UHGV virus genome: UHGV-0383844
Source of the DNA: a virus
Direction: 5' to 3' (one strand)
DNA: 45,213 bases
How positions within the stretch are numbered: the stretch's first letter is position 1; each line of letters opens with the position of its first letter. This document shows, piece after piece, positions 1 through 45,213 of this stretch. The notes beneath the pieces were generated by a model. It saw only the letters and a list, made by a program, of their open reading frames with translations, searched no databases and had not been told where the DNA came from. A program made the position numbers and the translations under genes.

Positions 1-2262
1 CATAAAAAGTCCATGCACTACTGGAATGATGAGCTACACGAATACTTACAGGGTACGGCGAATACTTACACTTTTACGGTAAATGCAAAGCATCCAGACG
101 CACAGCATATTACAGCCGGGAATAAGGTAGCGTTTACTTATAAAGGTAAATCTTACTACTTAAACATTGTAAATACAGACCAAACAGAGCAGACGATCAC
201 GGCAACGGCATGGTCGCTGTCGTTTGAGTTAATCAACGAGGATGCCGGCGAATATAAAGCGGAAAAAGCTATGAGCTTTGCAGAGTACCTTACCGTATTT
301 GATGCGGAGAGAACGCTAAAATTGGGGCTTAACGAGGTATCAGACAAGCGGATCACAAACGAGTGGACGGGTACAACATCCGTACTAAAAAGGCTGTTTT
401 CCTTGGCAACTGTCTTTTCGGCGGAGATCGAGTTTGAAACGGTTTTAAATAAGGACTACTCCTTAAAAGAGATCGTCATAAACGTGTACCGGGAACACAG
501 TGACACAGACAGCGGAGTCGGAGAATACCGGAATGACATTGTACTGCGGTACGGGAAAGGAATTACCGGAATTCGAAAAACCACAGATGCCGAGAAGCTT
601 TACACCTGTATCCAGCCGACCGGGAAAGACGGGCTGACGATCAATGGACTGGACAAAAAAGAATACGATGAGAACGGGAATATCGAGTACTTTACAGACG
701 GCGCAATCATCCGGGCACCACAGGCAAGGGACCGGTTCCCATCCAATATCGTAAATAAGGCTGATGCTTATATCCTGATGCGAAAAGAGTACGATACAGA
801 CAGCAAGGACAAGCTCTATAGCATGGCTCTGACTGATCTTAAAACAGCATCCGAACCAGTAGTGACCTACGAGGTGGACGGGTACTTCGATACCAATATC
901 GGGGACACCGTAAGGATACAGGATCAGGAGTGGACACCAGTGCTTTATCTACAGGCGAGAGTGTCCGAACAGGTGCGCAGTCTTACCAATCCAAAAACAG
1001 CAAAGACGGTATTTACAAACTACAAAGAGCTGATGTCCGAAATATCCGGCGATCTCATTAAGAGGATGGAGGACTTGATCTTAAAAAATAAAGTCTACAC
1101 CTGTTCGATCTCTACAAACAATGGTGTTATCTTCAAAAACGGGATTGGCAGCACAACTCTTACCGCCTATGCCTACAACAACGGCACAGACGTGTCAAGC
1201 AACCTGCAGTTCCGGTGGAGTAAAGACGGGCAGGAGTTTTACGCAGGCCGCAGCGTGACGGTTAATGCAGAAGATGTAGACGCCAAGGCGGTGTATTCTT
1301 TCGTAGCAACTGAAAATGGAATCCGGCGTGGGTATTACGAGGTTACGATTGCAGATGTAATGGATGGAGAACAGGGTTCGCAAGGTGAGAAAGGAGAGCA
1401 AGGCGAACAGGGACCTCCGGGTCCACAAGGCGCTCCGGGATTGGATGGTATGCAGGGTCCAAAAGGGGATCAGGGAATCCCGGGAAAAGATGGGAAGGAC
1501 GGAAAAACACAGTACACCCACATCGCCTATGCGAACAGCGCAGACGGTAGGACAGATTTTTCCGTGTCCGACAGTAATCGGGAATATATGGGGCAGTATG
1601 TTGATTTTATTGAAGCGCTGAGTACGGATCCATCGAAATATTCGTGGAGTAAGATTCGTGGAGACGATGGAACTATTGAAAGTGATACAGAGCCAAGTGA
1701 TAAGACGAAGCTTTGGCTCGATACATCGGTTTCCCCGCCGCTTTTAAAGAGATGGAATGGTCAATATTGGGAAGTGGTCAATGATTTTACCGGAGATATC
1801 CAGGAATTGCAAAAAGAAGTGACAGAGACCATCAGCAGAGAAACCGACAAGATCAAGATGGAAGTTGCAGACAGGTATTACACCAAAGAAGATGGAGAAG
1901 ATCTGAAAGCAGAGATCAGCACATCTTTGGAGCAAACCAACAACCAGTTTGAATTTTTATTCAATAAAGTGAATGAGGATTTAATCAATGGCCAGAACAG
2001 CACCAATGAGAACTTTCAGAAAATCCAGAAATACATCCGGTTTATTGATGGGGATATCGTTCTGGGGGAAGTGGGAAATGAACTGACGCTGCGGATTCAG
2101 AACAATCGTATTTCGTTTTTGCAGAATAATTCGGAAGTGGCGTACTTTTCGAATAGGAAGATGCATGTTACAGATGGGGATTATGCAAACTCACTTGCAA
2201 TTGGAAATTTTGCATTTTTGCCAAGTGCAAACGGTAGTTTGTCATTCAAAAAGATAAGGTAG
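1..2262 (+). CDS. Tail-associated lysin / tail tip protein (Tal), 3' portion; 5' end lies at 45148..45213 across the window junction
   Basis: ORF 13..2262 is open in frame back to nt 1 (cat aaa aag tcc atg); N-terminal region resembles prophage tail endopeptidase (Tal) family; internal collagen-like Gly-X-Y block; C-terminal [12 protein letters not shown]...[11 protein letters not shown] motif typical of streptococcal/lactococcal phage antireceptor proteins. Confidence 0.75.
1366..1506 (+). repeat. Collagen-like Gly-X-Y triplet repeat block inside Tal ([47 protein letters not shown])
   Basis: uninterrupted G-X-Y periodicity read from translation. Confidence 0.8.
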
Positions 2263-2269
2263 GTGGAAT

Positions 2270-4099
2270 ATGGCAACAAGTGCGGAAATGGGGACAAGTA
2301 ATCCCCGTGTAAAATATACGATTACAATCACGGAAAATAGTACAAATGCGGCGGCGAATACATCGAATGTTACAGTAAGCGCCAGAGCTTACAGAACGAA
2401 TACTGGATATGAAACATACGGAACAGGTACATTTTATTGCACCATAGATGGAAAGTCTTATACAGCGCCTATTTCGCCGAACCAAAAGATTACAAATGCT
2501 GGTATTATCCTGTTTTCGAAAACATTGGACATTCAGCACAATTCGGATGGTTCAAAGCATCTGGAAACAAAAAGCAGGATCAACATTGATACTGTATTGT
2601 ATAGTCAGGAATGGGGATTTGGAGCACCTCTAACTACGCTACCACGCGCAACCACTCCGTTACTATCTCCGGATACACAGGAACTTGGGGGCAGGATTGA
2701 TATTTCGCTTCCGAGAGCGTCCAATTCTTTTACTCATAGCGTCCGCTATACGTTCGGGAGCGCGTCAGGGATTATCGCAAATAACGCGGAAACTTCTGCA
2801 TACTTTGTACTGCCGACATCTTTGGCATCCCAATTTCCAAACAGTAATTCCGGATGGGGAGAAGTGATTGTAGACACCTACAATAACGGGAGTTTTGTGG
2901 GTACGGCCAAAGCACGATTTACAGCCATGCTTCCAGGAACTCTAAGGCCGATTGTGAACCGCGTGACGGTGAGGGATTCAGATGACAGTATCCAATCTAC
3001 GTTTGGCGCTCCGATCCAGAATCGTTCCAGGCTACGGGTGGAAATTGAAGCATCCGGACAGCAGGGAAGTGCAATCCAGTCGATCACAAGTGTGTTAGAT
3101 GGATTGTCATATACAGGAAATTCTTTCGAGTCTGCTGTGGTCACCAAGAGCGGGGAGATACCGCTTGAGATCACCGTAACGGATTCTAGAGGACAAATTA
3201 CAACATATACAGAGCGCGTGACAGTTTTTCCCTACGAACCGCCGAAGATCGTGACGTTTTCAGTGGTCCGTGGAAACCAGTACGGACAGGAGGATGAAAG
3301 TGGTACGCATGCGCTGGTAAATCTGAATTACGTGATATCGGAACTAAACCGAAAAAATGCAAAGACCTGTAAAATTGAGTATAAGAGGAATACGGACCAG
3401 AGTTGGAGTGTTCTTGCTACGAAAAATGAGTATTCCTATAGTGGAAAATTCAGCGCGGGGGATGTTCTGGATGCAGAATACTATTATTCCTTCCGGTTGA
3501 CACTTACGGATTATTTTGGAAGTGTGATATCGGACGGGAATGGAGTATCTGATGATTTTACTCTTGTGAACTGGAATACATCAGGAAAAGGGATAGCCGT
3601 CGGTAAGGTATCTGAAAAAGATGCGCTTGAAATCGCAATGGAGACAGAAATTACAAAAGATGTCACATTTAAAGAGGGGGCATCGCTACATATCGATTCT
3701 ATCGTTTCTGACGGAAATAATCTGATAGAGGCACTAAAGAACTTATCTGCTGCAAAAGAATACGATTCCGGTACCGTGAAAGGCCCATATACAAGCACAA
3801 ACTCGGCAAATAACATCCGTGTGGAATTAAAAAGAAGAGGATGTCTGGTTGCATGCAAAATCACAATGCTTGCGCAGTTTTCGAAGAGCGGAAGTTTCGG
3901 AGCGTTTGATGAGGTGCGAATCCCTATTGGGTATCGCCCGGTGCTCGACATCAGAACACCTTACAACGAGGTGTCCGGCTCCTCGATCTTTGGAACCGGT
4001 CGATATCTAATTGGCAAAGACGGTGGAATTACAATCTATGTCAATAATCCAAGTTGGACAGAGCGACATTTGTCTATCACATGGATTACGGATGACTAA
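2270..4099 (+). CDS. Tail fiber / receptor-binding protein candidate (609 aa)
   Basis: position immediately after Dit-Tal; N-terminus (KYTITITENSTNAAANTSNVTVSARAY) resembles siphovirus tail proteins; RBS ggtggaatATG. Confidence 0.55.
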   Translation: MATSAEMGTSNPRVKYTITITENSTNAAANTSNVTVSARAYRTNTGYETYGTGTFYCTIDGKSYTAPISPNQKITNAGIILFSKTLDIQHNSDGSKHLETKSRINIDTVLYSQEWGFGAPLTTLPRATTPLLSPDTQELGGRIDISLPRASNSFTHSVRYTFGSASGIIANNAETSAYFVLPTSLASQFPNSNSGWGEVIVDTYNNGSFVGTAKARFTAMLPGTLRPIVNRVTVRDSDDSIQSTFGAPIQNRSRLRVEIEASGQQGSAIQSITSVLDGLSYTGNSFESAVVTKSGEIPLEITVTDSRGQITTYTERVTVFPYEPPKIVTFSVVRGNQYGQEDESGTHALVNLNYVISELNRKNAKTCKIEYKRNTDQSWSVLATKNEYSYSGKFSAGDVLDAEYYYSFRLTLTDYFGSVISDGNGVSDDFTLVNWNTSGKGIAVGKVSEKDALEIAMETEITKDVTFKEGASLHIDSIVSDGNNLIEALKNLSAAKEYDSGTVKGPYTSTNSANNIRVELKRRGCLVACKITMLAQFSKSGSFGAFDEVRIPIGYRPVLDIRTPYNEVSGSSIFGTGRYLIGKDGGITIYVNNPSWTERHLSITWITDD

Positions 4100-4121
4100 A
4101 GGAGCGAATATGGAGATCAGA

Positions 4122-4148
4122 GCAAGACCATGATGGTCTTATTTTTAT
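4122..4148 (+). terminator. Hairpin (aagacca-tg-atggtctt) followed by atttttatac between RBP and holin
   Basis: inverted repeat plus T-run seen directly. Confidence 0.4.
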
Positions 4149-4176
4149 ACTTAAAACCAGAAAGGAAAGTGAGGAT

Positions 4177-4629
4177 ATGAAGAAAATGGAACAGTTAGCA
4201 AATGTAAAAGCGTTTTTATGCATGGTATTCGGAGCTATTGCAGGAGGTTTCGTAAACCTGATCGGAGGATGGTCCGAGGACTTGACTACATTACTTATTT
4301 TTATGGGAGTAGACTTTGTTCTCGGACTTCTGATTGCCGCCTTTTGGAAAAAGAGCAACAAATCAGAGAACGGGGCACTGAGCAGCTACTCTGCATGGAA
4401 AGGTCTGTGCAGAAAAGGGGTATCCCTACTGATCGTACTTATTGCATATCGGCTGGATGTTACTCTCGGCGTAGACTACATCCGTACAGCCGTGGTACTG
4501 GCATTTATAGCAAATGAGGGTATCTCGATTTTGGAAAATGTTGGAATTATGGGCGTGAAATATCCGGAAGCGTTAAAAAAAGCACTGGATGTTTTAACAA
4601 ATAAATCACAGGAGCAGGAGGGCGAGTAA
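4177..4629 (+). CDS. Holin (phage_holin_4_1-like; multiple TM segments, charged C-terminus)
   Basis: hydrophobic segments AFLCMVFGAIAGGFVNLIGGW, LLIFMGVDFVLGLLIAAFW, VSLLIVLIAY; position directly upstream of endolysin. Confidence 0.8.
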   Translation: MKKMEQLANVKAFLCMVFGAIAGGFVNLIGGWSEDLTTLLIFMGVDFVLGLLIAAFWKKSNKSENGALSSYSAWKGLCRKGVSLLIVLIAYRLDVTLGVDYIRTAVVLAFIANEGISILENVGIMGVKYPEALKKALDVLTNKSQEQEGE

Positions 4630-4666
4630 TCGTCCTTTTTTTATTGTGCGGAAAGGTGGTGAGAAC

Positions 4667-4756
4667 ATGAGCGAACAGAACGAATTCGGAAGAACAACAG
4701 CGGAAGAACTGGAAAAAGCATTTGAAACGGAAGAACAGGAGGAAGAGAAAGAATGA
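4667..4756 (+). CDS. Small acidic ORF (29 aa, MSEQNEFGRTTAEELEKAFETEEQEEEKE) overlapping endolysin start (ATGA)
   Basis: RBS aaaggtggtgagaacATG; may simply be the endolysin leader. Confidence 0.25.
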   Translation: MSEQNEFGRTTAEELEKAFETEEQEEEKE

Positions 4757-5559
4757 AAATTGGCTTAAGGGGAGGGCATTCCACAAATTGTAAAGGCGCG
4801 ATCGGTCTGATCGATGAGCAGGTAGAAGTACGGAAGATCTACAATGAGCTTGCGCCAATGCTACAGGCAGTCGGTCATACTGTGATTGATTGCAATTCCA
4901 ACGCATCCAATGTGTCCGGTGAGCTGGCAGACGGCACAAATAAGGCGAATAGTGTGGGGTGTGATATCTATGTCACCTTGCACATGAATGCAGCAGGAAC
5001 TGCGTCAGCGGGCGGTACAGAGGTGTGGTTATATGATGCATCCAATCCGACTATGAACACGATCGCAAGCAACATCTGCAAGAATTTTGCAGGAAAAGGG
5101 TTTGTGAATCGTGGAGTGAAATACAGTTCCGGCTATCACGATCTGAACGCATCGGACATGCCGGCTATGATCGTGGAGACATTATTTTGCACCGGAACAG
5201 ACGATGTGGCCAGATACAGGAGCTTAGGAGCGAGAGGGATTGCAGAGTTGATCGCAAAGGCGATCGACAGTAGAGCGTCTGCATGCAGCGAACAAAAAAA
5301 TAACCAGAATACAGGAATCGAACAGGAAGGAGAAGAAGAGATGAAATGTTTATTTACAGTAGAGGGAAAAGGTGCAGTGTATTATTTTGACGGTCAAAAA
5401 GTAATAACATTGGGTCATCCAGACGAATTAAAAATCATCCAGCAGATTTACAAGGACAACAATGGTAAGGACATGCCGTGTTACAAGTGGAGTCCTAAAG
5501 CGCCATGGTATGCAAGGCTCATGTCGGTAATTTACAGTAAAGAGACCACATCTATTTAA
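4753..5559 (+). CDS. Endolysin, N-acetylmuramoyl-L-alanine amidase (Amidase_3 / MurNAc-LAA) with unrecognised C-terminal binding domain
   Basis: MKIGLRGGHSTNCKGAIGLIDEQVEVRKIYNEL... matches Amidase_3 N-terminus; RBS ggaggaagagaaagaATG; follows holin. Confidence 0.9.
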   Translation: MKIGLRGGHSTNCKGAIGLIDEQVEVRKIYNELAPMLQAVGHTVIDCNSNASNVSGELADGTNKANSVGCDIYVTLHMNAAGTASAGGTEVWLYDASNPTMNTIASNICKNFAGKGFVNRGVKYSSGYHDLNASDMPAMIVETLFCTGTDDVARYRSLGARGIAELIAKAIDSRASACSEQKNNQNTGIEQEGEEEMKCLFTVEGKGAVYYFDGQKVITLGHPDELKIIQQIYKDNNGKDMPCYKWSPKAPWYARLMSVIYSKETTSI

Positions 5560-5566
5560 TAAAAAT

Positions 5567-5593
5567 CCCCTCGGAGATCAGCTCTCTGAGGGG
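5567..5593. terminator. 10-bp stem hairpin (cccctcggag...ctctgagggg); the T-run is on the minus-strand side
   Basis: inverted repeat seen directly; flanked by taataaaaat upstream on +. Confidence 0.35.
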
Positions 5594-5858
5594 AAATCCT
5601 TACAATTATTAGATAAATTCTCTGGATGCGTTTACATATCCAGATAAATGTGGTATTGTAAAGATGTCCAATACAGATGATGCTCTGTATTGCGGAAACT
5701 GGGCAAATCACAGTTTCACGGATTGAAATATTAGTAGTAACTTTAATACGAGATATTAAAGTTGCCGCACCTAATGGATGCTTTGGTGTGCGGTTCTGCC
5801 AGCAATTCCGGCGGACGCGGATTGAAATATTAACAGTATATTTAAAGCCAAAAGATAG

Positions 5859-5892
5859 GGATAAGCATTAAGCTTATCCTTTTATCTTGCAT
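5859..5892. terminator. Bidirectional intrinsic terminator (ggataagc-atta-gcttatcc) with U-runs on both strands, abutting the stop of the HTH gene
   Basis: perfect 8-bp inverted repeat; ttttatcttgcattttt on +, ctatcttttggcttt on -. Confidence 0.55.
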
Positions 5893-6370
5893 TTTTACCA
5901 GAGCTATAACAGTCATAAAAGCTATCTACAAGCATTGCAAGATCATCTGGTGTTAATTTGTCAAACAGTGTTTCCGGGATCCATTTATAGCTTTCATAAA
6001 AAGTACTTTCAAATTCTCCGATCTTACTTAGCTTTTTAATTTTCTGGTATTTGTCCATTCTTAAAAGATCATGTAAGTCCATTTCTCCATCTTTTATGGC
6101 TTTCTTCGCTTCGTTTGTAAAAATATTCAAGTCCAACTCCGACAATTCCCTAACATCGCATTCCAGTGCATCTGCTAGTGCGATTGCATTTCTAAGCATC
6201 ATTTTGCTTGTATCGTACTCTCCATACTCGTACTTTTGTATCTGCCGCAGGTTGATTCCAGATTTTTCTGCCAATTCTTTTTGCGTCATATTCATAAATT
6301 TTCTGAGTTCTTTTAATTCTGCCATGATTTTCTCCATTTCTCCCCGTAGCCGATAGGTCAGCATATGCAT
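5882..6370 (-). CDS. XRE-family HTH protein with ~90-aa C-terminal domain (Aca/AcrIIA1-like architecture); probable true start at 6325 (MAELKEL)
   Basis: MTQKELAEKSGINLRQIQKYEYGEYDTSKMMLRNAIALADALECDVRELSEL = HTH_XRE; SD ggagaaaatcATG before 6325; last gene of a translationally coupled 3-gene operon. Confidence 0.7.
   Translation of the reverse strand: MHMLTYRLRGEMEKIMAELKELRKFMNMTQKELAEKSGINLRQIQKYEYGEYDTSKMMLRNAIALADALECDVRELSELDLNIFTNEAKKAIKDGEMDLHDLLRMDKYQKIKKLSKIGEFESTFYESYKWIPETLFDKLTPDDLAMLVDSFYDCYSSGKNAR
6337..6362. repeat. 26-bp element gctgacctatcggctacggggagaaa (minus-strand orientation), exact inverted copy of 10791..10816
   Basis: exact match seen directly; sits 12 nt upstream of the HTH gene start. 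Confidence 0.9.
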
Positions 6371-6558
6371 TATATATGTCTCACGGTGATATTTTTTTCA
6401 ATTACTGGATAGTTGTCGATATTTGTTACTTCAACGACTTCATATTCATTGTAATCTTCCCACCCTAAAGTCAATTCTTTTCCGCTTTCATCAAAAAAGT
6501 TCTCCGGTCTCATTTCATCAAAAAAAGTTCTTTCCATGTAATTTCTTAAATTTTCCAT
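6370..6558 (-). CDS. Small very acidic hypothetical protein (62 aa)
   Basis: ORF with TAATG coupling to downstream HTH gene; E/D-rich composition. Confidence 0.5.
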   Translation of the reverse strand: MENLRNYMERTFFDEMRPENFFDESGKELTLGWEDYNEYEVVEVTNIDNYPVIEKNITVRHI

Positions 6559-6583
6559 TGTATTCTCTCCTTCCTATAATTCA

Positions 6584-7009
6584 TTATTTTCCGTAAACTT
6601 CGCTTAAAATTCTGTTACACATTGTGTTGTATCCGTGTCTAACATTAAAAAAGAGTTTCTGGTAGTATTTCTGGTATGTTGTTTCGTTGATTCCTTTCAG
6701 CAGATCAATTACAAGTCCGGCATTAGATTCGGAAATGATTCTGTTGTATCCCTCCTTGCAAGACTCCCACATGCTTACATTTTCCGGAAATCCTGCTTTG
6801 CAGTCTGCGATCAGTGCATCAAACTGCTCGTTCATTTTTTTGATCAGATCGTTTGCGAAGTTGATCTGTTTCTCTGTTCCTGTCATTTTTGTTCCACCTT
6901 TCTTTGCTTCATTCCACGCTTTCTTCAACGCTTCGGAGATTCCGAATCCTGCTTTTTTAACCAGTTCCCATGCTCTTCTCATAATTTTTGATAAGTTGTA
7001 TTTTTTCAT
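6584..7009 (-). CDS. Hypothetical protein (141 aa), first gene of accessory operon
   Basis: RBS aaaggagatacgaaaATG on minus strand; no family recognised. Confidence 0.5.
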   Translation of the reverse strand: MKKYNLSKIMRRAWELVKKAGFGISEALKKAWNEAKKGGTKMTGTEKQINFANDLIKKMNEQFDALIADCKAGFPENVSMWESCKEGYNRIISESNAGLVIDLLKGINETTYQKYYQKLFFNVRHGYNTMCNRILSEVYGK

Positions 7010-7043
7010 TTTTCGTATCTCCTTTGCTTTATCTTATGGTCTT

Positions 7044-7072
7044 ATTATACGCCCTAAGAGGCGTAAAGTCAA
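7044..7072 (-). promoter_or_regulatory. Sigma-A promoter TTGACT-17-TATAAT (minus strand) driving the 3-gene operon; inverted repeat acgcc-N6-ggcgt inside the spacer
   Basis: read on reverse complement: ttgactttacgcctcttagggcgtataat, ~35 nt upstream of ATG at 7009. Confidence 0.5.
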
Positions 7073-7164
7073 TAGGAAAACGAAAACTTTTTAAAATAAT
7101 TTCAAGCCCAGCAATCCATCCACTGTGATATAATAATATGTAGTCAATGTGAGGGAGAACAATT

Positions 7165-7344
7165 ATGGAATATCAGATCTACGAATCTTACGATACGTTT
7201 TTACTATACCAAGAGTTTATGGAGATACCAGGAAATACTTTTAAATTTCGGCTGCCAGTAGGTATGACTCTGACAACCGAAATGATGCACACCTTTTTAC
7301 GGGCTGCGTATATGAGTGTTGGACGGATGGATCTGCCGTCCTGA
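7165..7344 (+). CDS. Small hypothetical ORF (59 aa)
   Basis: RBS gtgagggagaacaattATG; below the 60-aa cutoff of the ORF track. Confidence 0.25.
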   Translation: MEYQIYESYDTFLLYQEFMEIPGNTFKFRLPVGMTLTTEMMHTFLRAAYMSVGRMDLPS

Positions 7345-7470
7345 ATATTGTATCAATCTTATTTTTATCAAAAAGTTACTACTTATTTAATGTGTATTAG
7401 TTGCATCTTAGATGTGCGAAAGAATACGCTCGTAAAAGATGCAGCTAATAAATATACTCCGAAAGCACCG

Positions 7471-9003
7471 TTATTTCGGCACTTTCGGGTACACATCGAT
7501 TGTGAATTCAGAGTTTTTCTGGTTTTTCTTGTTCCGTTTCGTCTTAGTCAGAACAATCCTGTCAATCAGCTGTCTCAAGGCGCTGTTCTTTTCCGAGACA
7601 GTCAGAGAGTCCCACTCACTCAATAAATTCTTGCACTTCGGCACAAAATTTTTCCGGTTTGCCTGTCTTGCGATTGTGGTATGCAAATCTTCACGGGCAG
7701 CAGTGATGTTATTCATGCAGTCTCTGATCCGCTGCTCCAGTGCATTCGAACGCTCAATAAAAATTTCTTTTGTGTAAATTCCCTGCTCTAAAAAATCGAA
7801 TAAGGATTCCCTCTGTTTTAAAAGCGTCTGATGTTCAGTCTCAAAATTTGTGACGATCAATTCTTTTGCGGCAATAGCAGCAGTATCTTCCTCATGAGTG
7901 TCAGCAAATTCATATTTGGCTATGTAGTCTTTCAGCCACCCCAGAAGAGCTTCTTCCAGTTCATCAATCCGGATCCCGACTGTGGAGCACTCTGTATACT
8001 GACAGATCAGCATATCATAGGGCGTTTTCGTTTGCGCTTTCTTACGGACCATAAGCCGATCGCATTGTGAGCATCTGACCAGACCTGCAAATAGATTTTG
8101 TATCGGTCTGTCGTTTCTGACTGGAGCAGAAAAACATCCTTTTGGTTGGTTCGCGCGTTTAAATAAGTCTGGGCTGATCCGTGGCGCCCATGCCGCATCT
8201 GATAGGATGTAATCTGTGGCTTTTGGACGGGACTTTACTACACGCCCATCTTTTACAGCCCTGACAGTCTTACGATGCCCCCAGCGGACTTTACCGATGT
8301 TTGCTGGATTTGAGATAATCCCTTTTAAAGTAGAGGGCGTAAAAGGTTTGCCACTCCTTGCAAGGATTCCCATATTGGACATATAGGTACAGGCTTTCTG
8401 GTATCCGTACTGCTTATTTCCGCACAGATCATACATTAGATCAAGGACAGGTGCTTCTGTCTGATGTGGGGCGAGAGAGTAGTGTTTTCCATCCGGCGCA
8501 ATGACGCGCTCCCATCCATAAGGGGCAACATTGCCAACGTAATAACCGTCAGAACTGGAACGTTCCCTGCCACGCTGCATTCGGCGCTTGATTGTGGCGT
8601 ACTCCCGGCGGCTCATAAATAAACTGAACTCAAAGTACTCATTATCATACTCATTTGCAGGATCGTAGGTTTTATTCGGTGTTACAATCCGGGTGTTGGA
8701 ATAAAAAAATGCACGCTGCACACGCCCCTGATCGATCGTATCACCTCTGGCCAGACGATCTACGTCCATTACGAGGGCACCATCCCACATACAGGCTTCT
8801 ACCTCAGAGAGGACTTGCGTCATGACTGGGCGGGCATCGATACTGTCTCCGGACACAACTTCCCGGTAAATCGCACCGATCGGAAGAGAGAGAGCCTTTG
8901 CCAACTCTAACAGGGTAGTAATGTGGCGTTCCAGAACATCAATCCCTAGCGCTTCCAGTTCGGCGTCTTTTCTGGATTTTCTGGCGTAGATAAAATAAGA
9001 CAT
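7471..9003 (-). CDS. int: Large serine recombinase (phage integrase)
   Basis: N-terminal resolvase-type catalytic domain (YARKSRKD...), central recombinase domain, Cys-rich zinc-ribbon (CSQCDRLMVRKK...CQYTEC), C-terminal coiled coil; 510 aa. Confidence 0.9.
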   Translation of the reverse strand: MSYFIYARKSRKDAELEALGIDVLERHITTLLELAKALSLPIGAIYREVVSGDSIDARPVMTQVLSEVEACMWDGALVMDVDRLARGDTIDQGRVQRAFFYSNTRIVTPNKTYDPANEYDNEYFEFSLFMSRREYATIKRRMQRGRERSSSDGYYVGNVAPYGWERVIAPDGKHYSLAPHQTEAPVLDLMYDLCGNKQYGYQKACTYMSNMGILARSGKPFTPSTLKGIISNPANIGKVRWGHRKTVRAVKDGRVVKSRPKATDYILSDAAWAPRISPDLFKRANQPKGCFSAPVRNDRPIQNLFAGLVRCSQCDRLMVRKKAQTKTPYDMLICQYTECSTVGIRIDELEEALLGWLKDYIAKYEFADTHEEDTAAIAAKELIVTNFETEHQTLLKQRESLFDFLEQGIYTKEIFIERSNALEQRIRDCMNNITAAREDLHTTIARQANRKNFVPKCKNLLSEWDSLTVSEKNSALRQLIDRIVLTKTKRNKKNQKNSEFTIDVYPKVPK

Positions 9004-9183
9004 TGTATCACACTCCTATGTTATTGTATTTAAATTTGAGTATAAAAATAACAGCCAGCACATGAACGAATGTTCTGGATTGCAAGCTGTTTCCGAAGAT
9101 GATACAATATTCGTGGATTTCAATAGCATATCTTCGGATATGTAGACCGTCTCAGTGTTGGTAGCACTGGGGCGGTTTTTATT

Positions 9184-9714
9184 TTATTGCACGGCGATTT
9201 TCTGAGTATCCTTCTTGTTGTCAAACGATATCATATCGGATGCTTCGATTGTGAGCTCAGTATCACTCTTCAATTTATATACCTGGCATACTTCAACCGT
9301 TCCGCCTGGCTGCACTTCATTTATAGCGTAATTGTTCATAGAGTCGTTCTGTTCTGCCATAATTCCCATTTCACACTCGCCACCGTCCTGAAAACACTGT
9401 ACGTTTGCAGCAATTCCAGCTGTTGCGTTTTCGTCCGAATTATTTGTAAAGGTATAATAGTAAAGCAGACATTTATTTCCCTCATAATCATTCGCAAATT
9501 CATGTCGTACATATTTTACATTAAATTTTTCTGCTGTAAAATCTATGATTCCGTCATCCACTGGCTGCGCTTCTTCTTTTGATTCTTCTTTCTGTTCTGC
9601 TGTGGATTCTGTTTTTGTCTCATTTCCCTTGGATGGCTCAGTATCTCCACCACACGCTGTAATAGATAATGTCATAGCTCCAACTAATAACATTGCTACA
9701 ATTTTCTTCTTCAT
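9184..9714 (-). CDS. Lipoprotein (signal peptide with lipobox LSITAC; beta-rich DUF4352/DUF5067-like body)
   Basis: MKKKIVAMLLVGAMTLSITACGG; located between int and repressor. Confidence 0.8.
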   Translation of the reverse strand: MKKKIVAMLLVGAMTLSITACGGDTEPSKGNETKTESTAEQKEESKEEAQPVDDGIIDFTAEKFNVKYVRHEFANDYEGNKCLLYYYTFTNNSDENATAGIAANVQCFQDGGECEMGIMAEQNDSMNNYAINEVQPGGTVEVCQVYKLKSDTELTIEASDMISFDNKKDTQKIAVQ

Positions 9715-9918
9715 TTCTTTTTCCTCACTTTCTTGTGCACTTTAACACCACTTTACTCTATATAAACGCCGGAGCGGTTATACCATATTAATCTGCCATC
9801 AAGTCCTATAAAATATCTGAACAAATGTTCGAACAAATATTGATTTTTCTTTCCAGTAATAGTATTATATTACTAGGGATTTCGAACAAGTGTTTTTGCA
9901 GTTAGGGGGGATTGCAAA

Positions 9919-10017
9919 ATGGATTATAAAAAACTTATAATAGAATTGGTCAACAAGTCCAACAACACTGAGATGCTGGAGCTTGTGTACCGATTCTGTA
10001 AAAAACTTTTAGGCTAG
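9919..10017 (+). CDS. Tiny ORF (32 aa, MDYKKLIIELVNKSNNTEMLELVYRFCKKLLG)
   Basis: preceded by gggggg SD-like run; followed by bidirectional terminator; uncertain. Confidence 0.2.
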   Translation: MDYKKLIIELVNKSNNTEMLELVYRFCKKLLG

Positions 10018-10036
10018 GGGAAACCCTAGTCTTTTT
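10014..10036. terminator. Bidirectional terminator hairpin (ctaggg-gaa-ccctag) + tctttttt overlapping the repressor stop
   Basis: inverted repeat and flanking A/T runs seen directly. Confidence 0.5.
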
Positions 10037-10409
10037 TAATTAAGTTCTCTGCGAGCTTTTCTAGGACTTCCCATTCACTTTCATCCAACTTTGCCAGAGC
10101 TTCTACTAATCTTTTCTTAAATGTATTGTCTTCCATTATAAGATCAGTAGCAAAGTCTGTAATCAGCTGGTTTCTTGTTAATGGTACAAACATTTCACCG
10201 TTTCCGGTTCTTAACCACTCTTCATTTACATTGAATTCTTTGCAAATTAACTTATATAAGGATTCTTTTTGATCTGGGCGCTTCAAACGATCGTATTCTA
10301 TATTAACAATAACGCTTTCGCTGACGCCAAGTCTTTCTCCAAAAACTCTCCTAGACATACTCAAGTCTTTTCTTAAGATTTCAATTCTTTCTCCTATATT
10401 TAATTCCAA
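10026..10409 (-). CDS. CI-like phage repressor, HTH_XRE N-terminal domain, short C-terminal domain without S24 peptidase; TTG start
   Basis: IGERIEILRKDLSMSRRVFGERLGVSESVIVNIEYDRLKRP = HTH_XRE; RBS gaaaggaggaagccttTTG; divergent from early operon. Confidence 0.8.
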   Translation of the reverse strand: MELNIGERIEILRKDLSMSRRVFGERLGVSESVIVNIEYDRLKRPDQKESLYKLICKEFNVNEEWLRTGNGEMFVPLTRNQLITDFATDLIMEDNTFKKRLVEALAKLDESEWEVLEKLAENLIKKD

Positions 10410-10450
10410 AAGGCTTCCTCCTTTCTGAAATCAGTATATCATTATTATAC

Positions 10451-10537
10451 TTGTTAGTCAACAAGAAAAATATTTATTTTTTTTAAAAATATTATTGACA
10501 AACAAGAAAATATGAGTTATTATTTGTTCATCAACAA
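10451..10537. promoter_or_regulatory. Genetic-switch region: three operator-like sites TTGTT-N4-AACAA(GAAA) (about 10451-10464, 10495-10506, 10524-10537)
   Basis: cttgttagtcaacaag, ttgacaaacaag, ttgttcatcaacaag; O2 overlaps -35 and O3 abuts -10 of P_R. Confidence 0.5.
10495..10523 (+). promoter_or_regulatory. Rightward early promoter P_R: TTGACA-17-TATTAT
   Basis: ttgacaaacaagaaaatatgagttattat read directly; ~45 nt upstream of ATG 10567. Confidence 0.55.
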
Positions 10538-10566
10538 GAAACAATACAAAAACCGAAAGCGAGGAA

Positions 10567-10776
10567 ATGAAAATGAAGAAAAATGAAATCGTAGAAAACA
10601 TAATCATAATTTTAAACTGGGGACAGGAAAACAAAGAATACAAAAGCAAAATCTTTGATGCATTAGACGGCGTGAACTGGTATTTATCCAATGAACTTAT
10701 GACAAGAGTGCTAATGAGACTTAGCAAAGCAAGATTAACAAAGATTCAACACGATGTAATAGAAGCTATTTATTAA
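10567..10776 (+). CDS. First early gene (69 aa), hypothetical (Cro-position)
   Basis: RBS gaggaaatgaaaATG; position immediately after P_R. Confidence 0.45.
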   Translation: MKMKKNEIVENIIIILNWGQENKEYKSKIFDALDGVNWYLSNELMTRVLMRLSKARLTKIQHDVIEAIY

Positions 10777-10790
10777 ATTGAATTTACAAA

Positions 10791-10816
10791 GCTGACCTAT
10801 CGGCTACGGGGAGAAA
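10791..10816. repeat. 26-bp element gctgacctatcggctacggggagaaa (plus-strand orientation), exact inverted copy of 6337..6362
   Basis: exact match seen directly; sits ~10 nt upstream of small ORF 10826..10990. Confidence 0.9.
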
Positions 10817-10825
10817 GAGGAAGAT

Positions 10826-10990
10826 ATGACAAGGACAGAAGCAATAAAAGGTAATGTATGTGTTGGATTCTTTGGAGATAACGCCAAAGAAATACAGATG
10901 CTGGGCGAATTTATGATAGGCAAGAAAATAATCGAAAGAACTGTGAAATATGAAAATGGATGCAGATACATAACTGTAATTATCGAATAA
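10826..10990 (+). CDS. Small hypothetical ORF (54 aa, MTRTEAIKGNVCVGFFGDNAKEIQMLGEFMIGKKIIERTVKYENGCRYITVIIE)
   Basis: SD gaggaagatATG provided by 3' end of the 26-bp repeat. Confidence 0.3.
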   Translation: MTRTEAIKGNVCVGFFGDNAKEIQMLGEFMIGKKIIERTVKYENGCRYITVIIE

Positions 10991-11069
10991 GCCGGACACG
11001 TTCTGGCTCTGTAATGCAGGCAGGCGGCAAGAATCAAAAATATGACCACCTAGACCGTTCCAACCCGGT

Positions 11070-11828
11070 ATGAATGCAGAGGACAGAAAAAAAATAGGAG
11101 GTAAAAAGGCATTGAATGAATTACAACAGAAATTAGACAGCCGGGAAGTGGCTGAGATGGTTGGGAAAGCCCACAACAAACTTATGAGAGATATAAGAGA
11201 TTATATCGATCAATTAGGAGAGTCCAAGATTGGACACACCGATTTCTTTTCGGAATCAACTTACACAACAGCTCAAAACAAAGTGTTGCCGTGCTACCTA
11301 ATCACAAAAGAGGGGTGCGAATTTATCGCCCACAAGCTTACAGGAGTAAAGGGGACGGAGTTCACAGCAAAATACATCAAACGGTTTCACGAGATGGAAA
11401 ACATTATCAAAGAGCGCGTTCCGCAGGGTAAAGAACTTCTCGCACTTGCAGTACTTGAAGCACAGAAGACCATTGAAGAGCAGACAGCACAGATTGAGGA
11501 AATGAAGCCGAAAGCGATATTTGCAGATGCTGTTGCTACCAGTCATACATCCATCTTAATCGGCGATCTGGCGAAGATTTTAAAGCAAAACGGCATCGAA
11601 ACAGGACAGAAAAGGTTATTTGAGTGGTTGCGTGAAAATGGGTATCTGAGTAAGAGAAAAGGAACTGAATGGAACTCGCCCACACAGAAATCTATGAACT
11701 TAGGTCTGTTTGAAGTGAAAGAGACAACATCAGTCAATCCAGATGGCTCTGTCCGGATTAACAAAACAACCAAAGTAACAGGCAAAGGTCAGCAGTATTT
11801 TATCAACAAGTTTTTAAATGCAGCATAA
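11070..11828 (+). CDS. Phage antirepressor: Rha (Phage_pRha/ORF6N) N-domain + KilAC/ANT C-domain
   Basis: SREVAEMVGKAHNKLMRDIRDYI...LPCYLITKEGCEFIAHKLTG (Rha); AIFADAVATSHTSILIGDLAKIL...EWLRENGYL (KilAC). Confidence 0.8.
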   Translation: MNAEDRKKIGGKKALNELQQKLDSREVAEMVGKAHNKLMRDIRDYIDQLGESKIGHTDFFSESTYTTAQNKVLPCYLITKEGCEFIAHKLTGVKGTEFTAKYIKRFHEMENIIKERVPQGKELLALAVLEAQKTIEEQTAQIEEMKPKAIFADAVATSHTSILIGDLAKILKQNGIETGQKRLFEWLRENGYLSKRKGTEWNSPTQKSMNLGLFEVKETTSVNPDGSVRINKTTKVTGKGQQYFINKFLNAA

Positions 11829-11839
11829 GGAGGGTACAC

Positions 11840-11998
11840 ATGAGCGAAAAAGAGAAAGAAATTATCAGAAAAGTAGCACAGGCATTGCCGGATATGTCCG
11901 ACATGAATAAAGGATATTTTCTAGGCTTTGCGGAGGCTATGGCATCGCAGAAAAGCCAGAAAAAGAGAGAAGAAAATGAGGACAAGGAGAATGAATAG
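11840..11998 (+). CDS. Small hypothetical ORF (52 aa)
   Basis: RBS aaggagggtacacATG. Confidence 0.3.
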   Translation: MSEKEKEIIRKVAQALPDMSDMNKGYFLGFAEAMASQKSQKKREENEDKENE

Positions 11999-12044
11999 GA
12001 CAACATATCTCGGACAATCCATCCGTCATACATATTAGAGAGGT

Positions 12045-12203
12045 GATGATTTTGATCGTAGAAACAGTAAAAGTAAAAAATGCAACAATCCGAGTACATG
12101 ATGATTGTTATGTGGATCGCACAGAAGAGGAAGTTAAAAAACTTATAGATGGATGTTGCCGGATTATTCAGGGAGCATTGATACGAAAAGAGAAAACCGC
12201 TTA
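12045..12203 (+). CDS. Small hypothetical ORF (52 aa)
   Basis: RBS agagaggtgATG. Confidence 0.25.
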
Positions 12204-12225
12204 GGCGGTAGAAAGGAGGACAAGC

Positions 12226-12411
12226 ATGGAAATTAAAGGAACTTACCATTGCCAGACAACCCAGCAGCAGAACGCATTAAACGGTTGGGATATCCGCTCC
12301 GTATCTGTTGAGTTACCGGAGCAGGACAAGCCTTACTGGCACAAGGTCGCAGCAGCTGTGATCGGGTTTGGAGTGGTGGTGATCGGATGGTGGTTAGTGT
12401 TTGGGTATTAA
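12226..12411 (+). CDS. Small membrane protein (61 aa, C-terminal TM)
   Basis: RBS gaaaggaggacaagcATG; AAAVIGFGVVVIGWWLVFGY hydrophobic tail. Confidence 0.35.
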   Translation: MEIKGTYHCQTTQQQNALNGWDIRSVSVELPEQDKPYWHKVAAAVIGFGVVVIGWWLVFGY

Positions 12412-13157
12412 AAAGAGTGCTGTCACAGGGCGGCAACCCTCGAGCACTCAAGAAATTAAATCAGTTAAAGTATAGAGAAAATTTGAGGAAAAGTCAAATG
12501 ATTACAAAAACAATACTTAGCAACCATGAAGAATGGCTTAAAAATAGAAAAAATGGAATCGGCGGTTCTGAAATTGCCGCTGCAATCGGGAAGAATCCAT
12601 ACATGACAAATGTAGAGTTGTGGGAGTTGAAAACAGGGAGAAAAGAAGCGAAAGACATTTCAAATCTTCCCTATATTAAATACGGTACACAGGCAGAGCC
12701 ATTATTAAGAGAACTCTTTCAGCTGGACTTCCCAGAATACCAAGTGAGATATGAGGAAAACAACAGTTTTCGAAATGATAAATATCCCTGGGCGCAGGCT
12801 TCCGTAGATGGTTGGCTTTTTGATGGAGATGGGAGACTTGGAATCTGGGAATGTAAGACAACGAACATTTTAAATGGAAATATGAGAAAGAGATGGAATC
12901 GCCAGATCCCAGATCATTATTATTGCCAGTGCTTGCTATATATGGCAGTTCTTGAGGCTGATTTTTGCGAGTTAAAAGCGCAGCTAAAAAGTGAATATGC
13001 TGGTGAGATATTCGTTCAAACGAAACATTACCATTTTGAACGAAAAGATGTGAAAGAAGACATGGAATACCTGATGAAAGAAGGAAAACGATTCTGGGGA
13101 TACGTGGAGCGAGATGAATGCCCGCCGCTTATCCTTCCGGATGTAATAAGAAGATAA
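12387..13157 (+). CDS. YqaJ-like viral recombinase exonuclease (lambda Exo-type PD-(D/E)XK); probable start 12498
   Basis: GIGGSEIAAAIGKNPYMTNVELWELKTG...GIWECKTT; partner of RecT. Confidence 0.8.
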   Translation: MVVSVWVLKRVLSQGGNPRALKKLNQLKYRENLRKSQMITKTILSNHEEWLKNRKNGIGGSEIAAAIGKNPYMTNVELWELKTGRKEAKDISNLPYIKYGTQAEPLLRELFQLDFPEYQVRYEENNSFRNDKYPWAQASVDGWLFDGDGRLGIWECKTTNILNGNMRKRWNRQIPDHYYCQCLLYMAVLEADFCELKAQLKSEYAGEIFVQTKHYHFERKDVKEDMEYLMKEGKRFWGYVERDECPPLILPDVIRR

Positions 13158-13170
13158 AGGAGAGAAAAAC

Positions 13171-14172
13171 ATGGAATTAAGAGTCAATGAAGTGAAAACG
13201 CCGGAGAAAATTACATTTAATTATGAAGAATTAAGGTCAGAAATACAAGAAATAGTAGAAGACCACAGTAATTTAGTGTACACCGGAGAGCAAATTAAGG
13301 ATGCTAAATCAGATAAAGCAAGCTTAAATAAGCTGAAAAAAGCCTTAAATGACGAAAGAATAAGACTGGAAAAGGCTTATTTAGAGCCATTTAACGAATT
13401 TAAGACTCAAATTAACGCCTTAATTAAGCTTATTAATGATCCTATTAACCTTATCGACAAGCAAATTAAGGAATTTGAAGAGTACGAGAAGCAGGAAAAA
13501 CGGAAGCAAATCGAGGAACTTTGGAACAGTAAATCGACACCGTTTGAAATTTCTTTGGAACGTATTTTTGACAGTAGATGGTTAAACAAAACAACATCCA
13601 TGAGGTCCATCGAAGATGTTATGAACGCATTTATCACAAGCGTGGAGAAAGATGTGGATACGCTTTCGAAATTACCGGAATTTGGCTTTGAAGCATTAGA
13701 AGTCTATAAATCAACTCTGGATATCAACAGGGCGTTAAGCGAAGGACAGCGACTTGCAGAAATCCAGAAGAAAAAAGCAGAACATGAAGCAGAGCAGGCA
13801 AGATTGAAAGCAGAGAAGGAAGCGAAAAAGGCAGCAGAGTTCCAGGAGAAAGAAGATGATCTTCCCGGACAGATTGGATTTACAGATGCAAAATCTTTTG
13901 AAGAGTGCATGAATCCACCGGAAACAGACATGGGAAAATGCGTTGAACGGCAGTGGGTAGCATTTGCGGCAAATTTAACGGTAATGGATGCACAGAACTT
14001 GGCGAATTATTTTGCAGTAAGAGGAATTAAATATAAGCCAGCTACAATTTCAGAAGATTCGAAGTATTTGATTGGAAAAGTGTTTCAGAATTATTACAAT
14101 ATGGGAATTTCAGAAATTGCAAGAGAAGATGACGGAGCAAGAGAGCTTTTCGGTGAAATAGGATTGATTTAG
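13171..14172 (+). CDS. DUF1351-family phage protein (coiled-coil, RecT-associated)
   Basis: N-terminal NEVKTPEKITFNYEELRSEIQEIVEDH pattern and charged coiled-coil middle; synteny Exo-DUF1351-RecT. Confidence 0.65.
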   Translation: MELRVNEVKTPEKITFNYEELRSEIQEIVEDHSNLVYTGEQIKDAKSDKASLNKLKKALNDERIRLEKAYLEPFNEFKTQINALIKLINDPINLIDKQIKEFEEYEKQEKRKQIEELWNSKSTPFEISLERIFDSRWLNKTTSMRSIEDVMNAFITSVEKDVDTLSKLPEFGFEALEVYKSTLDINRALSEGQRLAEIQKKKAEHEAEQARLKAEKEAKKAAEFQEKEDDLPGQIGFTDAKSFEECMNPPETDMGKCVERQWVAFAANLTVMDAQNLANYFAVRGIKYKPATISEDSKYLIGKVFQNYYNMGISEIAREDDGARELFGEIGLI

Positions 14173-14182
14173 GAGTAGAAGA

Positions 14183-14371
14183 ATGAATGAAGAGACAAAA
14201 CAAGAGCTTGAAGTGGTGCTGATGTTATTAAAGAATGTTTGCATTAAAAACGGTGTTTCTGCCGGATTTAACAAAGAAACAAGCGAACTGATTTTCTTTG
14301 ACACAAGAGTGTATCTTGAAACTGGTGGATTTAAAGGAATAAAAACAACGTTAGAAAATTTAGTGAAATAG
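14183..14371 (+). CDS. Hypothetical small protein (62 aa)
   Basis: ORF with RBS ggagtagaagaATG. Confidence 0.35.
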   Translation: MNEETKQELEVVLMLLKNVCIKNGVSAGFNKETSELIFFDTRVYLETGGFKGIKTTLENLVK

Positions 14372-14386
14372 AAAAGGAGAAGAAAA

Positions 14387-15232
14387 ATGGCAGTAGGAAA
14401 TAGCTTGACAGCAAGAAAAAGCACAGGAATCGCAGCATATTTAACACAGGAAGCAGTTAAAAACCAGATCAACAATGTGATCGGTGGAAAGAGCGGACAG
14501 AGATTTATTTCCGCAATTGTATCGGCTGTAAATAACAATGCAGCATTACAGGAATGCACGAATCAATCGATCCTTTCCGGTGCGCTGCTTGGGGAGTCGC
14601 TGAACCTTTCACCGTCTCCGCAGTTGGGACAGTATTACCTCGTACCGTTTAATGACAGAAACAAAGGGAAGGTGGCACAGTTCCAGCTTGGATATAAAGG
14701 GTATATCCAGCTCGCAATTCGTTCCGGGCAGTACAAAAAACTGAACGTACTGGCGATTAAAGAGGGCGAGCTTGTCAGGTTTGATCCTCTGAACGAAGAG
14801 ATTGAGGTACATCTGATCGAGGATGAAGAAGCAAGGGAACAGGCTGAAACAATCGGATATTATGCAATGTTTGAGTATACAAATGGGTTTAAAAAGGCGA
14901 TCTATTGGAGCAAAAAGAAAATGGAAGCCCATGCATTAAAGTATTCCAAAGGATATCAGGCGAAAAAGGGATACACGTTCTGGGAAAAGGACTTTGACGG
15001 AATGGCATATAAAACTATGCTGCGTCAGCTGATCTCTAAATGGGGAATCATGTCTATCGATATGATGTCGGCAATGGATGCAGATATGGCAGTGATAAAC
15101 GATGATGGAACAAAAACATACACCGATAACGATAGTGATACGGAGATTATCGACATGGAACAGTCGCAGGAAGAAAAAACTGAATCTTCCGAAAGAGGAC
15201 AGAGTGCAGCAGCGGCGTTGTTTGGAAATTAA
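14387..15232 (+). CDS. recT: RecT-family single-strand annealing recombinase
   Basis: KNQINNVIGGKSGQRFISAIVSAVNNNAALQECTNQSILSGALLGESLNLSPSPQLGQYYLVPF typical RecT core. Confidence 0.85.
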   Translation: MAVGNSLTARKSTGIAAYLTQEAVKNQINNVIGGKSGQRFISAIVSAVNNNAALQECTNQSILSGALLGESLNLSPSPQLGQYYLVPFNDRNKGKVAQFQLGYKGYIQLAIRSGQYKKLNVLAIKEGELVRFDPLNEEIEVHLIEDEEAREQAETIGYYAMFEYTNGFKKAIYWSKKKMEAHALKYSKGYQAKKGYTFWEKDFDGMAYKTMLRQLISKWGIMSIDMMSAMDADMAVINDDGTKTYTDNDSDTEIIDMEQSQEEKTESSERGQSAAAALFGN

Positions 15233-15245
15233 GAGGTGAATTGAT

Positions 15246-15656
15246 ATGAATAAAATTATTTTATGCGGAAGACTGACAGCAGATGCGGAAATGAAATGCA
15301 CAAATGACGGGAAAGTGGTGTCAAGGTTCAACTTTGCCGTAAACCGCAGATTTAAGAGAGACGGAGATCCAGAAGCTGACTTTTTCCAGTGTGTAGCATT
15401 CGGAAAGATTGCGGAAACATTTGAAAAATGCAATGTGGGGAAAGGAGCAAAGTTGCTGATCGAAGGAGAAATGAGAAACAACAACTATGAAAGAGATGGC
15501 GTGAGGCATTACGGGATGCAGTTGATCGTGAATAGTTTTGAGTTCTGCGAAAGCAAGGGAAGCAGTGGACAGTCTGCTCTGCAATATGGACAGCCGGATT
15601 CCGATGGATTCCAAAACGTTCCGGATGGAGTCGATGAAGATCTTCCGTTTATGTAG
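15246..15656 (+). CDS. ssb: Single-stranded DNA-binding protein
   Basis: OB-fold N-terminus MNKIILCGRLTADAEMK...; acidic C-terminal tail DEDLPF. Confidence 0.9.
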   Translation: MNKIILCGRLTADAEMKCTNDGKVVSRFNFAVNRRFKRDGDPEADFFQCVAFGKIAETFEKCNVGKGAKLLIEGEMRNNNYERDGVRHYGMQLIVNSFEFCESKGSSGQSALQYGQPDSDGFQNVPDGVDEDLPFM

Positions 15657-15729
15657 GGTGATCACATGAAGAAAACAAGAGAATGCATACATTGCGAGAG
15701 ATTTTGGGAGTGCAAAGGCAAGGAAAAGG

Positions 15730-16128
15730 ATGAACCTTGCCTGCACTACAAAGAAAGGAAATGGAATGGCAGTAAATAGTAAAAAGAAAGGCGCAAGATT
15801 TGAACGGGAATTAGCTGGTATCTTCCGTGATTATGGATATAAAGAAGCACGCAGAACAGCACAATACTGTGGAAATACAGGTGATGCTTCAGACGTAGTT
15901 GGTCTCCCTTTAATTCATGTGGAAGCAAAACATCAAGAGCAGATGCGACTTTATGACTGGATGGATCAAGCAAAGAGAGATGCCGCAGCGAATAGAACAG
16001 GAAATCTTCCCGCTGTATTCCATAAGAAAAACAATCATAAAATCCTTGTTACAATGGAACTGGATGATTGGATGCAAATATACCGCGAATACCAGTCTGG
16101 AATGCAGATAGATACAGAAAGGCTGTGA
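15730..16128 (+). CDS. Hjc/archaeal-type Holliday junction resolvase-like nuclease (probable start 15766)
   Basis: KGARFERELAGIFRDYGY...DVVGLPLIHVEAK motif arrangement of Hjc-type PD-(D/E)XK resolvases. Confidence 0.55.
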   Translation: MNLACTTKKGNGMAVNSKKKGARFERELAGIFRDYGYKEARRTAQYCGNTGDASDVVGLPLIHVEAKHQEQMRLYDWMDQAKRDAAANRTGNLPAVFHKKNNHKILVTMELDDWMQIYREYQSGMQIDTERL

Positions 16129-16132
16129 TTTA

Positions 16133-17008
16133 ATGTCAAAACGATACTACTGGCTTAAGCTACAGAAAGATTTTTTTACACAGCCCAAAATTAAAAAGTT
16201 ACGGAAAATTGCTGGTGGTGATACATATACCATTATCTATTTAAAAATGCAGCTGCTGAGTTTAAACAATGGTGGAAAGCTGTTTTTCGAGGGGATTGAA
16301 GAGAATTTTCCAGAAGAAATTGCCCTGACAATAGACGAAGATCCAGACAATGTGAAAGTAACTGTACAATACCTACTGTCTCAAGGACTTATTGAGCCCT
16401 GTTCCGAAACAGAATTTTTAATGACGGAAACACAGTCTTTAATCTGCTCGGAATCGGAATCAGCGGAGCGTGTTAGGGCATCAAGAAAAAATAAGGCGTT
16501 ACAATGTAACACGAATGTAACAGAGTGTAACAACAATGTACAGAAGTGTAACACAGATATAGATATAGAGTTAGATAATAGAGATAGAGTAAGAGATAAG
16601 ACTGATAGCAAAATAAGCTATCAGCTGATCGCCGACACATTTAATGATATCTGTAAGAGTTTTGATAGAGTCGAGCGGATTTCCGATAGCAGGAAGGAAG
16701 ATATTGATGCAGCCTGTAAGAAATTCAGCTTTAGCCAGATCAGAACCGCATTTATAAAAGCGGAGAACAGCAAATTCCTGAAAGGCAAAGAAAGTAAAGG
16801 GGATTATAAATTTAATGCAAATTTTAATTGGATCATAAAAGAGCAGAACTTAAAAAAGATTTTAGAAGGTAAATTTGATAATGAACCGGAAGGATCGGAA
16901 AAGAAGAAAAAACAATCAAAACCGCCAGTAAGCAGAAACTTAAATAACTTCGAACGCAGAGGATACGACATGGACTCTCTGGAAGAGCAGTTGTTGAAGT
17001 CAAATTAA
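16133..17008 (+). CDS. Phage replisome organizer (Phage_rep_org_N; DnaD-like)
   Basis: MSKRYYWLKLQKDFFTQPKIKKLRKIAGGDTYTIIYLKMQLLSLNNGGKLFFEG; iteron origin embedded in gene. Confidence 0.75.
   Translation: MSKRYYWLKLQKDFFTQPKIKKLRKIAGGDTYTIIYLKMQLLSLNNGGKLFFEGIEENFPEEIALTIDEDPDNVKVTVQYLLSQGLIEPCSETEFLMTETQSLICSESESAERVRASRKNKALQCNTNVTECNNNVQKCNTDIDIELDNRDRVRDKTDSKISYQLIADTFNDICKSFDRVERISDSRKEDIDAACKKFSFSQIRTAFIKAENSKFLKGKESKGDYKFNANFNWIIKEQNLKKILEGKFDNEPEGSEKKKKQSKPPVSRNLNNFERRGYDMDSLEEQLLKSN
16503..16600. repeat. Candidate origin of replication: five TGTAACA iterons at ~10.5-bp phasing followed by AT-rich GATAGAG repeats, inside replisome-organizer gene
   Basis: aatgtaacacgaatgtaacagagtgtaacaacaatgtacagaagtgtaacacagatatagatatagagttagataatagagatagag. 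Confidence 0.55.
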
Positions 17009-17019
17009 GGAGGAGCAAA

Positions 17020-17751
17020 ATGAAAGAAGAATTATTTAAAATGGCACAGGAGTGCCTTTCCGAGGAAGAAGTAAAGGAAATCCTCAGAAATAAATTCAAG
17101 GAATCAATAGAATCGGCAATAGAAAAAACGTTTAGATGGGGAAAAGTAGAAAGTGCACTGAAGAAAAAAATAGAAGAAGTCATGGTGCCGTACATAGAGA
17201 AGTATGATTTTTCGGAATACCTTCCAAAGTTGGATACGGTGCTTACTGAAATTGTAAATTCTGATGCTTGCATTGAGAATAAAAAGATTCTGGAGAATTT
17301 TAAGGATTTATCAATCAAGCAGGAAGAAAAAGAGATTAAAGTCACGGATCTGTTTGAAGCATGGATTAAAATGTGCGAGAAGAAGATCAGTACAACTGGC
17401 CTGGAAGTGGAGTTTGACGATGGACCATACTACGAATCGGTCGGATGCGAGATGCGAATAGAAGAGAGTGAAAGACCTGTTTGGAGTTCTGTGCATAGGG
17501 CGGTGATTGTTTTCGAAAACGATCATGATGAAGAATTAAACATCGAGATTCCGATATCAAAATGGGATTTTGAAAAAGAGCATACACTTGATAATTTAGG
17601 ATGTGTGAATATCCAGTCTCTTCGATATCTCGGGGAATTTGACATGTTGTTAATGAGATTGCAAAGAGCGGGAACGAAAATCATCATAAACGAAATGGAA
17701 GCAGATGGAGAAATATGTCCAGAGGAAGAGCCGGAAGTAAGTTTCAGTTAG
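17020..17751 (+). CDS. Hypothetical protein (243 aa)
   Basis: RBS aaggaggagcaaaATG; no family recognised. Confidence 0.5.
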   Translation: MKEELFKMAQECLSEEEVKEILRNKFKESIESAIEKTFRWGKVESALKKKIEEVMVPYIEKYDFSEYLPKLDTVLTEIVNSDACIENKKILENFKDLSIKQEEKEIKVTDLFEAWIKMCEKKISTTGLEVEFDDGPYYESVGCEMRIEESERPVWSSVHRAVIVFENDHDEELNIEIPISKWDFEKEHTLDNLGCVNIQSLRYLGEFDMLLMRLQRAGTKIIINEMEADGEICPEEEPEVSFS

Positions 17752-17885
17752 GAGGCAAACATGAACAGAAAAAGATACGGTTTTAGAGTCTACAGGAAAC
17801 AGCCTACCGGATTGAGACACGGAAATATGGATTTGTTTACGCGCGGCATCACAAAGCGAAAGAGAAAGAATAGGGTGAGAGGAAA

Positions 17886-18077
17886 ATGACGAACAATGAT
17901 CATTTGAACAACATAACAGGAGAAACGGATACACCAGAAATCTCCGCAGTGAAGATGATACTTACAAGAATAGATGAGGATTTAGAAAACGATCTGTACG
18001 AAGAAAACCGTGATAAATACCTGAATTTGTACAAGAGCCAAAAAGAGTGGCTGGAAAGAGAGGTTGAAAATGCGTAG
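17886..18077 (+). CDS. Hypothetical small protein (63 aa)
   Basis: ORF in early operon. Confidence 0.3.
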   Translation: MTNNDHLNNITGETDTPEISAVKMILTRIDEDLENDLYEENRDKYLNLYKSQKEWLEREVENA

Positions 18078-18336
18078 GCCAGCACACTTTCTGGATCCGT
18101 ACCAGTTCCAAATCGAAGAGATGGTAAAACTCGGATGCTCGGATGAGCATATCCATAAAGTCTTGCATGACATTCAGAAAGTGGAATTTACGAGAGATGA
18201 TCTTATCCGGTACATGGATAAGACTGGGATTCGGAAGAGAAGAGCAGCGAAAAGATGGACGCGGAGCAAAGAGGTTGAGTGGGAAGAGCTTTGCAAGCAG
18301 TTGCGAGGAAATAAGAAGAAAATAAACGAAAAATAG
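18064..18336 (+). CDS. Hypothetical small basic protein (HTH-like)
   Basis: ORF; likely ATG at 18070. Confidence 0.4.
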   Translation: MKMRRPAHFLDPYQFQIEEMVKLGCSDEHIHKVLHDIQKVEFTRDDLIRYMDKTGIRKRRAAKRWTRSKEVEWEELCKQLRGNKKKINEK

Positions 18337-18386
18337 AAAGGAGCCAGCCTCCGGCCGGGGCAAGGGTATACCGGGCTTCTGAGAAA

Positions 18387-19271
18387 ATGGATAAAGAGAA
18401 AAAAGCAATCGAAAGAATTAAAATGGCAAGTGAAATGAGTCTACACCACTATGGTAGACCGCTTATTTGCACATACAGCGGCGGCAAGGATAGTGATGTG
18501 ATGTTAGAGATTTTTAAGCGATCCGGAATTCCGTTTGAAGTGCATAACAGCCATACAACGGCAGATGCGCCACAGACAGTTCGGCATATTCGGGAGGTAT
18601 TCCGAGAACTGGAACTGCATGGAATTAAGTGCGAAATAGAAAAACCACGCTATAAAGGAAAACAGATTAGCATGTGGAGCTTAATTCCCGAAAAGCTTAT
18701 GCCGCCGACAAGAATGGTAAGATATTGTTGCTCTGTGCTGAAAGAAACTGGATGTGCAAACCGGTATATCGCAACCGGAGTGAGATGGGATGAAAGTGCT
18801 TCCAGGATGAAAAGAGAAGAGTTTGAAAAAATTGGACGAACCAAAAAGGAGAAAGAAAAATTCACAAAGATAATGTTGATGAATGATAACAATTCGCAAA
18901 GAAGAATGAGCGAATTGTGCATGCAGCAAAATAAGATGATTGTAAATCCTATTATAGATTGGACGCATAGTGATATCTGGGAATATATAAATTCCGAGAA
19001 AATAGAGACGTGCGAACTGTACCAGTGCGGATACGATCGTATTGGATGCATTGGGTGCGCGCTGGCAGGAAAAAAACGATACAAAGAATTTGCAGATTTC
19101 CCGGAATACAAGAAACTGTATATCCACGCATTTGCCAGAATGTTAGAAGAACGTAAAAGACGTGGAAAAGAATGTAAATGGAAGTCAGGAGAAGAAGTAT
19201 TTCTATGGTGGATGGAAGACGAGAACGTGCCGGGACAGATGAGCATAGAAGATTTTATTACGGAGGAATGA
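18387..19271 (+). CDS. PAPS-reductase-like PP-loop ATP pyrophosphatase (phage type) with C-terminal Cys cluster
   Basis: LICTYSGGKDSDVMLEIF PP-loop motif; CELYQCGYDRIGCIGC. Confidence 0.8.
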   Translation: MDKEKKAIERIKMASEMSLHHYGRPLICTYSGGKDSDVMLEIFKRSGIPFEVHNSHTTADAPQTVRHIREVFRELELHGIKCEIEKPRYKGKQISMWSLIPEKLMPPTRMVRYCCSVLKETGCANRYIATGVRWDESASRMKREEFEKIGRTKKEKEKFTKIMLMNDNNSQRRMSELCMQQNKMIVNPIIDWTHSDIWEYINSEKIETCELYQCGYDRIGCIGCALAGKKRYKEFADFPEYKKLYIHAFARMLEERKRRGKECKWKSGEEVFLWWMEDENVPGQMSIEDFITEE

Positions 19272-19274
19272 CTA

Positions 19275-19457
19275 ATGCCAAAAGTGAAAGAAACGCGCTT
19301 GCGAAAAGGCGACACGATCAAATGCGCTGATGCAGAGGATTGCGTGAGGACAATGAATGAGTTGGCGGTCTGCGGGATAGAGACAGATTTTCTCTACGAA
19401 AAAGATGGAGAGAGTGGTTTATGGTTGGAAATAACGGGAGGAAAATTAGATGGATGA
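19275..19457 (+). CDS. Hypothetical small protein (60 aa)
   Basis: ORF. Confidence 0.3.
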   Translation: MPKVKETRLRKGDTIKCADAEDCVRTMNELAVCGIETDFLYEKDGESGLWLEITGGKLDG

Positions 19458-19644
19458 GAAGAAAGCTAAAGAAGCAATATACTGCATGAAATCATTTGTG
19501 GATTATACAATGTGTGAAAAATGCAATAACTATGATAGATGCGATCATACAATGGTTGCTGATAATGCGAGAATAGCAATCGAAGCATTAGAAAAACAGT
19601 TGCCGAAGAGACCTAGGGAAATGGAACAGGAGAATGAACGATGA
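19450..19644 (+). CDS. Hypothetical small Cys-rich protein (64 aa)
   Basis: CMKSFVDYTMCEKCNNYDRCDH. Confidence 0.35.
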   Translation: MDEKKAKEAIYCMKSFVDYTMCEKCNNYDRCDHTMVADNARIAIEALEKQLPKRPREMEQENER

Positions 19645-19955
19645 AAAATTATGACCCGAATATGAGCAGTGGAATACACACCATAAAAATCACATTGCAA
19701 ATATGGGATTATGTAGGACACATCATACATAAAGTCGGCGGAAACTGTAAAGGGATGAACGTCCTGGAATTTGATTTTGAATGTTGGGATGGGTTTGAGG
19801 AAAATGATTGCCACATTGAATATCACGAAGATTGTGGCTATTTCACGTGCGTTTTGAAAAATTCTTATGGAGATACATTATCTTGTGGGTGTGACGCAAG
19901 TGAAATGAATGACATGATCGTTGCGATTGAAATCTTAGATTATACGGAGGAATAG
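19641..19955 (+). CDS. Hypothetical Cys/His-rich protein (104 aa)
   Basis: ECWDGFEENDCHIEYHEDCGYFTCV...SCGCD. Confidence 0.4.
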   Translation: MKNYDPNMSSGIHTIKITLQIWDYVGHIIHKVGGNCKGMNVLEFDFECWDGFEENDCHIEYHEDCGYFTCVLKNSYGDTLSCGCDASEMNDMIVAIEILDYTEE

Positions 19956-19956
19956 T

Positions 19957-20199
19957 ATGACTGGTAGAGAATTAAGCGAAAAATTGAATTATTTAGGGAT
20001 GGAAAGAAAAGTTAGAAAATTAGCGCTTGAAGAAAAAATGGAAACAGCGGAAAAAATTGCAGTAATGTCAACAATGGAAGTTTGCAATCTGGTTTCGAAC
20101 GAGTATGAAATCGTATATAGCGAAAATGAAGAAATTGGGTTGGTTCACAAAGATAATCTGAAAGAGTATTCTGCACTTGTAAAAATCATTTCACGTTAA
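19957..20199 (+). CDS. Hypothetical protein (80 aa)
   Basis: ORF. Confidence 0.35.
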   Translation: MTGRELSEKLNYLGMERKVRKLALEEKMETAEKIAVMSTMEVCNLVSNEYEIVYSENEEIGLVHKDNLKEYSALVKIISR

Positions 20200-20207
20200 T
20201 TCGAATT

Positions 20208-20732
20208 TTGGTGGAGGGACAGCAAATGAACGTATTAGAGAAGATCTTGGAAGAGATTGAAGATCATGCGATAGAGTTTGAATCATTCGGAATGTGTGAT
20301 GATTATGTAAGTGTTTGTTGGGCAAAAGACATTATCCGTTCTCATATGGGCGATGTTCCGAAGTGCAGAGAATGCAGCCGAAGAAAATTTTATATGCAAG
20401 GATATGAAGATGGGAAGAAAAATGACGGTTGGATTCCGGTAAGCGAGAAATTGCCGGAAGTCGGGAAAATGGTAAAAGTTACTGTACACTCATCTGAATG
20501 GATTGGAGACTATTATTCAGATTGGGTCCCAGAAGAAGAAAAGACATACCATTCAGAAGAATACGCTGTGTATGATGGATACATAGATAGAGTGGGTATG
20601 TGGAAATTTTATGATGAGGAAGGTTCGTTCAATGCTTGCGACAAAGAATTTGGAACAAATAAGGAAATTGTGTACGATGTCGTGACAGCGTGGATGCCGA
20701 AAGAACAGATAGAACCATACAAGGAGGGATAA
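20208..20732 (+). CDS. DUF551-domain phage protein (Cys-rich N-terminus)
   Basis: GWIPVSEKLPEVGKMVKV matches DUF551 WIPVxExLPE signature. Confidence 0.5.
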   Translation: MVEGQQMNVLEKILEEIEDHAIEFESFGMCDDYVSVCWAKDIIRSHMGDVPKCRECSRRKFYMQGYEDGKKNDGWIPVSEKLPEVGKMVKVTVHSSEWIGDYYSDWVPEEEKTYHSEEYAVYDGYIDRVGMWKFYDEEGSFNACDKEFGTNKEIVYDVVTAWMPKEQIEPYKEG

Positions 20733-20733
20733 C

Positions 20734-20925
20734 ATGGACATTTTAATTACAATCGCATTCTTAGCCCTGTACTACATCCTGGGGCTGGGAACTGTAATTT
20801 CCCTAAAAACAGGATTGGAAGAGGATGTAGAGCTAGAAGGTGCGGATTACCTGATGGCTGCGGGATTTCCGATACTGTTATTTGTGATTTTTTTAGATTG
20901 GATCGTGCGAAAGATAGTGAGGTAG
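20734..20925 (+). CDS. Small membrane protein (63 aa)
   Basis: ILITIAFLALYYILGLGTVISL and FPILLFVIFLDWIV hydrophobic segments. Confidence 0.35.
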   Translation: MDILITIAFLALYYILGLGTVISLKTGLEEDVELEGADYLMAAGFPILLFVIFLDWIVRKIVR

Positions 20926-21530
20926 AAAATATGAGAAAATTTAACTGGGACGAATTTAAGGATGCAGATAATAAGATCGCGGTGCACTGCAAAACAAAGA
21001 AGGAAGCGGTAGACTTTTGCAAGCAGATGCACGAACATGGAATGAAGTGGAGAGATGGAAATAGTTACTTAGAACTTACGGAATATGAAAAAAATCTTGA
21101 TGAAACATGCTATACAGGAGCCGGAGGATTTGCATGTTGTGATTTTTATGAAAGCGAAGGATATAAAATCTTAGAATGGAGTGGTTACATGGACAAAGAT
21201 TTTACTAAAGCAGATCTGAAAGATGGGATGGTAGTGGAACAGAGAGATGGGGGTATGTATCTTGTATTGGCTGGGACGGCAGTGGGAAAAGGAGAACACA
21301 ATAGTATAGTCGGTTATACTGATGGCTTGAAATGGGCAGGTTATAAAGGAGGAGACGTCGTTAAAGTCTATAGGATTACTCCGGGATCACTCGGATGCAT
21401 AGAAGATGTGTTTATTAAAAACAACCTTGAGCTCATCTGGGAACGCAAAGAACCAAAGAAAATGACAATCGAAGAAATGAGGAAGAAGTTGGAAGAATTG
21501 ACCGGGGAGCAGATTGAGGTGACGGCATGA
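20898..21530 (+). CDS. Hypothetical protein (probable start ATG 20931)
   Basis: RBS gtgaggtagaaaatATG. Confidence 0.5.
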   Translation: MDRAKDSEVENMRKFNWDEFKDADNKIAVHCKTKKEAVDFCKQMHEHGMKWRDGNSYLELTEYEKNLDETCYTGAGGFACCDFYESEGYKILEWSGYMDKDFTKADLKDGMVVEQRDGGMYLVLAGTAVGKGEHNSIVGYTDGLKWAGYKGGDVVKVYRITPGSLGCIEDVFIKNNLELIWERKEPKKMTIEEMRKKLEELTGEQIEVTA

Positions 21531-21751
21531 CCAGAGAAACCATGAAACACAGAAGGGAGACAGCAGACACCGTGAGAAAGATAGAAGCATACAAGATGGC
21601 AACGAGAAAGCCCTGTGAGACAGCTTTAAAGCAAAAGGGGCATAAAGCCTTTGCCTGCGACTTTAAAGGCGGTGAGAGGGCGAATAAGGACACTCTGGAC
21701 TACATAGCAGAGAAATACAACATAAAAGAGCGGATTCCGGGAGGCGATTGA
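21527..21751 (+). CDS. Hypothetical protein (74 aa)
   Basis: ORF. Confidence 0.35.
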   Translation: MTRETMKHRRETADTVRKIEAYKMATRKPCETALKQKGHKAFACDFKGGERANKDTLDYIAEKYNIKERIPGGD

Positions 21752-21752
21752 G

Positions 21753-22166
21753 TTGGACAAGAAAACACTGAAAAAGTATAAGCCAAACAAAGATAGACTT
21801 ATCCGGATTGAGAACCAGATACAAGAACTCTGTGAACGGGAATCGACTGTTGTCATGGGGAAGGTAACGGGATCCAGCGCAGATTTTCCGTACACCGAAG
21901 TGAGAACATCTGTACAAATGTATGACCCTTACGAAGAAGAGAATGTAAGACAGCAGATTAGGCGAAAAGAAGCGGACAGGCTGCGGATCCTGAAAGAGCA
22001 AGAAGAAGTCGAAGACTACATAAATGGGATTGATGATCCGGAGATTAAAGAGATATTTGAGTTGCACTATCTTGAGGGGAAAACCCAGCAAAAAGTCGCA
22101 GATGAAATTGGATATACCCAGGCGCGAGTATCGCAGATTATAAGCGCACAGCTTAAAGATTTATAG
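21753..22166 (+). CDS. Late-gene transcriptional regulator, ArpU / sigma-70 region-4-like
   Basis: C-terminal EIFELHYLEGKTQQKVADEIGYTQARVSQII = sigma region 4 HTH; position just upstream of packaging module. Confidence 0.6.
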   Translation: MDKKTLKKYKPNKDRLIRIENQIQELCERESTVVMGKVTGSSADFPYTEVRTSVQMYDPYEEENVRQQIRRKEADRLRILKEQEEVEDYINGIDDPEIKEIFELHYLEGKTQQKVADEIGYTQARVSQIISAQLKDL

Positions 22167-22243
22167 CATTTATATTTTACTTATGCTATAATTATCCTAG
22201 AACGATTGTATATTGTTCTAAAACAATCTTTCCAAACATTCAG

Positions 22244-22290
22244 AACACCGCCGGACTTTTACCCTTTCTTGTCTGGCGGTGTTTCTATGC
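22244..22290 (+). terminator. Intrinsic terminator (aacaccgccggac...gtctggcggtgtt stem) + tttctat
   Basis: 13-bp stem with one G-U, followed by U-run; downstream of late regulator. Confidence 0.5.
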
Positions 22291-22332
22291 CGTGGTCAGT
22301 TGGGACAAGCAGGTTCGATCCCTGCACACGGT
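22290..22332 (+). other. tRNA-derived fragment / minihelix: acceptor-like stem ccgtg/cacgg plus T-arm gcaggttcgatccctgc (15/17 identical to the T-arm of the downstream tRNA-Lys)
   Basis: canonical T-loop GGTTCGATCC; no D or anticodon arm can be drawn. Confidence 0.35.
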
Positions 22333-22522
22333 TTAGTAGCATATCACGGTAAATATTAAAAATCCGGAATGCCGTGGAAGTGCTACGGAGTGATATCACA
22401 AAACGCAGATATCCGCAGATCTGCAAAACAAACAAAAATAGATTCAGCAATCTATATTTAGTGTAATCAGCGTACCCGAGTGCTGCGGATAGGGTAAAGG
22501 ATGTCAATAAAAGGCATCCTAT

Positions 22523-22595
22523 GGGTGTATAGCTCAGTTGGTAGAGCGATCGGCTTTTAACCGACGTGTCGCAGGTTCGAATCCTGCTATACCCA
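22523..22595 (+). tRNA. tRNA-Lys (anticodon TTT), 73 nt, no encoded CCA
   Basis: manual cloverleaf: acceptor gggtgta/tataccc (one G-U), D-arm gctc-agttggta-gagc, anticodon loop cTTTTaa, T-arm gcagg-ttcgaat-cctgc, discriminator A; A27-C43 mismatch at top of anticodon stem. Confidence 0.85.
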
Positions 22596-22781
22596 TTGTG
22601 GACTACTGCAAAGTTTCCTCCTTTTTTTCTTATAAATTTTGATTGTGTATTTGGTTATTTTGGTTTTTGTTGGCGTTATTAATTCTTTCAGCAGTAGTCC
22701 TAAATATTAAAAAAGTATAAATTAGCACTAAAGTGTTGTGGCTGCTAATTATGTGTGTTATATTCAGTATATAATTAAGAG

Positions 22782-23309
22782 TTGGGGGACAGAGTTATGG
22801 AGCTTTTATGGGATATGTTGATAGGGCTGCTAACAGGAATCGTTAGCGGTGTGATTAGCGGTATATTAGTGACTAAATATTACCGGAAGAAAGACATTAA
22901 AAAAGAGAAAACGAGATATTTCTTGACTGAAAAAAATCGCTTGAGGAATATTTGCGAAGTTTTGGAAAAGATGAAAGAAAATGAAGATGCGTCTCAAGAA
23001 GAACAATGTAATTATTTTCGAGAGTTGAAAGATGTGAAGCGCAGAACAGTGAAGATGGACAGTGAATTTGAGTTGTCAAATGAAGAGTTGAAAAATAGAA
23101 AAGATATAAGTATATTGGATAATAACTTGGGTGAAGTAATCAATGAATTTGATCAAAGCGTTCACATAATGAAAATGGCTGATAAAATGCAAGGTGAAGT
23201 AATTAAAGAAGAAGCAAAAAAGAAAGCACATGGTATACATAAGCTGTATGAAAAAGCAGGATGTTTTCTTCCGATAGTGGAAGATATTATATCAAATATG
23301 AATGTTTAA
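22782..23309 (+). CDS. Membrane-anchored hypothetical protein (probable start ATG 22797; N-terminal TM then charged coiled-coil)
   Basis: MELLWDMLIGLLTGIVSGVISGILV TM helix; RBS gggggacagagttATG; own terminator. Confidence 0.5.
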   Translation: MGDRVMELLWDMLIGLLTGIVSGVISGILVTKYYRKKDIKKEKTRYFLTEKNRLRNICEVLEKMKENEDASQEEQCNYFRELKDVKRRTVKMDSEFELSNEELKNRKDISILDNNLGEVINEFDQSVHIMKMADKMQGEVIKEEAKKKAHGIHKLYEKAGCFLPIVEDIISNMNV

Positions 23310-23335
23310 GAGGCACTTCGGTGTCTCTTTTTTGT
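23308..23335 (+). terminator. Intrinsic terminator aagaggcac-ttcg-gtgtctctt + tttttg
   Basis: 9-bp stem, TTCG tetraloop, T-run. Confidence 0.6.
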
Positions 23336-23351
23336 ACTATAAATTAACAGA

Positions 23352-23816
23352 TTGGAAGGTGGTGAAGTGGCAGGTTATGATAACATAAAAGATCGTGGAT
23401 TTAATAAACGAACAACGGAGGAACTACGAATAATTACTTCTAAAGGTGGTAAAGCAAGCGGAGAAGCAAGACGGAGAAAGGCTGATTTCCGAAAGACATT
23501 GAACATGCTGCTTACCGCCGAAATAGATAGTCCTGAATGGAAGCCGGTTCTGGAGTCACTCGGTGTTGAGTGCACTCTGGAATCGGCTCTTTTGATGGCA
23601 CAGATCAAAGAAGCGCTGAGTGGAAATACACAGGCAGCTACATTCGTAGCGAAGTATGCAGGGCAATCGCCGGAACCGGATGAGAACAGACGAAACCGGG
23701 AGGCGGATACAGAATTGAAATTGGCAAATGCAGATAAACTGAACAGAGATTGCGGTAGTGAGGATGAAATGGAAGGAGTGGAGATTATCAATGACGCAGA
23801 CCAAAAAACAAGTTAG
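23352..23816 (+). CDS. terS: Terminase small subunit
   Basis: small basic protein immediately upstream of and overlapping TerL; GYDNIKDRGFNKRTTEELRIITSKGGKASGEARRRKA. Confidence 0.65.
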   Translation: MEGGEVAGYDNIKDRGFNKRTTEELRIITSKGGKASGEARRRKADFRKTLNMLLTAEIDSPEWKPVLESLGVECTLESALLMAQIKEALSGNTQAATFVAKYAGQSPEPDENRRNREADTELKLANADKLNRDCGSEDEMEGVEIINDADQKTS

Positions 23817-25149
23817 AATATCAGATTTGATCATTCCAAAATATCTGCCGTTATTCAACGATAAGCAGCATAAACATATCATCCTGACTTCTGGCCGTGC
23901 CGGCACGAAATCCAGTTATGCAGGTGTTAGAGGTATTTTCCAGTTGGTGGATGATGCAAATGGTTCAGCAGTAGTCCTGAGAAAACATCACAATAAACTG
24001 CGGAAAACAGTGTATAAAGAAATGCTCCGGGGCATTAACCGGCTAGAAATTCCCAAGTCATATTTCAAGATCGGAAAATCCCCGATGGAGATTACATATA
24101 AAAAGCACAATACAACGATGTATTTCTCCGGTTCTGATGGAATTGACGATACAAAAGGTATCATCGATGAGGACAAGCCGATAAAGCTTGTAGTGCTGGA
24201 TGAGCTGACAGAGTTCTTTGATGACGGGGAAGGGGAAGATGAACTGGCGAATATAGAAGCAACGTTCGTCCGTGGAAACAAAGCTGGTTTCCAGATGATC
24301 TATCTTTACAATCCGCCGAAGAATCCGAATGCTCCGATCAACCTCTGGTGTAAGAAGATGGAAGAGCGGGAGGACTGCATCCATATTCACACAAGCTATA
24401 AAGATGTTCCGGTTGATTGGTTAGGACAGGATCTGATTGATTCTGCAGAAGCTATGATGCGAGCGGATATCAAGATGTACCGGTGGACATGGTTAGGAGA
24501 GCCTACGGGAGTTGATGATCTGATCTACTATATGTTTTCAGCAGAGAAGCATATTTATCAGCCGGAAGATTACATTGAGGAAGAGAAACGAAGCATTGGG
24601 GAGATTGGAATCGGAGTGGACTACGGTCAGCAGAATGCAACAGTCTATGAAGCGTTCGGCATTGACTATCAAAATCAGGTCCTGCGTGGAATCGATGAGT
24701 ACTACTATTCCGGGCGAGAAAGTGGCACACAGAAATCTCCTTCGGAGTATGCACAGGATATGAAAACATTCTGTGACAAGATAGAACAGGAGTATGACCG
24801 TGTAGTCAGCTACATATTCGTGGATCCATCGGCAGCAGGTCTGATTGAGGAAATACGGAGAGTCATCCCCCATATACCGGTTATACCGGCGCAGAATGAT
24901 GTCAAGTTGGGGATCAGCCGTGTGCAGAAGTTGTTGTCTTTCGGAAGAATGATCGTCAGCGAGAAACAGAAGATGCTGATAAAGGAGTTTGGACTTTATC
25001 AGTACAATACAGATGGAATTAAAAAAGGTGTTGAGATTCCAGTAAAAGAGAACGATCATGCGCTTGATGGAACACGCTATTTATGCGTCGGAATGTGGAA
25101 CCAGATTAAATTTATGTTGCCAATATCAGAAAGAGGTGAGGAACGTTGA
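23758..25149 (+). CDS. terL: Terminase large subunit (PBSX/Terminase_3-like; probable start ATG 23791)
   Basis: P-loop-like ILTSGRAGTKSSYAG; C-terminal nuclease-type region; RBS gaaggagtggagattatcaATG. Confidence 0.9.
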   Translation: MRMKWKEWRLSMTQTKKQVRISDLIIPKYLPLFNDKQHKHIILTSGRAGTKSSYAGVRGIFQLVDDANGSAVVLRKHHNKLRKTVYKEMLRGINRLEIPKSYFKIGKSPMEITYKKHNTTMYFSGSDGIDDTKGIIDEDKPIKLVVLDELTEFFDDGEGEDELANIEATFVRGNKAGFQMIYLYNPPKNPNAPINLWCKKMEEREDCIHIHTSYKDVPVDWLGQDLIDSAEAMMRADIKMYRWTWLGEPTGVDDLIYYMFSAEKHIYQPEDYIEEEKRSIGEIGIGVDYGQQNATVYEAFGIDYQNQVLRGIDEYYYSGRESGTQKSPSEYAQDMKTFCDKIEQEYDRVVSYIFVDPSAAGLIEEIRRVIPHIPVIPAQNDVKLGISRVQKLLSFGRMIVSEKQKMLIKEFGLYQYNTDGIKKGVEIPVKENDHALDGTRYLCVGMWNQIKFMLPISERGEER

Positions 25150-26525
25150 TACAGTATGAAACTATAAAACAGGCAATGGGAGTGGATGTTGCGGTATCCC
25201 AGAGAATGGCACAGGCAATCTATCGTTGGTCGAAGATGTATATCAACGAATCCTCCTGGTTGAATGATGATGTAAAGGGATTGAACCTCCCGGCAGCAAT
25301 CTGCTCCGAAATGGCAAGACTGGTGACAATGGAATCCAGTATCAATATTACGGGCGGAAGCAAAGCTGAAATGATTAAAGAGGGGATGCAGCCGTTTCTA
25401 AATGAGATTTCAAACTACACAGAGTTTGCCTGCAGTACAGGCGGTGTGGTCTTTAAACCGTATTTATCCCAGAAAAGGATTGAGATAGATGTAGTGAGAG
25501 CCGGTGACTTTTATCCGGTAGAGTTTAACAGCGCAGGAGAGATTACAGCGGCTATCTTCCCAGAATTTAAGCGCGCTGGAAAGAATCTTTATACAAGACT
25601 TGAATATCACGCATTACAGGGCGATAGATACAGCATTGTGAACAAAGCTTTTATCAGTAAGAAAGCAATGGTAAAAACGGATGATATCGTAAATCTCGGA
25701 CAGGAGATCAATCTGGAAGAAGTACCGGAATGGTCAGATATTGCCCCTTATGTCGAGTTTCAGAATGCGGACAGGATGCTGTTTTCTTACTTCAAAATTC
25801 CATTGGCAAACAATACAGACATCCATTCTCCTCTTGGTGTATCAATCTATGCAAGAGCCGTGAATCAGATTCGGGATGCTGATGAGCAGTATGGAGCAGT
25901 GTTGTGGGAATACAAATCAAAGGAAACGGCAATTCAGGCAGCGGATGAATTTTTCCGGAAGAACCGGCAGGGAGAAGTTATCCTGCCAAAAGGGAAAGAA
26001 CGGCTTTACCGGGCAATGGGGCCGAATGTAATGAGCAAAGACGGTAATCCATTTTTTAATGCATATTCGCCGGAGATCCGGGATGAGAGCTTCTTCAACG
26101 GGTACAACAGGATCATACAGAAAGTAGAGTTTAACTGTGGTCTGGCTTATGGAACTCTTTCAGATCCACAGGTAGTGGATAAGACAGCAGAAGAAATTAA
26201 GGCCAGTAAGCAACGCTCTTACGCAACGGTAAAATCTATTCAGAATAGCCTTGGGAACGCACTTGAGAATCTTGTGGCAGCAGTGGAAGTATGGATGTCG
26301 CTTGGTAGCATTTCTGCAGACGGAAAGGTAGAAGTATCCTGCAGTTGGGATGATTCCCTTGTAACAGACAAGAAATATGAGACAGAGCAGCTCCGTGCTG
26401 ATTTTAGTATGGGAGTTGTTGGTCCTGTAGAGTATCGGATGAAGCGTTTCGGTGAAACGGAAGAGCAGGCGATCAAGATGCTGAAACAGGCATCACAATT
26501 TAGCCAGGAAGATACAATGGAATAG
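25146..26525 (+). CDS. Portal protein (SPP1 gp6-like)
   Basis: size, position after TerL, overlap with TerL stop; TTG start with RBS agaggtgagg. Confidence 0.85.
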   Translation: MIQYETIKQAMGVDVAVSQRMAQAIYRWSKMYINESSWLNDDVKGLNLPAAICSEMARLVTMESSINITGGSKAEMIKEGMQPFLNEISNYTEFACSTGGVVFKPYLSQKRIEIDVVRAGDFYPVEFNSAGEITAAIFPEFKRAGKNLYTRLEYHALQGDRYSIVNKAFISKKAMVKTDDIVNLGQEINLEEVPEWSDIAPYVEFQNADRMLFSYFKIPLANNTDIHSPLGVSIYARAVNQIRDADEQYGAVLWEYKSKETAIQAADEFFRKNRQGEVILPKGKERLYRAMGPNVMSKDGNPFFNAYSPEIRDESFFNGYNRIIQKVEFNCGLAYGTLSDPQVVDKTAEEIKASKQRSYATVKSIQNSLGNALENLVAAVEVWMSLGSISADGKVEVSCSWDDSLVTDKKYETEQLRADFSMGVVGPVEYRMKRFGETEEQAIKMLKQASQFSQEDTME

Positions 26526-26536
26526 GGTGTGAGGAT

Positions 26537-28006
26537 ATGCAGCCAAAGGAAATGGAGCACCTGCCACTGCAACTTGAAAAAATGTTTCTCGAATTACAGA
26601 ACCGCATTATGAGAGATGTAGTCAGGAGGATTAAAAAGACAGGTGGAATTACATCTACAGCGGATTATCAGTTGAACAGAATACAGATCATTGGAAATTC
26701 TACGGAGTTCATTGAATCAGAAATCAAACGTCTTTCAGGGCTTACTGATCCGGAGCTGTGGGAGATTTATGATACTGTAATCGAAAAGGATTACACCAGA
26801 ACAAAAGAAATCTACGAACAGGTAAATGCCCATTTTACACCTTATGAAGATAATGAGCAGATGCAGACATGGGCGAAAGCAATTCTAAGCCAGACGAAAC
26901 ATGAAATCCAGAATATCACACGATCAATGGGATTTGCTTTGGATTACGGAGGAAAGAAAGTATTCACTCCATTTTCGGAGTACTATCAGAAGTATCTTGA
27001 TCGTGCATGTATGGACATTGTAACCGGAGCGTTCGATTACAATACCGTTCTCAGGCGTGTAGTAAAGGAAATGACAGCCAGTGGGATACGGACAGTAAAT
27101 TATGCGTCAGGATATGGAAATCGGGCCCCTGTGGCGGTCAGACGAGCTGTCATGACGGGTGTACATCAGCTAGCCGCCCAGATTAACGAACAGGTGGCAA
27201 AGGATTTGGGGACAGATACCTATGAAGTAACGTGGCATGCCGGACATAGACCTTCTCACTGGTGGGGAGGGAATGTGTACACAAAGCAGGAGTTAATCTC
27301 GATCTGTCGTTTGGGAGAGGTAGATGGTCTGTGCGGAGCTAATTGTAAGCATAGTTACTTCGCGTTCGTAGACGGTGTGTCTGTCAGAACGTACACACCG
27401 GAACAATTGAGGGAAATGGAAGCAAATGAACAGGTCGCAAGGTCTTATCAGGGAAAATCATACAACGCCTATGAAGCTCAGCAGCGGCAGAGAGCACTTG
27501 AAACCAGAATGAGAAAGCAGAGAAGTGACATTGATCTTCTAAAAAAGGGAAAAGCCAGCCAGTTGGACATACAGGCAGCCCAAGCAAAGTATCTGAACAC
27601 ACTCCGGGAATATCAGGGGTTTTCTAAAAAGATGGAGCTTCCAGAACAGATGCAGAGAGTGTATATGGATGGACTCGGAAGAGTGTTGCCGGGAAGATGG
27701 TTTGGATCTAGGGCATCCGATAAAAAGTTCTTGCACGAACAGTTGTCGTATATGTATAATGGAGAAAAACAGTTCATACCGGCAAATACAGTGTTTCAAA
27801 ACGTGAAAATTATAGCTGGAACAGGAAGCAAAACGGAATTAAGAGTTGCGGGGCGGCTGGCAGAGAGATATGGTGGAGTTGCAAGCGATTGGAGCAAATG
27901 TGCAGGAAAAATAGAAAGCGGAAAGTATATATTCGATATTCACTGGTATGAAAAGGGCGGCAAACAGTACGAGGCGAAGTTAAAGGTAAGAAAGGAAAAA
28001 TTATGA
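26537..28006 (+). CDS. Minor head / head morphogenesis protein, SPP1 gp7 / MuF family, with ~130-aa C-terminal extra domain
   Basis: N-terminal minor-capsid-2-like region and MuF core (TVNYASGYGNRAPVAVRRAVMTGVHQL...WHAGHRPSHWWGG); protein is ~180 aa longer than SPP1 gp7. Confidence 0.8.
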   Translation: MQPKEMEHLPLQLEKMFLELQNRIMRDVVRRIKKTGGITSTADYQLNRIQIIGNSTEFIESEIKRLSGLTDPELWEIYDTVIEKDYTRTKEIYEQVNAHFTPYEDNEQMQTWAKAILSQTKHEIQNITRSMGFALDYGGKKVFTPFSEYYQKYLDRACMDIVTGAFDYNTVLRRVVKEMTASGIRTVNYASGYGNRAPVAVRRAVMTGVHQLAAQINEQVAKDLGTDTYEVTWHAGHRPSHWWGGNVYTKQELISICRLGEVDGLCGANCKHSYFAFVDGVSVRTYTPEQLREMEANEQVARSYQGKSYNAYEAQQRQRALETRMRKQRSDIDLLKKGKASQLDIQAAQAKYLNTLREYQGFSKKMELPEQMQRVYMDGLGRVLPGRWFGSRASDKKFLHEQLSYMYNGEKQFIPANTVFQNVKIIAGTGSKTELRVAGRLAERYGGVASDWSKCAGKIESGKYIFDIHWYEKGGKQYEAKLKVRKEKL

Positions 28007-28197
28007 AGCTGAGATATATAGGGGAATCATTTGGAGTAGATTCTTTAACGAATGGAAAAATATATGAAGCAAGTGAAGAGTCTGGAATGTATCGTGTCAT
28101 TGATGACAGCGGAGAAGATTATTTGTATTCAAAAGAGAATCCGGCACCACTTGATGGCAGCAGTCCAGGTGGACGTTGGGAAATTGTAAAAGAGTAA
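28003..28197 (+). CDS. Small acidic hypothetical protein (64 aa) overlapping MuF stop (ATGA)
   Basis: translational coupling; candidate immunity partner of MuF C-terminal domain. Confidence 0.45.
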   Translation: MKLRYIGESFGVDSLTNGKIYEASEESGMYRVIDDSGEDYLYSKENPAPLDGSSPGGRWEIVKE

Positions 28198-28213
28198 TAC
28201 CATTTATTCTTAA

Positions 28214-29059
28214 TTGAGTGAGTGGTATTTTTTATATCAAAATAATAAATCAGCATCTATCCAGAGTGGTAGGTGCTATTTTTATACGCTTTCCTCAATT
28301 TTGGGGACAGTATTTGTCCGATCAACCCTCAAGACATTTAAACTGCGGGAAATATCCCCTGTGGCATGGGAGAATAACTGCCACGGCCGGCGGAGGCACC
28401 GCGATAATAAACAGTGGTCAAAGAAAGGAATAAAGATGCAGTTAAGAGACGTATTAGGAGAAGAGCTTTTCGGACAGGTAGATGCAAAGATTCAGGAACA
28501 CAACAACGGAATCGAGGATAAGCTGAAGCACGTCAGATTTGTGGATTTATCAGAGGGAGGCTATATCAGCAAGGAAAAGTACCAGAGCCTTGAGACGAGA
28601 GCCAATGGACTGGAGACACAGCTCGGTGAAGCAAACACTACAATCAAGTCCTACAAAGACATGGATATTGACGGAATCAAGCAGTCTGCCGCTGACTGGG
28701 AGAAAAAGTACAACGAAGACACGAAAGCGCTAAATGACCAGATTGAATCAGACAGAAAGATGTTTGCAGCAGAGCGGTTTTTGGATACTCAGAAGATTAA
28801 ATCTCCTTTATCCAGAAAGACAATCTTACATGAGTTTCTGGAACAGAAGATGGAGTTTAAAGATGGTGCTTTTGTTGGCGCAGATGAGTACATGAAAGGC
28901 GTCAAAGAGAAATACCCAGATGAGTTCGAACAGGAAGAACCGGATGGAGGAAAAAAGACGTGGGTAAGAGGAACTCATGGTACTTATAGACCGGAAACAA
29001 AATCCGAAGAAGAAGCTTACCTCTCAAGAAAATATGGAAACAACAAATATGCGAAATAG
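28214..29059 (+). CDS. Scaffolding protein (probable start ATG 28436)
   Basis: coiled-coil acidic protein between MuF and capsid; RBS aaagaaaggaataaagATG. Confidence 0.6.
   Translation: MSEWYFLYQNNKSASIQSGRCYFYTLSSILGTVFVRSTLKTFKLREISPVAWENNCHGRRRHRDNKQWSKKGIKMQLRDVLGEELFGQVDAKIQEHNNGIEDKLKHVRFVDLSEGGYISKEKYQSLETRANGLETQLGEANTTIKSYKDMDIDGIKQSAADWEKKYNEDTKALNDQIESDRKMFAAERFLDTQKIKSPLSRKTILHEFLEQKMEFKDGAFVGADEYMKGVKEKYPDEFEQEEPDGGKKTWVRGTHGTYRPETKSEEEAYLSRKYGNNKYAK
28252..28287 (+). terminator. Hairpin agcatcta-N10-taggtgct + atttttatac; homologous copy at 39398..39434
   Basis: 8-bp stem with one G-U; the second copy shows compensatory outer pairs. Confidence 0.45.
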
Positions 29060-29078
29060 AAAAGGAGAATGACAGAGT

Positions 29079-29945
29079 ATGAAATATGGCGGATATAATG
29101 TAAGTGAAAAATACAGTTCAATCGTTGCACCAAATTTTTATTTTGATGCAATTTTTCAGCCGGGAATGACATTTAACGATCAGTATCAGGGAGATGCGGA
29201 AGGAGCGGGAGCAGTAAAAGTATTCCGTCTGGCTGCTAAGGCTGCAAAAGATCCGAAAAAGCCAGCATCTGACTTTGAGCATGGAACTGCAGGAAATGAA
29301 CTGATTTCAGTATTGATGAACAATTCACAGCAGGAATCAACAAAAATCTACAATGTACAGGCGAGTGCCGTACCATTCGATACAGCGGATGCTCATCTCG
29401 CACAGTCTACACAGGTTTGCAAAGAAGGGTGGCAGCAGTCTGGTCTTGCATGTCTGGTGCACGAAGGAACTGCAATGGAAGACACAGAAGCAATTACAAC
29501 GTCCAACATTATCAGTAAGATAATCGCAGGAAGAAAAACAATCCGTAAACAGAAAGCGTCCGCGAATGTGGTCATGGCATCTGTAGAGACATACAGTACG
29601 ATGCTGGAAGTTGCAGGGGACAAATTTACTCCGGTAAAGAATGACGAGATCATCCGTACCGGACAGATGGGATATTACCTCGGAATGCTGTGGGTAGAAT
29701 GTAATATGCTTGATCTGACATCGGCAGCAAAATACTACGATTATACAGAAACGCTTCAGACAGAAGATCTGTCAAAGGTAGAGTATATCATGTATGACTG
29801 GAGAGGACTGCATATCATTGACCTGTTATCTATGGCAAGACTGAAAGACTCTGAGAACTTCAACGGAACTCTTGCACAGGTGGAAATCTGTACCGGATAC
29901 CGTCTTGGAGATAAGAACTACGCAGTTGTAAAAAAAAAGGCCTAG
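29079..29945 (+). CDS. Major capsid protein
   Basis: position after scaffold; size 288 aa; strong RBS aaaaggagaatgacagagtATG; ends with A_AAA_AAG slippery run. Confidence 0.7.
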   Translation: MKYGGYNVSEKYSSIVAPNFYFDAIFQPGMTFNDQYQGDAEGAGAVKVFRLAAKAAKDPKKPASDFEHGTAGNELISVLMNNSQQESTKIYNVQASAVPFDTADAHLAQSTQVCKEGWQQSGLACLVHEGTAMEDTEAITTSNIISKIIAGRKTIRKQKASANVVMASVETYSTMLEVAGDKFTPVKNDEIIRTGQMGYYLGMLWVECNMLDLTSAAKYYDYTETLQTEDLSKVEYIMYDWRGLHIIDLLSMARLKDSENFNGTLAQVEICTGYRLGDKNYAVVKKKA

Positions 29946-30010
29946 ATGACGATTTGGCACAAGTAGGAACTGCGAAAGTAGGCAAGGCAAAAGTAGGAAA
30001 AGTAAAATAG
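29931..30010 (+). other. -1 frame C-terminal extension of major capsid (23 codons, GLDDDLAQVGTAKVGKAKVGKVK) entered at A_AAA_AAG; encoded by 15-nt AAGTAGG tandem repeats
   Basis: -1 frame is open from slippery site to a TAG inside the next gene's SD (taggagg); zero frame has stops in every repeat. Confidence 0.5.
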
Positions 30011-30022
30011 GAGGTATAAGTT

Positions 30023-30397
30023 ATGGCATATACACCAACTACATGGAATAATGATGACGTTATTACAGCAGAGAAACTGAATAAGTTAGAGCAGGGCGTG
30101 AAGAATGAGCAGGTAGGACCAGCAGGACCAGCAGGACCAGCAGGACCAGCAGGAGCAGCAGGAGCAAAAGGCGATCCAGGAGTAGCAGGACCGAAAGGCG
30201 ACAAGGGAGAACCGGGCGCACAGGGACCTGCAGGACCAAGTTACACTCTTCCAGCGGCGAATAAAACAACGCTCGGCGGTGTGAAACAGATGGCTTTGAT
30301 CGAAGATTTGTCCACAGAAACAGCAACTGACCTGAAAGATAAAATCAATGCGATTCTTGCGGGGATGAAAAAACAGGGGATCATGGCGAATTCGTAA
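30023..30397 (+). CDS. Collagen-like repeat protein (head fiber / decoration candidate)
   Basis: GPAGPAGPAGPAGAAGAKGDPGVAGPKGDKGEPGAQGPAGP; RBS ataggaggtataagttATG. Confidence 0.65.
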   Translation: MAYTPTTWNNDDVITAEKLNKLEQGVKNEQVGPAGPAGPAGPAGAAGAKGDPGVAGPKGDKGEPGAQGPAGPSYTLPAANKTTLGGVKQMALIEDLSTETATDLKDKINAILAGMKKQGIMANS

Positions 30398-30410
30398 GGA
30401 GGAATAGGCG

Positions 30411-30809
30411 TTGATACGTGTAGATTTTCAGTTTTACGTAGAAGAATACAATGGAATTATAATCGAGGACGAACGGTCATTGAAACAGCCGATCTTGAAA
30501 GCTAACACCTATCTGAATCAAGTGATGCATTTACAGCCGAGTGAGAACGATATGGAGTTAGTGAAGCTTTGCCTGTGTGAACTTTCTGACATGATCTATC
30601 AGGATGATATGAACCGAATGGAACATGGAGGAAGGGAAGTGCAGTCGGAAAACACAGATGGATATTCCGTGAATTACGCGACTGAAGCGGAGGCGGGGAA
30701 GATTGCAGTAGACGCTCTGCAAACGAAAATCTACGCGGTCATCCGCCGTTATCTAGCGCATACAGGACTGCTTTATCTGGGGGTGAATGTCAATGCTTAC
30801 GAATGCTAA
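30411..30809 (+). CDS. Head-tail connector (gp6/gp15-like) candidate
   Basis: size and position after capsid; TTG start after aggagg. Confidence 0.5.
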   Translation: MIRVDFQFYVEEYNGIIIEDERSLKQPILKANTYLNQVMHLQPSENDMELVKLCLCELSDMIYQDDMNRMEHGGREVQSENTDGYSVNYATEAEAGKIAVDALQTKIYAVIRRYLAHTGLLYLGVNVNAYEC

Positions 30810-31200
30810 GATTACGATTTTTAATCAGTGGCCAGATCAGGAGAACAGGAAGATGGTGTTTATTCCTCATGTCATCCATAAGGTCTGGTTTCACACGAAC
30901 CAGAAAAGCACCGTAGGAGAAAATGGATTAAGAAGCGCAGATGAATACCAGATCCGGATTCCATATTCAGAATGTGCTGACTGGATTTCACCGGATGAGT
31001 TCAACCGGTTAACAGAAGTGTATGGAAAATGGACTGTGCGGAATGGTGATTTCTTTATCCTTGGAGAATGGGATGGAGAAAATGTCACAGGGATAGAAGA
31101 TATCAGGAAAAGGTTCTCTGGAACGATTGGGAAAGTACTTAGTCATTCCGAGAACTTTTTTGGTTCTTCTAAGCATATCAGGATAGGTGGTGGTTCTTAA
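30787..31200 (+). CDS. Head closure / head-tail joining protein candidate
   Basis: position in connector module; overlapping upstream gene. Confidence 0.4.
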   Translation: MSMLTNAKITIFNQWPDQENRKMVFIPHVIHKVWFHTNQKSTVGENGLRSADEYQIRIPYSECADWISPDEFNRLTEVYGKWTVRNGDFFILGEWDGENVTGIEDIRKRFSGTIGKVLSHSENFFGSSKHIRIGGGS

Positions 31201-31547
31201 TGGCAAAGATCAGGCTTGATATAGATCCGGTAGATAAAATTTTATTGAAGAGAAGTCTCAATAAGAACGGAGCAGGGCAGAAGTTCTTCACCCATGAAGT
31301 AAGACAGCTGTCCACACCTTATGTGCCGAGATTAAGCGGAAAACTGTCAATGGACAGTGTGACAGAAACAGCATCCTCTATTATCTATGACACTCCTTAT
31401 GCAAGGCGGCAGTACTACGAGAATAAAGGAAAGAACAGATCCGTACATGCTCGTGCCGGTAGCCACTGGACAGAGCGTATGTGGGCGGATCGCGGGAAAG
31501 AAATTGTACAGTCTGTTGCGAAATATTGTGGAGGTAAGGCGAAATGA
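31200..31547 (+). CDS. HK97 gp10-family tail component
   Basis: MAKIRLDIDPVDKILLKRSLNKNGAGQKFFTHEVRQLSTPYVPRLSGKLSMDS typical gp10 family N-terminus. Confidence 0.6.
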   Translation: MAKIRLDIDPVDKILLKRSLNKNGAGQKFFTHEVRQLSTPYVPRLSGKLSMDSVTETASSIIYDTPYARRQYYENKGKNRSVHARAGSHWTERMWADRGKEIVQSVAKYCGGKAK

Positions 31548-31972
31548 GCATAACAAACCAAGTGGCGGAGTTTATTGCCGGGTGCCCGTTTCTGCAGGAG
31601 TTTCAGGAGATGTTCCCTGTTGTGAATGTAGATATGTTGGAGGAAGATGTGACTGCATACAGTATTGAAAGTACGCCAGCAGAACCAATTTTAAAGCGGT
31701 ACGCAAACGGCGATACTGTCAGACAGTATGTATTTTCGTTATGTTCCAGAGTGCTTTACGGAGACGAAGAGAACAGAGACACATCGGAATTCTATGAAAA
31801 ATTTGCAGACTGGCTGGATGAGTGTACAAAAGCAGGTGCTCTTCCGAATCTGACGGGGAAACTGCAAAGCAAATCTATTCGGGCAACAACAGACGGATAT
31901 CTGTACGATGCACAGGAAACAAAGTGCCAGTACAGGATACAATGTCAATTTATTTATTATAAACGGAGGTAA
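31544..31972 (+). CDS. Tail completion / tail terminator candidate
   Basis: position immediately upstream of major tail protein. Confidence 0.4.
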   Translation: MSITNQVAEFIAGCPFLQEFQEMFPVVNVDMLEEDVTAYSIESTPAEPILKRYANGDTVRQYVFSLCSRVLYGDEENRDTSEFYEKFADWLDECTKAGALPNLTGKLQSKSIRATTDGYLYDAQETKCQYRIQCQFIYYKRR

Positions 31973-32507
31973 CAAAGGTATGAAAATGAATATTCAGTTT
32001 TTTGCAGCAGCAGGCGAGACTGGTGTTGTAGGTAGATGGCAGCATCCGGGATATCTGGATGTTTCAAAAGATCTGAGTGAAACTTATGAGCTTCTTGGAT
32101 TTGGAGTGACTCAGTTGGACGATTCTCCATCTGCACAGACATCTTCCAAAAGATATGTTAATCAGAAATCAGCAACGCAGAGAATCGGCTCTTATGAATG
32201 GACGGCACCATTGGAGTTCGACCTGATCCGCTCCGAAAAAGCGATCGAATTTATTGCGGATATCGGAGAAAATGAAAAGACCGGGTCAGATGCAGAAACT
32301 TATTATGTGAAGGTGTTCATGGAAAAGCCTGTGGAAGAACAGGAGAATAAGTTTTATGCAAAGAGAAGAAAAGTAGCCATCGAGGTGTCAGATTTCTCGG
32401 ACAACGATGGTGAGATTCAGGGCTCTGGAAATTTACTTGGTGTATCTGACTGGGAAGATGGACAGTTTGATACATCTACAAAGAAATTTACGGTGGGGGG
32501 AGTATAA
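31908..32507 (+). CDS. Major tail protein (probable start ATG 31980)
   Basis: RBS aaacggaggtaacaaaggtATG; size ~175 aa; G_GGG_GGA slippery run at 3' end. Confidence 0.7.
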   Translation: MHRKQSASTGYNVNLFIINGGNKGMKMNIQFFAAAGETGVVGRWQHPGYLDVSKDLSETYELLGFGVTQLDDSPSAQTSSKRYVNQKSATQRIGSYEWTAPLEFDLIRSEKAIEFIADIGENEKTGSDAETYYVKVFMEKPVEEQENKFYAKRRKVAIEVSDFSDNDGEIQGSGNLLGVSDWEDGQFDTSTKKFTVGGV

Positions 32508-32587
32508 TCCCCGCCGATAATGCCTTGGTTGGCGTGGGAGTAGTAGGTAAGGCGAGAATTGGAAAAGGAAGGAGCGCAAGAACATGA
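32495..32587 (+). other. -1 frame C-terminal extension of major tail protein (28 codons, SIIPADNALVGVGVVGKARIGKGRSART) entered at G_GGG_GGA, ending at TGA overlapping chaperone ATG
   Basis: open -1 frame read directly; peptide shares the (A)xVGxxxVGKA(K/R)(V/I)GK pattern with the capsid extension. Confidence 0.5.
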
Positions 32588-32937
32588 TTATCAATGGAGT
32601 AGAATTGGAATTCAACCTGTATGATCTGGAGAATCCAGAGCTGAAAGAGCGATATGGAGCTGAATTGGAGAAGATGAAACACGTTGCAGAAGAGCTGCCA
32701 GAAGGAACAGAGCTGGAACAGAATAGATTTCTGTGCGGCAGAGTGAAGCAGATGTTTGATTCTGTATTCGGAGAGGGTACAGGTAATCGTGTGTGTGGAA
32801 AAGGAAATGATTTGCTTGCTTGTATGACAGTTTATGAGCAGTTGGTCACAGAGCAGATCAGACAGGACAATCAGTACAATGAGATTATGGGAAGATTGGA
32901 AATGTTATCAAAGGGAAATGCTCTTGTAGAAAAATGA
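32584..32937 (+). CDS. Tail assembly chaperone (G-like)
   Basis: MIINGVELEFNLYDLE... typical TAC N-terminus; position between MTP and Gp15-like. Confidence 0.6.
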   Translation: MIINGVELEFNLYDLENPELKERYGAELEKMKHVAEELPEGTELEQNRFLCGRVKQMFDSVFGEGTGNRVCGKGNDLLACMTVYEQLVTEQIRQDNQYNEIMGRLEMLSKGNALVEK

Positions 32938-33560
32938 TGAATCTCTTAATAGAAAAATTTCCAGAGTTTTTGATCGTGAATGGTGTGGAGTGTCCTGTAA
33001 ACTGGGATTTCCGCACTGTTTTAAAATGCAATGAAATCATAGAAAGTGCAGAAGAATTGACGGGAGATTCCTTACTGAAAGTGTTGCTGCTGTTCTACAG
33101 AGATTGTGATTATTTCACAGAAGAACACGTGGATCAGATGTTTTGGTTCTTTTCCTGTGGCAAGGAGCAGTCAAAGAAGAAATTCCCGCGGAAGATTGCA
33201 GGGGTCAATGATAAGCAACCGTTTGACTTTCAAGAGGATGCGGGACTGATCTATGCCGGTTTCATCCAGCAGTACGGGATTGACTTGCAGACAGAAGAGA
33301 TGCACTGGTGGAAGTTTATGCTGCTTCTGGAAAATCTGGGAGAAGATACCAGGCTGTCAAAGGTCATTGAGTACCGGACAATGGATGTGTCGAATAAGAA
33401 TCTCTCAAAAGAGGAAAGGGAGTTTTACCGGGCAATGCAGAAGTATTACGGTCTGGAGCAGGCGCCGGCTATGGATGATCGGACAAGACAGATTGAAGAT
33501 GCGCTTCTCAATGGCGGCGATGTGAGTGAATTGCTTCGTCTGAAAAACGAACGAACGTAG
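32934..33560 (+). CDS. Tail assembly chaperone, bacteriophage Gp15-family (T-like); lies in -1 frame relative to upstream chaperone
   Basis: NGVECPVNWDFRTVLKC...LIYAGFIQQYGIDLQTEEMHWWKFMLLLENLGEDTRLSKVIEYR matches Gp15 family. Confidence 0.65.
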   Translation: MMNLLIEKFPEFLIVNGVECPVNWDFRTVLKCNEIIESAEELTGDSLLKVLLLFYRDCDYFTEEHVDQMFWFFSCGKEQSKKKFPRKIAGVNDKQPFDFQEDAGLIYAGFIQQYGIDLQTEEMHWWKFMLLLENLGEDTRLSKVIEYRTMDVSNKNLSKEEREFYRAMQKYYGLEQAPAMDDRTRQIEDALLNGGDVSELLRLKNERT

Positions 33561-33629
33561 AGAACGTGTGTAAAGGTGTGGCGAAATGCTGCACCTTATT
33601 TTAATACTTAAAAAACAGATAGTGTCAAA

Positions 33630-34319
33630 TTGACACTGACGAGATTCAGCGAAAGGATTGAAAATATGTTAGTAGAAGTAAAAAGAGTGAATAAAATGGA
33701 AATGACAGTTGTATCAAGTTTGGATGTATCAGATACATTTGACAAGAATCATCGAGATGTAATGGAGTCTATAAGGAATATAGAGTCTACTATAAGTACA
33801 GCGGAATTTTCCGCTCTATTTTATTTGGATTCTTACAAGGCATCCAATGGAAAAATGAATCCAATGTATCTTATGACAAGAGACGGCTTTACTCTTTTAG
33901 CAATGGGTTACACGGGGGCGAAAGCTATGAAGTTCAAACTTGCCTACATCAAGCAATTCAATGCTATGGAAAAAATCCTACAAGGCAAACTTGTTGAACG
34001 AGAAAAAGGAATTGCGGTCAGGCAATCACTTACAAAAGCACTGCAACAGTCCACAGAGAATGAGCGGATGCACGGACATGCTTACTCTACTTACACCAAC
34101 TGTATTTATAAAGTATTGTTCGGAGTAAATGCAAAGCAACTTCGTGAGAATCTTGGAATTGGAAAGAAGGACAATTTGAGAGACTATCTTTCGGTAGAAG
34201 ATTTAAAAGCAATTCAGTCAATGGAATGTTTGGTAAGTGGACTTGTAGATTGTGGATGGGGATATGATCAGATCAAGGAGTTTATACAGAAAAATAATAC
34301 AATGCAGATTGCAGCATAA
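33630..34319 (+). CDS. Rha-family phage regulatory protein (second Rha paralog; start possibly 33666 or 33696)
   Basis: MEMTVVSSLDVSDTFDKNHRDVMESIRNI...MYLMTRDGFTLLAMGYTGAKAMKFKLAYIKQFNAME = Phage_pRha. Confidence 0.7.
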   Translation: MTLTRFSERIENMLVEVKRVNKMEMTVVSSLDVSDTFDKNHRDVMESIRNIESTISTAEFSALFYLDSYKASNGKMNPMYLMTRDGFTLLAMGYTGAKAMKFKLAYIKQFNAMEKILQGKLVEREKGIAVRQSLTKALQQSTENERMHGHAYSTYTNCIYKVLFGVNAKQLRENLGIGKKDNLRDYLSVEDLKAIQSMECLVSGLVDCGWGYDQIKEFIQKNNTMQIAA

Positions 34320-34622
34320 TTATTTCCTGAATTGAGCGAGGGTTCAAATTGAGCACCCGTTAAAAAGGTGGTCTCAGGCTGTGACCACCTGTAATTGTAG
34401 TGGGCATGTCCATTATTGGACTCTCCTGTTTTGCGTACAAATGTGCGAAGAAAATAGAACTTGTCTATTTGGGATTCGGATCGTCTTTTATGACGAACCG
34501 TATATTTGTACCGACGAAATTCGTCATCACATGACGGAGCAAGAATGCGCTTTCCACAGTTGTGTGGAAAGAATTAGCCGAGCTCAAAATTGAGCCGGGC
34601 GATTTCTCGCTCCATTCCATCC

Positions 34623-34651
34623 TTGCGATTCCACAGTCCTCACGGTATAAT
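34623..34651 (+). promoter_or_regulatory. Sigma-A promoter TTGCGA-17-TATAAT for lipoprotein gene
   Basis: ttgcgattccacagtcctcacggtataat, ~38 nt upstream of ATG 34689. Confidence 0.5.
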
Positions 34652-34688
34652 GAGTATGTGGTAAAGCGTATAGGGTAGGAGGAAGGTT

Positions 34689-36107
34689 ATGAAGAGAGTA
34701 CTAAGTGTCTTGCTGGCAGCAGTGCTTTGTGTGGGGATGCTGACAGGATGCGGGGAGAAGAAGGATGCCGGTGAGGTGGAGAGCGTTGATTTTGATGAAT
34801 CTTCAAATATTTCTGTACAAATTAAAGATATGAAGTTTCAAGTTCCATCAAATTGGAATGAGTCTACAATAGAAAGTTTTGGGGAAGAGGAACAGGTTCG
34901 ATGTTTTAAGTCGGACGATGTCTATTTAAAAGTATTATATAACAAAAATGATATAGATAAATTGGATGATGATGCATACAAGAGTCATATAACAGAAATA
35001 ACTGGTTCACTCTATCCGTTTGCGATAAAGCGCATATATGATGAAAGTTATGGTGATATAAAAGCTAAAGTTGCGGATATTTCTTTTTATGAAAATGAGC
35101 GCCATTATGTTGGACATGTATTTACATTAGAACTTGGCGATTTCGTATTTGGAATTGATGAAAAAAGCGAAAAAAACTACGAACGTGACATGGAACTAAT
35201 TTTGCAATCAGCGCAAATTGTTAACGTAAAGAGTATATTAGAAGAATTGAAGGATGCAGGAATACCGATAGAATATGATATTATTTATACGGATGAAACC
35301 GATCCGAATGATTCAAATCACGAATATATAGAAAAAGGAAATTTTGCTGATTCAAGAATAGAAGAGGAATACTCAAAAGAAGAACCATTAAGCGGAACAA
35401 TAGAAATTTTCGATAGTAGTGATGCTGCCGTGGCAAGAGTTTATTATTTAGAATCATTGGACGCTCTTTCTCTTGATAGTTTCGCATACCGGATTGTATC
35501 TGAAAATGTTGTACTTCGTTTGAATGACAAATATTCAGAAGAGGAAATACAAGAATTTGCAGATATCTTGAATGGAGGGATCCGAAGCAAAGCAAAAAGT
35601 GATTATGAAGATTTAACAGAAGAGTTGGAAAATCCATCAGCTATTCAGACAGGATATCAAACCGGAATGTACAAAATAGGTACAGACATGCCAGCTGGAG
35701 AATATCTTATCACATCTTCTGGCGGCTATTATGCAGTGACAGCCGATTCCAGCGGAAGTTTGGAATCAATCATCAGCAATGACAATTATAGGAATAGAGC
35801 CTATGTTACAGTACAAGACGGACAGTATTTCCAGTTTGATGGAACGGCAGTTCCCGTCAGTGAGGCGGCTGCATTCACTCCGGTTAATGGTACATATCCA
35901 GATGGAATGTATCTTGTAGGAAAGGATATTCCGACAGGAGAGTATAAAGTATCTGCTACGAATGGTGGATATTATGAGGTTACAGCCAACTCAACAGGAG
36001 ATTTAGGAACTATAATTTCAAATGACAACTTCGATGGAGAAGTGTATTTGACAGTACAAGATGGACAGTATTTAAAATTGAGCAGAGCGCAGATTGTTGT
36101 GCAGTAA
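34689..36107 (+). CDS. Lipoprotein (472 aa; lipobox LTGC) with two tandem ~75-aa C-terminal repeat domains
   Basis: MKRVLSVLLAAVLCVGMLTGCG; repeats MYKIGTDMPAGEYLITSSGGYYAVTADSSGSLESIISNDN... and MYLVGKDIPTGEYKVSATNGGYYEVTANSTGDLGTIISNDN... Confidence 0.8.
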   Translation: MKRVLSVLLAAVLCVGMLTGCGEKKDAGEVESVDFDESSNISVQIKDMKFQVPSNWNESTIESFGEEEQVRCFKSDDVYLKVLYNKNDIDKLDDDAYKSHITEITGSLYPFAIKRIYDESYGDIKAKVADISFYENERHYVGHVFTLELGDFVFGIDEKSEKNYERDMELILQSAQIVNVKSILEELKDAGIPIEYDIIYTDETDPNDSNHEYIEKGNFADSRIEEEYSKEEPLSGTIEIFDSSDAAVARVYYLESLDALSLDSFAYRIVSENVVLRLNDKYSEEEIQEFADILNGGIRSKAKSDYEDLTEELENPSAIQTGYQTGMYKIGTDMPAGEYLITSSGGYYAVTADSSGSLESIISNDNYRNRAYVTVQDGQYFQFDGTAVPVSEAAAFTPVNGTYPDGMYLVGKDIPTGEYKVSATNGGYYEVTANSTGDLGTIISNDNFDGEVYLTVQDGQYLKLSRAQIVVQ

Positions 36108-36114
36108 GATAGAA

Positions 36115-36140
36115 ACCACTTACTTCGGTAGGTGGTTTTT
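36115..36140 (+). terminator. Intrinsic terminator accacttac-ttcg-gtaggtggt + ttttt
   Basis: 9-bp stem (one G-U), TTCG loop, T5. Confidence 0.6.
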
Positions 36141-36174
36141 GAATAGGTAATATAGGTGATGAAGGTTGTTTCCC

Positions 36175-36203
36175 TTGCCTTTCTGCGTACACGTAGGTAT
36201 AAT
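36175..36203 (+). promoter_or_regulatory. Sigma-A promoter TTGCCT-17-TATAAT for SHOCT-domain gene
   Basis: ttgcctttctgcgtacacgtaggtataat read directly. Confidence 0.5.
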
Positions 36204-36244
36204 CAAAACGTGGTGTAAAAGAAAAGACATAGGAGGGAAAAGGA

Positions 36245-36727
36245 ATGGGATTGGTAGATCATAGCGAATCAATTACGGTACCATACTCACCAGAAAATGC
36301 ATATAGGGCGTTAGTGATTGGATGTACTAAACTGAACGAAGATGAGTTTGTGCTGGAAAAAATTGATGATAACATAAGGACTGTTTATTTGAAAGGTAGA
36401 CTTAGTTTGTTTTCCTGGGGAGAGACAATAACGGTATCAATTTCTAATACCAGTACAGGAGAAGCCGAGGTTAAGATATCTTCTACACCAAAAACAGGAG
36501 CCGCTTTTGGTGGAATTATGGATATGGGGAAAAATAAGAAAAACATAGAGAAGATCATGTCTGTGTTATCGGAAGAATTAAGTGATTACCCACAGCATAT
36601 TCCACAAGAAAATCAAAAAAATGCTTCAGTTATAGATGAGATAAAAGAATATGCAAAATTGATGCAAGAAGGACTTATCACAGAAGAGGAATACAATCAA
36701 AAAAAGAAACAGCTATTAGGAATTTAA
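36245..36727 (+). CDS. SHOCT-domain protein (unknown beta-rich N-domain + C-terminal SHOCT)
   Basis: C-terminus IDEIKEYAKLMQEGLITEEEYNQKKKQLLGI = SHOCT consensus. Confidence 0.6.
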   Translation: MGLVDHSESITVPYSPENAYRALVIGCTKLNEDEFVLEKIDDNIRTVYLKGRLSLFSWGETITVSISNTSTGEAEVKISSTPKTGAAFGGIMDMGKNKKNIEKIMSVLSEELSDYPQHIPQENQKNASVIDEIKEYAKLMQEGLITEEEYNQKKKQLLGI

Positions 36728-36733
36728 AAGATG

Positions 36734-36760
36734 CCACCTGCATAAGTAGGTGGTTTTCTT
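36734..36760 (+). terminator. Intrinsic terminator ccacct-gcataagt-aggtgg + ttttctt
   Basis: hairpin + T-run right after stop. Confidence 0.6.
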
Positions 36761-36785
36761 ATACCCAATTTTAAGGAGAACATAG

Positions 36786-36899
36786 ATGAAGTTAATTGAA
36801 TATCGGGGAGGAGTCCTTTCAGGGTATGCTCCTGATCTCCCTGGAAAGAACAGAAAGACATGGCGAAATGCTGTGTCTTATTTTAATTCCATAAGGTAG
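36786..36899 (+). CDS. Tiny ORF (37 aa) with AAGGAG RBS
   Basis: taaggagaacatagATG; uncertain. Confidence 0.2.
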   Translation: MKLIEYRGGVLSGYAPDLPGKNRKTWRNAVSYFNSIR

Positions 36900-36923
36900 G
36901 GTGGAAAAATTTTGAAAAACCTC

Positions 36924-36988
36924 TTGACATCTTGCTATACGATTGTTATATTAAATGTGTAACCATTAAATAAATAATTGTGTAACCA
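36924..36988 (+). promoter_or_regulatory. Sigma-A promoter TTGACA-17-TATATT followed by two direct repeats TGTGTAACCA (about 36956 and 36979) before the RHH gene RBS
   Basis: read directly; direct-repeat operators typical of RHH autoregulators. Confidence 0.5.
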
Positions 36989-37003
36989 GAAAGGAGAAGC
37001 GAG

Positions 37004-37195
37004 ATGTCACCAGCAAAAGGGAGGCCGCCGTCAAAGAATCCGAAAAATATTGACACGAGGATAAGACTATCAGAGCAAGAAGCGAATATGCTGGAGTTTT
37101 GCAGTAGTAAAACCGGATTAACAAAGGCGGACATCATAAGAAGAGGTATTAAGAAAATTTATGATGAAATCGTACTTGACAAATTCAAACAATAG
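37004..37195 (+). CDS. Ribbon-helix-helix (CopG-like) DNA-binding protein
   Basis: TRIRLSEQEANMLEFCSSKTGLTKADIIRRGIKKIYDEI = beta-strand + two helices pattern; RBS gaaaggagaagcgagATG. Confidence 0.55.
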   Translation: MSPAKGRPPSKNPKNIDTRIRLSEQEANMLEFCSSKTGLTKADIIRRGIKKIYDEIVLDKFKQ

Positions 37196-37290
37196 AAAAA
37201 AGAGATTCGCCCACCTACCAAGTTTAACGAATCTCTAATGAAAAACACAACGGAAAGGTTGTGCTATTTATAATATAACACATCCTTTTC

Positions 37291-37989
37291 GTGAAATCAA
37301 TGAAAAGGAGAAATTTTATGTACAATTTCTATGTATTAGATGGAAAGAAACTGATCGATTACAAGCCGAAAAGAGAACACTATGCAAGAGCGCTTGAGCG
37401 AATTACAGATGCAAATGGCAGTTATGATTTAGAAAGACTCTGGCAGGAAAGACCGGATCAATTCAAACAAATATTATACCTGTCCATTAAATTTATTGAA
37501 CATGTTTTTGACAATAATTCTGACTGCTCTCAAGAGGAAACACAATCGTGGTTCTTCATTGTAGAATTTATCAATCAGATGGTTGCAAAAATCACACCGA
37601 GACAGTTCATGGAGATATTTCCTATTGCCAAGGACTATGATGGTGAAAAATATGGGTGTAAAGATTATTTCTACACCAAAGACTATATGGCACGTTTGGG
37701 ATATGATGCACCTATCGGAGAGGAAAAAGCCAGCGAGTTTTTACTGGAGTACTGGAATCCTCACATTATGAAATACGCAATTCATTGGATGGGAATCATC
37801 AATCAGATGCACCGTCTAAATGGTGGACGTGATATTTTCGTAGAATTTATGGAAGAACAAGGTCTTTCCTTCCCTACTTATCATAAGGAAGGGAATTATC
37901 TGGTGAATAGCAAAACAGGGGAGAGGCATAAAGTTCAGAAGCCGAAAAGAAGATTGAGAAAATTGTTTAGTGTAGTTTCAAATAAGTAG
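37291..37989 (+). CDS. Hypothetical protein (probable start ATG 37318), partner of RHH gene
   Basis: RBS aaaaggagaaattttATG; no family recognised. Confidence 0.5.
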   Translation: MKSMKRRNFMYNFYVLDGKKLIDYKPKREHYARALERITDANGSYDLERLWQERPDQFKQILYLSIKFIEHVFDNNSDCSQEETQSWFFIVEFINQMVAKITPRQFMEIFPIAKDYDGEKYGCKDYFYTKDYMARLGYDAPIGEEKASEFLLEYWNPHIMKYAIHWMGIINQMHRLNGGRDIFVEFMEEQGLSFPTYHKEGNYLVNSKTGERHKVQKPKRRLRKLFSVVSNK

Positions 37990-38001
37990 GAGGAATCGAT
38001 C

Positions 38002-38817
38002 ATGGAAAATAAAGTACAAGTATTTAATAATAAGGAATTGGAATTACAAGTAAGAACGTTGCCGAATCCAGATGGAAGTATTTCCATTAGTGCGGAAGAT
38101 GCTGCAATCGGATTCGGATGGTATCAAAAAAAGAATGGAAAAGTGTACCCAAGATGGGAAACTTTAAACGGTTATTGCAAAGACATTGGATTTTCCCAAC
38201 TTGTTGGGAAAGATGATTACATTCCAGAATCACTGTTTTATCGTCTCGGAATGAAGGCGAGCAATCCAGCAGCTGAAAAATTTCAAAACTGGCTTGCGCT
38301 GGATGTTATTCCATCTATAAGAAAGACAGGTTCTTACGAAATGCCAAAGAAGAAACCTGCCCACAAAGAAAAACTCCCATCCGTCAACCAGATGGTGAAG
38401 AACATCAAAGGTGCTCTCAATGATGCAGGAGTAGATTCTAAGTACATAGCTGCTGAAATTATCCGTATTTATTCAGACAACGGGTATCCAGTGAAAGTGC
38501 CGCTGATTTCAGAAGTTCCGGTCTTGTGGGATTGTACTACGATGGCGAAAGAGTTTGGTATTTTATCGGAAAGTGGCAGACCACACGATAAGGCAGTAAG
38601 TGCTATCATTCAGAAGTTGGATGTTTCAGAGGACGAAATTGTAAAGACAGCTTATAGCAGGAATGGACATGACGGTGTTACTGTTCAATATAAAGATTCT
38701 GTTTTCCAGAAAGTAAAAGAATGGCTGAAGGAAAATGGATATCCCACACTCATTGAGCATCGGTTATCAAATGGTAATACAAATAAATGCAAAGTTGTAT
38801 ATCAGGAGGTGGCGTAG
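38002..38817 (+). CDS. BRO-N domain protein (phage antirepressor-like), third Rha/Bro-type paralog
   Basis: N-terminus ENKVQVFNNKELELQVRTLPNPDGSISISAEDAAIGFGW resembles Bro-N. Confidence 0.65.
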   Translation: MENKVQVFNNKELELQVRTLPNPDGSISISAEDAAIGFGWYQKKNGKVYPRWETLNGYCKDIGFSQLVGKDDYIPESLFYRLGMKASNPAAEKFQNWLALDVIPSIRKTGSYEMPKKKPAHKEKLPSVNQMVKNIKGALNDAGVDSKYIAAEIIRIYSDNGYPVKVPLISEVPVLWDCTTMAKEFGILSESGRPHDKAVSAIIQKLDVSEDEIVKTAYSRNGHDGVTVQYKDSVFQKVKEWLKENGYPTLIEHRLSNGNTNKCKVVYQEVA

Positions 38818-39238
38818 GATGAATTTATATGAAAAAATTAAGAGAGAAAACTTGATGATCCCTGTTGCATTTAGAATGAAATTTGAACAGGCAGAAGATT
38901 TGTTGAACCATGCTCCCGGCGACTTTGAGCTTGCGTTATCATCATTTAGATTTGGCTATATGCAAGGGCAGAGAGCAGAAAAAGCGAACAATACTAAAGC
39001 GGAAAATAATCAGTTTCAGAGCCTCTTGTCGCAGTTAAGACCGGAAGATTATAGAATTAAACGCCAGATAGAAGCAATCTTATACAGGTATTTGGATAAA
39101 CGTGACAGACTTCCAGATACAGAGCAGTGTGATCGTAAGAAATCCATTGTGAAGATTGTGGAGAATATGGAAAATGAAGAGTGTTTGGAACTTGTAGAAC
39201 GGTTCGCTAAAAATCTGGCAAGTAGTGAGGTGGCGTAA
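38735..39238 (+). CDS. Hypothetical protein (probable start ATG 38820)
   Basis: ORF; ATGA-type coupling to next small ORF. Confidence 0.45.
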   Translation: MDIPHSLSIGYQMVIQINAKLYIRRWRRMNLYEKIKRENLMIPVAFRMKFEQAEDLLNHAPGDFELALSSFRFGYMQGQRAEKANNTKAENNQFQSLLSQLRPEDYRIKRQIEAILYRYLDKRDRLPDTEQCDRKKSIVKIVENMENEECLELVERFAKNLASSEVA

Positions 39239-39381
39239 TGAAAGAGAATAGAGAGAAATTAAGCACAGCGGCTAAATATAAGAAGAACTTCATTATCAGC
39301 AAGCTGAAAGAAATGGACGAATGTCATATAAATCGCGTATATGCCTTTATGCAAGGCTGTACTGGAAATTCGGTCAAATAA
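39238..39381 (+). CDS. Tiny ORF (47 aa)
   Basis: TAATG overlap with upstream ORF. Confidence 0.2.
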   Translation: MKENREKLSTAAKYKKNFIISKLKEMDECHINRVYAFMQGCTGNSVK

Positions 39382-39397
39382 CTAAATACAGTAATCA

Positions 39398-39434
39398 GGG
39401 CATCTATCAGAAATGGTAGGTGCTCTTTTTATAC
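39398..39434 (+). terminator. Hairpin gggcatcta-N10-taggtgctc + tttttatac (homolog of 28252..28287), 28 nt upstream of tape-measure ATG
   Basis: aligned to first copy; compensatory outer base pairs. Confidence 0.45.
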
Positions 39435-39461
39435 AAATTTTTAACATGAGGTGGTGAGTAA

Positions 39462-42400
39462 ATGGCAGATGGAAAAGTTGTAATTGAAACAGATCTGGAT
39501 TCTTCCGGGATAGAAAAAGGACTTTCAAAGCTTGGGAGTATAACAGCAAAAGGGATGAAAGCGGCAACGGTAGCGATCACGGGAACTGCAGCAGCACTTG
39601 GTGGAGTTGCAGCAGCGGCAATCAAGGTGGGTTCTGATTTTGAATCTCAGATGTCTAGAGTTAAGGCTATCTCCGGAGCAACAGGAGAAGAGTTTGAGCA
39701 ATTAAAGGAACAGGCAATGCAGTTAGGTGCTGATACCTCGTTTTCTGCCAGTCAGGCAGCAGAGGGAATGGAGAATCTGGCAGCAGCTGGTTTTACTACA
39801 TCCGAGATTATGAGTGCAATGCCGGGACTTTTAAATCTGGCAGCGGCATCCGGTGAAGATCTGGCGAGCAGTTCGGATATTGCAGCATCAACGTTAAGAG
39901 GATTTGGACTGGCGGCATCCGATGCAGCACACGTTGCGGATGTTCTGGCGGCGAATGCAAACCGTACGAATTCCTCTGTAGCAGATACCGGAGAGGCAAT
40001 GAAGTATATAGCTCCTCTTGCAAGGGCAGCAGGACTTAGTTTGGAAGAGACAGCAGCGGCAATCGGAATCATGGCGAATGCCGGAGTGAATGGCAGTCAG
40101 GCTGGTACTTCTTTAAGAGGAGCGTTATCACGGCTTTCAAAGCCAACGAAAGACATGTCTGAGGCTATGGATGAACTTGGAATTTCCTTCTACGATTCCA
40201 ACGGTAAAATGAAGTCTCTGACGGAACAGGTTGGAATGCTCAGACAGGCAACGGAAGGAATGACAGATGAGCAGAAAAACAATTATCTGGTCACTCTGTA
40301 TGGACAAGAAGCATTGTCCGGTATGCTGGCATTGATCAATGAGGGTGAGGGATCTCTCGGTGAACTGACAGAGGCATACAGGAGTTGTGATGGTGAAGCA
40401 CAAAAGGCAGCAGAAACAATGCAGGACAATCTATCTGGTGCGTTGGAGCAGCTCAGTGGATCAGCAGAAACATTGGGTCTGGCGTTTTATAACAGTGTTG
40501 CAGACAATCTGAAAAATGCAGCAAATACGGCAACAGAAAGCATCAACAATATCACGGATTCTTTCAATAACGGTGGTCTGAATGAAGCAATACAGACAGC
40601 CGGTGATGAATTTGCCAATCTTGCAGTGGAAGCAGCATCCCACGCACCAAAAATGGTGGATACAGCAGTGGATTTCATAGAATCCTTTGCTTCTGGAATT
40701 GCTTCGAACAAAGGAAGGATTCTCGGTGCGGCCGGAGAGATGGCGGAGTCTATGGCATCCGGTCTGGCAGAGCTGTTACCATCCAAACTGCAAGAGCCGG
40801 TTGAGGATGCAATTGATGCAGTGGCAGAGTCATTGAGTGATGGTGGATTAAAAGAAGCAGCAGAGACAGCAGCGGACACATTGGATAATGTAGTGGATGC
40901 TGTTGGAAATCTGGCTGATAAAGCGCTTCCGCCATTGACAAAGGCACTGGACTTTGCAGGAGAGAATCTGGACTTGATCGCAGCATCAGCAACGGCGGCT
41001 TTTACCGCATTTAAAGGATATAAAGTTGTCAATGAAACAACATCTATATTAAAAAAAGGTGTGAAAACATGGAAGACCGCTTCTGCAGCAGTGGATGCTT
41101 ACTATGCTGCACAGCTTCTGGCTATGGAAAGTGGTGTTGCAACAAACGCTACACTTACAGCGGGGCAAGCAGTTGTTGGCATGTTTACAGGAAAGGTGAA
41201 TTTAGCCACAAAAGCACAAACTCTTTGGAACGTTGCTATGAAAGCGAATCCGATTGGTCTTGTGATTTCTGCAGTAGCAGCTCTGGCAGCAGGTCTTAGC
41301 GTTTATGCTTTGACGCAGAAAGAAGCGGAGTCTGCTACAGATAAAGCCAATAAAAAACTGGCAGAACAGGCAGAAGCAATCCGAGAAACTCAGGCTGCAA
41401 GACAAGAGGAAGTTGCCGGAATTCAGACGCAGTTTGGTTATTATCAGCAACTATGGGATGAGTTGCAGGGAATTGTTGACCAAAATGGAAAGATAATGGA
41501 AGGGCAAGAGGAACGCGCAGCCTTTATTACATCCACATTATCCGAAGCGCTTGGCGTAGAGATTGAAACGACAGATGGCGTGATACAGAAGTATGGTGAG
41601 TTAACGCAATCCATTGATGAGGTCATCCGGAAGAAAAAAGCAGAAGCAATATTATTGGCTTACGAAGATGACTTTAATGAAGCGGTTAAAAAACAGGCAG
41701 AAGCAGAGGATGAATTAGCCAGAGCATACAATGATTATATCGAAGTTAGGAAAAGGGCTAAGCAAGCAACAGATGAACTTAGAGAAGCGGAATCTTCTAT
41801 GACTGCGGAACAAGCCGCGGGATCTTTTGAAATTATGCGACTCCAACAGGCGCAGATGGAAGCGAATGAAGAATTAGAAAAAGCTAAGAAAGCGTTTGAT
41901 GATGCTAAGATTGCTTATGACGAATACACGGCTGTTATTGCAAATTATGAAGCTGCAATGGGAGCAGCAGAAGCTGGAACAGCCAATATGGAAGCTGCAA
42001 TCAAAGCACTGACAGACGGTTTGATACGATCTACTGGAGAAAATGAAGCAGAACTTTCTAAACAGGTGCAGACTTGGCAACAAAAATATGAAGAAATGCG
42101 CCTTGCAGCAGAGGATGGTAATTCAGGTATCACTCAGACGATGGTAGACGGCAGTCGAGCAATGTGGCTCATGGCTCAAATCGAGTACGAAAAGGGGACT
42201 ACCAATAACACAGCTCAGATTGAAGCTTGGCAAAATGAAATCAATCAATTACTCGGAAACTCAGGCAATCCAGAAGCAGCAGCCCAAGAAGCGAAAGAAA
42301 CCACAGAAGCTGCAACGAACGCTTTACAAGAGGGAAAAGAACCAGTGAAGCAAGCAGCAAAAGACACTATCGAGGGTGGCGTCAGTGAGGGAGCGGCAGA

Positions 42401-43679
42401 GGCAGATACTTCTACGGTTCCTGCTCAAAAAGGAAAAGAGGCGGCGGATAGTACCGCAAATTCTGTAAACAGTGGAAAAACTGCGATCAATGAAGCAGCG
42501 AAAAGTGCTGTGAGTGAGATCAACACAGGAGCAAGTGCTACAGATACAACAACGATTCCTTCCAGCAAAGGAAGTGAGGCAACGCAGTCTCTGATTGATG
42601 CACTGTATGCGAATTCCAATGCCGTATTGATGGCAGCTGCTTCATTAGGCGGTCAGATTCCACAAGGGTTGAATGGCATGGATATGTTGTCAGCTACGGC
42701 AGGATTTGGAAACAACGTAGGTTTTGGACTATCATCCTCTTTGAGTGGCCAAGCCCCGGTTGTGCAGGCGGCTGCATCAGGATTGGAAAATGCGGCTTTA
42801 TCAGGACTTTCATCTGCAAATGTTTCGGGACAAGCGCAGGCAATGGGAAGTCAGATTGCAAACGCGCTTGCAAATGGAATTGTTGGTGGTTCTGGATCAG
42901 TAAATGCGGCGGCATCTACATTAGGCGGCAATGCAGCGGTGGCATTGTCAAATGTCAAGCTTTCCGAAAAAGGAAAACAGGAAGGAAAGAAACTTGGTGA
43001 TGGTTTAAAGAGCGGGATTGATTCTGGCAAGAAAAATGCGGAGTCATCTGCCAAAAGTCTTGGAGACGGAGCTGTATCCGGTTTAAGTAGCGTTGGAATG
43101 AGAAGCAAAGCGTACGATCAAGGATTGAATTTTTCCTATGGTCTTGCAAATGGTATTTCGGCTGGAAGCTCCGCGGCTATTTCCGCAGCTATCGCAGTTG
43201 CTTCTTCTGCACTGGCAGCAGCGAAAAGGGAACTTGATGAGCGTTCTCCATCCAAAAAGACAAGGGAATTTGGTCAATTCTTCAGTAAAGGTCTGGCGTT
43301 GGGTATTAAGGATGAAGAAAAGTCAGTTGTAAAATCTTCCCGAAATATTTCAAACGCAGCACTGGAATCTATTGATCTGTCCGCTGTTTCAGCACGGATG
43401 CGAGAGGTCATGGCTTTTAATGCATCCAGAGTGGCAAATCGTCCAGCAACATCTGTTATGCAGTACAAGATGGATAACGCAGAAATCAGAAAGCTTCAGC
43501 AGCAGAATCAGGCGATTATGAGTGCAGTGGCAGGACTTTCTGATCTGGCAAAACGTCCGATCGAAGTAAGCACAACACTGAATGGAAGAGAATTAATTAA
43601 AGAAACAGCAGCTCCAATGCTGACAGAACAGCAAAGAATTACAGATTTTAAGAAATTACTGAAAGGAGAACGTACATGA
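39462..43679 (+). CDS. Tail tape measure protein (TP901-type)
   Basis: 1405 aa; Ala/Gly-rich with coiled-coil middle; N-terminal TMP motif GAD...SFSASQAAEGMENLAAAGF; RBS gaggtggtgagtaaATG. Confidence 0.9.
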   Translation: MADGKVVIETDLDSSGIEKGLSKLGSITAKGMKAATVAITGTAAALGGVAAAAIKVGSDFESQMSRVKAISGATGEEFEQLKEQAMQLGADTSFSASQAAEGMENLAAAGFTTSEIMSAMPGLLNLAAASGEDLASSSDIAASTLRGFGLAASDAAHVADVLAANANRTNSSVADTGEAMKYIAPLARAAGLSLEETAAAIGIMANAGVNGSQAGTSLRGALSRLSKPTKDMSEAMDELGISFYDSNGKMKSLTEQVGMLRQATEGMTDEQKNNYLVTLYGQEALSGMLALINEGEGSLGELTEAYRSCDGEAQKAAETMQDNLSGALEQLSGSAETLGLAFYNSVADNLKNAANTATESINNITDSFNNGGLNEAIQTAGDEFANLAVEAASHAPKMVDTAVDFIESFASGIASNKGRILGAAGEMAESMASGLAELLPSKLQEPVEDAIDAVAESLSDGGLKEAAETAADTLDNVVDAVGNLADKALPPLTKALDFAGENLDLIAASATAAFTAFKGYKVVNETTSILKKGVKTWKTASAAVDAYYAAQLLAMESGVATNATLTAGQAVVGMFTGKVNLATKAQTLWNVAMKANPIGLVISAVAALAAGLSVYALTQKEAESATDKANKKLAEQAEAIRETQAARQEEVAGIQTQFGYYQQLWDELQGIVDQNGKIMEGQEERAAFITSTLSEALGVEIETTDGVIQKYGELTQSIDEVIRKKKAEAILLAYEDDFNEAVKKQAEAEDELARAYNDYIEVRKRAKQATDELREAESSMTAEQAAGSFEIMRLQQAQMEANEELEKAKKAFDDAKIAYDEYTAVIANYEAAMGAAEAGTANMEAAIKALTDGLIRSTGENEAELSKQVQTWQQKYEEMRLAAEDGNSGITQTMVDGSRAMWLMAQIEYEKGTTNNTAQIEAWQNEINQLLGNSGNPEAAAQEAKETTEAATNALQEGKEPVKQAAKDTIEGGVSEGAAEADTSTVPAQKGKEAADSTANSVNSGKTAINEAAKSAVSEINTGASATDTTTIPSSKGSEATQSLIDALYANSNAVLMAAASLGGQIPQGLNGMDMLSATAGFGNNVGFGLSSSLSGQAPVVQAAASGLENAALSGLSSANVSGQAQAMGSQIANALANGIVGGSGSVNAAASTLGGNAAVALSNVKLSEKGKQEGKKLGDGLKSGIDSGKKNAESSAKSLGDGAVSGLSSVGMRSKAYDQGLNFSYGLANGISAGSSAAISAAIAVASSALAAAKRELDERSPSKKTREFGQFFSKGLALGIKDEEKSVVKSSRNISNAALESIDLSAVSARMREVMAFNASRVANRPATSVMQYKMDNAEIRKLQQQNQAIMSAVAGLSDLAKRPIEVSTTLNGRELIKETAAPMLTEQQRITDFKKLLKGERT

Positions 43680-45148
43680 CACTTTCTGTGAAGTTCAATG
43701 ACATCGAATTAGGAAAGTACATCGAAGTACTACAGGGATTTACACCGTTTGTCGGTGCTGACTGGAATCCATCGTTTGTGAAGGCAGAAAAACAGAATGG
43801 AAGTGATTTTGCTTACACGTCATACGAGAACAAACAAATTGTGATGCCGTTTACGATTGAGGGTAATCTGGAAGAGAAGTACGATGCTTTACAGAAAGCA
43901 TTAAAAGTAGATGAACCAAAAAAGTTAGTGTTTGGAAATGTTCCGAACAAATGTTTTTATGCGATTCCAAGTGGTACTTTAGAATTCAGTGAAGAAACGG
44001 AATTTCTGGGAGAGGGAACAATCACATGGCTCATCCCGGACGGAGTAGCATACTCTACCGCAGAATTCTCCTTTGACGGAGTACAAAAAGACGGCTACCA
44101 GACAATCACCATCCAAAACAACGGAACCGAATGGGCAGACGTGGACTACGAGATCGCACATCAGCACGAAAACGGCTTTATCGGACTGGTAAGCCAGTAT
44201 GGAGTGATCCAGCTAGGCAAGCAAGAAGAGGCGGACGGAGAGAATTACGAAGCATCTGAAGAACTGTTTAACGGTTACAGTCTGTTTCAAGACGATCATG
44301 GGACCTCTTATCAGAATCCGGAAAACACCACACAGGGAACACTTGAAGTCAAGAATGTTGCTGGATACAATGTGATGGCATTAAAAGGTGGACAAGCAAC
44401 ATCCGGATACTGGAACGGTGGAATGAAAACACTTACTATCCCGGTGGACAGCGAGGGAAGACGTGGTGCGAAGAATTTTTATTGTTATACGCAGCACTGG
44501 TTCGAGACAGGCTTGATGGGGCAGACAGGAGCGCAGACCATTGCATTCCTGACTGGAGATAACAAGGTGATATGCGCCATGTCTATTAACAAGAGTGATA
44601 CGGTTGGCAATACGGCACATGTGGACTGGTTCGCACCACAAAACAAGAAGATCAAGACACTGGATTTCCAGCCGACAGCTTATGAGGGAAACCCGTTTAA
44701 TTTAAAGATGGGTGGCGGGCATAATGATTTTTTAAAAGAGGGTGACAGGCTACGGATCTTTTGGTACGGTCAGTATTATTACTTTACTATCCCGGAGATT
44801 AAAGACATGGCGTGCGAGAAGATACAGGTCTGGATCGGGCAGTGGGGAAGTAGAGATCTTGGAAATCAGCTGGTCACACACAATTATTTAAAAAGTATCT
44901 GGTTCCGCAAAGATAACGTGGAAAAATACAGAGATGTGCCGAACCGGTATCGTGCCGGAGATGTGGTGTCTATAGATGGAGAGAGTACAAAGGTCTATGT
45001 AAACGGGATGCCGGCAAAAGGAGATGAGATTAATGGATCCAATTATCCAAAAGTTCCACCGGGGACAACGGAAGTCCAGTTCTGCTATTCTTCCTTTTCA
45101 TCCCCACCGCCGCATATTAAAGCGAAAATACGGGAGGTATACTTGTAA
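43676..45148 (+). CDS. Distal tail protein (Dit), evolved type with inserted domain (490 aa)
   Basis: N-terminus MTLSVKFNDIELGKYIEVLQGFTPFVGADWNP...CFYAIPSG matches siphovirus Dit; overlaps TMP stop and Tal start. Confidence 0.75.
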   Translation: MTLSVKFNDIELGKYIEVLQGFTPFVGADWNPSFVKAEKQNGSDFAYTSYENKQIVMPFTIEGNLEEKYDALQKALKVDEPKKLVFGNVPNKCFYAIPSGTLEFSEETEFLGEGTITWLIPDGVAYSTAEFSFDGVQKDGYQTITIQNNGTEWADVDYEIAHQHENGFIGLVSQYGVIQLGKQEEADGENYEASEELFNGYSLFQDDHGTSYQNPENTTQGTLEVKNVAGYNVMALKGGQATSGYWNGGMKTLTIPVDSEGRRGAKNFYCYTQHWFETGLMGQTGAQTIAFLTGDNKVICAMSINKSDTVGNTAHVDWFAPQNKKIKTLDFQPTAYEGNPFNLKMGGGHNDFLKEGDRLRIFWYGQYYYFTIPEIKDMACEKIQVWIGQWGSRDLGNQLVTHNYLKSIWFRKDNVEKYRDVPNRYRAGDVVSIDGESTKVYVNGMPAKGDEINGSNYPKVPPGTTEVQFCYSSFSSPPPHIKAKIREVYL

Positions 45149-45213
45149 TGGACAGTATTAGAATTGCGATTTTAAGTGCAAATAACACACCAGTAGCATT
45201 TATGGATAATGCA
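45148..45213 (+). CDS. Tal, 5' portion (MDSIRIAILSANNTPVAFMDNA...), continues in frame into nt 1 of the window
   Basis: TAATG coupling to Dit; 66 nt = 22 codons exactly, reading frame continues into ORF 13..2262 with no stop. Confidence 0.55.
   Translation, partial: MDSIRIAILSANNTPVAFMDNA

What the first reader, a model, noticed from the sequence alone, without database searches (positions are those of the whole stretch)
5882..7072. Self-contained three-gene operon next to the endolysin with anti-CRISPR (acr-aca)-like architecture
On the minus strand a strong sigma-A promoter (TTGACT-17-TATAAT) carries an inverted repeat (acgcc-N6-ggcgt) in its spacer. It drives three translationally coupled genes: a 141-aa unknown protein, a 62-aa very acidic protein, and an HTH_XRE protein with an extra ~90-aa C-terminal domain. 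A terminator sits directly after its stop. The elements are small unknown, possibly DNA-mimic proteins, followed by an HTH autoregulator whose palindromic operator overlaps the promoter. The location is the accessory slot between lysin and integrase. This is the organisation of anti-CRISPR loci in Firmicutes prophages, e.g. Listeria acrIIA1, which is itself HTH+CTD and sits downstream of the lysin. It could equally encode another anti-defence or host-takeover function; none of the three proteins matched a family I recognise.
Basis: partly seen in the sequence, partly recalled or inferred. Interest (0 to 1): 0.8.

Follow-up and report, generated by a model that had tools for sequence, protein, structure and literature searches.

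The report
Phage anti-CRISPR-like cassette with decoy RNA
A 1.5-kb add-on cassette in a gut-bacterium phage combines a self-repressed three-gene operon with an overlooked small RNA gene that imitates the host's type I-C CRISPR repeats, so it is most likely a new protein-plus-RNA way for phages to disarm CRISPR immunity.

Summary
A near-consensus promoter (7072-7044, minus strand) with an inverted repeat in its spacer drives genes of 141, 62 and 147 aa, followed by a terminator. The genes are closely spaced, not overlapping.

It has its own promoter and two roughly 68-nt units. Each unit starts with GUC, forms two strongly covarying hairpins with kissing loops, and ends in CGGAUUGAAAU. That 11-mer is the exact type I-C crRNA handle.

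The C-terminal domain (CTD) of the HTH protein is an uncharacterised family genetically locked to this RNA. The link holds even when the CTD stands alone, is fused to other DNA-binding domains, or sits beside a plain I-C repeat copy in a Bifidobacterium phage.

Operon and RNA together form one 1,525-bp insertion, absent from a related Mediterraneibacter gnavus phage. That host carries type I-C CRISPR.

The inverted repeat behaves like an operator, with symmetric arm changes tracking HTH divergence.

No homology to AcrIIA1 or any solved Acr was found.

Best reading: an autoregulated type I-C anti-CRISPR module of proteins plus a repeat-mimic RNA. No inhibition has been shown experimentally. I rate it a new variant of a known kind.

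The parts
5595..7119 (.). The whole accessory cassette (RNA gene plus three-gene operon). It is one insertion relative to Mediterraneibacter gnavus phage RG-TP1.
   Evidence: blastn against PQ571303: about 90% identity over window 4653-5594 (endolysin and its hairpin), resuming at 7120-7365. The 1,525 bp in between are replaced by about 50 bp in RG-TP1.
7044..7072 (-). Operon promoter TTGACT-17-TATAAT.
   Evidence: Matches 11 of 12 consensus positions. It sits at the same position in all homologous loci.
7048..7065 (-). Putative operator TACGCC-N6-GGCGTA, lying in the promoter spacer and overlapping the -10.
   Evidence: The arms are conserved while the 6-nt centre varies. Both arms change symmetrically in loci with divergent HTH proteins: ACGAC/GTCGT in L001 and TACGGC/GCCGTA in L235.
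6584..7009 (-). g141. A basic, nearly invariant N-terminal helical hairpin (aa 1-37) joined to a helical-bundle C-terminal domain. Function unknown.
   Evidence: 213 homologues, with the N-module invariant and the C-terminal domains swapped. AF2 pLDDT 89.7. No Pfam, PHROG-function or PADLOC family. No PDB or BFVD structural relative.
6370..6558 (-). g62. A small, very acidic protein (pI 4.3) that is optional cargo in related cassettes. An Acr candidate.
   Evidence: Only 33 close homologues. Absent from L011, L016 and L218, and replaced by another small gene in L001. No family or PDB match. Charge.
5882..6325 (-). HTH-CTD gene (147 aa). An XRE-type HTH (about aa 1-65; putative autorepressor, Aca-like) fused to the conserved CTD (about aa 66-147; putative effector or RNA partner).
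   Evidence: HTH_3 E = 2.6e-10. The HTH superposes on C.AhdI, P22 c2 and 434 Cro at about 1-2 A. The CTD family has 57 representatives, either stand-alone or fused to XRE, RelB-like (ribbon-helix-helix) or HTH_17 domains. The two domains occur as split, permuted genes in L026 and L030.
5857..5881 (.). Bidirectional intrinsic terminator shared by the operon (-) and the RNA gene (+).
   Evidence: Detected on both strands. Conserved in related loci.
5631..5659 (+). Promoter of the RNA gene: TTTACA-17-TATTGT with an extended -10 TG. The inferred start site is G5666.
   Evidence: -35/-10 hexamers (TTGACA or TTTACA, then TATTGT, TATTAT, TACAAT, TAAAAT and others) keep the same distance from the GTC start in 25 variants whose spacers differ.
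5666..5732 (+). RNA unit 1. GUC, hairpin A (loop AUGAUGCU), GG, hairpin B (loop GGCAAAUCA), then ACGGAUUGAAAU (handle at 5719-5729).
   Evidence: Covariance-model hit of 75 bits. MFE fold. Covariation.
5739..5763 (+). A/T-rich hairpin between the two units (10-bp stem). It lies within the 34 nt that separate the unit-1 handle from unit 2.
   Evidence: Inverted repeat I15 and MFE fold. An equivalent A/T-rich hairpin follows the handle in other variants and in phage BigBern1.
5764..5831 (+). RNA unit 2. It has the same architecture as unit 1 with different stem sequences. Handle CGGAUUGAAAU at 5818-5828.
   Evidence: Covariance-model hit of 72 bits. Most related phages carry one unit and many carry two.
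5566..5594 (.). Hairpin after the endolysin stop codon. It marks the left border of the cassette and is shared with RG-TP1.
7165..7344 (+). 59-aa ORF outside the cassette, with a strong ribosome-binding site. Homologue of RG-TP1 gp41. It lies in the stretch between the operon promoter and the integrase that should also hold attP.
   Evidence: 90% nucleotide identity to an annotated CDS in PQ571303. The prophage/phage pair L004/L005 places the attachment junction between the integrase and the first operon gene.

Best explanation
Window 5595-7119 is a mobile accessory cassette. [quoted passage not shown]

**Regulation.** A strong promoter drives g141, g62 and the HTH-CTD gene. The HTH domain, as a dimer, binds the palindrome TACGCC-N6-GGCGTA that lies across the promoter spacer and the -10. 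This shuts the operon down after an initial burst, which is Aca-type autorepression. The operator is shown at the sequence level; binding is inferred.

**The RNA.** A separate promoter on the opposite strand makes a roughly 220-nt RNA that ends at the shared terminator. It holds two units. Each begins with GUC, as I-C repeats do. Each folds into two adjacent hairpins whose loops pair with one another. Each ends in a single-stranded CGGAUUGAAAU, the exact 11-nt 5' handle of I-C crRNAs. The structure is shown by covariation.

**Inferred action.** The RNA is taken up by Cas5c and Cascade subunits in place of genuine pre-crRNA. It could act as a decoy (Racr-like) or as a pseudo-guide (Cracr-like).

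**The CTD.** This domain is always encoded beside the RNA. It is inferred to be the protein partner. It could be an Acr acting on the same system, or a protein that binds the kissing-loop domain of the RNA.

**g62 and g141.** g62 (acidic, optional) and g141 (basic N-module plus swappable C-domain) are interchangeable cargo. They are candidate additional inhibitors. Their roles are unknown.
For: **The RNA gene is real.**
- Its promoter keeps the same position in 25 variants.
- The minimum-free-energy z-score is -4.75.
- Across 51 distinct units, 89.5% of cells are paired against 63% in shuffles (0 of 500 shuffles reach it).
- 17 of 22 pairs change on both sides.
- The kissing-loop pair 16-51 is GC in 34 units, UA in 13 and AU in 3. 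Single compensatory events occur in L259 and L261.
- No Rfam family matches.

**It resembles type I-C repeats.**
- Arrays next to Csd1/Cas8c-Cas7-Cas4-Cas1-Cas2 carry the repeat GTCGCTCCCCGCAAGGGGAGCGCGGATTGAAAT.
- At least 120 metagenomic arrays, many from human gut, have 32-33-nt repeats of the form GTC-stem-loop-stem-GCGGATTGAAAT, with periods of 65-68.
- I-C solitary repeat units in phages and the tested inhibitor RacrIC1 are published (PMC10651486).

**The RNA is linked to the CTD.**
- All 35 loci with a CTD homologue have the motif. None of 7 loci with an HTH-only match, and none of 10 with only a weak HTH match, has it.
- About 69 of 81 units found by an RNA-only scan have a CTD gene within about 1.3 kb on the opposite strand.
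- Stand-alone CTDs keep the RNA (L107, L155, L259, L180).
- Several distant CTDs found by protein search alone also have it nearby (L261, L262/L263, L264).
- Bifidobacterium phage BigBern1 has a plain I-C-type repeat copy, GTCTCCCCGCGAGGGGAGTGGATTGAAAT, about 530 bp from its CTD gene.

**The operator.**

**It is one cassette.**

**The host fits.** The closest isolated phage infects M. gnavus. M. gnavus strains carry type I-C arrays with 34 +/- 1-bp spacers. Some spacers match temperate phages that infect anyway (PMC10072058).
Against: - There are no functional data of any kind.
- Apart from the GUC start and the last 11-12 nt, the unit does not resemble a I-C repeat. It has two hairpins with conserved 8-9-nt loops where a repeat has one short stem-loop. 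It was not among the unit strings searchable in the Racr supplement, part of which was truncated.
- Conserved loops and a dedicated partner protein could point to an RNA-protein function unrelated to Cas proteins.
- Three of the distant CTD loci examined had no RNA within 2.5 kb or within a short contig: L266/L267, L268/L269 and L260.
- None of the three proteins matches a known Acr or Aca by sequence or fold.
- The CTD model has low confidence (pLDDT 55-63).
- The host of this particular window and its CRISPR type were not determined directly.
Confidence: 0.55

Rival explanations
1. The RNA is a pseudo-guide, not a decoy. After processing, the I-C handle plus the downstream tail is loaded into host Cascade. 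It then directs Cascade to a host promoter (cas genes or a CRISPR-guarded toxin, Cracr-type) or to competing phages (a viral mini-array giving superinfection exclusion). The CTD protein would act in synergy, for example as an Acr that spares complexes loaded with the viral RNA.
For: - In the window, exactly 34 nt separate the unit-1 handle from the GUC-hairpin of unit 2. This equals the M. gnavus I-C spacer length of 34 +/- 1.
- Hairpin A starts with GUC, like the 5' part of the next repeat.
- Tandem two-unit arrangements are common.
- Viral crRNA-like regulators, including I-C two-spacer arrays, and their association with the HTH-containing AcrIF24 are described (bioRxiv 10.1101/2024.10.29.618823).
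Against: - Most phages carry a single unit.
- In other lineages the spacing between units is 39-132 nt.
- The tail is variable in length (23-45 nt). It folds into an A/T-rich hairpin, a perfect 10-bp stem in the window, which is unusual for a guide.
- No target could be searched for, because no host I-C locus was available.
Confidence: 0.2
2. The cassette has nothing to do with CRISPR. The kissing-loop RNA and the CTD would form an RNA-protein pair with another role in the lysogen. Possibilities are a toxin-antitoxin-like or addiction module, an RNA-controlled repressor switch, or a prophage-encoded exclusion system. The match to the I-C handle would be coincidental.
For: - The CTD is fused to many kinds of DNA-binding domain (XRE, RelB-like, HTH_17). 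This is the modular pattern of type II antitoxins and of ligand-sensing regulators.
- The conserved hairpin loops suggest sequence-specific recognition by a dedicated protein, not by Cas proteins.
- Some CTD loci lack the RNA.
- N-module proteins also head similar operons that have a different regulator and no RNA (L004-L006).
Against: - A conserved single-stranded 11-mer identical to the I-C handle, placed directly 3' of a hairpin in an RNA that starts with GUC, is unlikely by chance. My own rough estimate is below 1e-4.
- Distant CTD genes sit beside plain I-C-type repeat copies that lack the extra hairpin (BigBern1, and the second unit in L264).
- No candidate toxin gene is consistently present.
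- The arrangement differs from type III toxin-antitoxin systems, where the RNA repeats lie upstream of the toxin on the same strand.
Confidence: 0.2
3. The last gene is an AcrIIA1-type bifunctional Cas9 inhibitor, as the first reader suggested by analogy, and the operon is a type II-A acr locus.
For: Only the shared logic: an N-terminal HTH autorepressor plus a C-terminal extra domain, downstream of the lysin in a Firmicutes prophage.
Against: - No sequence match to AcrIIA1 or any other solved Acr at E <= 10.
- The CTD profile finds no PDB relative.
- Foldseek's top 50 hits are generic XRE repressors. The only Acr-related hit is the HTH domain of AcrIIA15, at E = 0.73.
- The linked RNA carries a type I-C handle, not a type II one.
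Confidence: 0.03

Closest known systems
Racr RNA anti-CRISPRs / viral solitary repeat units, in particular RacrIC1 next to acrIC5 in a Bifidobacterium prophage (Camara-Wilpert et al. 2023, PMC10651486)
   Same: - A small non-coding RNA encoded by a phage.
- It has its own nearby promoter and no cas genes around it.
- It carries CRISPR-repeat features of the subtype found in the host group (I-C).
- It is encoded next to small acr-like genes and a DNA-binding regulator.
   Different: - Only the GUC start and the 11-12-nt handle match a I-C repeat.
- The single repeat hairpin is replaced by two hairpins with conserved, mutually complementary loops.
- Units often occur in tandem.
- The RNA is convergent with the operon and shares a terminator, not co-transcribed with it.
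- It is tied to one particular protein domain.
- Activity is untested.
Cracr / viral crRNA-like regulatory RNAs associated with AcrIF24 (bioRxiv 10.1101/2024.10.29.618823)
   Same: - A viral crRNA-like RNA coupled to an Acr protein that carries an HTH domain.
- Multiplexed array-like units.
- I-C examples are reported.
   Different: - No pseudo-spacer with a recognisable target was identified here.
- The tails are structured and variable in length.
- The partner protein family is unrelated by sequence.
- Membership cannot be tested without host I-C loci.
acr-aca operons with Aca autorepression, and Aca-Acr fusion proteins (AcrIIA1, AcrIIA13-15, AcrIF24). The comparison rests on general knowledge of these systems.
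   Same: - A strong promoter with a palindromic operator overlapping it.
- Variable small cargo genes.
- A terminal HTH protein with an extra domain that also exists on its own.
- Location in the prophage accessory slot.
   Different: - No detectable sequence or structural homology to any named Aca or Acr.
- The extra domain is linked to an RNA gene.
Genuine type I-C CRISPR repeats (for example GTCGCTCCCCTCGCGGGAGCGCGGATTGAAAT in gut metagenomes)
   Same: - The GTC start.
- A stem-loop immediately before the last 11 nt.
- An identical CGGATTGAAAT handle.
   Different: - No spacers at 65-68-nt periodicity and no adjacent cas genes.
- The internal sequence and length differ (68 nt against 32-33 nt).
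- The two copies in the window have different stems.

Membership tests
acr-aca operon | A DNA-binding (HTH or RHH) regulator gene co-transcribed with small genes of unknown function on a mobile element. | tested here: met
   HTH_3 domain in the last gene. One promoter and one terminator bracket the three genes. The window is a phage genome. The same layout occurs in more than 40 related loci.
acr-aca operon | An inverted-repeat operator in or overlapping the acr promoter, bound by the Aca protein to repress transcription. | tested here: inconclusive
   The operator-like palindrome is present and conserved, and its two arms co-vary symmetrically with HTH divergence. Binding and repression cannot be tested with these tools.
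acr-aca operon | At least one gene product inhibits a CRISPR-Cas system. | not testable with these tools
   No homology to known Acrs. This needs phage or plasmid targeting assays.
AcrIIA1 family | Sequence or structural homology to the AcrIIA1 N-terminal and C-terminal domains. | tested here: not met
   phmmer against all PDB chains at E <= 10 gives no AcrIIA1 hit. The CTD profile against the PDB finds nothing. Foldseek's top 50 contains no AcrIIA1. The CTD model itself has low confidence.
Racr / solitary repeat unit (type I-C) | Similarity in sequence and hairpin structure to the CRISPR repeat of a defined subtype. | tested here: inconclusive
   The GUC start and the last 11-12 nt are identical to I-C repeats, and a hairpin directly precedes the handle. 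The rest differs, with two hairpins and 68 nt against 32-33 nt. A BLAST-type full-repeat criterion would fail. Distant relatives of the locus do carry plain I-C-type repeat copies.
Racr / solitary repeat unit (type I-C) | Encoded on a virus or plasmid, not next to cas genes, with a promoter within about 250 bp. | tested here: met
   The promoter at 5631-5659 ends 7 nt before the unit. The neighbouring genes are the lysin, the operon and the integrase.
Racr / solitary repeat unit (type I-C) | The host carries the cognate CRISPR-Cas subtype. | not testable with these tools
   The host of this window is not given. The nearest isolated phage infects M. gnavus. M. gnavus strains have type I-C systems (PMC10072058). 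Other copies lie in Lachnospiraceae genomes.
Racr / solitary repeat unit (type I-C) | Expression inhibits CRISPR interference by sequestering Cas proteins. | not testable with these tools
   Requires experiments.
Cracr (viral crRNA-like regulator) | A pseudo-spacer with PAM-proximal complementarity to a host cas or toxin promoter, flanked by repeat-like sequence. | not tested
The 34-nt spacing in the window is suggestive only.
Any Rfam family | A covariance-model match at or near the gathering score. | tested here: not met
   Nothing matches the units in the window or in nine related loci. The best overlapping hit is cow-rumen-3 at 14.6 bits against a gathering score of 86.7.
Type III toxin-antitoxin system | Tandem RNA repeats directly upstream of, and co-oriented with, an endoribonuclease toxin gene. 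| tested here: not met
   In the Lachnospiraceae phage set the RNA is convergent with the protein genes and has its own promoter. No toxin family was detected.

The most novel reading that the evidence does not exclude
The cassette encodes a ribonucleoprotein anti-CRISPR. The CTD is a dedicated RNA-binding protein that recognises the kissing-loop domain of the RNA. The exposed I-C handle recruits Cas5c or Cascade subunits. The RNP then traps or reprogrammes the host's type I-C machinery. The widespread fusion of the CTD to Aca-like DNA-binding domains would couple this activity to autoregulation. This would be the first protein-assisted RNA anti-CRISPR. It would also explain why M. gnavus temperate phages infect strains that carry perfectly matching I-C spacers.
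Probability: 0.25. Interest if true: 0.9.

Novelty: new variant of a known kind. Interest (0 to 1): 0.8.

Why it matters
**Field context.** RNA-based anti-CRISPRs and crRNA-like viral regulators were described only recently, and almost all tested cases come from Proteobacteria.

**What is new here.** It has a distinct, strongly covarying architecture: two hairpins with kissing loops followed by an exact I-C handle. It is strictly linked to an uncharacterised protein domain that is repeatedly fused to Aca-like regulators.

**If it is functional, it would:**
- give a testable answer to why Mediterraneibacter gnavus phages escape matching type I-C spacers;
- add a protein family and an RNA family to anti-defence catalogues, since neither is in Pfam, PADLOC or Rfam;
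- provide compact inhibitors or modulators for type I-C genome-editing tools;
- show that protein-centred acr searches miss half of such loci.

Tried and rejected
- **Weak AcrIE7 similarity of g141 aa 42-79.** E = 0.3 with a single sequence and 0.2 with a family profile. Not significant.
- **Fold searches.** Foldseek of the confident g141 model against the PDB and BFVD gave no informative relative. Foldseek of HTH-CTD matched only through the HTH.
- **CTD hits to 2,839-aa and 4,514-aa proteins.** These are surface proteins with Listeria-Bacteroides repeats. The match comes from an LRR-like 'IPxxxFDKLT' motif and is spurious.
- **Genome-collection scan with ATTTCAATCCGYGN{25,42}AGCATC.** Too loose: most of the 120 hits were single chance matches. 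It still gave three true I-C arrays and six real copies in named Lachnospiraceae, Clostridia and Bacilli genomes.
- **Sub-threshold Rfam hits.** His_leader, trpB and cow-rumen-3 are explained by terminator-like hairpins.
- **The 64-aa ORF at 5677-5871 (+) overlapping the RNA.** Rejected as coding. It has no ribosome-binding site, it is broken in single-unit loci, and substitutions are compensatory in stems.
- **Pairing of loop B with the handle as an alternative to loop-loop pairing.** Possible in some variants. Covariation at pair 16-51 favours loop A with loop B.
- **A 15-nt near-repeat: 5730-5744 against the opposite strand at 7372-7386.** Within chance expectation for this region, so not pursued.
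- **Sequences of AcrIC5 and RacrIC1.** Not retrievable from the held papers, so direct comparison was impossible.
- **CTD search in the word-indexed protein database.** It returned only 7 proteins. This limited the alignment depth for the structure prediction.
Full report
**1. Context.** The 45-kb window is a temperate siphovirus-type genome, read in permuted order.
- Tail genes, a Phage_holin_4_1 holin (4177-4629) and an Amidase_3 endolysin (4753-5559) lie on the + strand.
- On the - strand come the finding, then a large serine recombinase (9003-7471), a DUF5067 lipoprotein and a CI-like repressor.
- After these come the early, packaging and head-tail genes.

**2. The observation.**
- The promoter TTGACT-17-TATAAT lies at 7072-7044.
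- The palindrome TACGCC-N6-GGCGTA lies at 7065-7048, across the spacer and the start of the -10.
- The three genes are g141 (7009-6584), g62 (6558-6370) and an HTH gene.
- A terminator lies at 5879-5859.

Three corrections apply.
- The HTH gene starts at ATG 6325 (147 aa), as its homologues do.
- The genes are separated by 25 and 44 nt, each with its own ribosome-binding site, so they are not strictly translationally coupled.
- Only g62 is acidic (pI 4.3). g141 is basic (pI 9.5).

None of the proteins has a Pfam, functional PHROG or PADLOC family apart from the HTH_3 domain.

**3. The operator.** In every related locus the same promoter carries the same palindrome arms around a variable 6-nt centre (TCTTAG, TTATAA, TTGCAA, AATATT, TATATA). 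Where the HTH protein is more divergent, both arms change symmetrically.
- L001 (52% identical HTH) has ACGAC-ATATAT-GTCGT.
- L235 has TACGGC-N6-GCCGTA, and there the operator-promoter occurs twice.

This is the signature of a dimeric repressor site that occludes the promoter. Autorepression is therefore well supported at the sequence level, although binding has not been shown.

Two similar roughly 68-nt units lie between the HTH stop codon and the endolysin. Read on the + strand, they are preceded by TTTACA-17-TATTGT with an extended -10 (5631-5659). They are followed by the shared bidirectional terminator.

Across 25 and then 45 sequence variants from related phages, three things hold.
- The -35 and -10 hexamers stay at a fixed distance from the first base of the unit, while the spacer sequences differ.
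- The RNA starts with GUC.
- The architecture is constant: GUC, hairpin A (loop nnGAUGCU), NGG, hairpin B (loop AGCAAUYC-like), then single-stranded RCGGAUUGAAAUA, an A/T-rich hairpin and the terminator.

The quantitative support is as follows.
- The 223-nt window RNA folds with z = -4.75.
- A covariance model finds exactly two units in the window, at 5666-5732 and 5764-5831.
- On 51 distinct units, 89.5% of cells pair against 63.1% in shuffles (0 of 500 shuffles reach it), and 17 of 22 pairs change on both sides.
- Sliding the 3' partners by one to three columns collapses the signal.

The stems in that alignment were fitted by the model. The loop-loop helix was not, and it is 92% paired.
- Pair 16-51 switches between G-C (34 units), U-A (13) and A-U (3).
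- Two further compensatory events occur in distant copies: GAUGUU with AACAAUUCC in L259, and GACGCU with GGCGAUC in L261.

Rfam 15 has no matching family.

**5. Resemblance to type I-C CRISPR repeats.** The last 11 nt of each unit, CGGAUUGAAAU, are identical to the 3' end of genuine repeats.
- One such repeat, GTCGCTCCCCGCAAGGGGAGCGCGGATTGAAAT, sits next to Csd1/Cas8c-Cas7-Cas4-Cas1-Cas2.
- At least 120 metagenomic arrays, many from human gut, have 32-33-nt repeats of the form GTC-stem-loop-stem-GCGGATTGAAAT with 65-68-nt periods.

In type I-C, Cas5c cuts at the 3' base of the repeat hairpin, and those 11 nt become the crRNA 5' handle (established knowledge). A unit therefore looks like a I-C repeat whose ends are kept: the GUC start, and a hairpin followed by the handle. 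The middle is replaced by a two-hairpin, kissing-loop domain.

Phage-encoded solitary I-C repeats exist, and one of them, RacrIC1, inhibits I-C interference (PMC10651486). None of my unit strings occurs in the stored part of that paper's tables.

**6. The RNA is locked to the C-terminal domain, not to the HTH.** Four lines of evidence support this.
- Among loci found with the protein, all 35 with a CTD match have the motif. None of the 7 with an HTH-only match has it, and none of 10 with a weak HTH match.
- In a scan for the RNA alone, about 69 of 81 real units have a CTD gene within about 1.3 kb, always on the opposite strand.
- The two domains separate freely:
  - The CTD stands alone in L107, L155, L259 and the 57-80-kb phages, where an RHH gene heads the operon.
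  - CTD and HTH are split and permuted in L026 and L030.
  - Elsewhere the CTD is fused to XRE, RelB-like, HTH_17 or zinc-ribbon N-termini.
- Distant CTDs found purely by protein similarity again have the RNA nearby:
  - L261 scores 62.6 bits, L262/L263 score 61 bits, and L264 has a weak unit plus a plain repeat copy GTCACCCGTC...GACGGGTGTGGATTGAAAC.
  - Bifidobacterium phage BigBern1 has an ordinary I-C-type solitary repeat, GTCTCCCCGCGAGGGGAGTGGATTGAAAT, about 530 bp from its CTD-like gene, next to its integrase.
  - Three other loci (L266/L267, L268/L269, L260) had none within the DNA available.

The CTD has no Pfam family and no solved relative. Its AlphaFold model has low confidence.

**7. 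One cassette.** The closest isolated phage, M. gnavus phage RG-TP1, is about 90% identical through the endolysin up to window 5594, and again from 7120 (a 59-aa ORF, gp41). It has about 50 bp where the window has 1,525 bp. The RNA gene and the operon were therefore gained or lost together.

Other copies lie in Lachnospiraceae, Marvinbryantia, Bariatricus and Cottocaccamicrobium genomes. M. gnavus strains carry type I-C arrays with 34 +/- 1-bp spacers. Some spacers match temperate phages that still infect, and the authors of that study suspected anti-CRISPRs (PMC10072058).

**8. The other two proteins.**
- g141 folds confidently (pLDDT 89.7) into a basic helical hairpin (aa 6-36) plus a helical bundle. 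It has no structural relative in the PDB or BFVD.
- Its first 37 residues are nearly invariant across 213 homologues, while the C-terminal domain is swapped. The C-domain also exists alone, next to an RNA unit, in L099.
- N-module proteins also head analogous operons with a different operator and a MazE/AbrB-like last gene and no RNA (L004-L006).
- g62 has only 33 close homologues. It is optional: absent in L011, L016 and L218, and replaced in L001.
- Both behave as exchangeable cargo. Their functions are unknown.

**9. Interpretation.** I take two things as shown:
- a conserved, probably autorepressed accessory operon;
- a real, structured RNA gene carrying the I-C handle, tied to the CTD family, with the RNA gene and the operon forming a single mobile cassette.

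I infer that the RNA engages I-C Cas proteins as a decoy or pseudo-guide, and that the CTD is its protein partner or a co-acting Acr. g62 and g141 may be further inhibitors.

I give the anti-CRISPR reading 0.55. The rivals are:
- a guide-type use of host Cascade (0.2);
- a CRISPR-unrelated RNA-protein module (0.2);
- the AcrIIA1/Cas9 analogy (0.03), which fails its homology test.

**10. Comparison with known systems and novelty.** The locus works like an acr-aca operon joined to a Racr or Cracr gene. It is not a demonstrable member of any named Acr, Aca or RNA family.
- The RNA architecture and the CTD linkage are not in Rfam, Pfam or PADLOC.
- I did not find them in the papers I could search.

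I rate it a new variant of a known kind, of high interest, pending the expression and interference assays listed under next steps.

Noticed in passing
window 22522-22596 (+): The phage encodes a tRNA-Lys with anticodon UUU (ARAGORN). Phage tRNA-Lys genes can compensate for host anticodon nucleases. This may be a second counter-defence feature.
   Followed up: no
window 6899-7009 (aa 1-37 of g141); alignment A1: The N-terminal 37 residues (MKKYNLSKIMKRAWELVKKAGFGISEALKKAWKEAK) are nearly invariant across more than 200 proteins whose C-terminal domains are unrelated. The module is strongly basic (net +8). It could be a shared nucleic-acid-binding or targeting module, or a recombination 'head' for swapping cargo.
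   Followed up: partly
window 7165-7344 (+): A 59-aa ORF with a strong ribosome-binding site, 90% identical at the DNA level to the annotated gp41 of M. gnavus phage RG-TP1. It lies between the cassette and the integrase, and has no family.
   Followed up: partly
window 7072-7470; L004 vs L005: In a related prophage/phage pair, the host junction lies between the integrase stop codon and the first operon gene. The window's attP should therefore be in this roughly 400-bp stretch, and in the lysogen the cassette would sit at the very end of the prophage.
   Followed up: no
L005 4930-6700: An analogous operon headed by an N-module protein. It has two promoters that share a different spacer element (ATTGGKGACGAATGAT) and ends in a MazE/AbrB-like 60-aa gene instead of an HTH. 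The layout is the same but the regulator differs, and there is no RNA unit.
   Followed up: no
L234 438-506 (-): A type II hammerhead ribozyme (67.9 bits, above the gathering score) in a phage contig that also carries the RNA units.
   Followed up: no
L244 48-132 (+): Two CRISPR-DR3-like 30-nt repeats spaced 55 nt apart (30-32 bits, below the gathering score of 41). They lie about 700 nt from an RNA unit in a 60-kb phage contig and may be a viral mini-array.
   Followed up: no
window 9184-9714 (-): A DUF5067 lipoprotein gene (signal peptide and lipobox-like N-terminus) lies between the integrase and the CI-like repressor. This is a typical lysogenic-conversion or exclusion position.
   Followed up: no
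window 5730-5744 (+) and 7372-7386 (opposite strand): The first 15 nt after the unit-1 handle recur (14 of 15) in inverted orientation just downstream of the integrase gene. This is within chance expectation for a region of this size, but it lies in the presumed attP region.
   Followed up: no
L001 1304-2368; L004 9300-10465: Related phages carry reverse-transcriptase (RVT_1) genes just upstream of the lysis genes. These are probably diversity-generating retroelements acting on tail genes.
   Followed up: no
L070 2419-2486 (-): In one Lachnospiraceae genome a second, more degenerate RNA unit (AUC start, handle followed by AAAAGCA) lies upstream of the HTH-CTD gene. Unit position is therefore not fixed.
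   Followed up: no

What the first reader, a model, noticed from the sequence alone, without database searches (positions are those of the whole stretch)
22290..22595. Phage-encoded tRNA-Lys(UUU) plus an upstream tRNA-derived minihelix in the late-regulator/terminase intergenic region
A clean 73-nt tRNA-Lys(UUU) folds by hand, with an A27-C43 mismatch at the top of the anticodon stem. About 200 nt upstream lies a fragment with a near-identical T-arm (gcaggttcgatccctgc) stacked on a 5-bp acceptor-like stem, but no D or anticodon arms. tRNA-Lys(UUU) is the specific target of several host anticodon nucleases (PrrC, PARIS AriB), and phage-borne tRNA-Lys variants are known to neutralise such defences. 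A codon-usage role or a remnant tRNA-type attachment core for the fragment are alternatives.
Basis: partly seen in the sequence, partly recalled or inferred. Interest (0 to 1): 0.55.

Follow-up and report, generated by a model that had tools for sequence, protein, structure and literature searches.

The report
Phage tRNA-Lys and conserved tRNA-like minihelix
A gut-bacterium phage carries a genuine lysine tRNA that is a one-base anticodon switch of its relatives' asparagine tRNA. Next to it sits a conserved 45-base "top half of a tRNA" with no anticodon arm, and both lie in a structured non-coding leader ahead of the phage's late genes.

Summary
Both observations are real. tRNA-Lys(UUU) lies at 22523-22595 (Rfam 71.1 bits). 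The upstream "fragment" (22289-22333) is not a chance similarity. It recurs in about 110 related gut-virome contigs and Ruminococcus gnavus phages, with 99.4% of its base pairs kept and four pairs showing compensatory changes.

The fragment is a tRNA top half: a 6-bp acceptor stem, a reduced D hairpin with the GG, and a canonical T-arm, with no anticodon arm. It always sits 5-6 nt after a terminator-like hairpin.

Both elements occupy two "slots" in a roughly 480-nt structured non-coding module (about 22225-22700). This module is about 90% identical between phages whose flanking activator genes are nearly unrelated.
- Slot 2 is polymorphic: Asn(GUU) about 84 contigs, Ile(UAU) about 20, Lys(UUU) about 11, Trp(CCA) 3.
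- The Lys allele is the Asn tRNA with G34U, always with C43. In the window it also has A73, which completes the Lys identity set.
- Allele choice does not track codon usage.
- Slot 1 holds either the minihelix or a non-canonical full-length tRNA-like RNA, so decoding is probably not what is selected there.

Best reading: a late-expressed replacement or supplement tRNA plus an RNase P/Z-type processing element. An anti-defence role is plausible but untested. The attP-remnant idea is rejected.

The parts
21753..22166 (+). RinA-like late transcriptional activator gene (137 aa), upstream neighbour of the module
   Evidence: Pfam Sigma70_r4 29.2 bits and a weak DUF1492 match. PHROG 36 transcriptional regulator, E 1.4e-16. 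Only 36% identity over 47 aa to phiRg519T2 gp56, the RinA-family activator.
22184..22192 (+). Extended -10 promoter-like element TGCTATAAT directly after the rinA stop codon
   Evidence: Read from the sequence. The motif TATGCTATAAT is conserved after RinA homologues in family contigs, and also in Blautia phage Montmirail and Anaerostipes phage AC844P2. The simple promoter scan did not flag it because the -35 is poor.
22198..22220 (+). Leader hairpin (UAGAACGAU-UGUAU-AUUGUUCUA)
   Evidence: Minimum-free-energy fold of 22196-22600. Conserved in window-type contigs and replaced by a different hairpin in phiRg-type contigs.
22244..22288 (+). Terminator-like hairpin T1: 13-bp stem, 14-nt loop, then UUUCUAU
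   Evidence: Folds at -24.6 kcal/mol. Nearly invariant in relatives. In other contigs a different hairpin plus T-run (GGTGCTTTTTCTT) takes the same place, always 5-6 nt before the minihelix. The terminator scan did not flag it because the loop exceeds 8 nt.
22289..22333 (+). Slot 1: tRNA 'top-half' minihelix. Acceptor stem 22289-22294 with 22327-22332; reduced D hairpin 22295-22306; T-arm 22309-22325; discriminator U at 22333. No anticodon arm.
   Evidence: Fold. Covariation on 24 distinct variants. 78 copies among the first 124 family regions and 34 more in a second scan. No Rfam family and no ARAGORN call.
22336..22386 (+). Hairpin domain after slot 1 (window 'type 1'). Other contigs have a three-way junction of unrelated sequence here.
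   Evidence: Folds. The inner stem CACGG/CCGUG changes to CGCAG/UUGCG in other contigs. The basal stem of the three-way-junction type is kept through many G.U, G-C and A-U changes.
22390..22424 (+). Perfect palindrome GTGATATCAC (22390-22399) and the invariant CGCAGATATCCGCAGATCTGC (22404-22424). The latter is a direct repeat of CGCAGAT and contains the palindrome GCAGATCTGC.
   Evidence: Sequence. The 21-mer is exact in more than 120 viral contigs. Function is unknown: a protein operator or an RNA hairpin.
22439..22519 (+). Three conserved small hairpins before the tRNA: 22439-22454, 22473-22496 and 22499-22519
   Evidence: Nearly invariant in alignment A1. Present in the fold of the region.
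22523..22595 (+). Slot 2: tRNA-Lys(UUU), 73 nt, A27.C43 mismatch, discriminator A73, no encoded CCA
   Evidence: Rfam RF00005 71.1 bits. ARAGORN. It differs from the commonest family tRNA-Asn(GUU) allele at three positions: G34U, U43C and G73A.
22600..22700 (+). Long-range stem GGACTACTGC (22600-22609) with GCAGTAGTCC (22691-22700), enclosing a U-rich loop of about 80 nt. This is the right end of the shared module.
   Evidence: Kept in nearly all family contigs. Most single changes are G.U-compatible on the + strand, and one contig has a double change.

Best explanation
The window is a temperate siphophage of the Ruminococcus (Mediterraneibacter) gnavus phage group. Between its RinA-like late activator and its packaging genes lies a roughly 480-nt non-coding, + strand, highly structured RNA module. 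A promoter-like -10 element sits just upstream of it. The module has two tRNA-shaped slots.

Slot 2 holds a working elongator tRNA. In this phage it is tRNA-Lys(UUU), an allele made from the family's tRNA-Asn(GUU) by G34U. Here it also carries G73A, which gives the full Lys identity set of a UUU anticodon plus A73. It is probably made with the late transcript, cut out by RNase P and RNase Z, and given its CCA end by the host. It then tops up or replaces one host tRNA while late proteins are made. I lean towards host-strain-specific tRNA depletion as the pressure behind allele switching, because allele choice does not follow codon usage. This is inference.

Slot 1 holds the 45-nt minihelix. It keeps exactly the parts of a tRNA that RNase P, RNase Z, the CCA-adding enzyme and T-loop modifying enzymes recognise: the acceptor/T-arm stack and the D-loop/T-loop elbow. 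It has no anticodon arm. I propose it acts as a processing or punctuation signal. It would separate the promoter-proximal leader and terminator hairpin from the downstream structured RNA, releasing a small stable tRNA-like RNA.

Shown: the structures, their conservation and covariation, the allele series, and the + strand signal. Inferred: transcription, processing, charging and physiological role.
For: The tRNA is genuine:
- Rfam and ARAGORN both call it.

The Lys allele is an Asn backbone with G34U:
- 11 of 11 Lys contigs carry C43, against 2 of 84 Asn contigs.
- A73 occurs in 5 of 11 Lys contigs against 2 of 84 Asn contigs, Fisher p = 1.5e-4 by contig but only 0.07 on unique sequences.
- Identity rules from the literature are Asn = GUU + G73 and Lys = UUU + A73 (PMC9976931).

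The slot is polymorphic and exchanged:
- Slot-2 alleles: Asn about 84, Ile(UAU) about 20, Lys about 11, Trp 3, in conserved flanks.
- Lys alleles sit on at least 6 flank haplotypes, whose nearest neighbours carry Asn at up to 98% flank identity.
- No link between allele and codon usage.

The minihelix is selected as an RNA structure:
- 24 distinct variants, 99.4% paired, 4 pairs with compensatory changes, 0 of 500 shuffles reach the observed percentage paired or covariation score.
- T-loop TTCGA, G53:C61 and the D-loop GG are invariant.
- It is always 5-6 nt after a hairpin plus T-run, even where that hairpin has a different sequence.

Decoding is probably not what slot 1 is selected for:
- The alternative occupants are a 'tRNA-Ala(CGC)' without G3:U70 that has an 8-bp acceptor stem and an anticodon loop that can close to a triloop. 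Its best Rfam score is 28.3 bits to tRNA-Sec, below threshold.
- Seven contigs carry a degenerate anticodon arm.

The module is + strand RNA:
- G.U-compatible variation in the basal stem of the junction domain and in the 22600/22691 stem.
- The 405-nt region folds at z = -6.9.

The module behaves as a unit:
- About 90-93% identity between phages whose RinA proteins share only 36% over 47 aa.

Precedent:
- The anticodon-arm-less tRNA-like module of M. smegmatis YrlA is cut by RNase P and receives CCA (PMC4201824).
Against: - There are no expression or processing data.
- The terminator-like hairpin directly upstream could prevent most transcription of the minihelix.
- The acceptor stem is 6 bp plus a G.A apposition rather than 7 bp. 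A 7-bp stem is reported as a major determinant for RNase P.
- Covariation rests on a modest number of closely related sequences, and on a few events that may each be inherited by many contigs.
- L248 and L254 lack the 5' two-thirds of the hairpin domain after slot 1, so any punctuation role cannot depend on that RNA.
- For the tRNA, the host tRNA-Lys could not be retrieved, so neither 'differs from the host copy' nor nuclease resistance was tested.
- AAA is the second most frequent codon at 49.5 per 1000, which suits plain codon supply.
- Ile(UAU) and Trp(CCA) are not among the nuclease targets documented in the papers I read.
Confidence: 0.45

Rival explanations
1. Counter-defence cassette. 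Slot 2 supplies a nuclease-resistant copy of whichever host tRNA the local strain's tRNA-targeting defence destroys. The minihelix is a decoy or sponge for enzymes that recognise the acceptor/T-arm half of tRNAs.
For: - Anticodon polymorphism among near-identical phages without any codon-usage correlate.
- Lys(UUU) and Asn(GUU) are both AriB (PARIS) targets, and T5 variants of them neutralise PARIS (PMC12409363).
- The window tRNA reads U36-A-A-C-C-G where E. coli tRNA-Lys has the AriB site U36-A-A-U-C|A.
- The minihelix keeps exactly that half.
Against: - No tRNA-targeting system was identified. The phage's own accessory genes give no PADLOC defence hit beyond HTH regulators.
- The host tRNA was not available for comparison.
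- The anticodon loop is canonical.
- Ile(UAU) and Trp(CCA) alleles are unexplained by the nucleases described in the papers I read.
- A single-copy decoy behind a terminator would have to reach high levels to compete with the cellular tRNA pool.
Confidence: 0.25
2. Plain codon supply plus an evolutionary relic. The tRNA simply boosts decoding of abundant A-rich codons. The minihelix is an internally deleted tRNA pseudogene that persists by hitch-hiking in a recombining module.
For: - AAA (49.5 per 1000) and AAT (35 per 1000) are among the most used codons.
- Real phage tRNAs (Met, Thr and others) share the minihelix's T-arm and its ACACGGC 3' acceptor strand, so an origin from a tRNA by deletion is plausible.
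- Slot-1 full-length forms look as if they are decaying.
Against: - Allele identity does not track codon usage. ATA is, if anything, lower in phages with the Ile allele.
- TGG is a low-use codon, yet a Trp allele exists.
- The minihelix shows compensatory and G.U-tolerant changes in all three helices and invariant T-loop and D-loop GG. Meanwhile the adjacent hairpin domain has been replaced by unrelated sequences. A pseudogene should decay in loops and stems alike.
Confidence: 0.2
3. The minihelix is a remnant tRNA-type attachment (attP) core or some other DNA-level site.
For: Related prophages can integrate at tRNA genes (PMC10072058).
Against: - It contains both acceptor strands and a D-like hairpin, not just a tRNA 3' end.
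- Its variation preserves RNA pairing, including G.U pairs, which would be C.A mismatches on the other strand.
- It lies about 13 kb from the integrase, which is a large serine recombinase.
- Its position is fixed relative to a terminator and a promoter in all contigs.
Confidence: 0.02

Closest known systems
Phage-encoded tRNAs that rescue infection from tRNA-targeting defences (T5 tRNA-Lys(UUU), Thr(UGU) and Asn(GUU) against PARIS AriB; T5 tRNA-Tyr against retron Ec78)
   Same: A virus-borne elongator tRNA with a UUU anticodon. Sibling phages carry GUU in the same gene, and both specificities are AriB targets in E. coli.
   Different: This is a temperate Firmicutes phage with one functional tRNA rather than a large array. 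No cognate nuclease is known. Resistance-conferring differences from the host tRNA were not testable. The allele arose by an anticodon shift of the phage's own tRNA-Asn, not by capture or divergence of a tRNA-Lys.
tRNA-like processing signals: plant mitochondrial t-elements, the MALAT1 mascRNA, and murine gammaherpesvirus 68 tRNA-miRNA (TMER) units. Recalled from my own knowledge, not retrieved here.
   Same: tRNA-shaped RNAs that are not used in decoding but recruit RNase P and RNase Z to define transcript ends. A structured hairpin RNA follows immediately downstream, as in TMERs.
   Different: Those are eukaryotic or organellar. Processing has not been shown for the element here. It lacks the whole anticodon arm and sits 5-6 nt after a terminator-like hairpin in a phage late leader.
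Bacterial and phage Y RNA-like YrlA (Rfam RF02553) and the tRNA-like domain of tmRNA
   Same: Mimics of the tRNA acceptor stem, T-arm and D-loop without an anticodon arm. M. smegmatis YrlA is cut by RNase P and receives CCA.
   Different: There is no Ro60/Rsr gene and no protein above 300 aa in the early region. The minihelix gives no RF02553 match, and the only YrlA hit (16.1 bits against a gathering score of 69) lies on the real tRNA. There is no Ro-binding stem, no tag ORF, and ARAGORN finds no tmRNA.
tRNA anticodon shifts / tRNA gene remolding, and non-canonical 8/4 and 9/3 tRNAs of bacteria and their phages (PMC5389517, abstract only)
   Same: A one-base anticodon change that re-assigns a tRNA gene. 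Here it is accompanied in some alleles by the matching discriminator change. The slot-1 full-length form has an unusual 8-bp acceptor stem.
   Different: In this case the shift is seen as a standing polymorphism among near-identical phages. The slot-1 form is 8/5 without a long variable arm and was not matched to any described class.
Large prophage-associated ncRNAs that neighbour tRNAs (GOLLD, ROOL). The association is recalled from my own knowledge.
   Same: A long, highly structured non-coding RNA in a Firmicutes prophage that contains or adjoins tRNAs.
   Different: The only Rfam family to reach its gathering score in 22150-22800, searched at E up to 10, is tRNA on the real tRNA gene, and neither GOLLD nor ROOL appears among the weak matches. 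The same holds for four relatives and Montmirail, searched at E up to 0.5 and 1. The module is smaller and modular.

Membership tests
tRNA (Rfam RF00005), for 22523-22595 | Cloverleaf that scores above the curated gathering threshold | tested here: met
   71.1 bits against 29, full-length match 1-71 of 71. ARAGORN calls tRNA-Lys.
tRNA-Lys identity (class II LysRS), for 22523-22595 | Anticodon U34 U35 U36 plus discriminator A73 | tested here: met
   UUU at 22556-22558 and A at 22595. Identity rules come from PMC9976931. Actual charging cannot be tested here.
Defence-evading phage tRNA (T5 tRNA-Lys type) | Differs from the host isoacceptor at the nuclease recognition or cleavage site, and rescues infection in the presence of the nuclease | not testable with these tools
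No nuclease was identified. Only the mismatch to the E. coli AriB site could be read.
tRNA (RF00005), for the minihelix 22289-22333 | Four-arm cloverleaf with an anticodon arm | tested here: not met
   No RF00005 match at E up to 10. The only hit is an 8.4-bit match of the T-arm to a tmRNA model. No ARAGORN call. There is no anticodon arm in the sequence.
tRNA 'top half' / elbow mimic, for the minihelix | Acceptor stem stacked on a 5-bp T-stem; a 7-nt T-loop with T54, T55, C56 and A58; G53:C61; a D-loop GG | tested here: met
   All of these are invariant across 24 variants. The helices are kept at 99.4% with compensatory changes. The acceptor stem is 6 bp plus G.A rather than 7 bp.
RNase P / RNase Z processing signal (t-element or mascRNA type) | Cleavage at the 5' end and after the discriminator, in vivo or in vitro | not testable with these tools
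   Only the required shape is present. No transcript data are available.
YrlA / Y RNA (RF02553) | Covariance-model match, a Ro-binding stem and a neighbouring Ro60 (Rsr) gene | tested here: not met
   No match on the minihelix. The 16.1-bit hit against a gathering score of 69 lies on the true tRNA. No TROVE/Ro60 gene was found among the ORFs scanned.
tmRNA | tRNA-like domain split around a tag-peptide reading frame and pseudoknots | tested here: not met
   ARAGORN, which also searches for tmRNA, finds none in the window or in 125 family loci.
tRNA-type attP core | Identity to the 3' part of a host tRNA gene, adjacency to the integrase, and a tyrosine integrase | tested here: not met
   Both acceptor strands are present. 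The element is 13 kb from a large serine recombinase at 7471-9003.
GOLLD / ROOL large phage ncRNAs | Rfam covariance-model match | tested here: not met
   Only tRNA (on the true tRNA gene) reaches its gathering score in 22150-22800 at E up to 10. Neither GOLLD nor ROOL is among the weak matches there or in the relatives.

The most novel reading that the evidence does not exclude
The roughly 480-nt module is a self-contained, horizontally exchanged 'tRNA countermeasure cassette' in the late-operon leader of gut Lachnospiraceae phages. Slot 2 switches anticodon (Asn, Lys, Ile or Trp) by point mutation and cassette recombination, to replace whichever host tRNA a strain's defence destroys. The anticodon-less top-half mimic in slot 1 acts in trans as a decoy or inhibitor for enzymes that recognise the acceptor/T-arm half of tRNAs, such as tail- or acceptor-cleaving nucleases and CCA-modifying toxins. 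The terminator upstream keeps the whole cassette silent in lysogens until late antitermination.
Probability: 0.15. Interest if true: 0.8.

Novelty: new variant of a known kind. Interest (0 to 1): 0.55.

Why it matters
Phage tRNAs are now seen as counter-measures to tRNA-targeting immunity. Almost all the evidence comes from large lytic coliphages with many tRNAs.

This finding offers a small temperate gut phage family with a single tRNA slot that varies naturally between four anticodons on otherwise near-identical genomes. It includes a one-step Asn-to-Lys identity switch. That is a ready-made natural experiment for asking whether codon supply or tRNA-directed defence drives tRNA carriage by phages.

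The minihelix adds an undescribed, conserved tRNA top-half mimic in a bacteriophage. If RNase P and RNase Z process it, it would be, to my knowledge, a phage counterpart of the tRNA-like punctuation signals known from organelles and herpesviruses. If it acts in trans, it would be a new kind of anti-defence RNA. It also flags a spurious 'hypothetical protein' annotation that overlaps it in a deposited genome.

Tried and rejected
1. The genome-contig scan with a loose minihelix pattern returned 120 hits in unrelated high-GC genomes. All were chance matches or parts of real tRNAs. This spent the only scan that could have reached host genomes, so the host tRNA-Lys/Asn comparison was not possible.

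2. Alternative pairing between the minihelix acceptor strands and the identical CACGG/CCGTG strands of the next hairpin (a riboswitch-like toggle). Rejected because in other contigs that hairpin changes to CGCAG/TTGCG while the minihelix keeps GCCGTG/CACGG.

3. A kissing interaction between the T1 loop (CUUUUACCCU) and the invariant AGGGUAAAGG before the tRNA. Rejected because the loop varies (UUUCGCCC, UUCUCCCC) while the partner does not.

4. Known RNA families. Only tRNA on the true tRNA gene reaches its gathering score in the region. YrlA scores just 16.1 bits on that tRNA, tmRNA gives only an 8.4-bit T-arm match, and GOLLD, ROOL and riboswitches give nothing credible. The same holds in relatives and in Blautia phage Montmirail.

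5. A phage-encoded tRNA nuclease with the tRNA as self-immunity, or phage tRNA-repair or modification enzymes. None was found by PADLOC or Pfam among the accessory and early genes.

6. A small protein instead of RNA (window ORF 22206-22352, and RG-TP1 gp15). Rejected because 1-2-nt indels and pair-preserving substitutions dominate.

7. Codon usage tracking of alleles: none found.

8. A mini-like element in the Montmirail or AC844P2 leaders: none seen.

9. The supplementary defence-system table for R. gnavus strains is not held as text.
Full report
**1. What is at the coordinates**

ARAGORN finds a single tRNA in the 45,213-nt window: tRNA-Lys, anticodon TTT, at 22522-22596. Rfam's tRNA model places it at 22523-22595 with 71.1 bits against a gathering score of 29. 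The discriminator is A, and no CCA is encoded.

The upstream "fragment" is also there. The sequence GCCGTG-GTC-AGTTGG-GAC-AA-GCAGG-TTCGATC-CCTGC-A-CACGGT-T spans 22289-22333. On its own it folds into three helices at -19.3 kcal/mol (z = -2.1):
- a 6-bp acceptor-like stem;
- a 3-bp hairpin whose loop keeps the D-loop GG;
- a canonical 5-bp, 7-nt T-arm.

The motif GGTTCGANNCC occurs only at these two places in the window, against 0.15 expected. Neither ARAGORN nor any Rfam family recognises the fragment. The only hit is an 8.4-bit match of its T-arm to a tmRNA model.

**2. Whose genome this is**

The window is a complete-looking temperate siphophage. Its genes include:
- tail genes, holin and amidase;
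- a large serine recombinase at 7471-9003;
- Rha/KilAC antirepressor, RecT, SSB and a replisome organiser;
- a RinA-like activator at 21753-22166 (Sigma70_r4, PHROG 36), followed by packaging and structural genes.

The non-coding stretch after the activator matches Ruminococcus (Mediterraneibacter) gnavus phages phiRg519T2, phiRg507T2, phiRgIBDN1, phiRgPS_6, phiRM10 and RG-TP1, plus a human faecal virome contig, at 79-93% identity. The activator proteins, by contrast, share only 36% identity over 47 residues. The closest activator homologues, at about 41%, are in Blautia and Anaerostipes phages.

The shared DNA runs from about 22225 to about 22700. The non-coding region is therefore a mosaic module that is better conserved than its coding neighbours.

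**3. Two tRNA slots**

In the annotated relatives, the position of the window's tRNA-Lys holds tRNA-Asn(GUU) or tRNA-Ile(UAU). In four of the annotated relatives (phiRg519T2, the two phiRg507T2 phages and phiRgIBDN1) the position of the minihelix holds a "tRNA-Ala(CGC)".

Counts differ by one or two between calls, depending on whether whole loci or extracted regions were scanned.

| Slot | Occupant | Contigs |
|---|---|---|
| 2 | Asn(GUU) | about 84 |
| 2 | Ile(UAU) | about 20 |
| 2 | Lys(UUU) | about 11 |
| 2 | Trp(CCA) | 3 |
| 1 | minihelix | 78 |
| 1 | Ala(CGC)-like RNA | 28-29 |
| 1 | same RNA with a degenerate anticodon arm, not called by ARAGORN | 7 |

Slot-1 and slot-2 states combine freely.

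**4. The Lys allele is an anticodon-shifted Asn tRNA**

All Lys alleles share the Asn backbone. The window's tRNA differs from the commonest Asn allele at three of 73 positions: G34U, U43C and G73A.
- C43, which produces the A27.C43 mismatch, is present in 11 of 11 Lys contigs but only 2 of 84 Asn contigs.
- A73 is present in 5 of 11 Lys contigs against 2 of 84 Asn contigs (p = 1.5e-4 by contig, 0.07 on unique sequences).

According to the identity review PMC9976931, Asn identity is GUU plus G73 and Lys identity is UUU plus A73. Asn identity has been transplanted into a tRNA-Lys by exactly those changes. The window allele therefore carries the complete Lys set on an Asn body. That fits real charging by LysRS, which remains an inference.

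It also means this tRNA is not a captured host tRNA-Lys gene. The Trp allele is a chimera whose 5' half is identical to the Asn/Lys backbone.

Lys alleles occur on at least six different flank haplotypes. Each one's nearest neighbour carries Asn, at up to 98% flank identity. The allele is therefore being exchanged by recombination, or arises repeatedly.

**5. Codon supply or defence?**

AAA is the phage's second most used codon at 49.5 per 1000, and AAT is also common at 35 per 1000. A supply role is therefore possible.

Across contigs, however, codon frequencies do not differ by allele:
- AAA is 48.5 per 1000 in Lys-allele contigs and 49.1 in Asn-allele contigs.
- ATA is 13.6 per 1000 in Ile-allele contigs and 16.8 in Asn-allele contigs.

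That leaves some host-dependent pressure. The literature makes tRNA-targeting immunity a reasonable candidate. E. coli PARIS AriB cleaves tRNA-Lys(UUU) and tRNA-Thr(UGU), and secondarily tRNA-Asn(GUU). The T5 variants of those tRNAs neutralise it, and resistance maps to positions 39 and 41 (PMC12409363). The window tRNA reads C39 C40 G41 where the E. coli target has U39 C40 A41.

None of this is a test. I could not retrieve the host tRNAs. I found no tRNA nuclease, tRNA ligase or defence system in the phage itself. Ile(UAU) and Trp(CCA) are not explained by the nucleases described in the papers I read.

**6. The minihelix is selected as RNA**

I aligned 24 distinct variants of two sub-types:
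- type A: GTC-AGTTGG-GAC with T-stems GCAGG/CCTGC or GCGGG/CCCGC;
- type B: GC-AAATGTAGG-GC or AC-AAACGTAGG-GT with T-stem ACAGG/CCTGT.

The results were as follows:
- 99.4% of pair cells are standard pairs. Sliding the partners by one to three columns drops this to 30-56%.
- Four of 13 pairs change on both sides: two in the D-like hairpin and two in the T-stem.
- Four further pairs vary only through G.U intermediates.
- None of 500 shuffles reaches the observed covariation score or percentage paired.

TTCGA of the T-loop, G53:C61 and the D-loop GG never vary, the same pattern as in working tRNAs.

A second, context-free scan for the T-arm plus 3' acceptor strand found 86 stretches. Among the 45 new loci, 34 are minihelices. 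The other 11 are real tRNAs (Met, Thr, Tyr, Ser, Phe, Asn) or unrelated sequence. This suggests the element descends from a genuine tRNA by loss of the anticodon arm.

In every case the minihelix begins 5-6 nt after a hairpin plus T-run. This holds even where that hairpin has a different sequence, for example GGTGCTTTTTCTT instead of GTCTGGCGGTGTTT. Among isolated phages it occurs only in the R. gnavus group. There it is either unannotated or overlapped by a "hypothetical protein".

**7. Slot 1 is probably not selected for decoding**

The full-length alternative in slot 1 has the following features:
- It lacks the G3:U70 pair that defines alanine tRNAs.
- It has an 8-bp acceptor helix (G-1:C73).
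- Its anticodon loop can close to a triloop through G32-C38 and U33.G37.
- Its best Rfam match is tRNA-Sec at 28.3 bits, below the gathering score of 47.

Seven contigs have a 4-bp arm with a loop GGUAUCG that lacks U33. The series runs from an odd full-length form, to a degenerate arm, to no arm at all. The acceptor/T-arm half is kept throughout. This indicates that the tRNA top half is what matters in this slot.

**8. The surroundings are structured + strand RNA behind a promoter**

Directly after slot 1 comes a hairpin (window 22336-22386). In other contigs it is a three-way junction of unrelated sequence. Its basal stem is kept through many G.U, G-C and A-U exchanges and some double changes.

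After slot 2, a 10-bp long-range stem (22600-22609 with 22691-22700) is kept. Its single changes are mostly G.U-compatible on the + strand, and one contig has a double change. G.U tolerance identifies the + strand transcript as the selected molecule. The 405-nt stretch 22196-22600 folds at z = -6.9 against shuffles.

Upstream of the terminator-like hairpin T1 (22244-22283, -24.6 kcal/mol), every contig type has a promoter-like element:
- in the window type, TATGCTATAAT (extended -10, 22184-22192), which is also conserved after the activator homologues of Blautia phage Montmirail and Anaerostipes phage AC844P2;
- in the phiRg type, three TTGTCC repeats plus TATAGTATAAC;
- in a third type, TTGACA-17-TATACT.

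The module is therefore the 5' leader of a transcription unit that runs into the packaging genes. A terminator lies about 50 nt after the presumed start. Montmirail has the same layout, with a different 460-nt leader and a tRNA-Asn(GUU). No Rfam family matches there either.

**9. Mechanism proposed**

The parts retained by the minihelix are the coaxial acceptor/T-arm stack and the D/T elbow. These are what RNase P, RNase Z, the CCA-adding enzyme and T-loop modification enzymes read. This is established knowledge. As a precedent, the anticodon-less tRNA-like module of M. smegmatis YrlA is cut by RNase P and gains CCA in vivo (PMC4201824).

I therefore propose the following, all of it inferred:
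- The late leader transcript, when it reads through T1, is cut at G22289 and after U22333, and again around the tRNA.
- This detaches the promoter-proximal leader, releases a small tRNA-like RNA and the inter-slot RNA, and yields the mature tRNA-Lys.
- T1 may insulate the cassette from early or lysogenic transcription.

The main weaknesses are the 6-bp acceptor stem and the complete lack of expression data. A trans-acting decoy role remains open, for example against defences that grip the acceptor stem and T-arm such as Cas12a3 (PMC12851939).

**10. Comparison, novelty and verdict**

The tRNA is an ordinary member of RF00005 and of the broad class of phage tRNAs. Three things are not ordinary:
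- the standing four-anticodon polymorphism in one slot, including an Asn-to-Lys identity switch;
- the conserved anticodon-less tRNA mimic in the other slot;
- their packaging in a mobile structured leader module.

I found no description of these in the two R. gnavus phage papers, which report only "one or two tRNA genes". Rfam has no matching family, and a targeted literature search found nothing either.

I rate it a new variant of known kinds (phage counter-measure or supply tRNAs, and tRNA-like processing elements), with interest 0.55. The anti-defence interpretation is plausible and somewhat strengthened, but unproven. The attP alternative is rejected.

Noticed in passing
window 22184-22288: A promoter-like extended -10 (TGCTATAAT) lies right after the activator gene. 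It is followed by a leader hairpin, a conserved linker (CTTTCCAAACATTC) and a strong terminator-like hairpin about 50-90 nt downstream. The layout recalls lambda PR'-tR' and its 6S RNA. It could define a roughly 90-nt small RNA, or a late leader that needs antitermination. Every family contig has some promoter type at this place.
   Followed up: partly
L001 1955-2010 and family contigs: PhiRg-type phages have three direct repeats, TTGTCC(G) or TTGTTC(G), spaced about 10 nt apart. They sit just upstream of a -10-like TATAGTATAAC after their RinA gene. This is probably the activator binding site of the late promoter.
   Followed up: no
L001 2105-2177 and about 28 IMG/VR contigs: The annotated 'tRNA-Ala(CGC)' in slot 1 lacks G3:U70. 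It has an 8-bp acceptor helix with G-1:C73, a histidine-tRNA-like feature. It also has a 5-bp D stem and an anticodon loop that can close to a triloop. Its best Rfam match is tRNA-Sec at 28.3 bits, below threshold. It is unlikely to be an alanine tRNA.
   Followed up: partly
window 22390-22424: Short perfect palindromes lie at a fixed place. GTGATATCAC occurs in the window type and TGGTACCA in other types. Next comes an invariant CGCAGATATCCGCAGATCTGC, which is a CGCAGAT direct repeat containing the palindrome GCAGATCTGC. It is identical in phages with different activators. It may be an operator for a shared or host protein, or an RNA hairpin. The three-way-junction types also carry CAGCTG in a hairpin loop.
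   Followed up: no
window 22600-22700: A 10-bp long-range stem encloses a U-rich loop of about 80 nt right after the tRNA. It is kept with G.U-compatible changes on the + strand. In most relatives a canonical terminator follows it (AGCATCCAGAGATGGGTGCT-TTTATT), and the window replaces that terminator with other sequence.
   Followed up: partly
L010, L052, L124 (slot 2): The tRNA-Trp(CCA) alleles are chimeras. Their first 25 nt or so are identical to the Asn/Lys backbone, while the anticodon arm and T-arm differ. The acceptor pairing is shifted by one base, which points to recombination inside the tRNA gene.
   Followed up: no
L016, L040, L054, L112: Four family contigs carry an additional tRNA-Arg(CCU) about 1 kb from the module.
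   Followed up: no
L247 2230-2710 (Blautia phage Montmirail): The architecture is the same in another genus. A RinA homologue is followed by TATGCTATAAT, a 460-nt G+C-rich leader with no Rfam match that contains a GGAAGTGC motif also seen in the window's hairpin domain, and then tRNA-Asn(GUU). A tRNA-Ile(UAU) lies 1.1 kb further on.
   Followed up: partly
window 22206-22352; L002 2013-2156 (RG-TP1 gp15): A 48-aa ORF, annotated as a hypothetical protein in RG-TP1, overlaps the terminator hairpin and the minihelix. The substitution pattern preserves RNA pairs and includes small indels, so it is probably not a gene.
   Followed up: partly
window 22782-23309: A 170-175-aa ORF with an N-terminal hydrophobic segment lies between the module and the small terminase. 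Its only family matches are weak and sub-threshold (Pfam Ribonuc_red_2_N, 18.5 bits against a 27-bit cut-off; PHROG 17948, unknown function). The R. gnavus relatives have different genes there. It may be a moron.
   Followed up: partly
window 18387-19271: A PAPS-reductase-domain protein (294 aa) lies in the early region. It may be a DNA-modification or anti-restriction function.
   Followed up: no
L248, L254: Two contigs have the minihelix followed directly by the 3' third of the hairpin domain, with the rest deleted, and then tRNA-Trp. The inter-slot hairpin domain is therefore dispensable in at least some phages.
   Followed up: no

What the first reader, a model, noticed from the sequence alone, without database searches (positions are those of the whole stretch)
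33561..39461. 5.9 kb cargo (moron) island inserted between the tail assembly chaperones and the tape measure gene
In siphophages the Gp15-type chaperone is normally followed directly by TMP. Here at least eight genes intervene: a Rha paralog, a 472-aa lipoprotein, a SHOCT-domain protein, an RHH regulator plus a 224-aa partner, a BRO-N protein, two unknowns and tiny ORFs. Three of them carry their own TTGNNN-17-TATAAT sigma-A promoters and intrinsic terminators (classic promoter-gene-terminator morons), so they should be expressed from the repressed prophage. A terminator-like hairpin duplicated from the head region (39398..39434) closes the island just before TMP. A secreted lipoprotein plus regulators in this position suggests superinfection exclusion, abortive infection or host-interaction functions; the combination is not one I recognise as a described system.
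Basis: partly seen in the sequence, partly recalled or inferred. Interest (0 to 1): 0.7.

Follow-up and report, generated by a model that had tools for sequence, protein, structure and literature searches.

The report
Variable moron island before tape-measure gene
A 5.9-kb block of accessory genes (a surface lipoprotein, a SHOCT protein, and a small-repressor/antirepressor-like operon) sits between the tail chaperone and tape-measure genes of a gut Lachnospiraceae prophage; it is real and highly shuffled among relatives, but it is the same kind of thing as the classic HK97 "moron" and the P22 sieA-immI region.

Summary
All eight genes, three sigma-A-like promoters, the terminators and the duplicated hairpin are at the stated coordinates.

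Comparative evidence shows the block is cargo:
- About 30 phages with 61-68% identical Gp15 have Gp15 0-27 nt from TMP.
- All 17 close relatives (94-99% Gp15) carry a 2.1-6.7 kb insert there, in about 15 different gene arrangements.
- GC is 37.7% against 44-46% in the flanks.

Cassettes are exchanged at conserved linkers:
- two hairpin families that keep their pairing through compensatory changes;
- a promoter plus signal-peptide block shared by at least four unrelated lipoprotein bodies;
- a promoter whose -35 is shared while the regulator and its operator repeats are swapped together.

Every insert of 1 kb or more encodes a lipoprotein. The minimal form is promoter, lipoprotein, hairpin B, TMP.

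Best reading: an accretion of morons at one hotspot. It holds lysogen-expressed envelope proteins (superinfection-exclusion candidates) and an autoregulated, immI-like regulator/Ant-type operon. Function is inferred, not shown.

The position matches HK97 gene 15, and the combination matches P22 sieA-mnt-arc-ant. It is therefore a new member of a known kind, built from uncharacterised protein families.

The parts
32584..33560 (+). Left flank: tail assembly chaperone pair, DUF6673 (32584-32937) and Gp15 (32934-33560)
   Evidence: Pfam PF20378 1.2e-26 and PF06854 2.9e-42. Conserved in all 61 related loci.
33573..33605 (+). Hairpin A plus AUUUUAAU tail. It is the left junction of the island, 12 nt after the Gp15 stop.
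   Evidence: dG -14.6. Present at this place in all 17 close relatives. 98.6% of cells paired, 3 pairs with compensatory double changes. Similarity to relatives that carry the alternative first gene ends at 33613.
33621..33637 (.). 17-bp palindrome AGTGTCAAATTGACACT upstream of Rha; candidate regulator-binding site
   Evidence: Unique in the window; 0.24 expected by chance at up to 3 mismatches. Function not tested.
33666..34319 (+). Rha-family regulator: Rha N-domain plus a DinD/PDC-like C-domain (217 aa from the ATG; the ORF opens at TTG 33630). No sigma-A-like promoter of its own.
   Evidence: Pfam Phage_pRha 3.9e-28, phrog_2657 3e-66, TIGR02681. C-terminal region matches PADLOC candidates PDC-M59A/S22/S13 at 1e-5 to 3e-8. 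Replaced by a Bro-N protein in 10 relatives.
34623..34651 (+). Promoter-like site P1 (TTGCGA-17-TATAAT), 37 nt upstream of the lipoprotein start
   Evidence: It lies in a block (34531/34598 to 34753-34784) kept at 87-97% nt identity upstream of lipoprotein genes whose mature parts are unrelated.
34689..36107 (+). 472-aa lipoprotein. Lipobox LTGC with Cys21; PsbP/Mog1/DcrB-like N-domain; middle domain; two C-terminal Rv1352-like (PF27111) beta-sandwich domains.
   Evidence: AF2 pLDDT 84.8. Foldseek against PDB gives PsbP at E 3e-5. NCBIfam NF053833 2.7e-18. BFVD top hits are phage lipoproteins. Homologs P0005 and P0023 sit in the same Gp15-TMP hotspot in other phages.
36110..36145 (+). Intrinsic terminator T1 after the lipoprotein gene
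   Evidence: 14-bp stem, dG -16.8, U5 tract (D14, 55). Recurrent recombination breakpoint at 36115/36139.
36175..36203 (+). Promoter-like site P2 (TTGCCT-17-TATAAT) upstream of the SHOCT gene
   Evidence: The -10 and the sequence after it (TATAATCAAAACGTGGTGT) resemble the promoter of the single-gene lipoprotein moron in L031.
36245..36727 (+). 160-aa protein: uncharacterised N-domain plus C-terminal SHOCT domain
   Evidence: PF09851 1.8e-7. Among the 17 close relatives it is found only in L041. A 45%-identical homolog is a single opposite-strand gene between TMP and Dit in an unrelated siphophage.
36733..36761 (+). Intrinsic terminator T2 after the SHOCT gene
   Evidence: dG -17.5.
36786..36899 (+). 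37-codon ORF remnant (MKLIEYRGGVLSGYAPDLPG...), reminiscent of a HicB N-terminus by eye only; it contains hairpin A' (36855-36879).
   Evidence: sequence. Longer versions occur in L005 and L013 and in L086 just before TMP. Hairpin A' precedes the regulator operon in 13 relatives. No Pfam hit.
36924..36988 (+). Promoter-like site P3 (TTGACA-17-TG-TATATT, 11/12) followed by two direct repeats TGTGTAACCA (36956, 36979); candidate operator of the RHH protein
   Evidence: The repeat occurs only at these two places in the window (0.10 expected). In relatives, similarity stops exactly at the -35, and each regulator allele brings its own repeat (ACGCGTAAC; GTACGTAC).
37004..37195 (+). 63-aa RHH-like small regulator, followed by two hairpins (37201-37263)
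   Evidence: phrog_876 'transcriptional repressor' 1.3e-14. The four best Pfam hits are all RHH-fold families but sub-threshold. Hairpins.
37318..37989 (+). 223-aa all-alpha protein of an uncharacterised family (phrog_6329); the ORF opens at GTG 37291
38002..38817 (+). 271-aa Bro-N / Ant-like protein
   Evidence: phrog_2011 'anti-repressor Ant' 4e-37; Bro-N 2e-4, below the curated cut-off. Present in 15 of 17 close relatives and in L026, with N-terminal halves exchanged at 38263-38346.
38819..39381 (+). Two small unknown proteins: 139 aa (38819-39238; ORF opens at 38735) and 47 aa (39238-39381)
   Evidence: No family hits. Alternative alleles C8 and C11 in relatives.
39397..39434 (+). Hairpin B plus U5 tract. 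It is the right junction of the island, 27 nt before the TMP start.
   Evidence: dG -18.2. 86% identical to 28253-28287. Closes the Gp15-TMP insert in all 17 close relatives and in the five 1150-nt single-gene inserts of distant relatives (L028 and L031-L033, L037); one further copy in L051 lies next to a BRO gene about 9 kb downstream of Gp15, outside that gap. 95.8% of cells paired, 2 compensatory pairs.
39462..43679 (+). Right flank: tape measure protein (1405 aa)
28252..28287 (+). Head-region copy of hairpin B, between the minor head protein/64-aa ORF and the scaffold gene
   Evidence: In L062 this same head-region position holds an Ant + phrog_6329 island.

Best explanation
The region is a recombination hotspot for accessory genes (morons) inside the tail operon of a family of temperate siphophages of gut Lachnospiraceae. 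It was built by adding and swapping cassettes.

Shown by sequence comparison: the ancestral state is Gp15 abutting TMP. The minimal insert is a sigma-A-type promoter, a lipoprotein gene and terminator hairpin B. Larger islands add further units. Cassettes are exchanged by homologous recombination at short conserved linkers: hairpins A/A'/B, terminators, the shared promoter plus signal-peptide block, and the -35 of P3.

Inferred: in the lysogen the host RNA polymerase transcribes the lipoprotein (P1 to T1) and the SHOCT protein (P2 to T2) as independent units. Hairpin B stops transcripts from running into TMP. The lipoprotein is anchored on the outer face of the membrane. Its most likely role is superinfection exclusion, by interfering with adsorption or DNA entry of competing phages.

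Also inferred: P3 drives an operon of RHH regulator, phrog_6329 protein, Bro/Ant-like protein and two small proteins. The RHH protein probably represses it by binding the TGTGTAACCA repeats. This is functionally analogous to P22 immI (arc/mnt-ant). During lytic growth, late transcripts must read through at least five terminator-like hairpins to reach TMP.
For: Accessory status:
- The Gp15-TMP gap is 0-27 nt in about 30 relatives, and 2.1-6.7 kb in all 17 close relatives plus the window, with about 15 arrangements among 18 genomes.
- GC is 37.7% against 43.7% and 45.7% in the flanks.

Cassette junctions:
- Recurrent breakpoints fall at 33613, 34531-34614, 34753-34784, 36115, 36727-36746, 36929, 38263-38346 and 39378.
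- Hairpins A and B are conserved with compensatory changes.

Autonomous units:
- The three best + strand promoter matches downstream of 23.2 kb lie in island spacers.
- The terminators have dG of -12.6 to -18.2.
- The minimal moron in L031 is TTGTCT-17-TATAAT, a lipoprotein gene, hairpin B, then TMP.
- A SHOCT homolog is encoded on the opposite strand next to TMP in another phage, so it needs its own promoter there.

Lipoprotein as core cargo:
- All 23 inserts of 1 kb or more encode one.
- Lipoprotein homologs sit in the same hotspot in further phages.
- The domains recur in phage lipoproteins, including one annotated 'host cell surface-exposed lipoprotein'.

Regulator module:
- Three regulator alleles each come with their own repeated operator.
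- The repeat is unique to P3 in the window.
- The architecture [Ant-like]-[lipoprotein]-[small regulator]-[Ant-like]-[small ORFs] recurs with different alleles in L026, L083 and L084.

Precedents: HK97 gene 15 and P22 sieA-immI.
Against: - There are no expression data. Promoter matches are consensus hits, and their count alone is not significant.
- No island protein matches a characterised exclusion or defence family. There are no PADLOC system hits, no Ltp or YebO domain and no sequence relatives in the PDB.
- The PsbP-like fold is a generic lipoprotein fold.
- Lipoprotein type is not linked to TMP allele: near-identical TMPs (97-99%) occur with lipoprotein types C15, C18 or C5. The adjacency to TMP therefore need not be functional.
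- Rha has no recognisable promoter and may be a late gene.
- The late regulator is sigma-like (Sigma70_r4), not a known antiterminator. How TMP is transcribed through five hairpins is unexplained.
Confidence: 0.7

Rival explanations
1. The lysogen-expressed envelope proteins (lipoprotein, SHOCT protein) are lysogenic-conversion factors. On this reading they benefit the host in the gut (adhesion, surface remodelling, nutrient or stress functions) and are not anti-phage.
For: Rv1352-like C-terminal domains occur in many non-phage surface proteins alongside SLH, Ig and FN3 domains. PsbP/LpqN/DcrB-like folds are general envelope lipoprotein folds. Morons are known to have diverse host-benefit roles (PMC3594210).
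Against: Unrelated mature domains are swapped behind one conserved promoter and signal peptide among near-identical phages. That pattern fits an arms-race locus better than a housekeeping benefit. All full-length homologs examined are prophage-borne at this same hotspot.
Confidence: 0.3
2. The island mainly serves the lytic cycle. It would be transcribed with the late operon. The lipoprotein would mask receptors on lysing cells and debris to protect progeny, as T5 Llp does. The Rha/Bro proteins would act late, for example to induce or disarm co-resident prophages or defences.
For: All genes are co-oriented with the late operon. Rha lacks its own promoter. Late transcripts must traverse the island to reach TMP. 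The phage already has an early Ant (11070-11828) and a second lipoprotein in the classical lysogeny-module position (9184-9714).
Against: Strong sigma-A-like promoters and terminators bracket individual genes. An autoregulated promoter with operator repeats is also present. These features would be unnecessary for purely late expression. A SHOCT homolog is antisense to the late operon elsewhere.
Confidence: 0.25
3. The RHH protein and the 223-aa partner form a toxin-antitoxin or abortive-infection pair.
For: A small RHH gene lies upstream of a larger unknown gene under an autoregulated promoter. Islands of relatives carry a PBECR2 RNase-toxin-like gene.
Against: Homologs of the partner occur without an RHH gene and instead always sit next to Ant-type genes. 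It has no similarity to any toxin family or fold. In L002, L006 and L007 the regulator slot precedes BRO directly, without the partner.
Confidence: 0.12
4. The genes are conserved virion-assembly components, or the block is one discrete mobile element (transposon or satellite) inserted in a single event.
For: The location is inside the tail operon.
Against: The block is absent from about 30 relatives that have intact tail modules. No two cassette sets are alike in most close relatives. There is no recombinase or transposase gene, and no flanking direct repeats were seen at the junctions read by eye. Breakpoints are internal and multiple.
Confidence: 0.03

Closest known systems
HK97 gene 15 moron (Juhala et al. 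2000; Cumby et al. 2012; PMC3594210)
   Same: [quoted passage not shown] Promoter-gene-terminator unit. GC differs from the neighbours. Absent from close relatives. The product is an envelope protein. Exclusion in HK97 depends on the incoming phage's tail/TMP.
   Different: HK97 has one small inner-membrane protein of the YebO family in a Gram-negative host. Here there is a 5.9-kb multi-cassette island in a Firmicutes phage with a 472-aa lipoprotein and no sequence relation to gp15. Function here is untested.
[quoted passage not shown]
   Same: A highly variable accessory segment inside the late operon, largely expressed independently of the late message. It combines an envelope exclusion protein with small RHH repressors that control an antirepressor from an operator-bearing promoter.
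   Different: The protein families differ: Bro-N/Rha-type instead of P22_AR_N Ant; the RHH-like protein is not detectably Arc or Mnt; a lipoprotein replaces the SieA inner-membrane protein. There is an extra partner protein (phrog_6329). It sits before TMP in a siphophage rather than before the tailspike of a podophage.
Ltp superinfection-exclusion lipoprotein of S. thermophilus phage TP-J34 (PMC3952083; Bebeacua et al. 2013, as cited there)
   Same: A prophage-encoded, surface-exposed lipoprotein of a Gram-positive host, regarded as a moron. Ltp blocks DNA injection and targets TMP.
   Different: There is no Ltp (PF07553) domain in the 472-aa protein. The folds differ: PsbP-like plus Rv1352-like beta domains. 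Ltp lies in the lysogeny module, whereas this gene lies next to TMP. In this window the lysogeny-module position is occupied by a different lipoprotein (DUF5067, 9184-9714).
Other defence morons in late operons of Pseudomonas phages: Tab (JBD26, between the terminase genes; PMC10884400) and P-FimU (between the tail tube and tail assembly chaperone genes; PMC12952977)
   Same: Constitutively expressed prophage genes embedded in morphogenesis operons that protect against competing phages. Tab acts through TMP.
   Different: No homology. These are single small genes, whereas this is a shuffled multi-gene island.

Membership tests
Moron (sensu Juhala/Hendrix) | Extra DNA present in one phage and absent between the same two genes in related phages | tested here: met
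   Gap of 0-27 nt in about 30 relatives against 5901 nt here.
Moron (sensu Juhala/Hendrix) | Own promoter upstream of the gene | tested here: inconclusive
   Matches of 10-11/12 to the sigma-70 consensus lie 35-50 nt upstream of three genes and are conserved in relatives. Activity is not tested, and Rha has none.
Moron (sensu Juhala/Hendrix) | Own factor-independent terminator downstream | tested here: met
   T1, T2 and hairpin B have dG of -16.8 to -18.2 with U tracts. Pairing is kept by compensatory changes. This is sequence-level evidence only.
Moron (sensu Juhala/Hendrix) | Base composition differs from the surrounding genes | tested here: met
   37.7% against 43.7% and 45.7% GC.
Moron (sensu Juhala/Hendrix) | Expressed from the repressed prophage | not testable with these tools
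   Needs RNA-seq or reporter assays in a lysogen.
Ltp-type Sie lipoproteins (PF07553) | Ltp HTH-repeat domain | tested here: not met
   No PF07553 hit at E <= 0.01 for the 472-aa protein or for six alternative lipoproteins of relatives.
Ltp-type Sie lipoproteins (PF07553) | Lipoprotein signal peptide with lipobox | tested here: met
   MKRVLSVLLAAVLCVGMLTG|C, read directly from the translation.
HK97 gp15 / YebO family | Sequence homology to YebO/gp15 | tested here: not met
   No such Pfam, NCBIfam or PHROG hit for any island protein.
P22 immI-type secondary immunity region | Small RHH repressor(s) controlling the antirepressor promoter through operators | tested here: inconclusive
   phrog_876 repressor 1.3e-14. 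RHH Pfam hits are only sub-threshold. Allele-specific repeats at P3 fit an operator. Binding is untested.
P22 immI-type secondary immunity region | Antirepressor of the P22 Ant family (P22_AR_N/P22_AR_C) that inactivates the prophage repressor | tested here: not met
   The protein is Bro-N/phrog_2011, not P22_AR_N. Antirepressor activity is not testable here.
P22 immI-type secondary immunity region | Located in a variable segment inside the late operon | tested here: met
   compared with PMC8022706.
Type II toxin-antitoxin (RHH antitoxin + toxin) | Obligate pairing of the antitoxin with a recognisable toxin | tested here: not met
   The partner has no toxin-family or fold match. Its homologs occur without an RHH gene.
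Known anti-phage defence systems (PADLOC-DB) | Match to a system component model | tested here: not met
   Only the Rha C-terminal region matches candidate (PDC) models. There are no hits for the lipoprotein, SHOCT, RHH, partner or BRO proteins.

The most novel reading that the evidence does not exclude
The Gp15-TMP hotspot of these gut Lachnospiraceae phages could encode a new, polymorphic family of superinfection-exclusion lipoproteins. These have one conserved promoter and signal peptide, with interchangeable PsbP-like, Rv1352-like and other mature domains. They would be coupled to an immI-like switch in which a large uncharacterised protein family (phrog_6329, about 800 clusters at 50% identity) is an obligate partner of Bro/Ant-type antirepressors.
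Probability: 0.3. Interest if true: 0.55.

Novelty: new member of a known kind. Interest (0 to 1): 0.4.

Why it matters
Temperate phages of Lachnospiraceae are abundant in the human gut and almost unstudied experimentally.

This locus offers a ready-made natural experiment. Near-identical phages differ mainly in which lipoprotein, regulator allele and Ant-type genes they carry at one site. It also nominates concrete candidates for prophage-mediated exclusion in these bacteria.

It shows that the moron position first seen in HK97, and the pairing of an exclusion gene with an antirepressor region seen in P22, recur in distant Gram-positive siphophages. The linker architecture explains how cargo is shuffled. 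Conceptually it extends known biology and does not overturn it.

Tried and rejected
- blastn of the island against GenBank phages found only distant TMP, Rha and Bro matches and no close relative.
- Rfam found only a tRNA.
- PADLOC found no system.
- PDB sequence searches of the lipoprotein, partner, SHOCT, BRO and RHH proteins gave nothing meaningful.
- Linkage between lipoprotein type and TMP allele, as expected for a self-compatibility model, is absent: near-identical TMPs occur with lipoprotein types C15, C18 or C5.
- Hairpin B as part of a sigma-A promoter for TMP: there is no -35 or -10 fit, and only 27 nt lie before the start codon.
- The 36760-36900 element as a larger structured RNA: z = -1.6, only the hairpin folds.
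- The head-region hairpin site as a second large hotspot: in close relatives it shows only an allelic swap of the minor-head-protein C-terminus and the 64-aa ORF. In L062 it does hold an Ant island.
- The GTDB genome scan found only the 61-68% lineage, in Faecalimonas, [Ruminococcus] torques, Mediterraneibacter and Lachnoclostridium. The exact host of this window is therefore not identified.

Full report
**1. What is there**

The window is a temperate siphophage integrated in a bacterial genome. It has:
- a serine integrase at 7471-9003 (-);
- CI-like repressors;
- an early Ant/Rha protein at 11070-11828;
- RecE/RecT, SSB, RusA and DnaD;
- a sigma-like late regulator at 21753-22166;
- then terminase, head and tail genes on the + strand.

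- Rha;
- a 472-aa lipoprotein;
- a 160-aa SHOCT protein;
- a 63-aa RHH-like protein;
- a 223/232-aa partner (phrog_6329);
- a 271-aa Bro-N/Ant-like protein;
- a 139/167-aa unknown;
- a 47-aa unknown.

The island has 37.7% GC against 43.7% upstream and 45.7% downstream.

**2. Is it an insertion?**

Gp15 was used to fetch 61 related loci from IMG/VR. In about 30 loci whose Gp15 is 61-68% identical, the Gp15 stop and the TMP start are 0-27 nt apart. Four loci have 184-240 nt. Five have a 1150-nt insert with a single gene. One (L026) has 4.6 kb.

All 17 loci with 94-99% identical Gp15 have an insert of 2.1-6.7 kb. Clustering the encoded proteins gives about 15 different arrangements among 18 genomes. 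The flanking chaperone, tail-tube, TMP and Dit genes stay 90-100% identical.

The block is therefore dispensable cargo in a recombination hotspot, not an assembly module. Relatives in genomes come from Lachnospiraceae: Faecalimonas, [Ruminococcus] torques, Mediterraneibacter and Lachnoclostridium.

**3. Anatomy of the hotspot**

blastn of the window against the close relatives shows the same breakpoints again and again. They coincide with regulatory elements.

(a) Hairpin A (33573-33597) follows Gp15 in all close relatives. A sister copy, A' (36855-36879), precedes the regulator operon. The two differ by three fully compensatory base-pair changes. Across seven distinct variants, 98.6% of cells pair.

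(b) Hairpin B (39397-39426 plus U5) closes every island 27 nt before TMP. That includes the single-gene inserts of the distant lineage, with G-C to A-U compensation. A copy sits before the scaffold gene at 28252-28277.

(c) A block of about 150-220 nt contains promoter-like site P1 (34623-34651) and the first 22-32 codons (the signal peptide MKRVLSVLLAAVLCVGMLTGC). It is conserved upstream of lipoprotein genes whose mature parts are unrelated: C15 (472 aa), C13 (368 aa), C18 (270 aa) and C19 (121 aa).

(d) The block 36727-36929 holds T2, hairpin A' and the -35 of P3. It is shared, and similarity stops exactly at the -35. Downstream, each regulator allele carries its own repeated motif around or after the -10:
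- TGTGTAACC x2 with the 63-aa RHH-like protein;
- ACGCGTAAC x2 with a 48-aa protein;
- GTACGTAC-type repeats with a 43%-identical RHH variant.

In the window TGTGTAACCA occurs only at 36956 and 36979.

Predicted hairpin energies are -12.6 to -18.2 kcal/mol. Terminator-like sites are three-fold enriched in 28-45 kb.

**4. Promoters**

The consensus scan does not find more sites than shuffles do. Only nine + strand sites reach 10/12 in the whole window. Three of them sit in island spacers at the right distance from the lipoprotein, SHOCT and RHH starts.

The distant single-gene insert (L031) reads Gp15 stop, TTGTCT-17-TATAAT, RBS, lipoprotein, hairpin B, TMP. That is a textbook moron. Its -10 region resembles the window's P2.

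A 45%-identical SHOCT homolog is encoded alone on the opposite strand between TMP and Dit of an unrelated siphophage. That gene family therefore travels as a self-expressed unit.

Rha has no such promoter. It is preceded by a unique 17-bp palindrome.

**5. The cargo**

*Lipoprotein.* Every insert of 1 kb or more in the set encodes at least one lipoprotein.

The AF2 model (pLDDT 84.8) has four parts:
- a PsbP/Mog1/DcrB/LpqN-like N-domain (Foldseek E 3e-5);
- a middle alpha/beta domain;
- two C-terminal beta-sandwich domains of the Rv1352/PF27111 type.

The best viral structural matches are phage lipoproteins. One is annotated 'host cell surface-exposed lipoprotein', and others come from mycobacteriophages. 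Homologs at 50% identity (P0005) and a C-domain homolog (P0023, seen in 81 data blocks) occupy the same Gp15-TMP site in other phages. P0023 is preceded by Rha.

There is no Ltp domain, no YebO homology, no PADLOC hit and no PDB sequence relative.

*Partner protein (phrog_6329).* The family has 817 clusters at 50% identity. It is all-alpha (pLDDT 79.8), with no fold or domain match.

In other phages its homologs always lie beside Ant-type genes in islands at other late-operon sites:
- between the minor capsid protein and the scaffold in L062;
- after a 1502-aa, presumably tape-measure, protein in L064-L066.

*Other cargo in relatives.* Their islands add a PBECR2 RNase-toxin-like gene, a Bro-N alternative to Rha, and HTH regulators.

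*Recurring order.* The order [Ant-like]-[lipoprotein]-[small regulator]-[Ant-like]-[small ORFs] recurs with different alleles in L026, L083 and L084.

**6. Mechanism**

*Shown:* the ancestral adjacency, the accessory nature, the cassette structure, and the conservation of hairpins and linkers.

*Inferred:*
- sigma-A transcription of the lipoprotein and SHOCT units in the lysogen;
- autorepression of P3 by the RHH-like protein;
- termination at hairpin B, shielding TMP from lysogenic transcripts;
- exclusion of competing phages by the surface lipoprotein;
- an antirepressor-type role for Bro/Rha.

*Unexplained:* how late transcripts pass five terminator-like hairpins when the only recognisable late regulator is sigma-like.

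**7. Comparison with what is known**

The term 'moron' was coined for HK97 gene 15. That gene lies between the tail assembly chaperone and TMP, has its own promoter and terminator, and excludes superinfecting phages (PMC3594210).

P22 carries sieA together with mnt, arc (RHH repressors) and ant in a very variable segment inside its late operon. [quoted passage not shown]

Ltp of TP-J34 is a surface lipoprotein that targets TMP (PMC3952083). Tab and P-FimU are further defence morons in morphogenesis operons.

The present island therefore works like these. It shares none of their protein families, and membership in each was tested and not met.

**8. Verdict**

This is a new member of a known kind. 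Its value lies in an unusually clear cassette architecture and in several uncharacterised, widespread protein families.

Interest is 0.4.

Noticed in passing
window 9184-9714 (-): A second prophage lipoprotein: signal MKKKIVAMLLVGAMTLSITAC, DUF5067 2.4e-29. It lies between the integrase and the repressor, which is the position Ltp-type exclusion genes occupy in S. thermophilus phages.
   Followed up: partly
window 36786-36899; L005 13237-13395; L086 about 8250-8360: A small ORF or remnant (MKLIEYRGGVLSGYAPDLPG...), reminiscent of a HicB N-terminus by eye only. It always ends in the A'-type hairpin. It is conserved across distant phages, and in L086 it directly precedes TMP. There is no Pfam hit, and the RNA is not unusually structured beyond the hairpin (z = -1.6).
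   Followed up: partly
window 33558-33611: The Gp15 stop codon TAG is in frame with the stretch that contains hairpin A (RTCVKVWRNAAPYFNT*). Its peptide resembles the end of the small ORF at 36786-36899 (KTWRNAVSYFNS). This may be coincidence, or it may be read-through or a remnant.
   Followed up: no
L004, L011, L012, L014, L016, L041 (e.g. L004 11559-12215): Islands of relatives carry a PBECR2 (phage-Barnase-EndoU-ColicinE5/D-RelE-like) nuclease gene (Pfam 6e-11) followed by an 81-aa ORF. It is inserted between window-equivalent positions 34448 and 34580. This is a possible toxin/immunity cassette.
   Followed up: partly
L007, L008, L015, L041 (e.g. L007 15523-15774): These relatives have an in-frame insertion of about 240 nt after codon 21 of TMP, immediately downstream of hairpin B.
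   Followed up: no
window 27730-28197 and 28196-28287: In 11 of the 17 close relatives the C-terminal 90 aa of the minor head protein and the 64-aa ORF 28003-28197 are replaced by another allele. The site carries two terminator-like hairpins. In L062 the equivalent site holds an HTH/Ant/phrog_6329 island.
   Followed up: partly
L051 18780-19760: A BRO gene with hairpin B lies about 9 kb downstream of Gp15 (beyond TMP), while Gp15 and TMP are adjacent. The same cassette therefore uses a different late-operon site.
   Followed up: no
window 34320-34600: A 370-nt non-coding spacer lies between Rha and the lipoprotein promoter. It has near-repeats TCAAATTGAGC / TCAAAATTGAGCC at its ends and a GGTGGTC...GACCACC hairpin. 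Its middle part (34448-34580) is a cassette insertion point in relatives.
   Followed up: no
window 22522-22596; 18387-19271; 30023-30397: A tRNA-Lys(UUU) lies upstream of the terminase region. There is a PAPS-reductase-like gene. A 124-aa protein has collagen-like GPAGPAG repeats after the major capsid gene.
   Followed up: no
L064-L066 about 8000-15000: Another phage group has an island of about 8 kb after a 1502-aa, presumably tape-measure, protein. It carries four Ant-type genes (P22_AR_N/ORF6C, Rha/ORF6C, Bro-N), a SNIPE/T5orf172 nuclease, an HNH endonuclease, an RHH gene and the phrog_6329 homolog.
   Followed up: no
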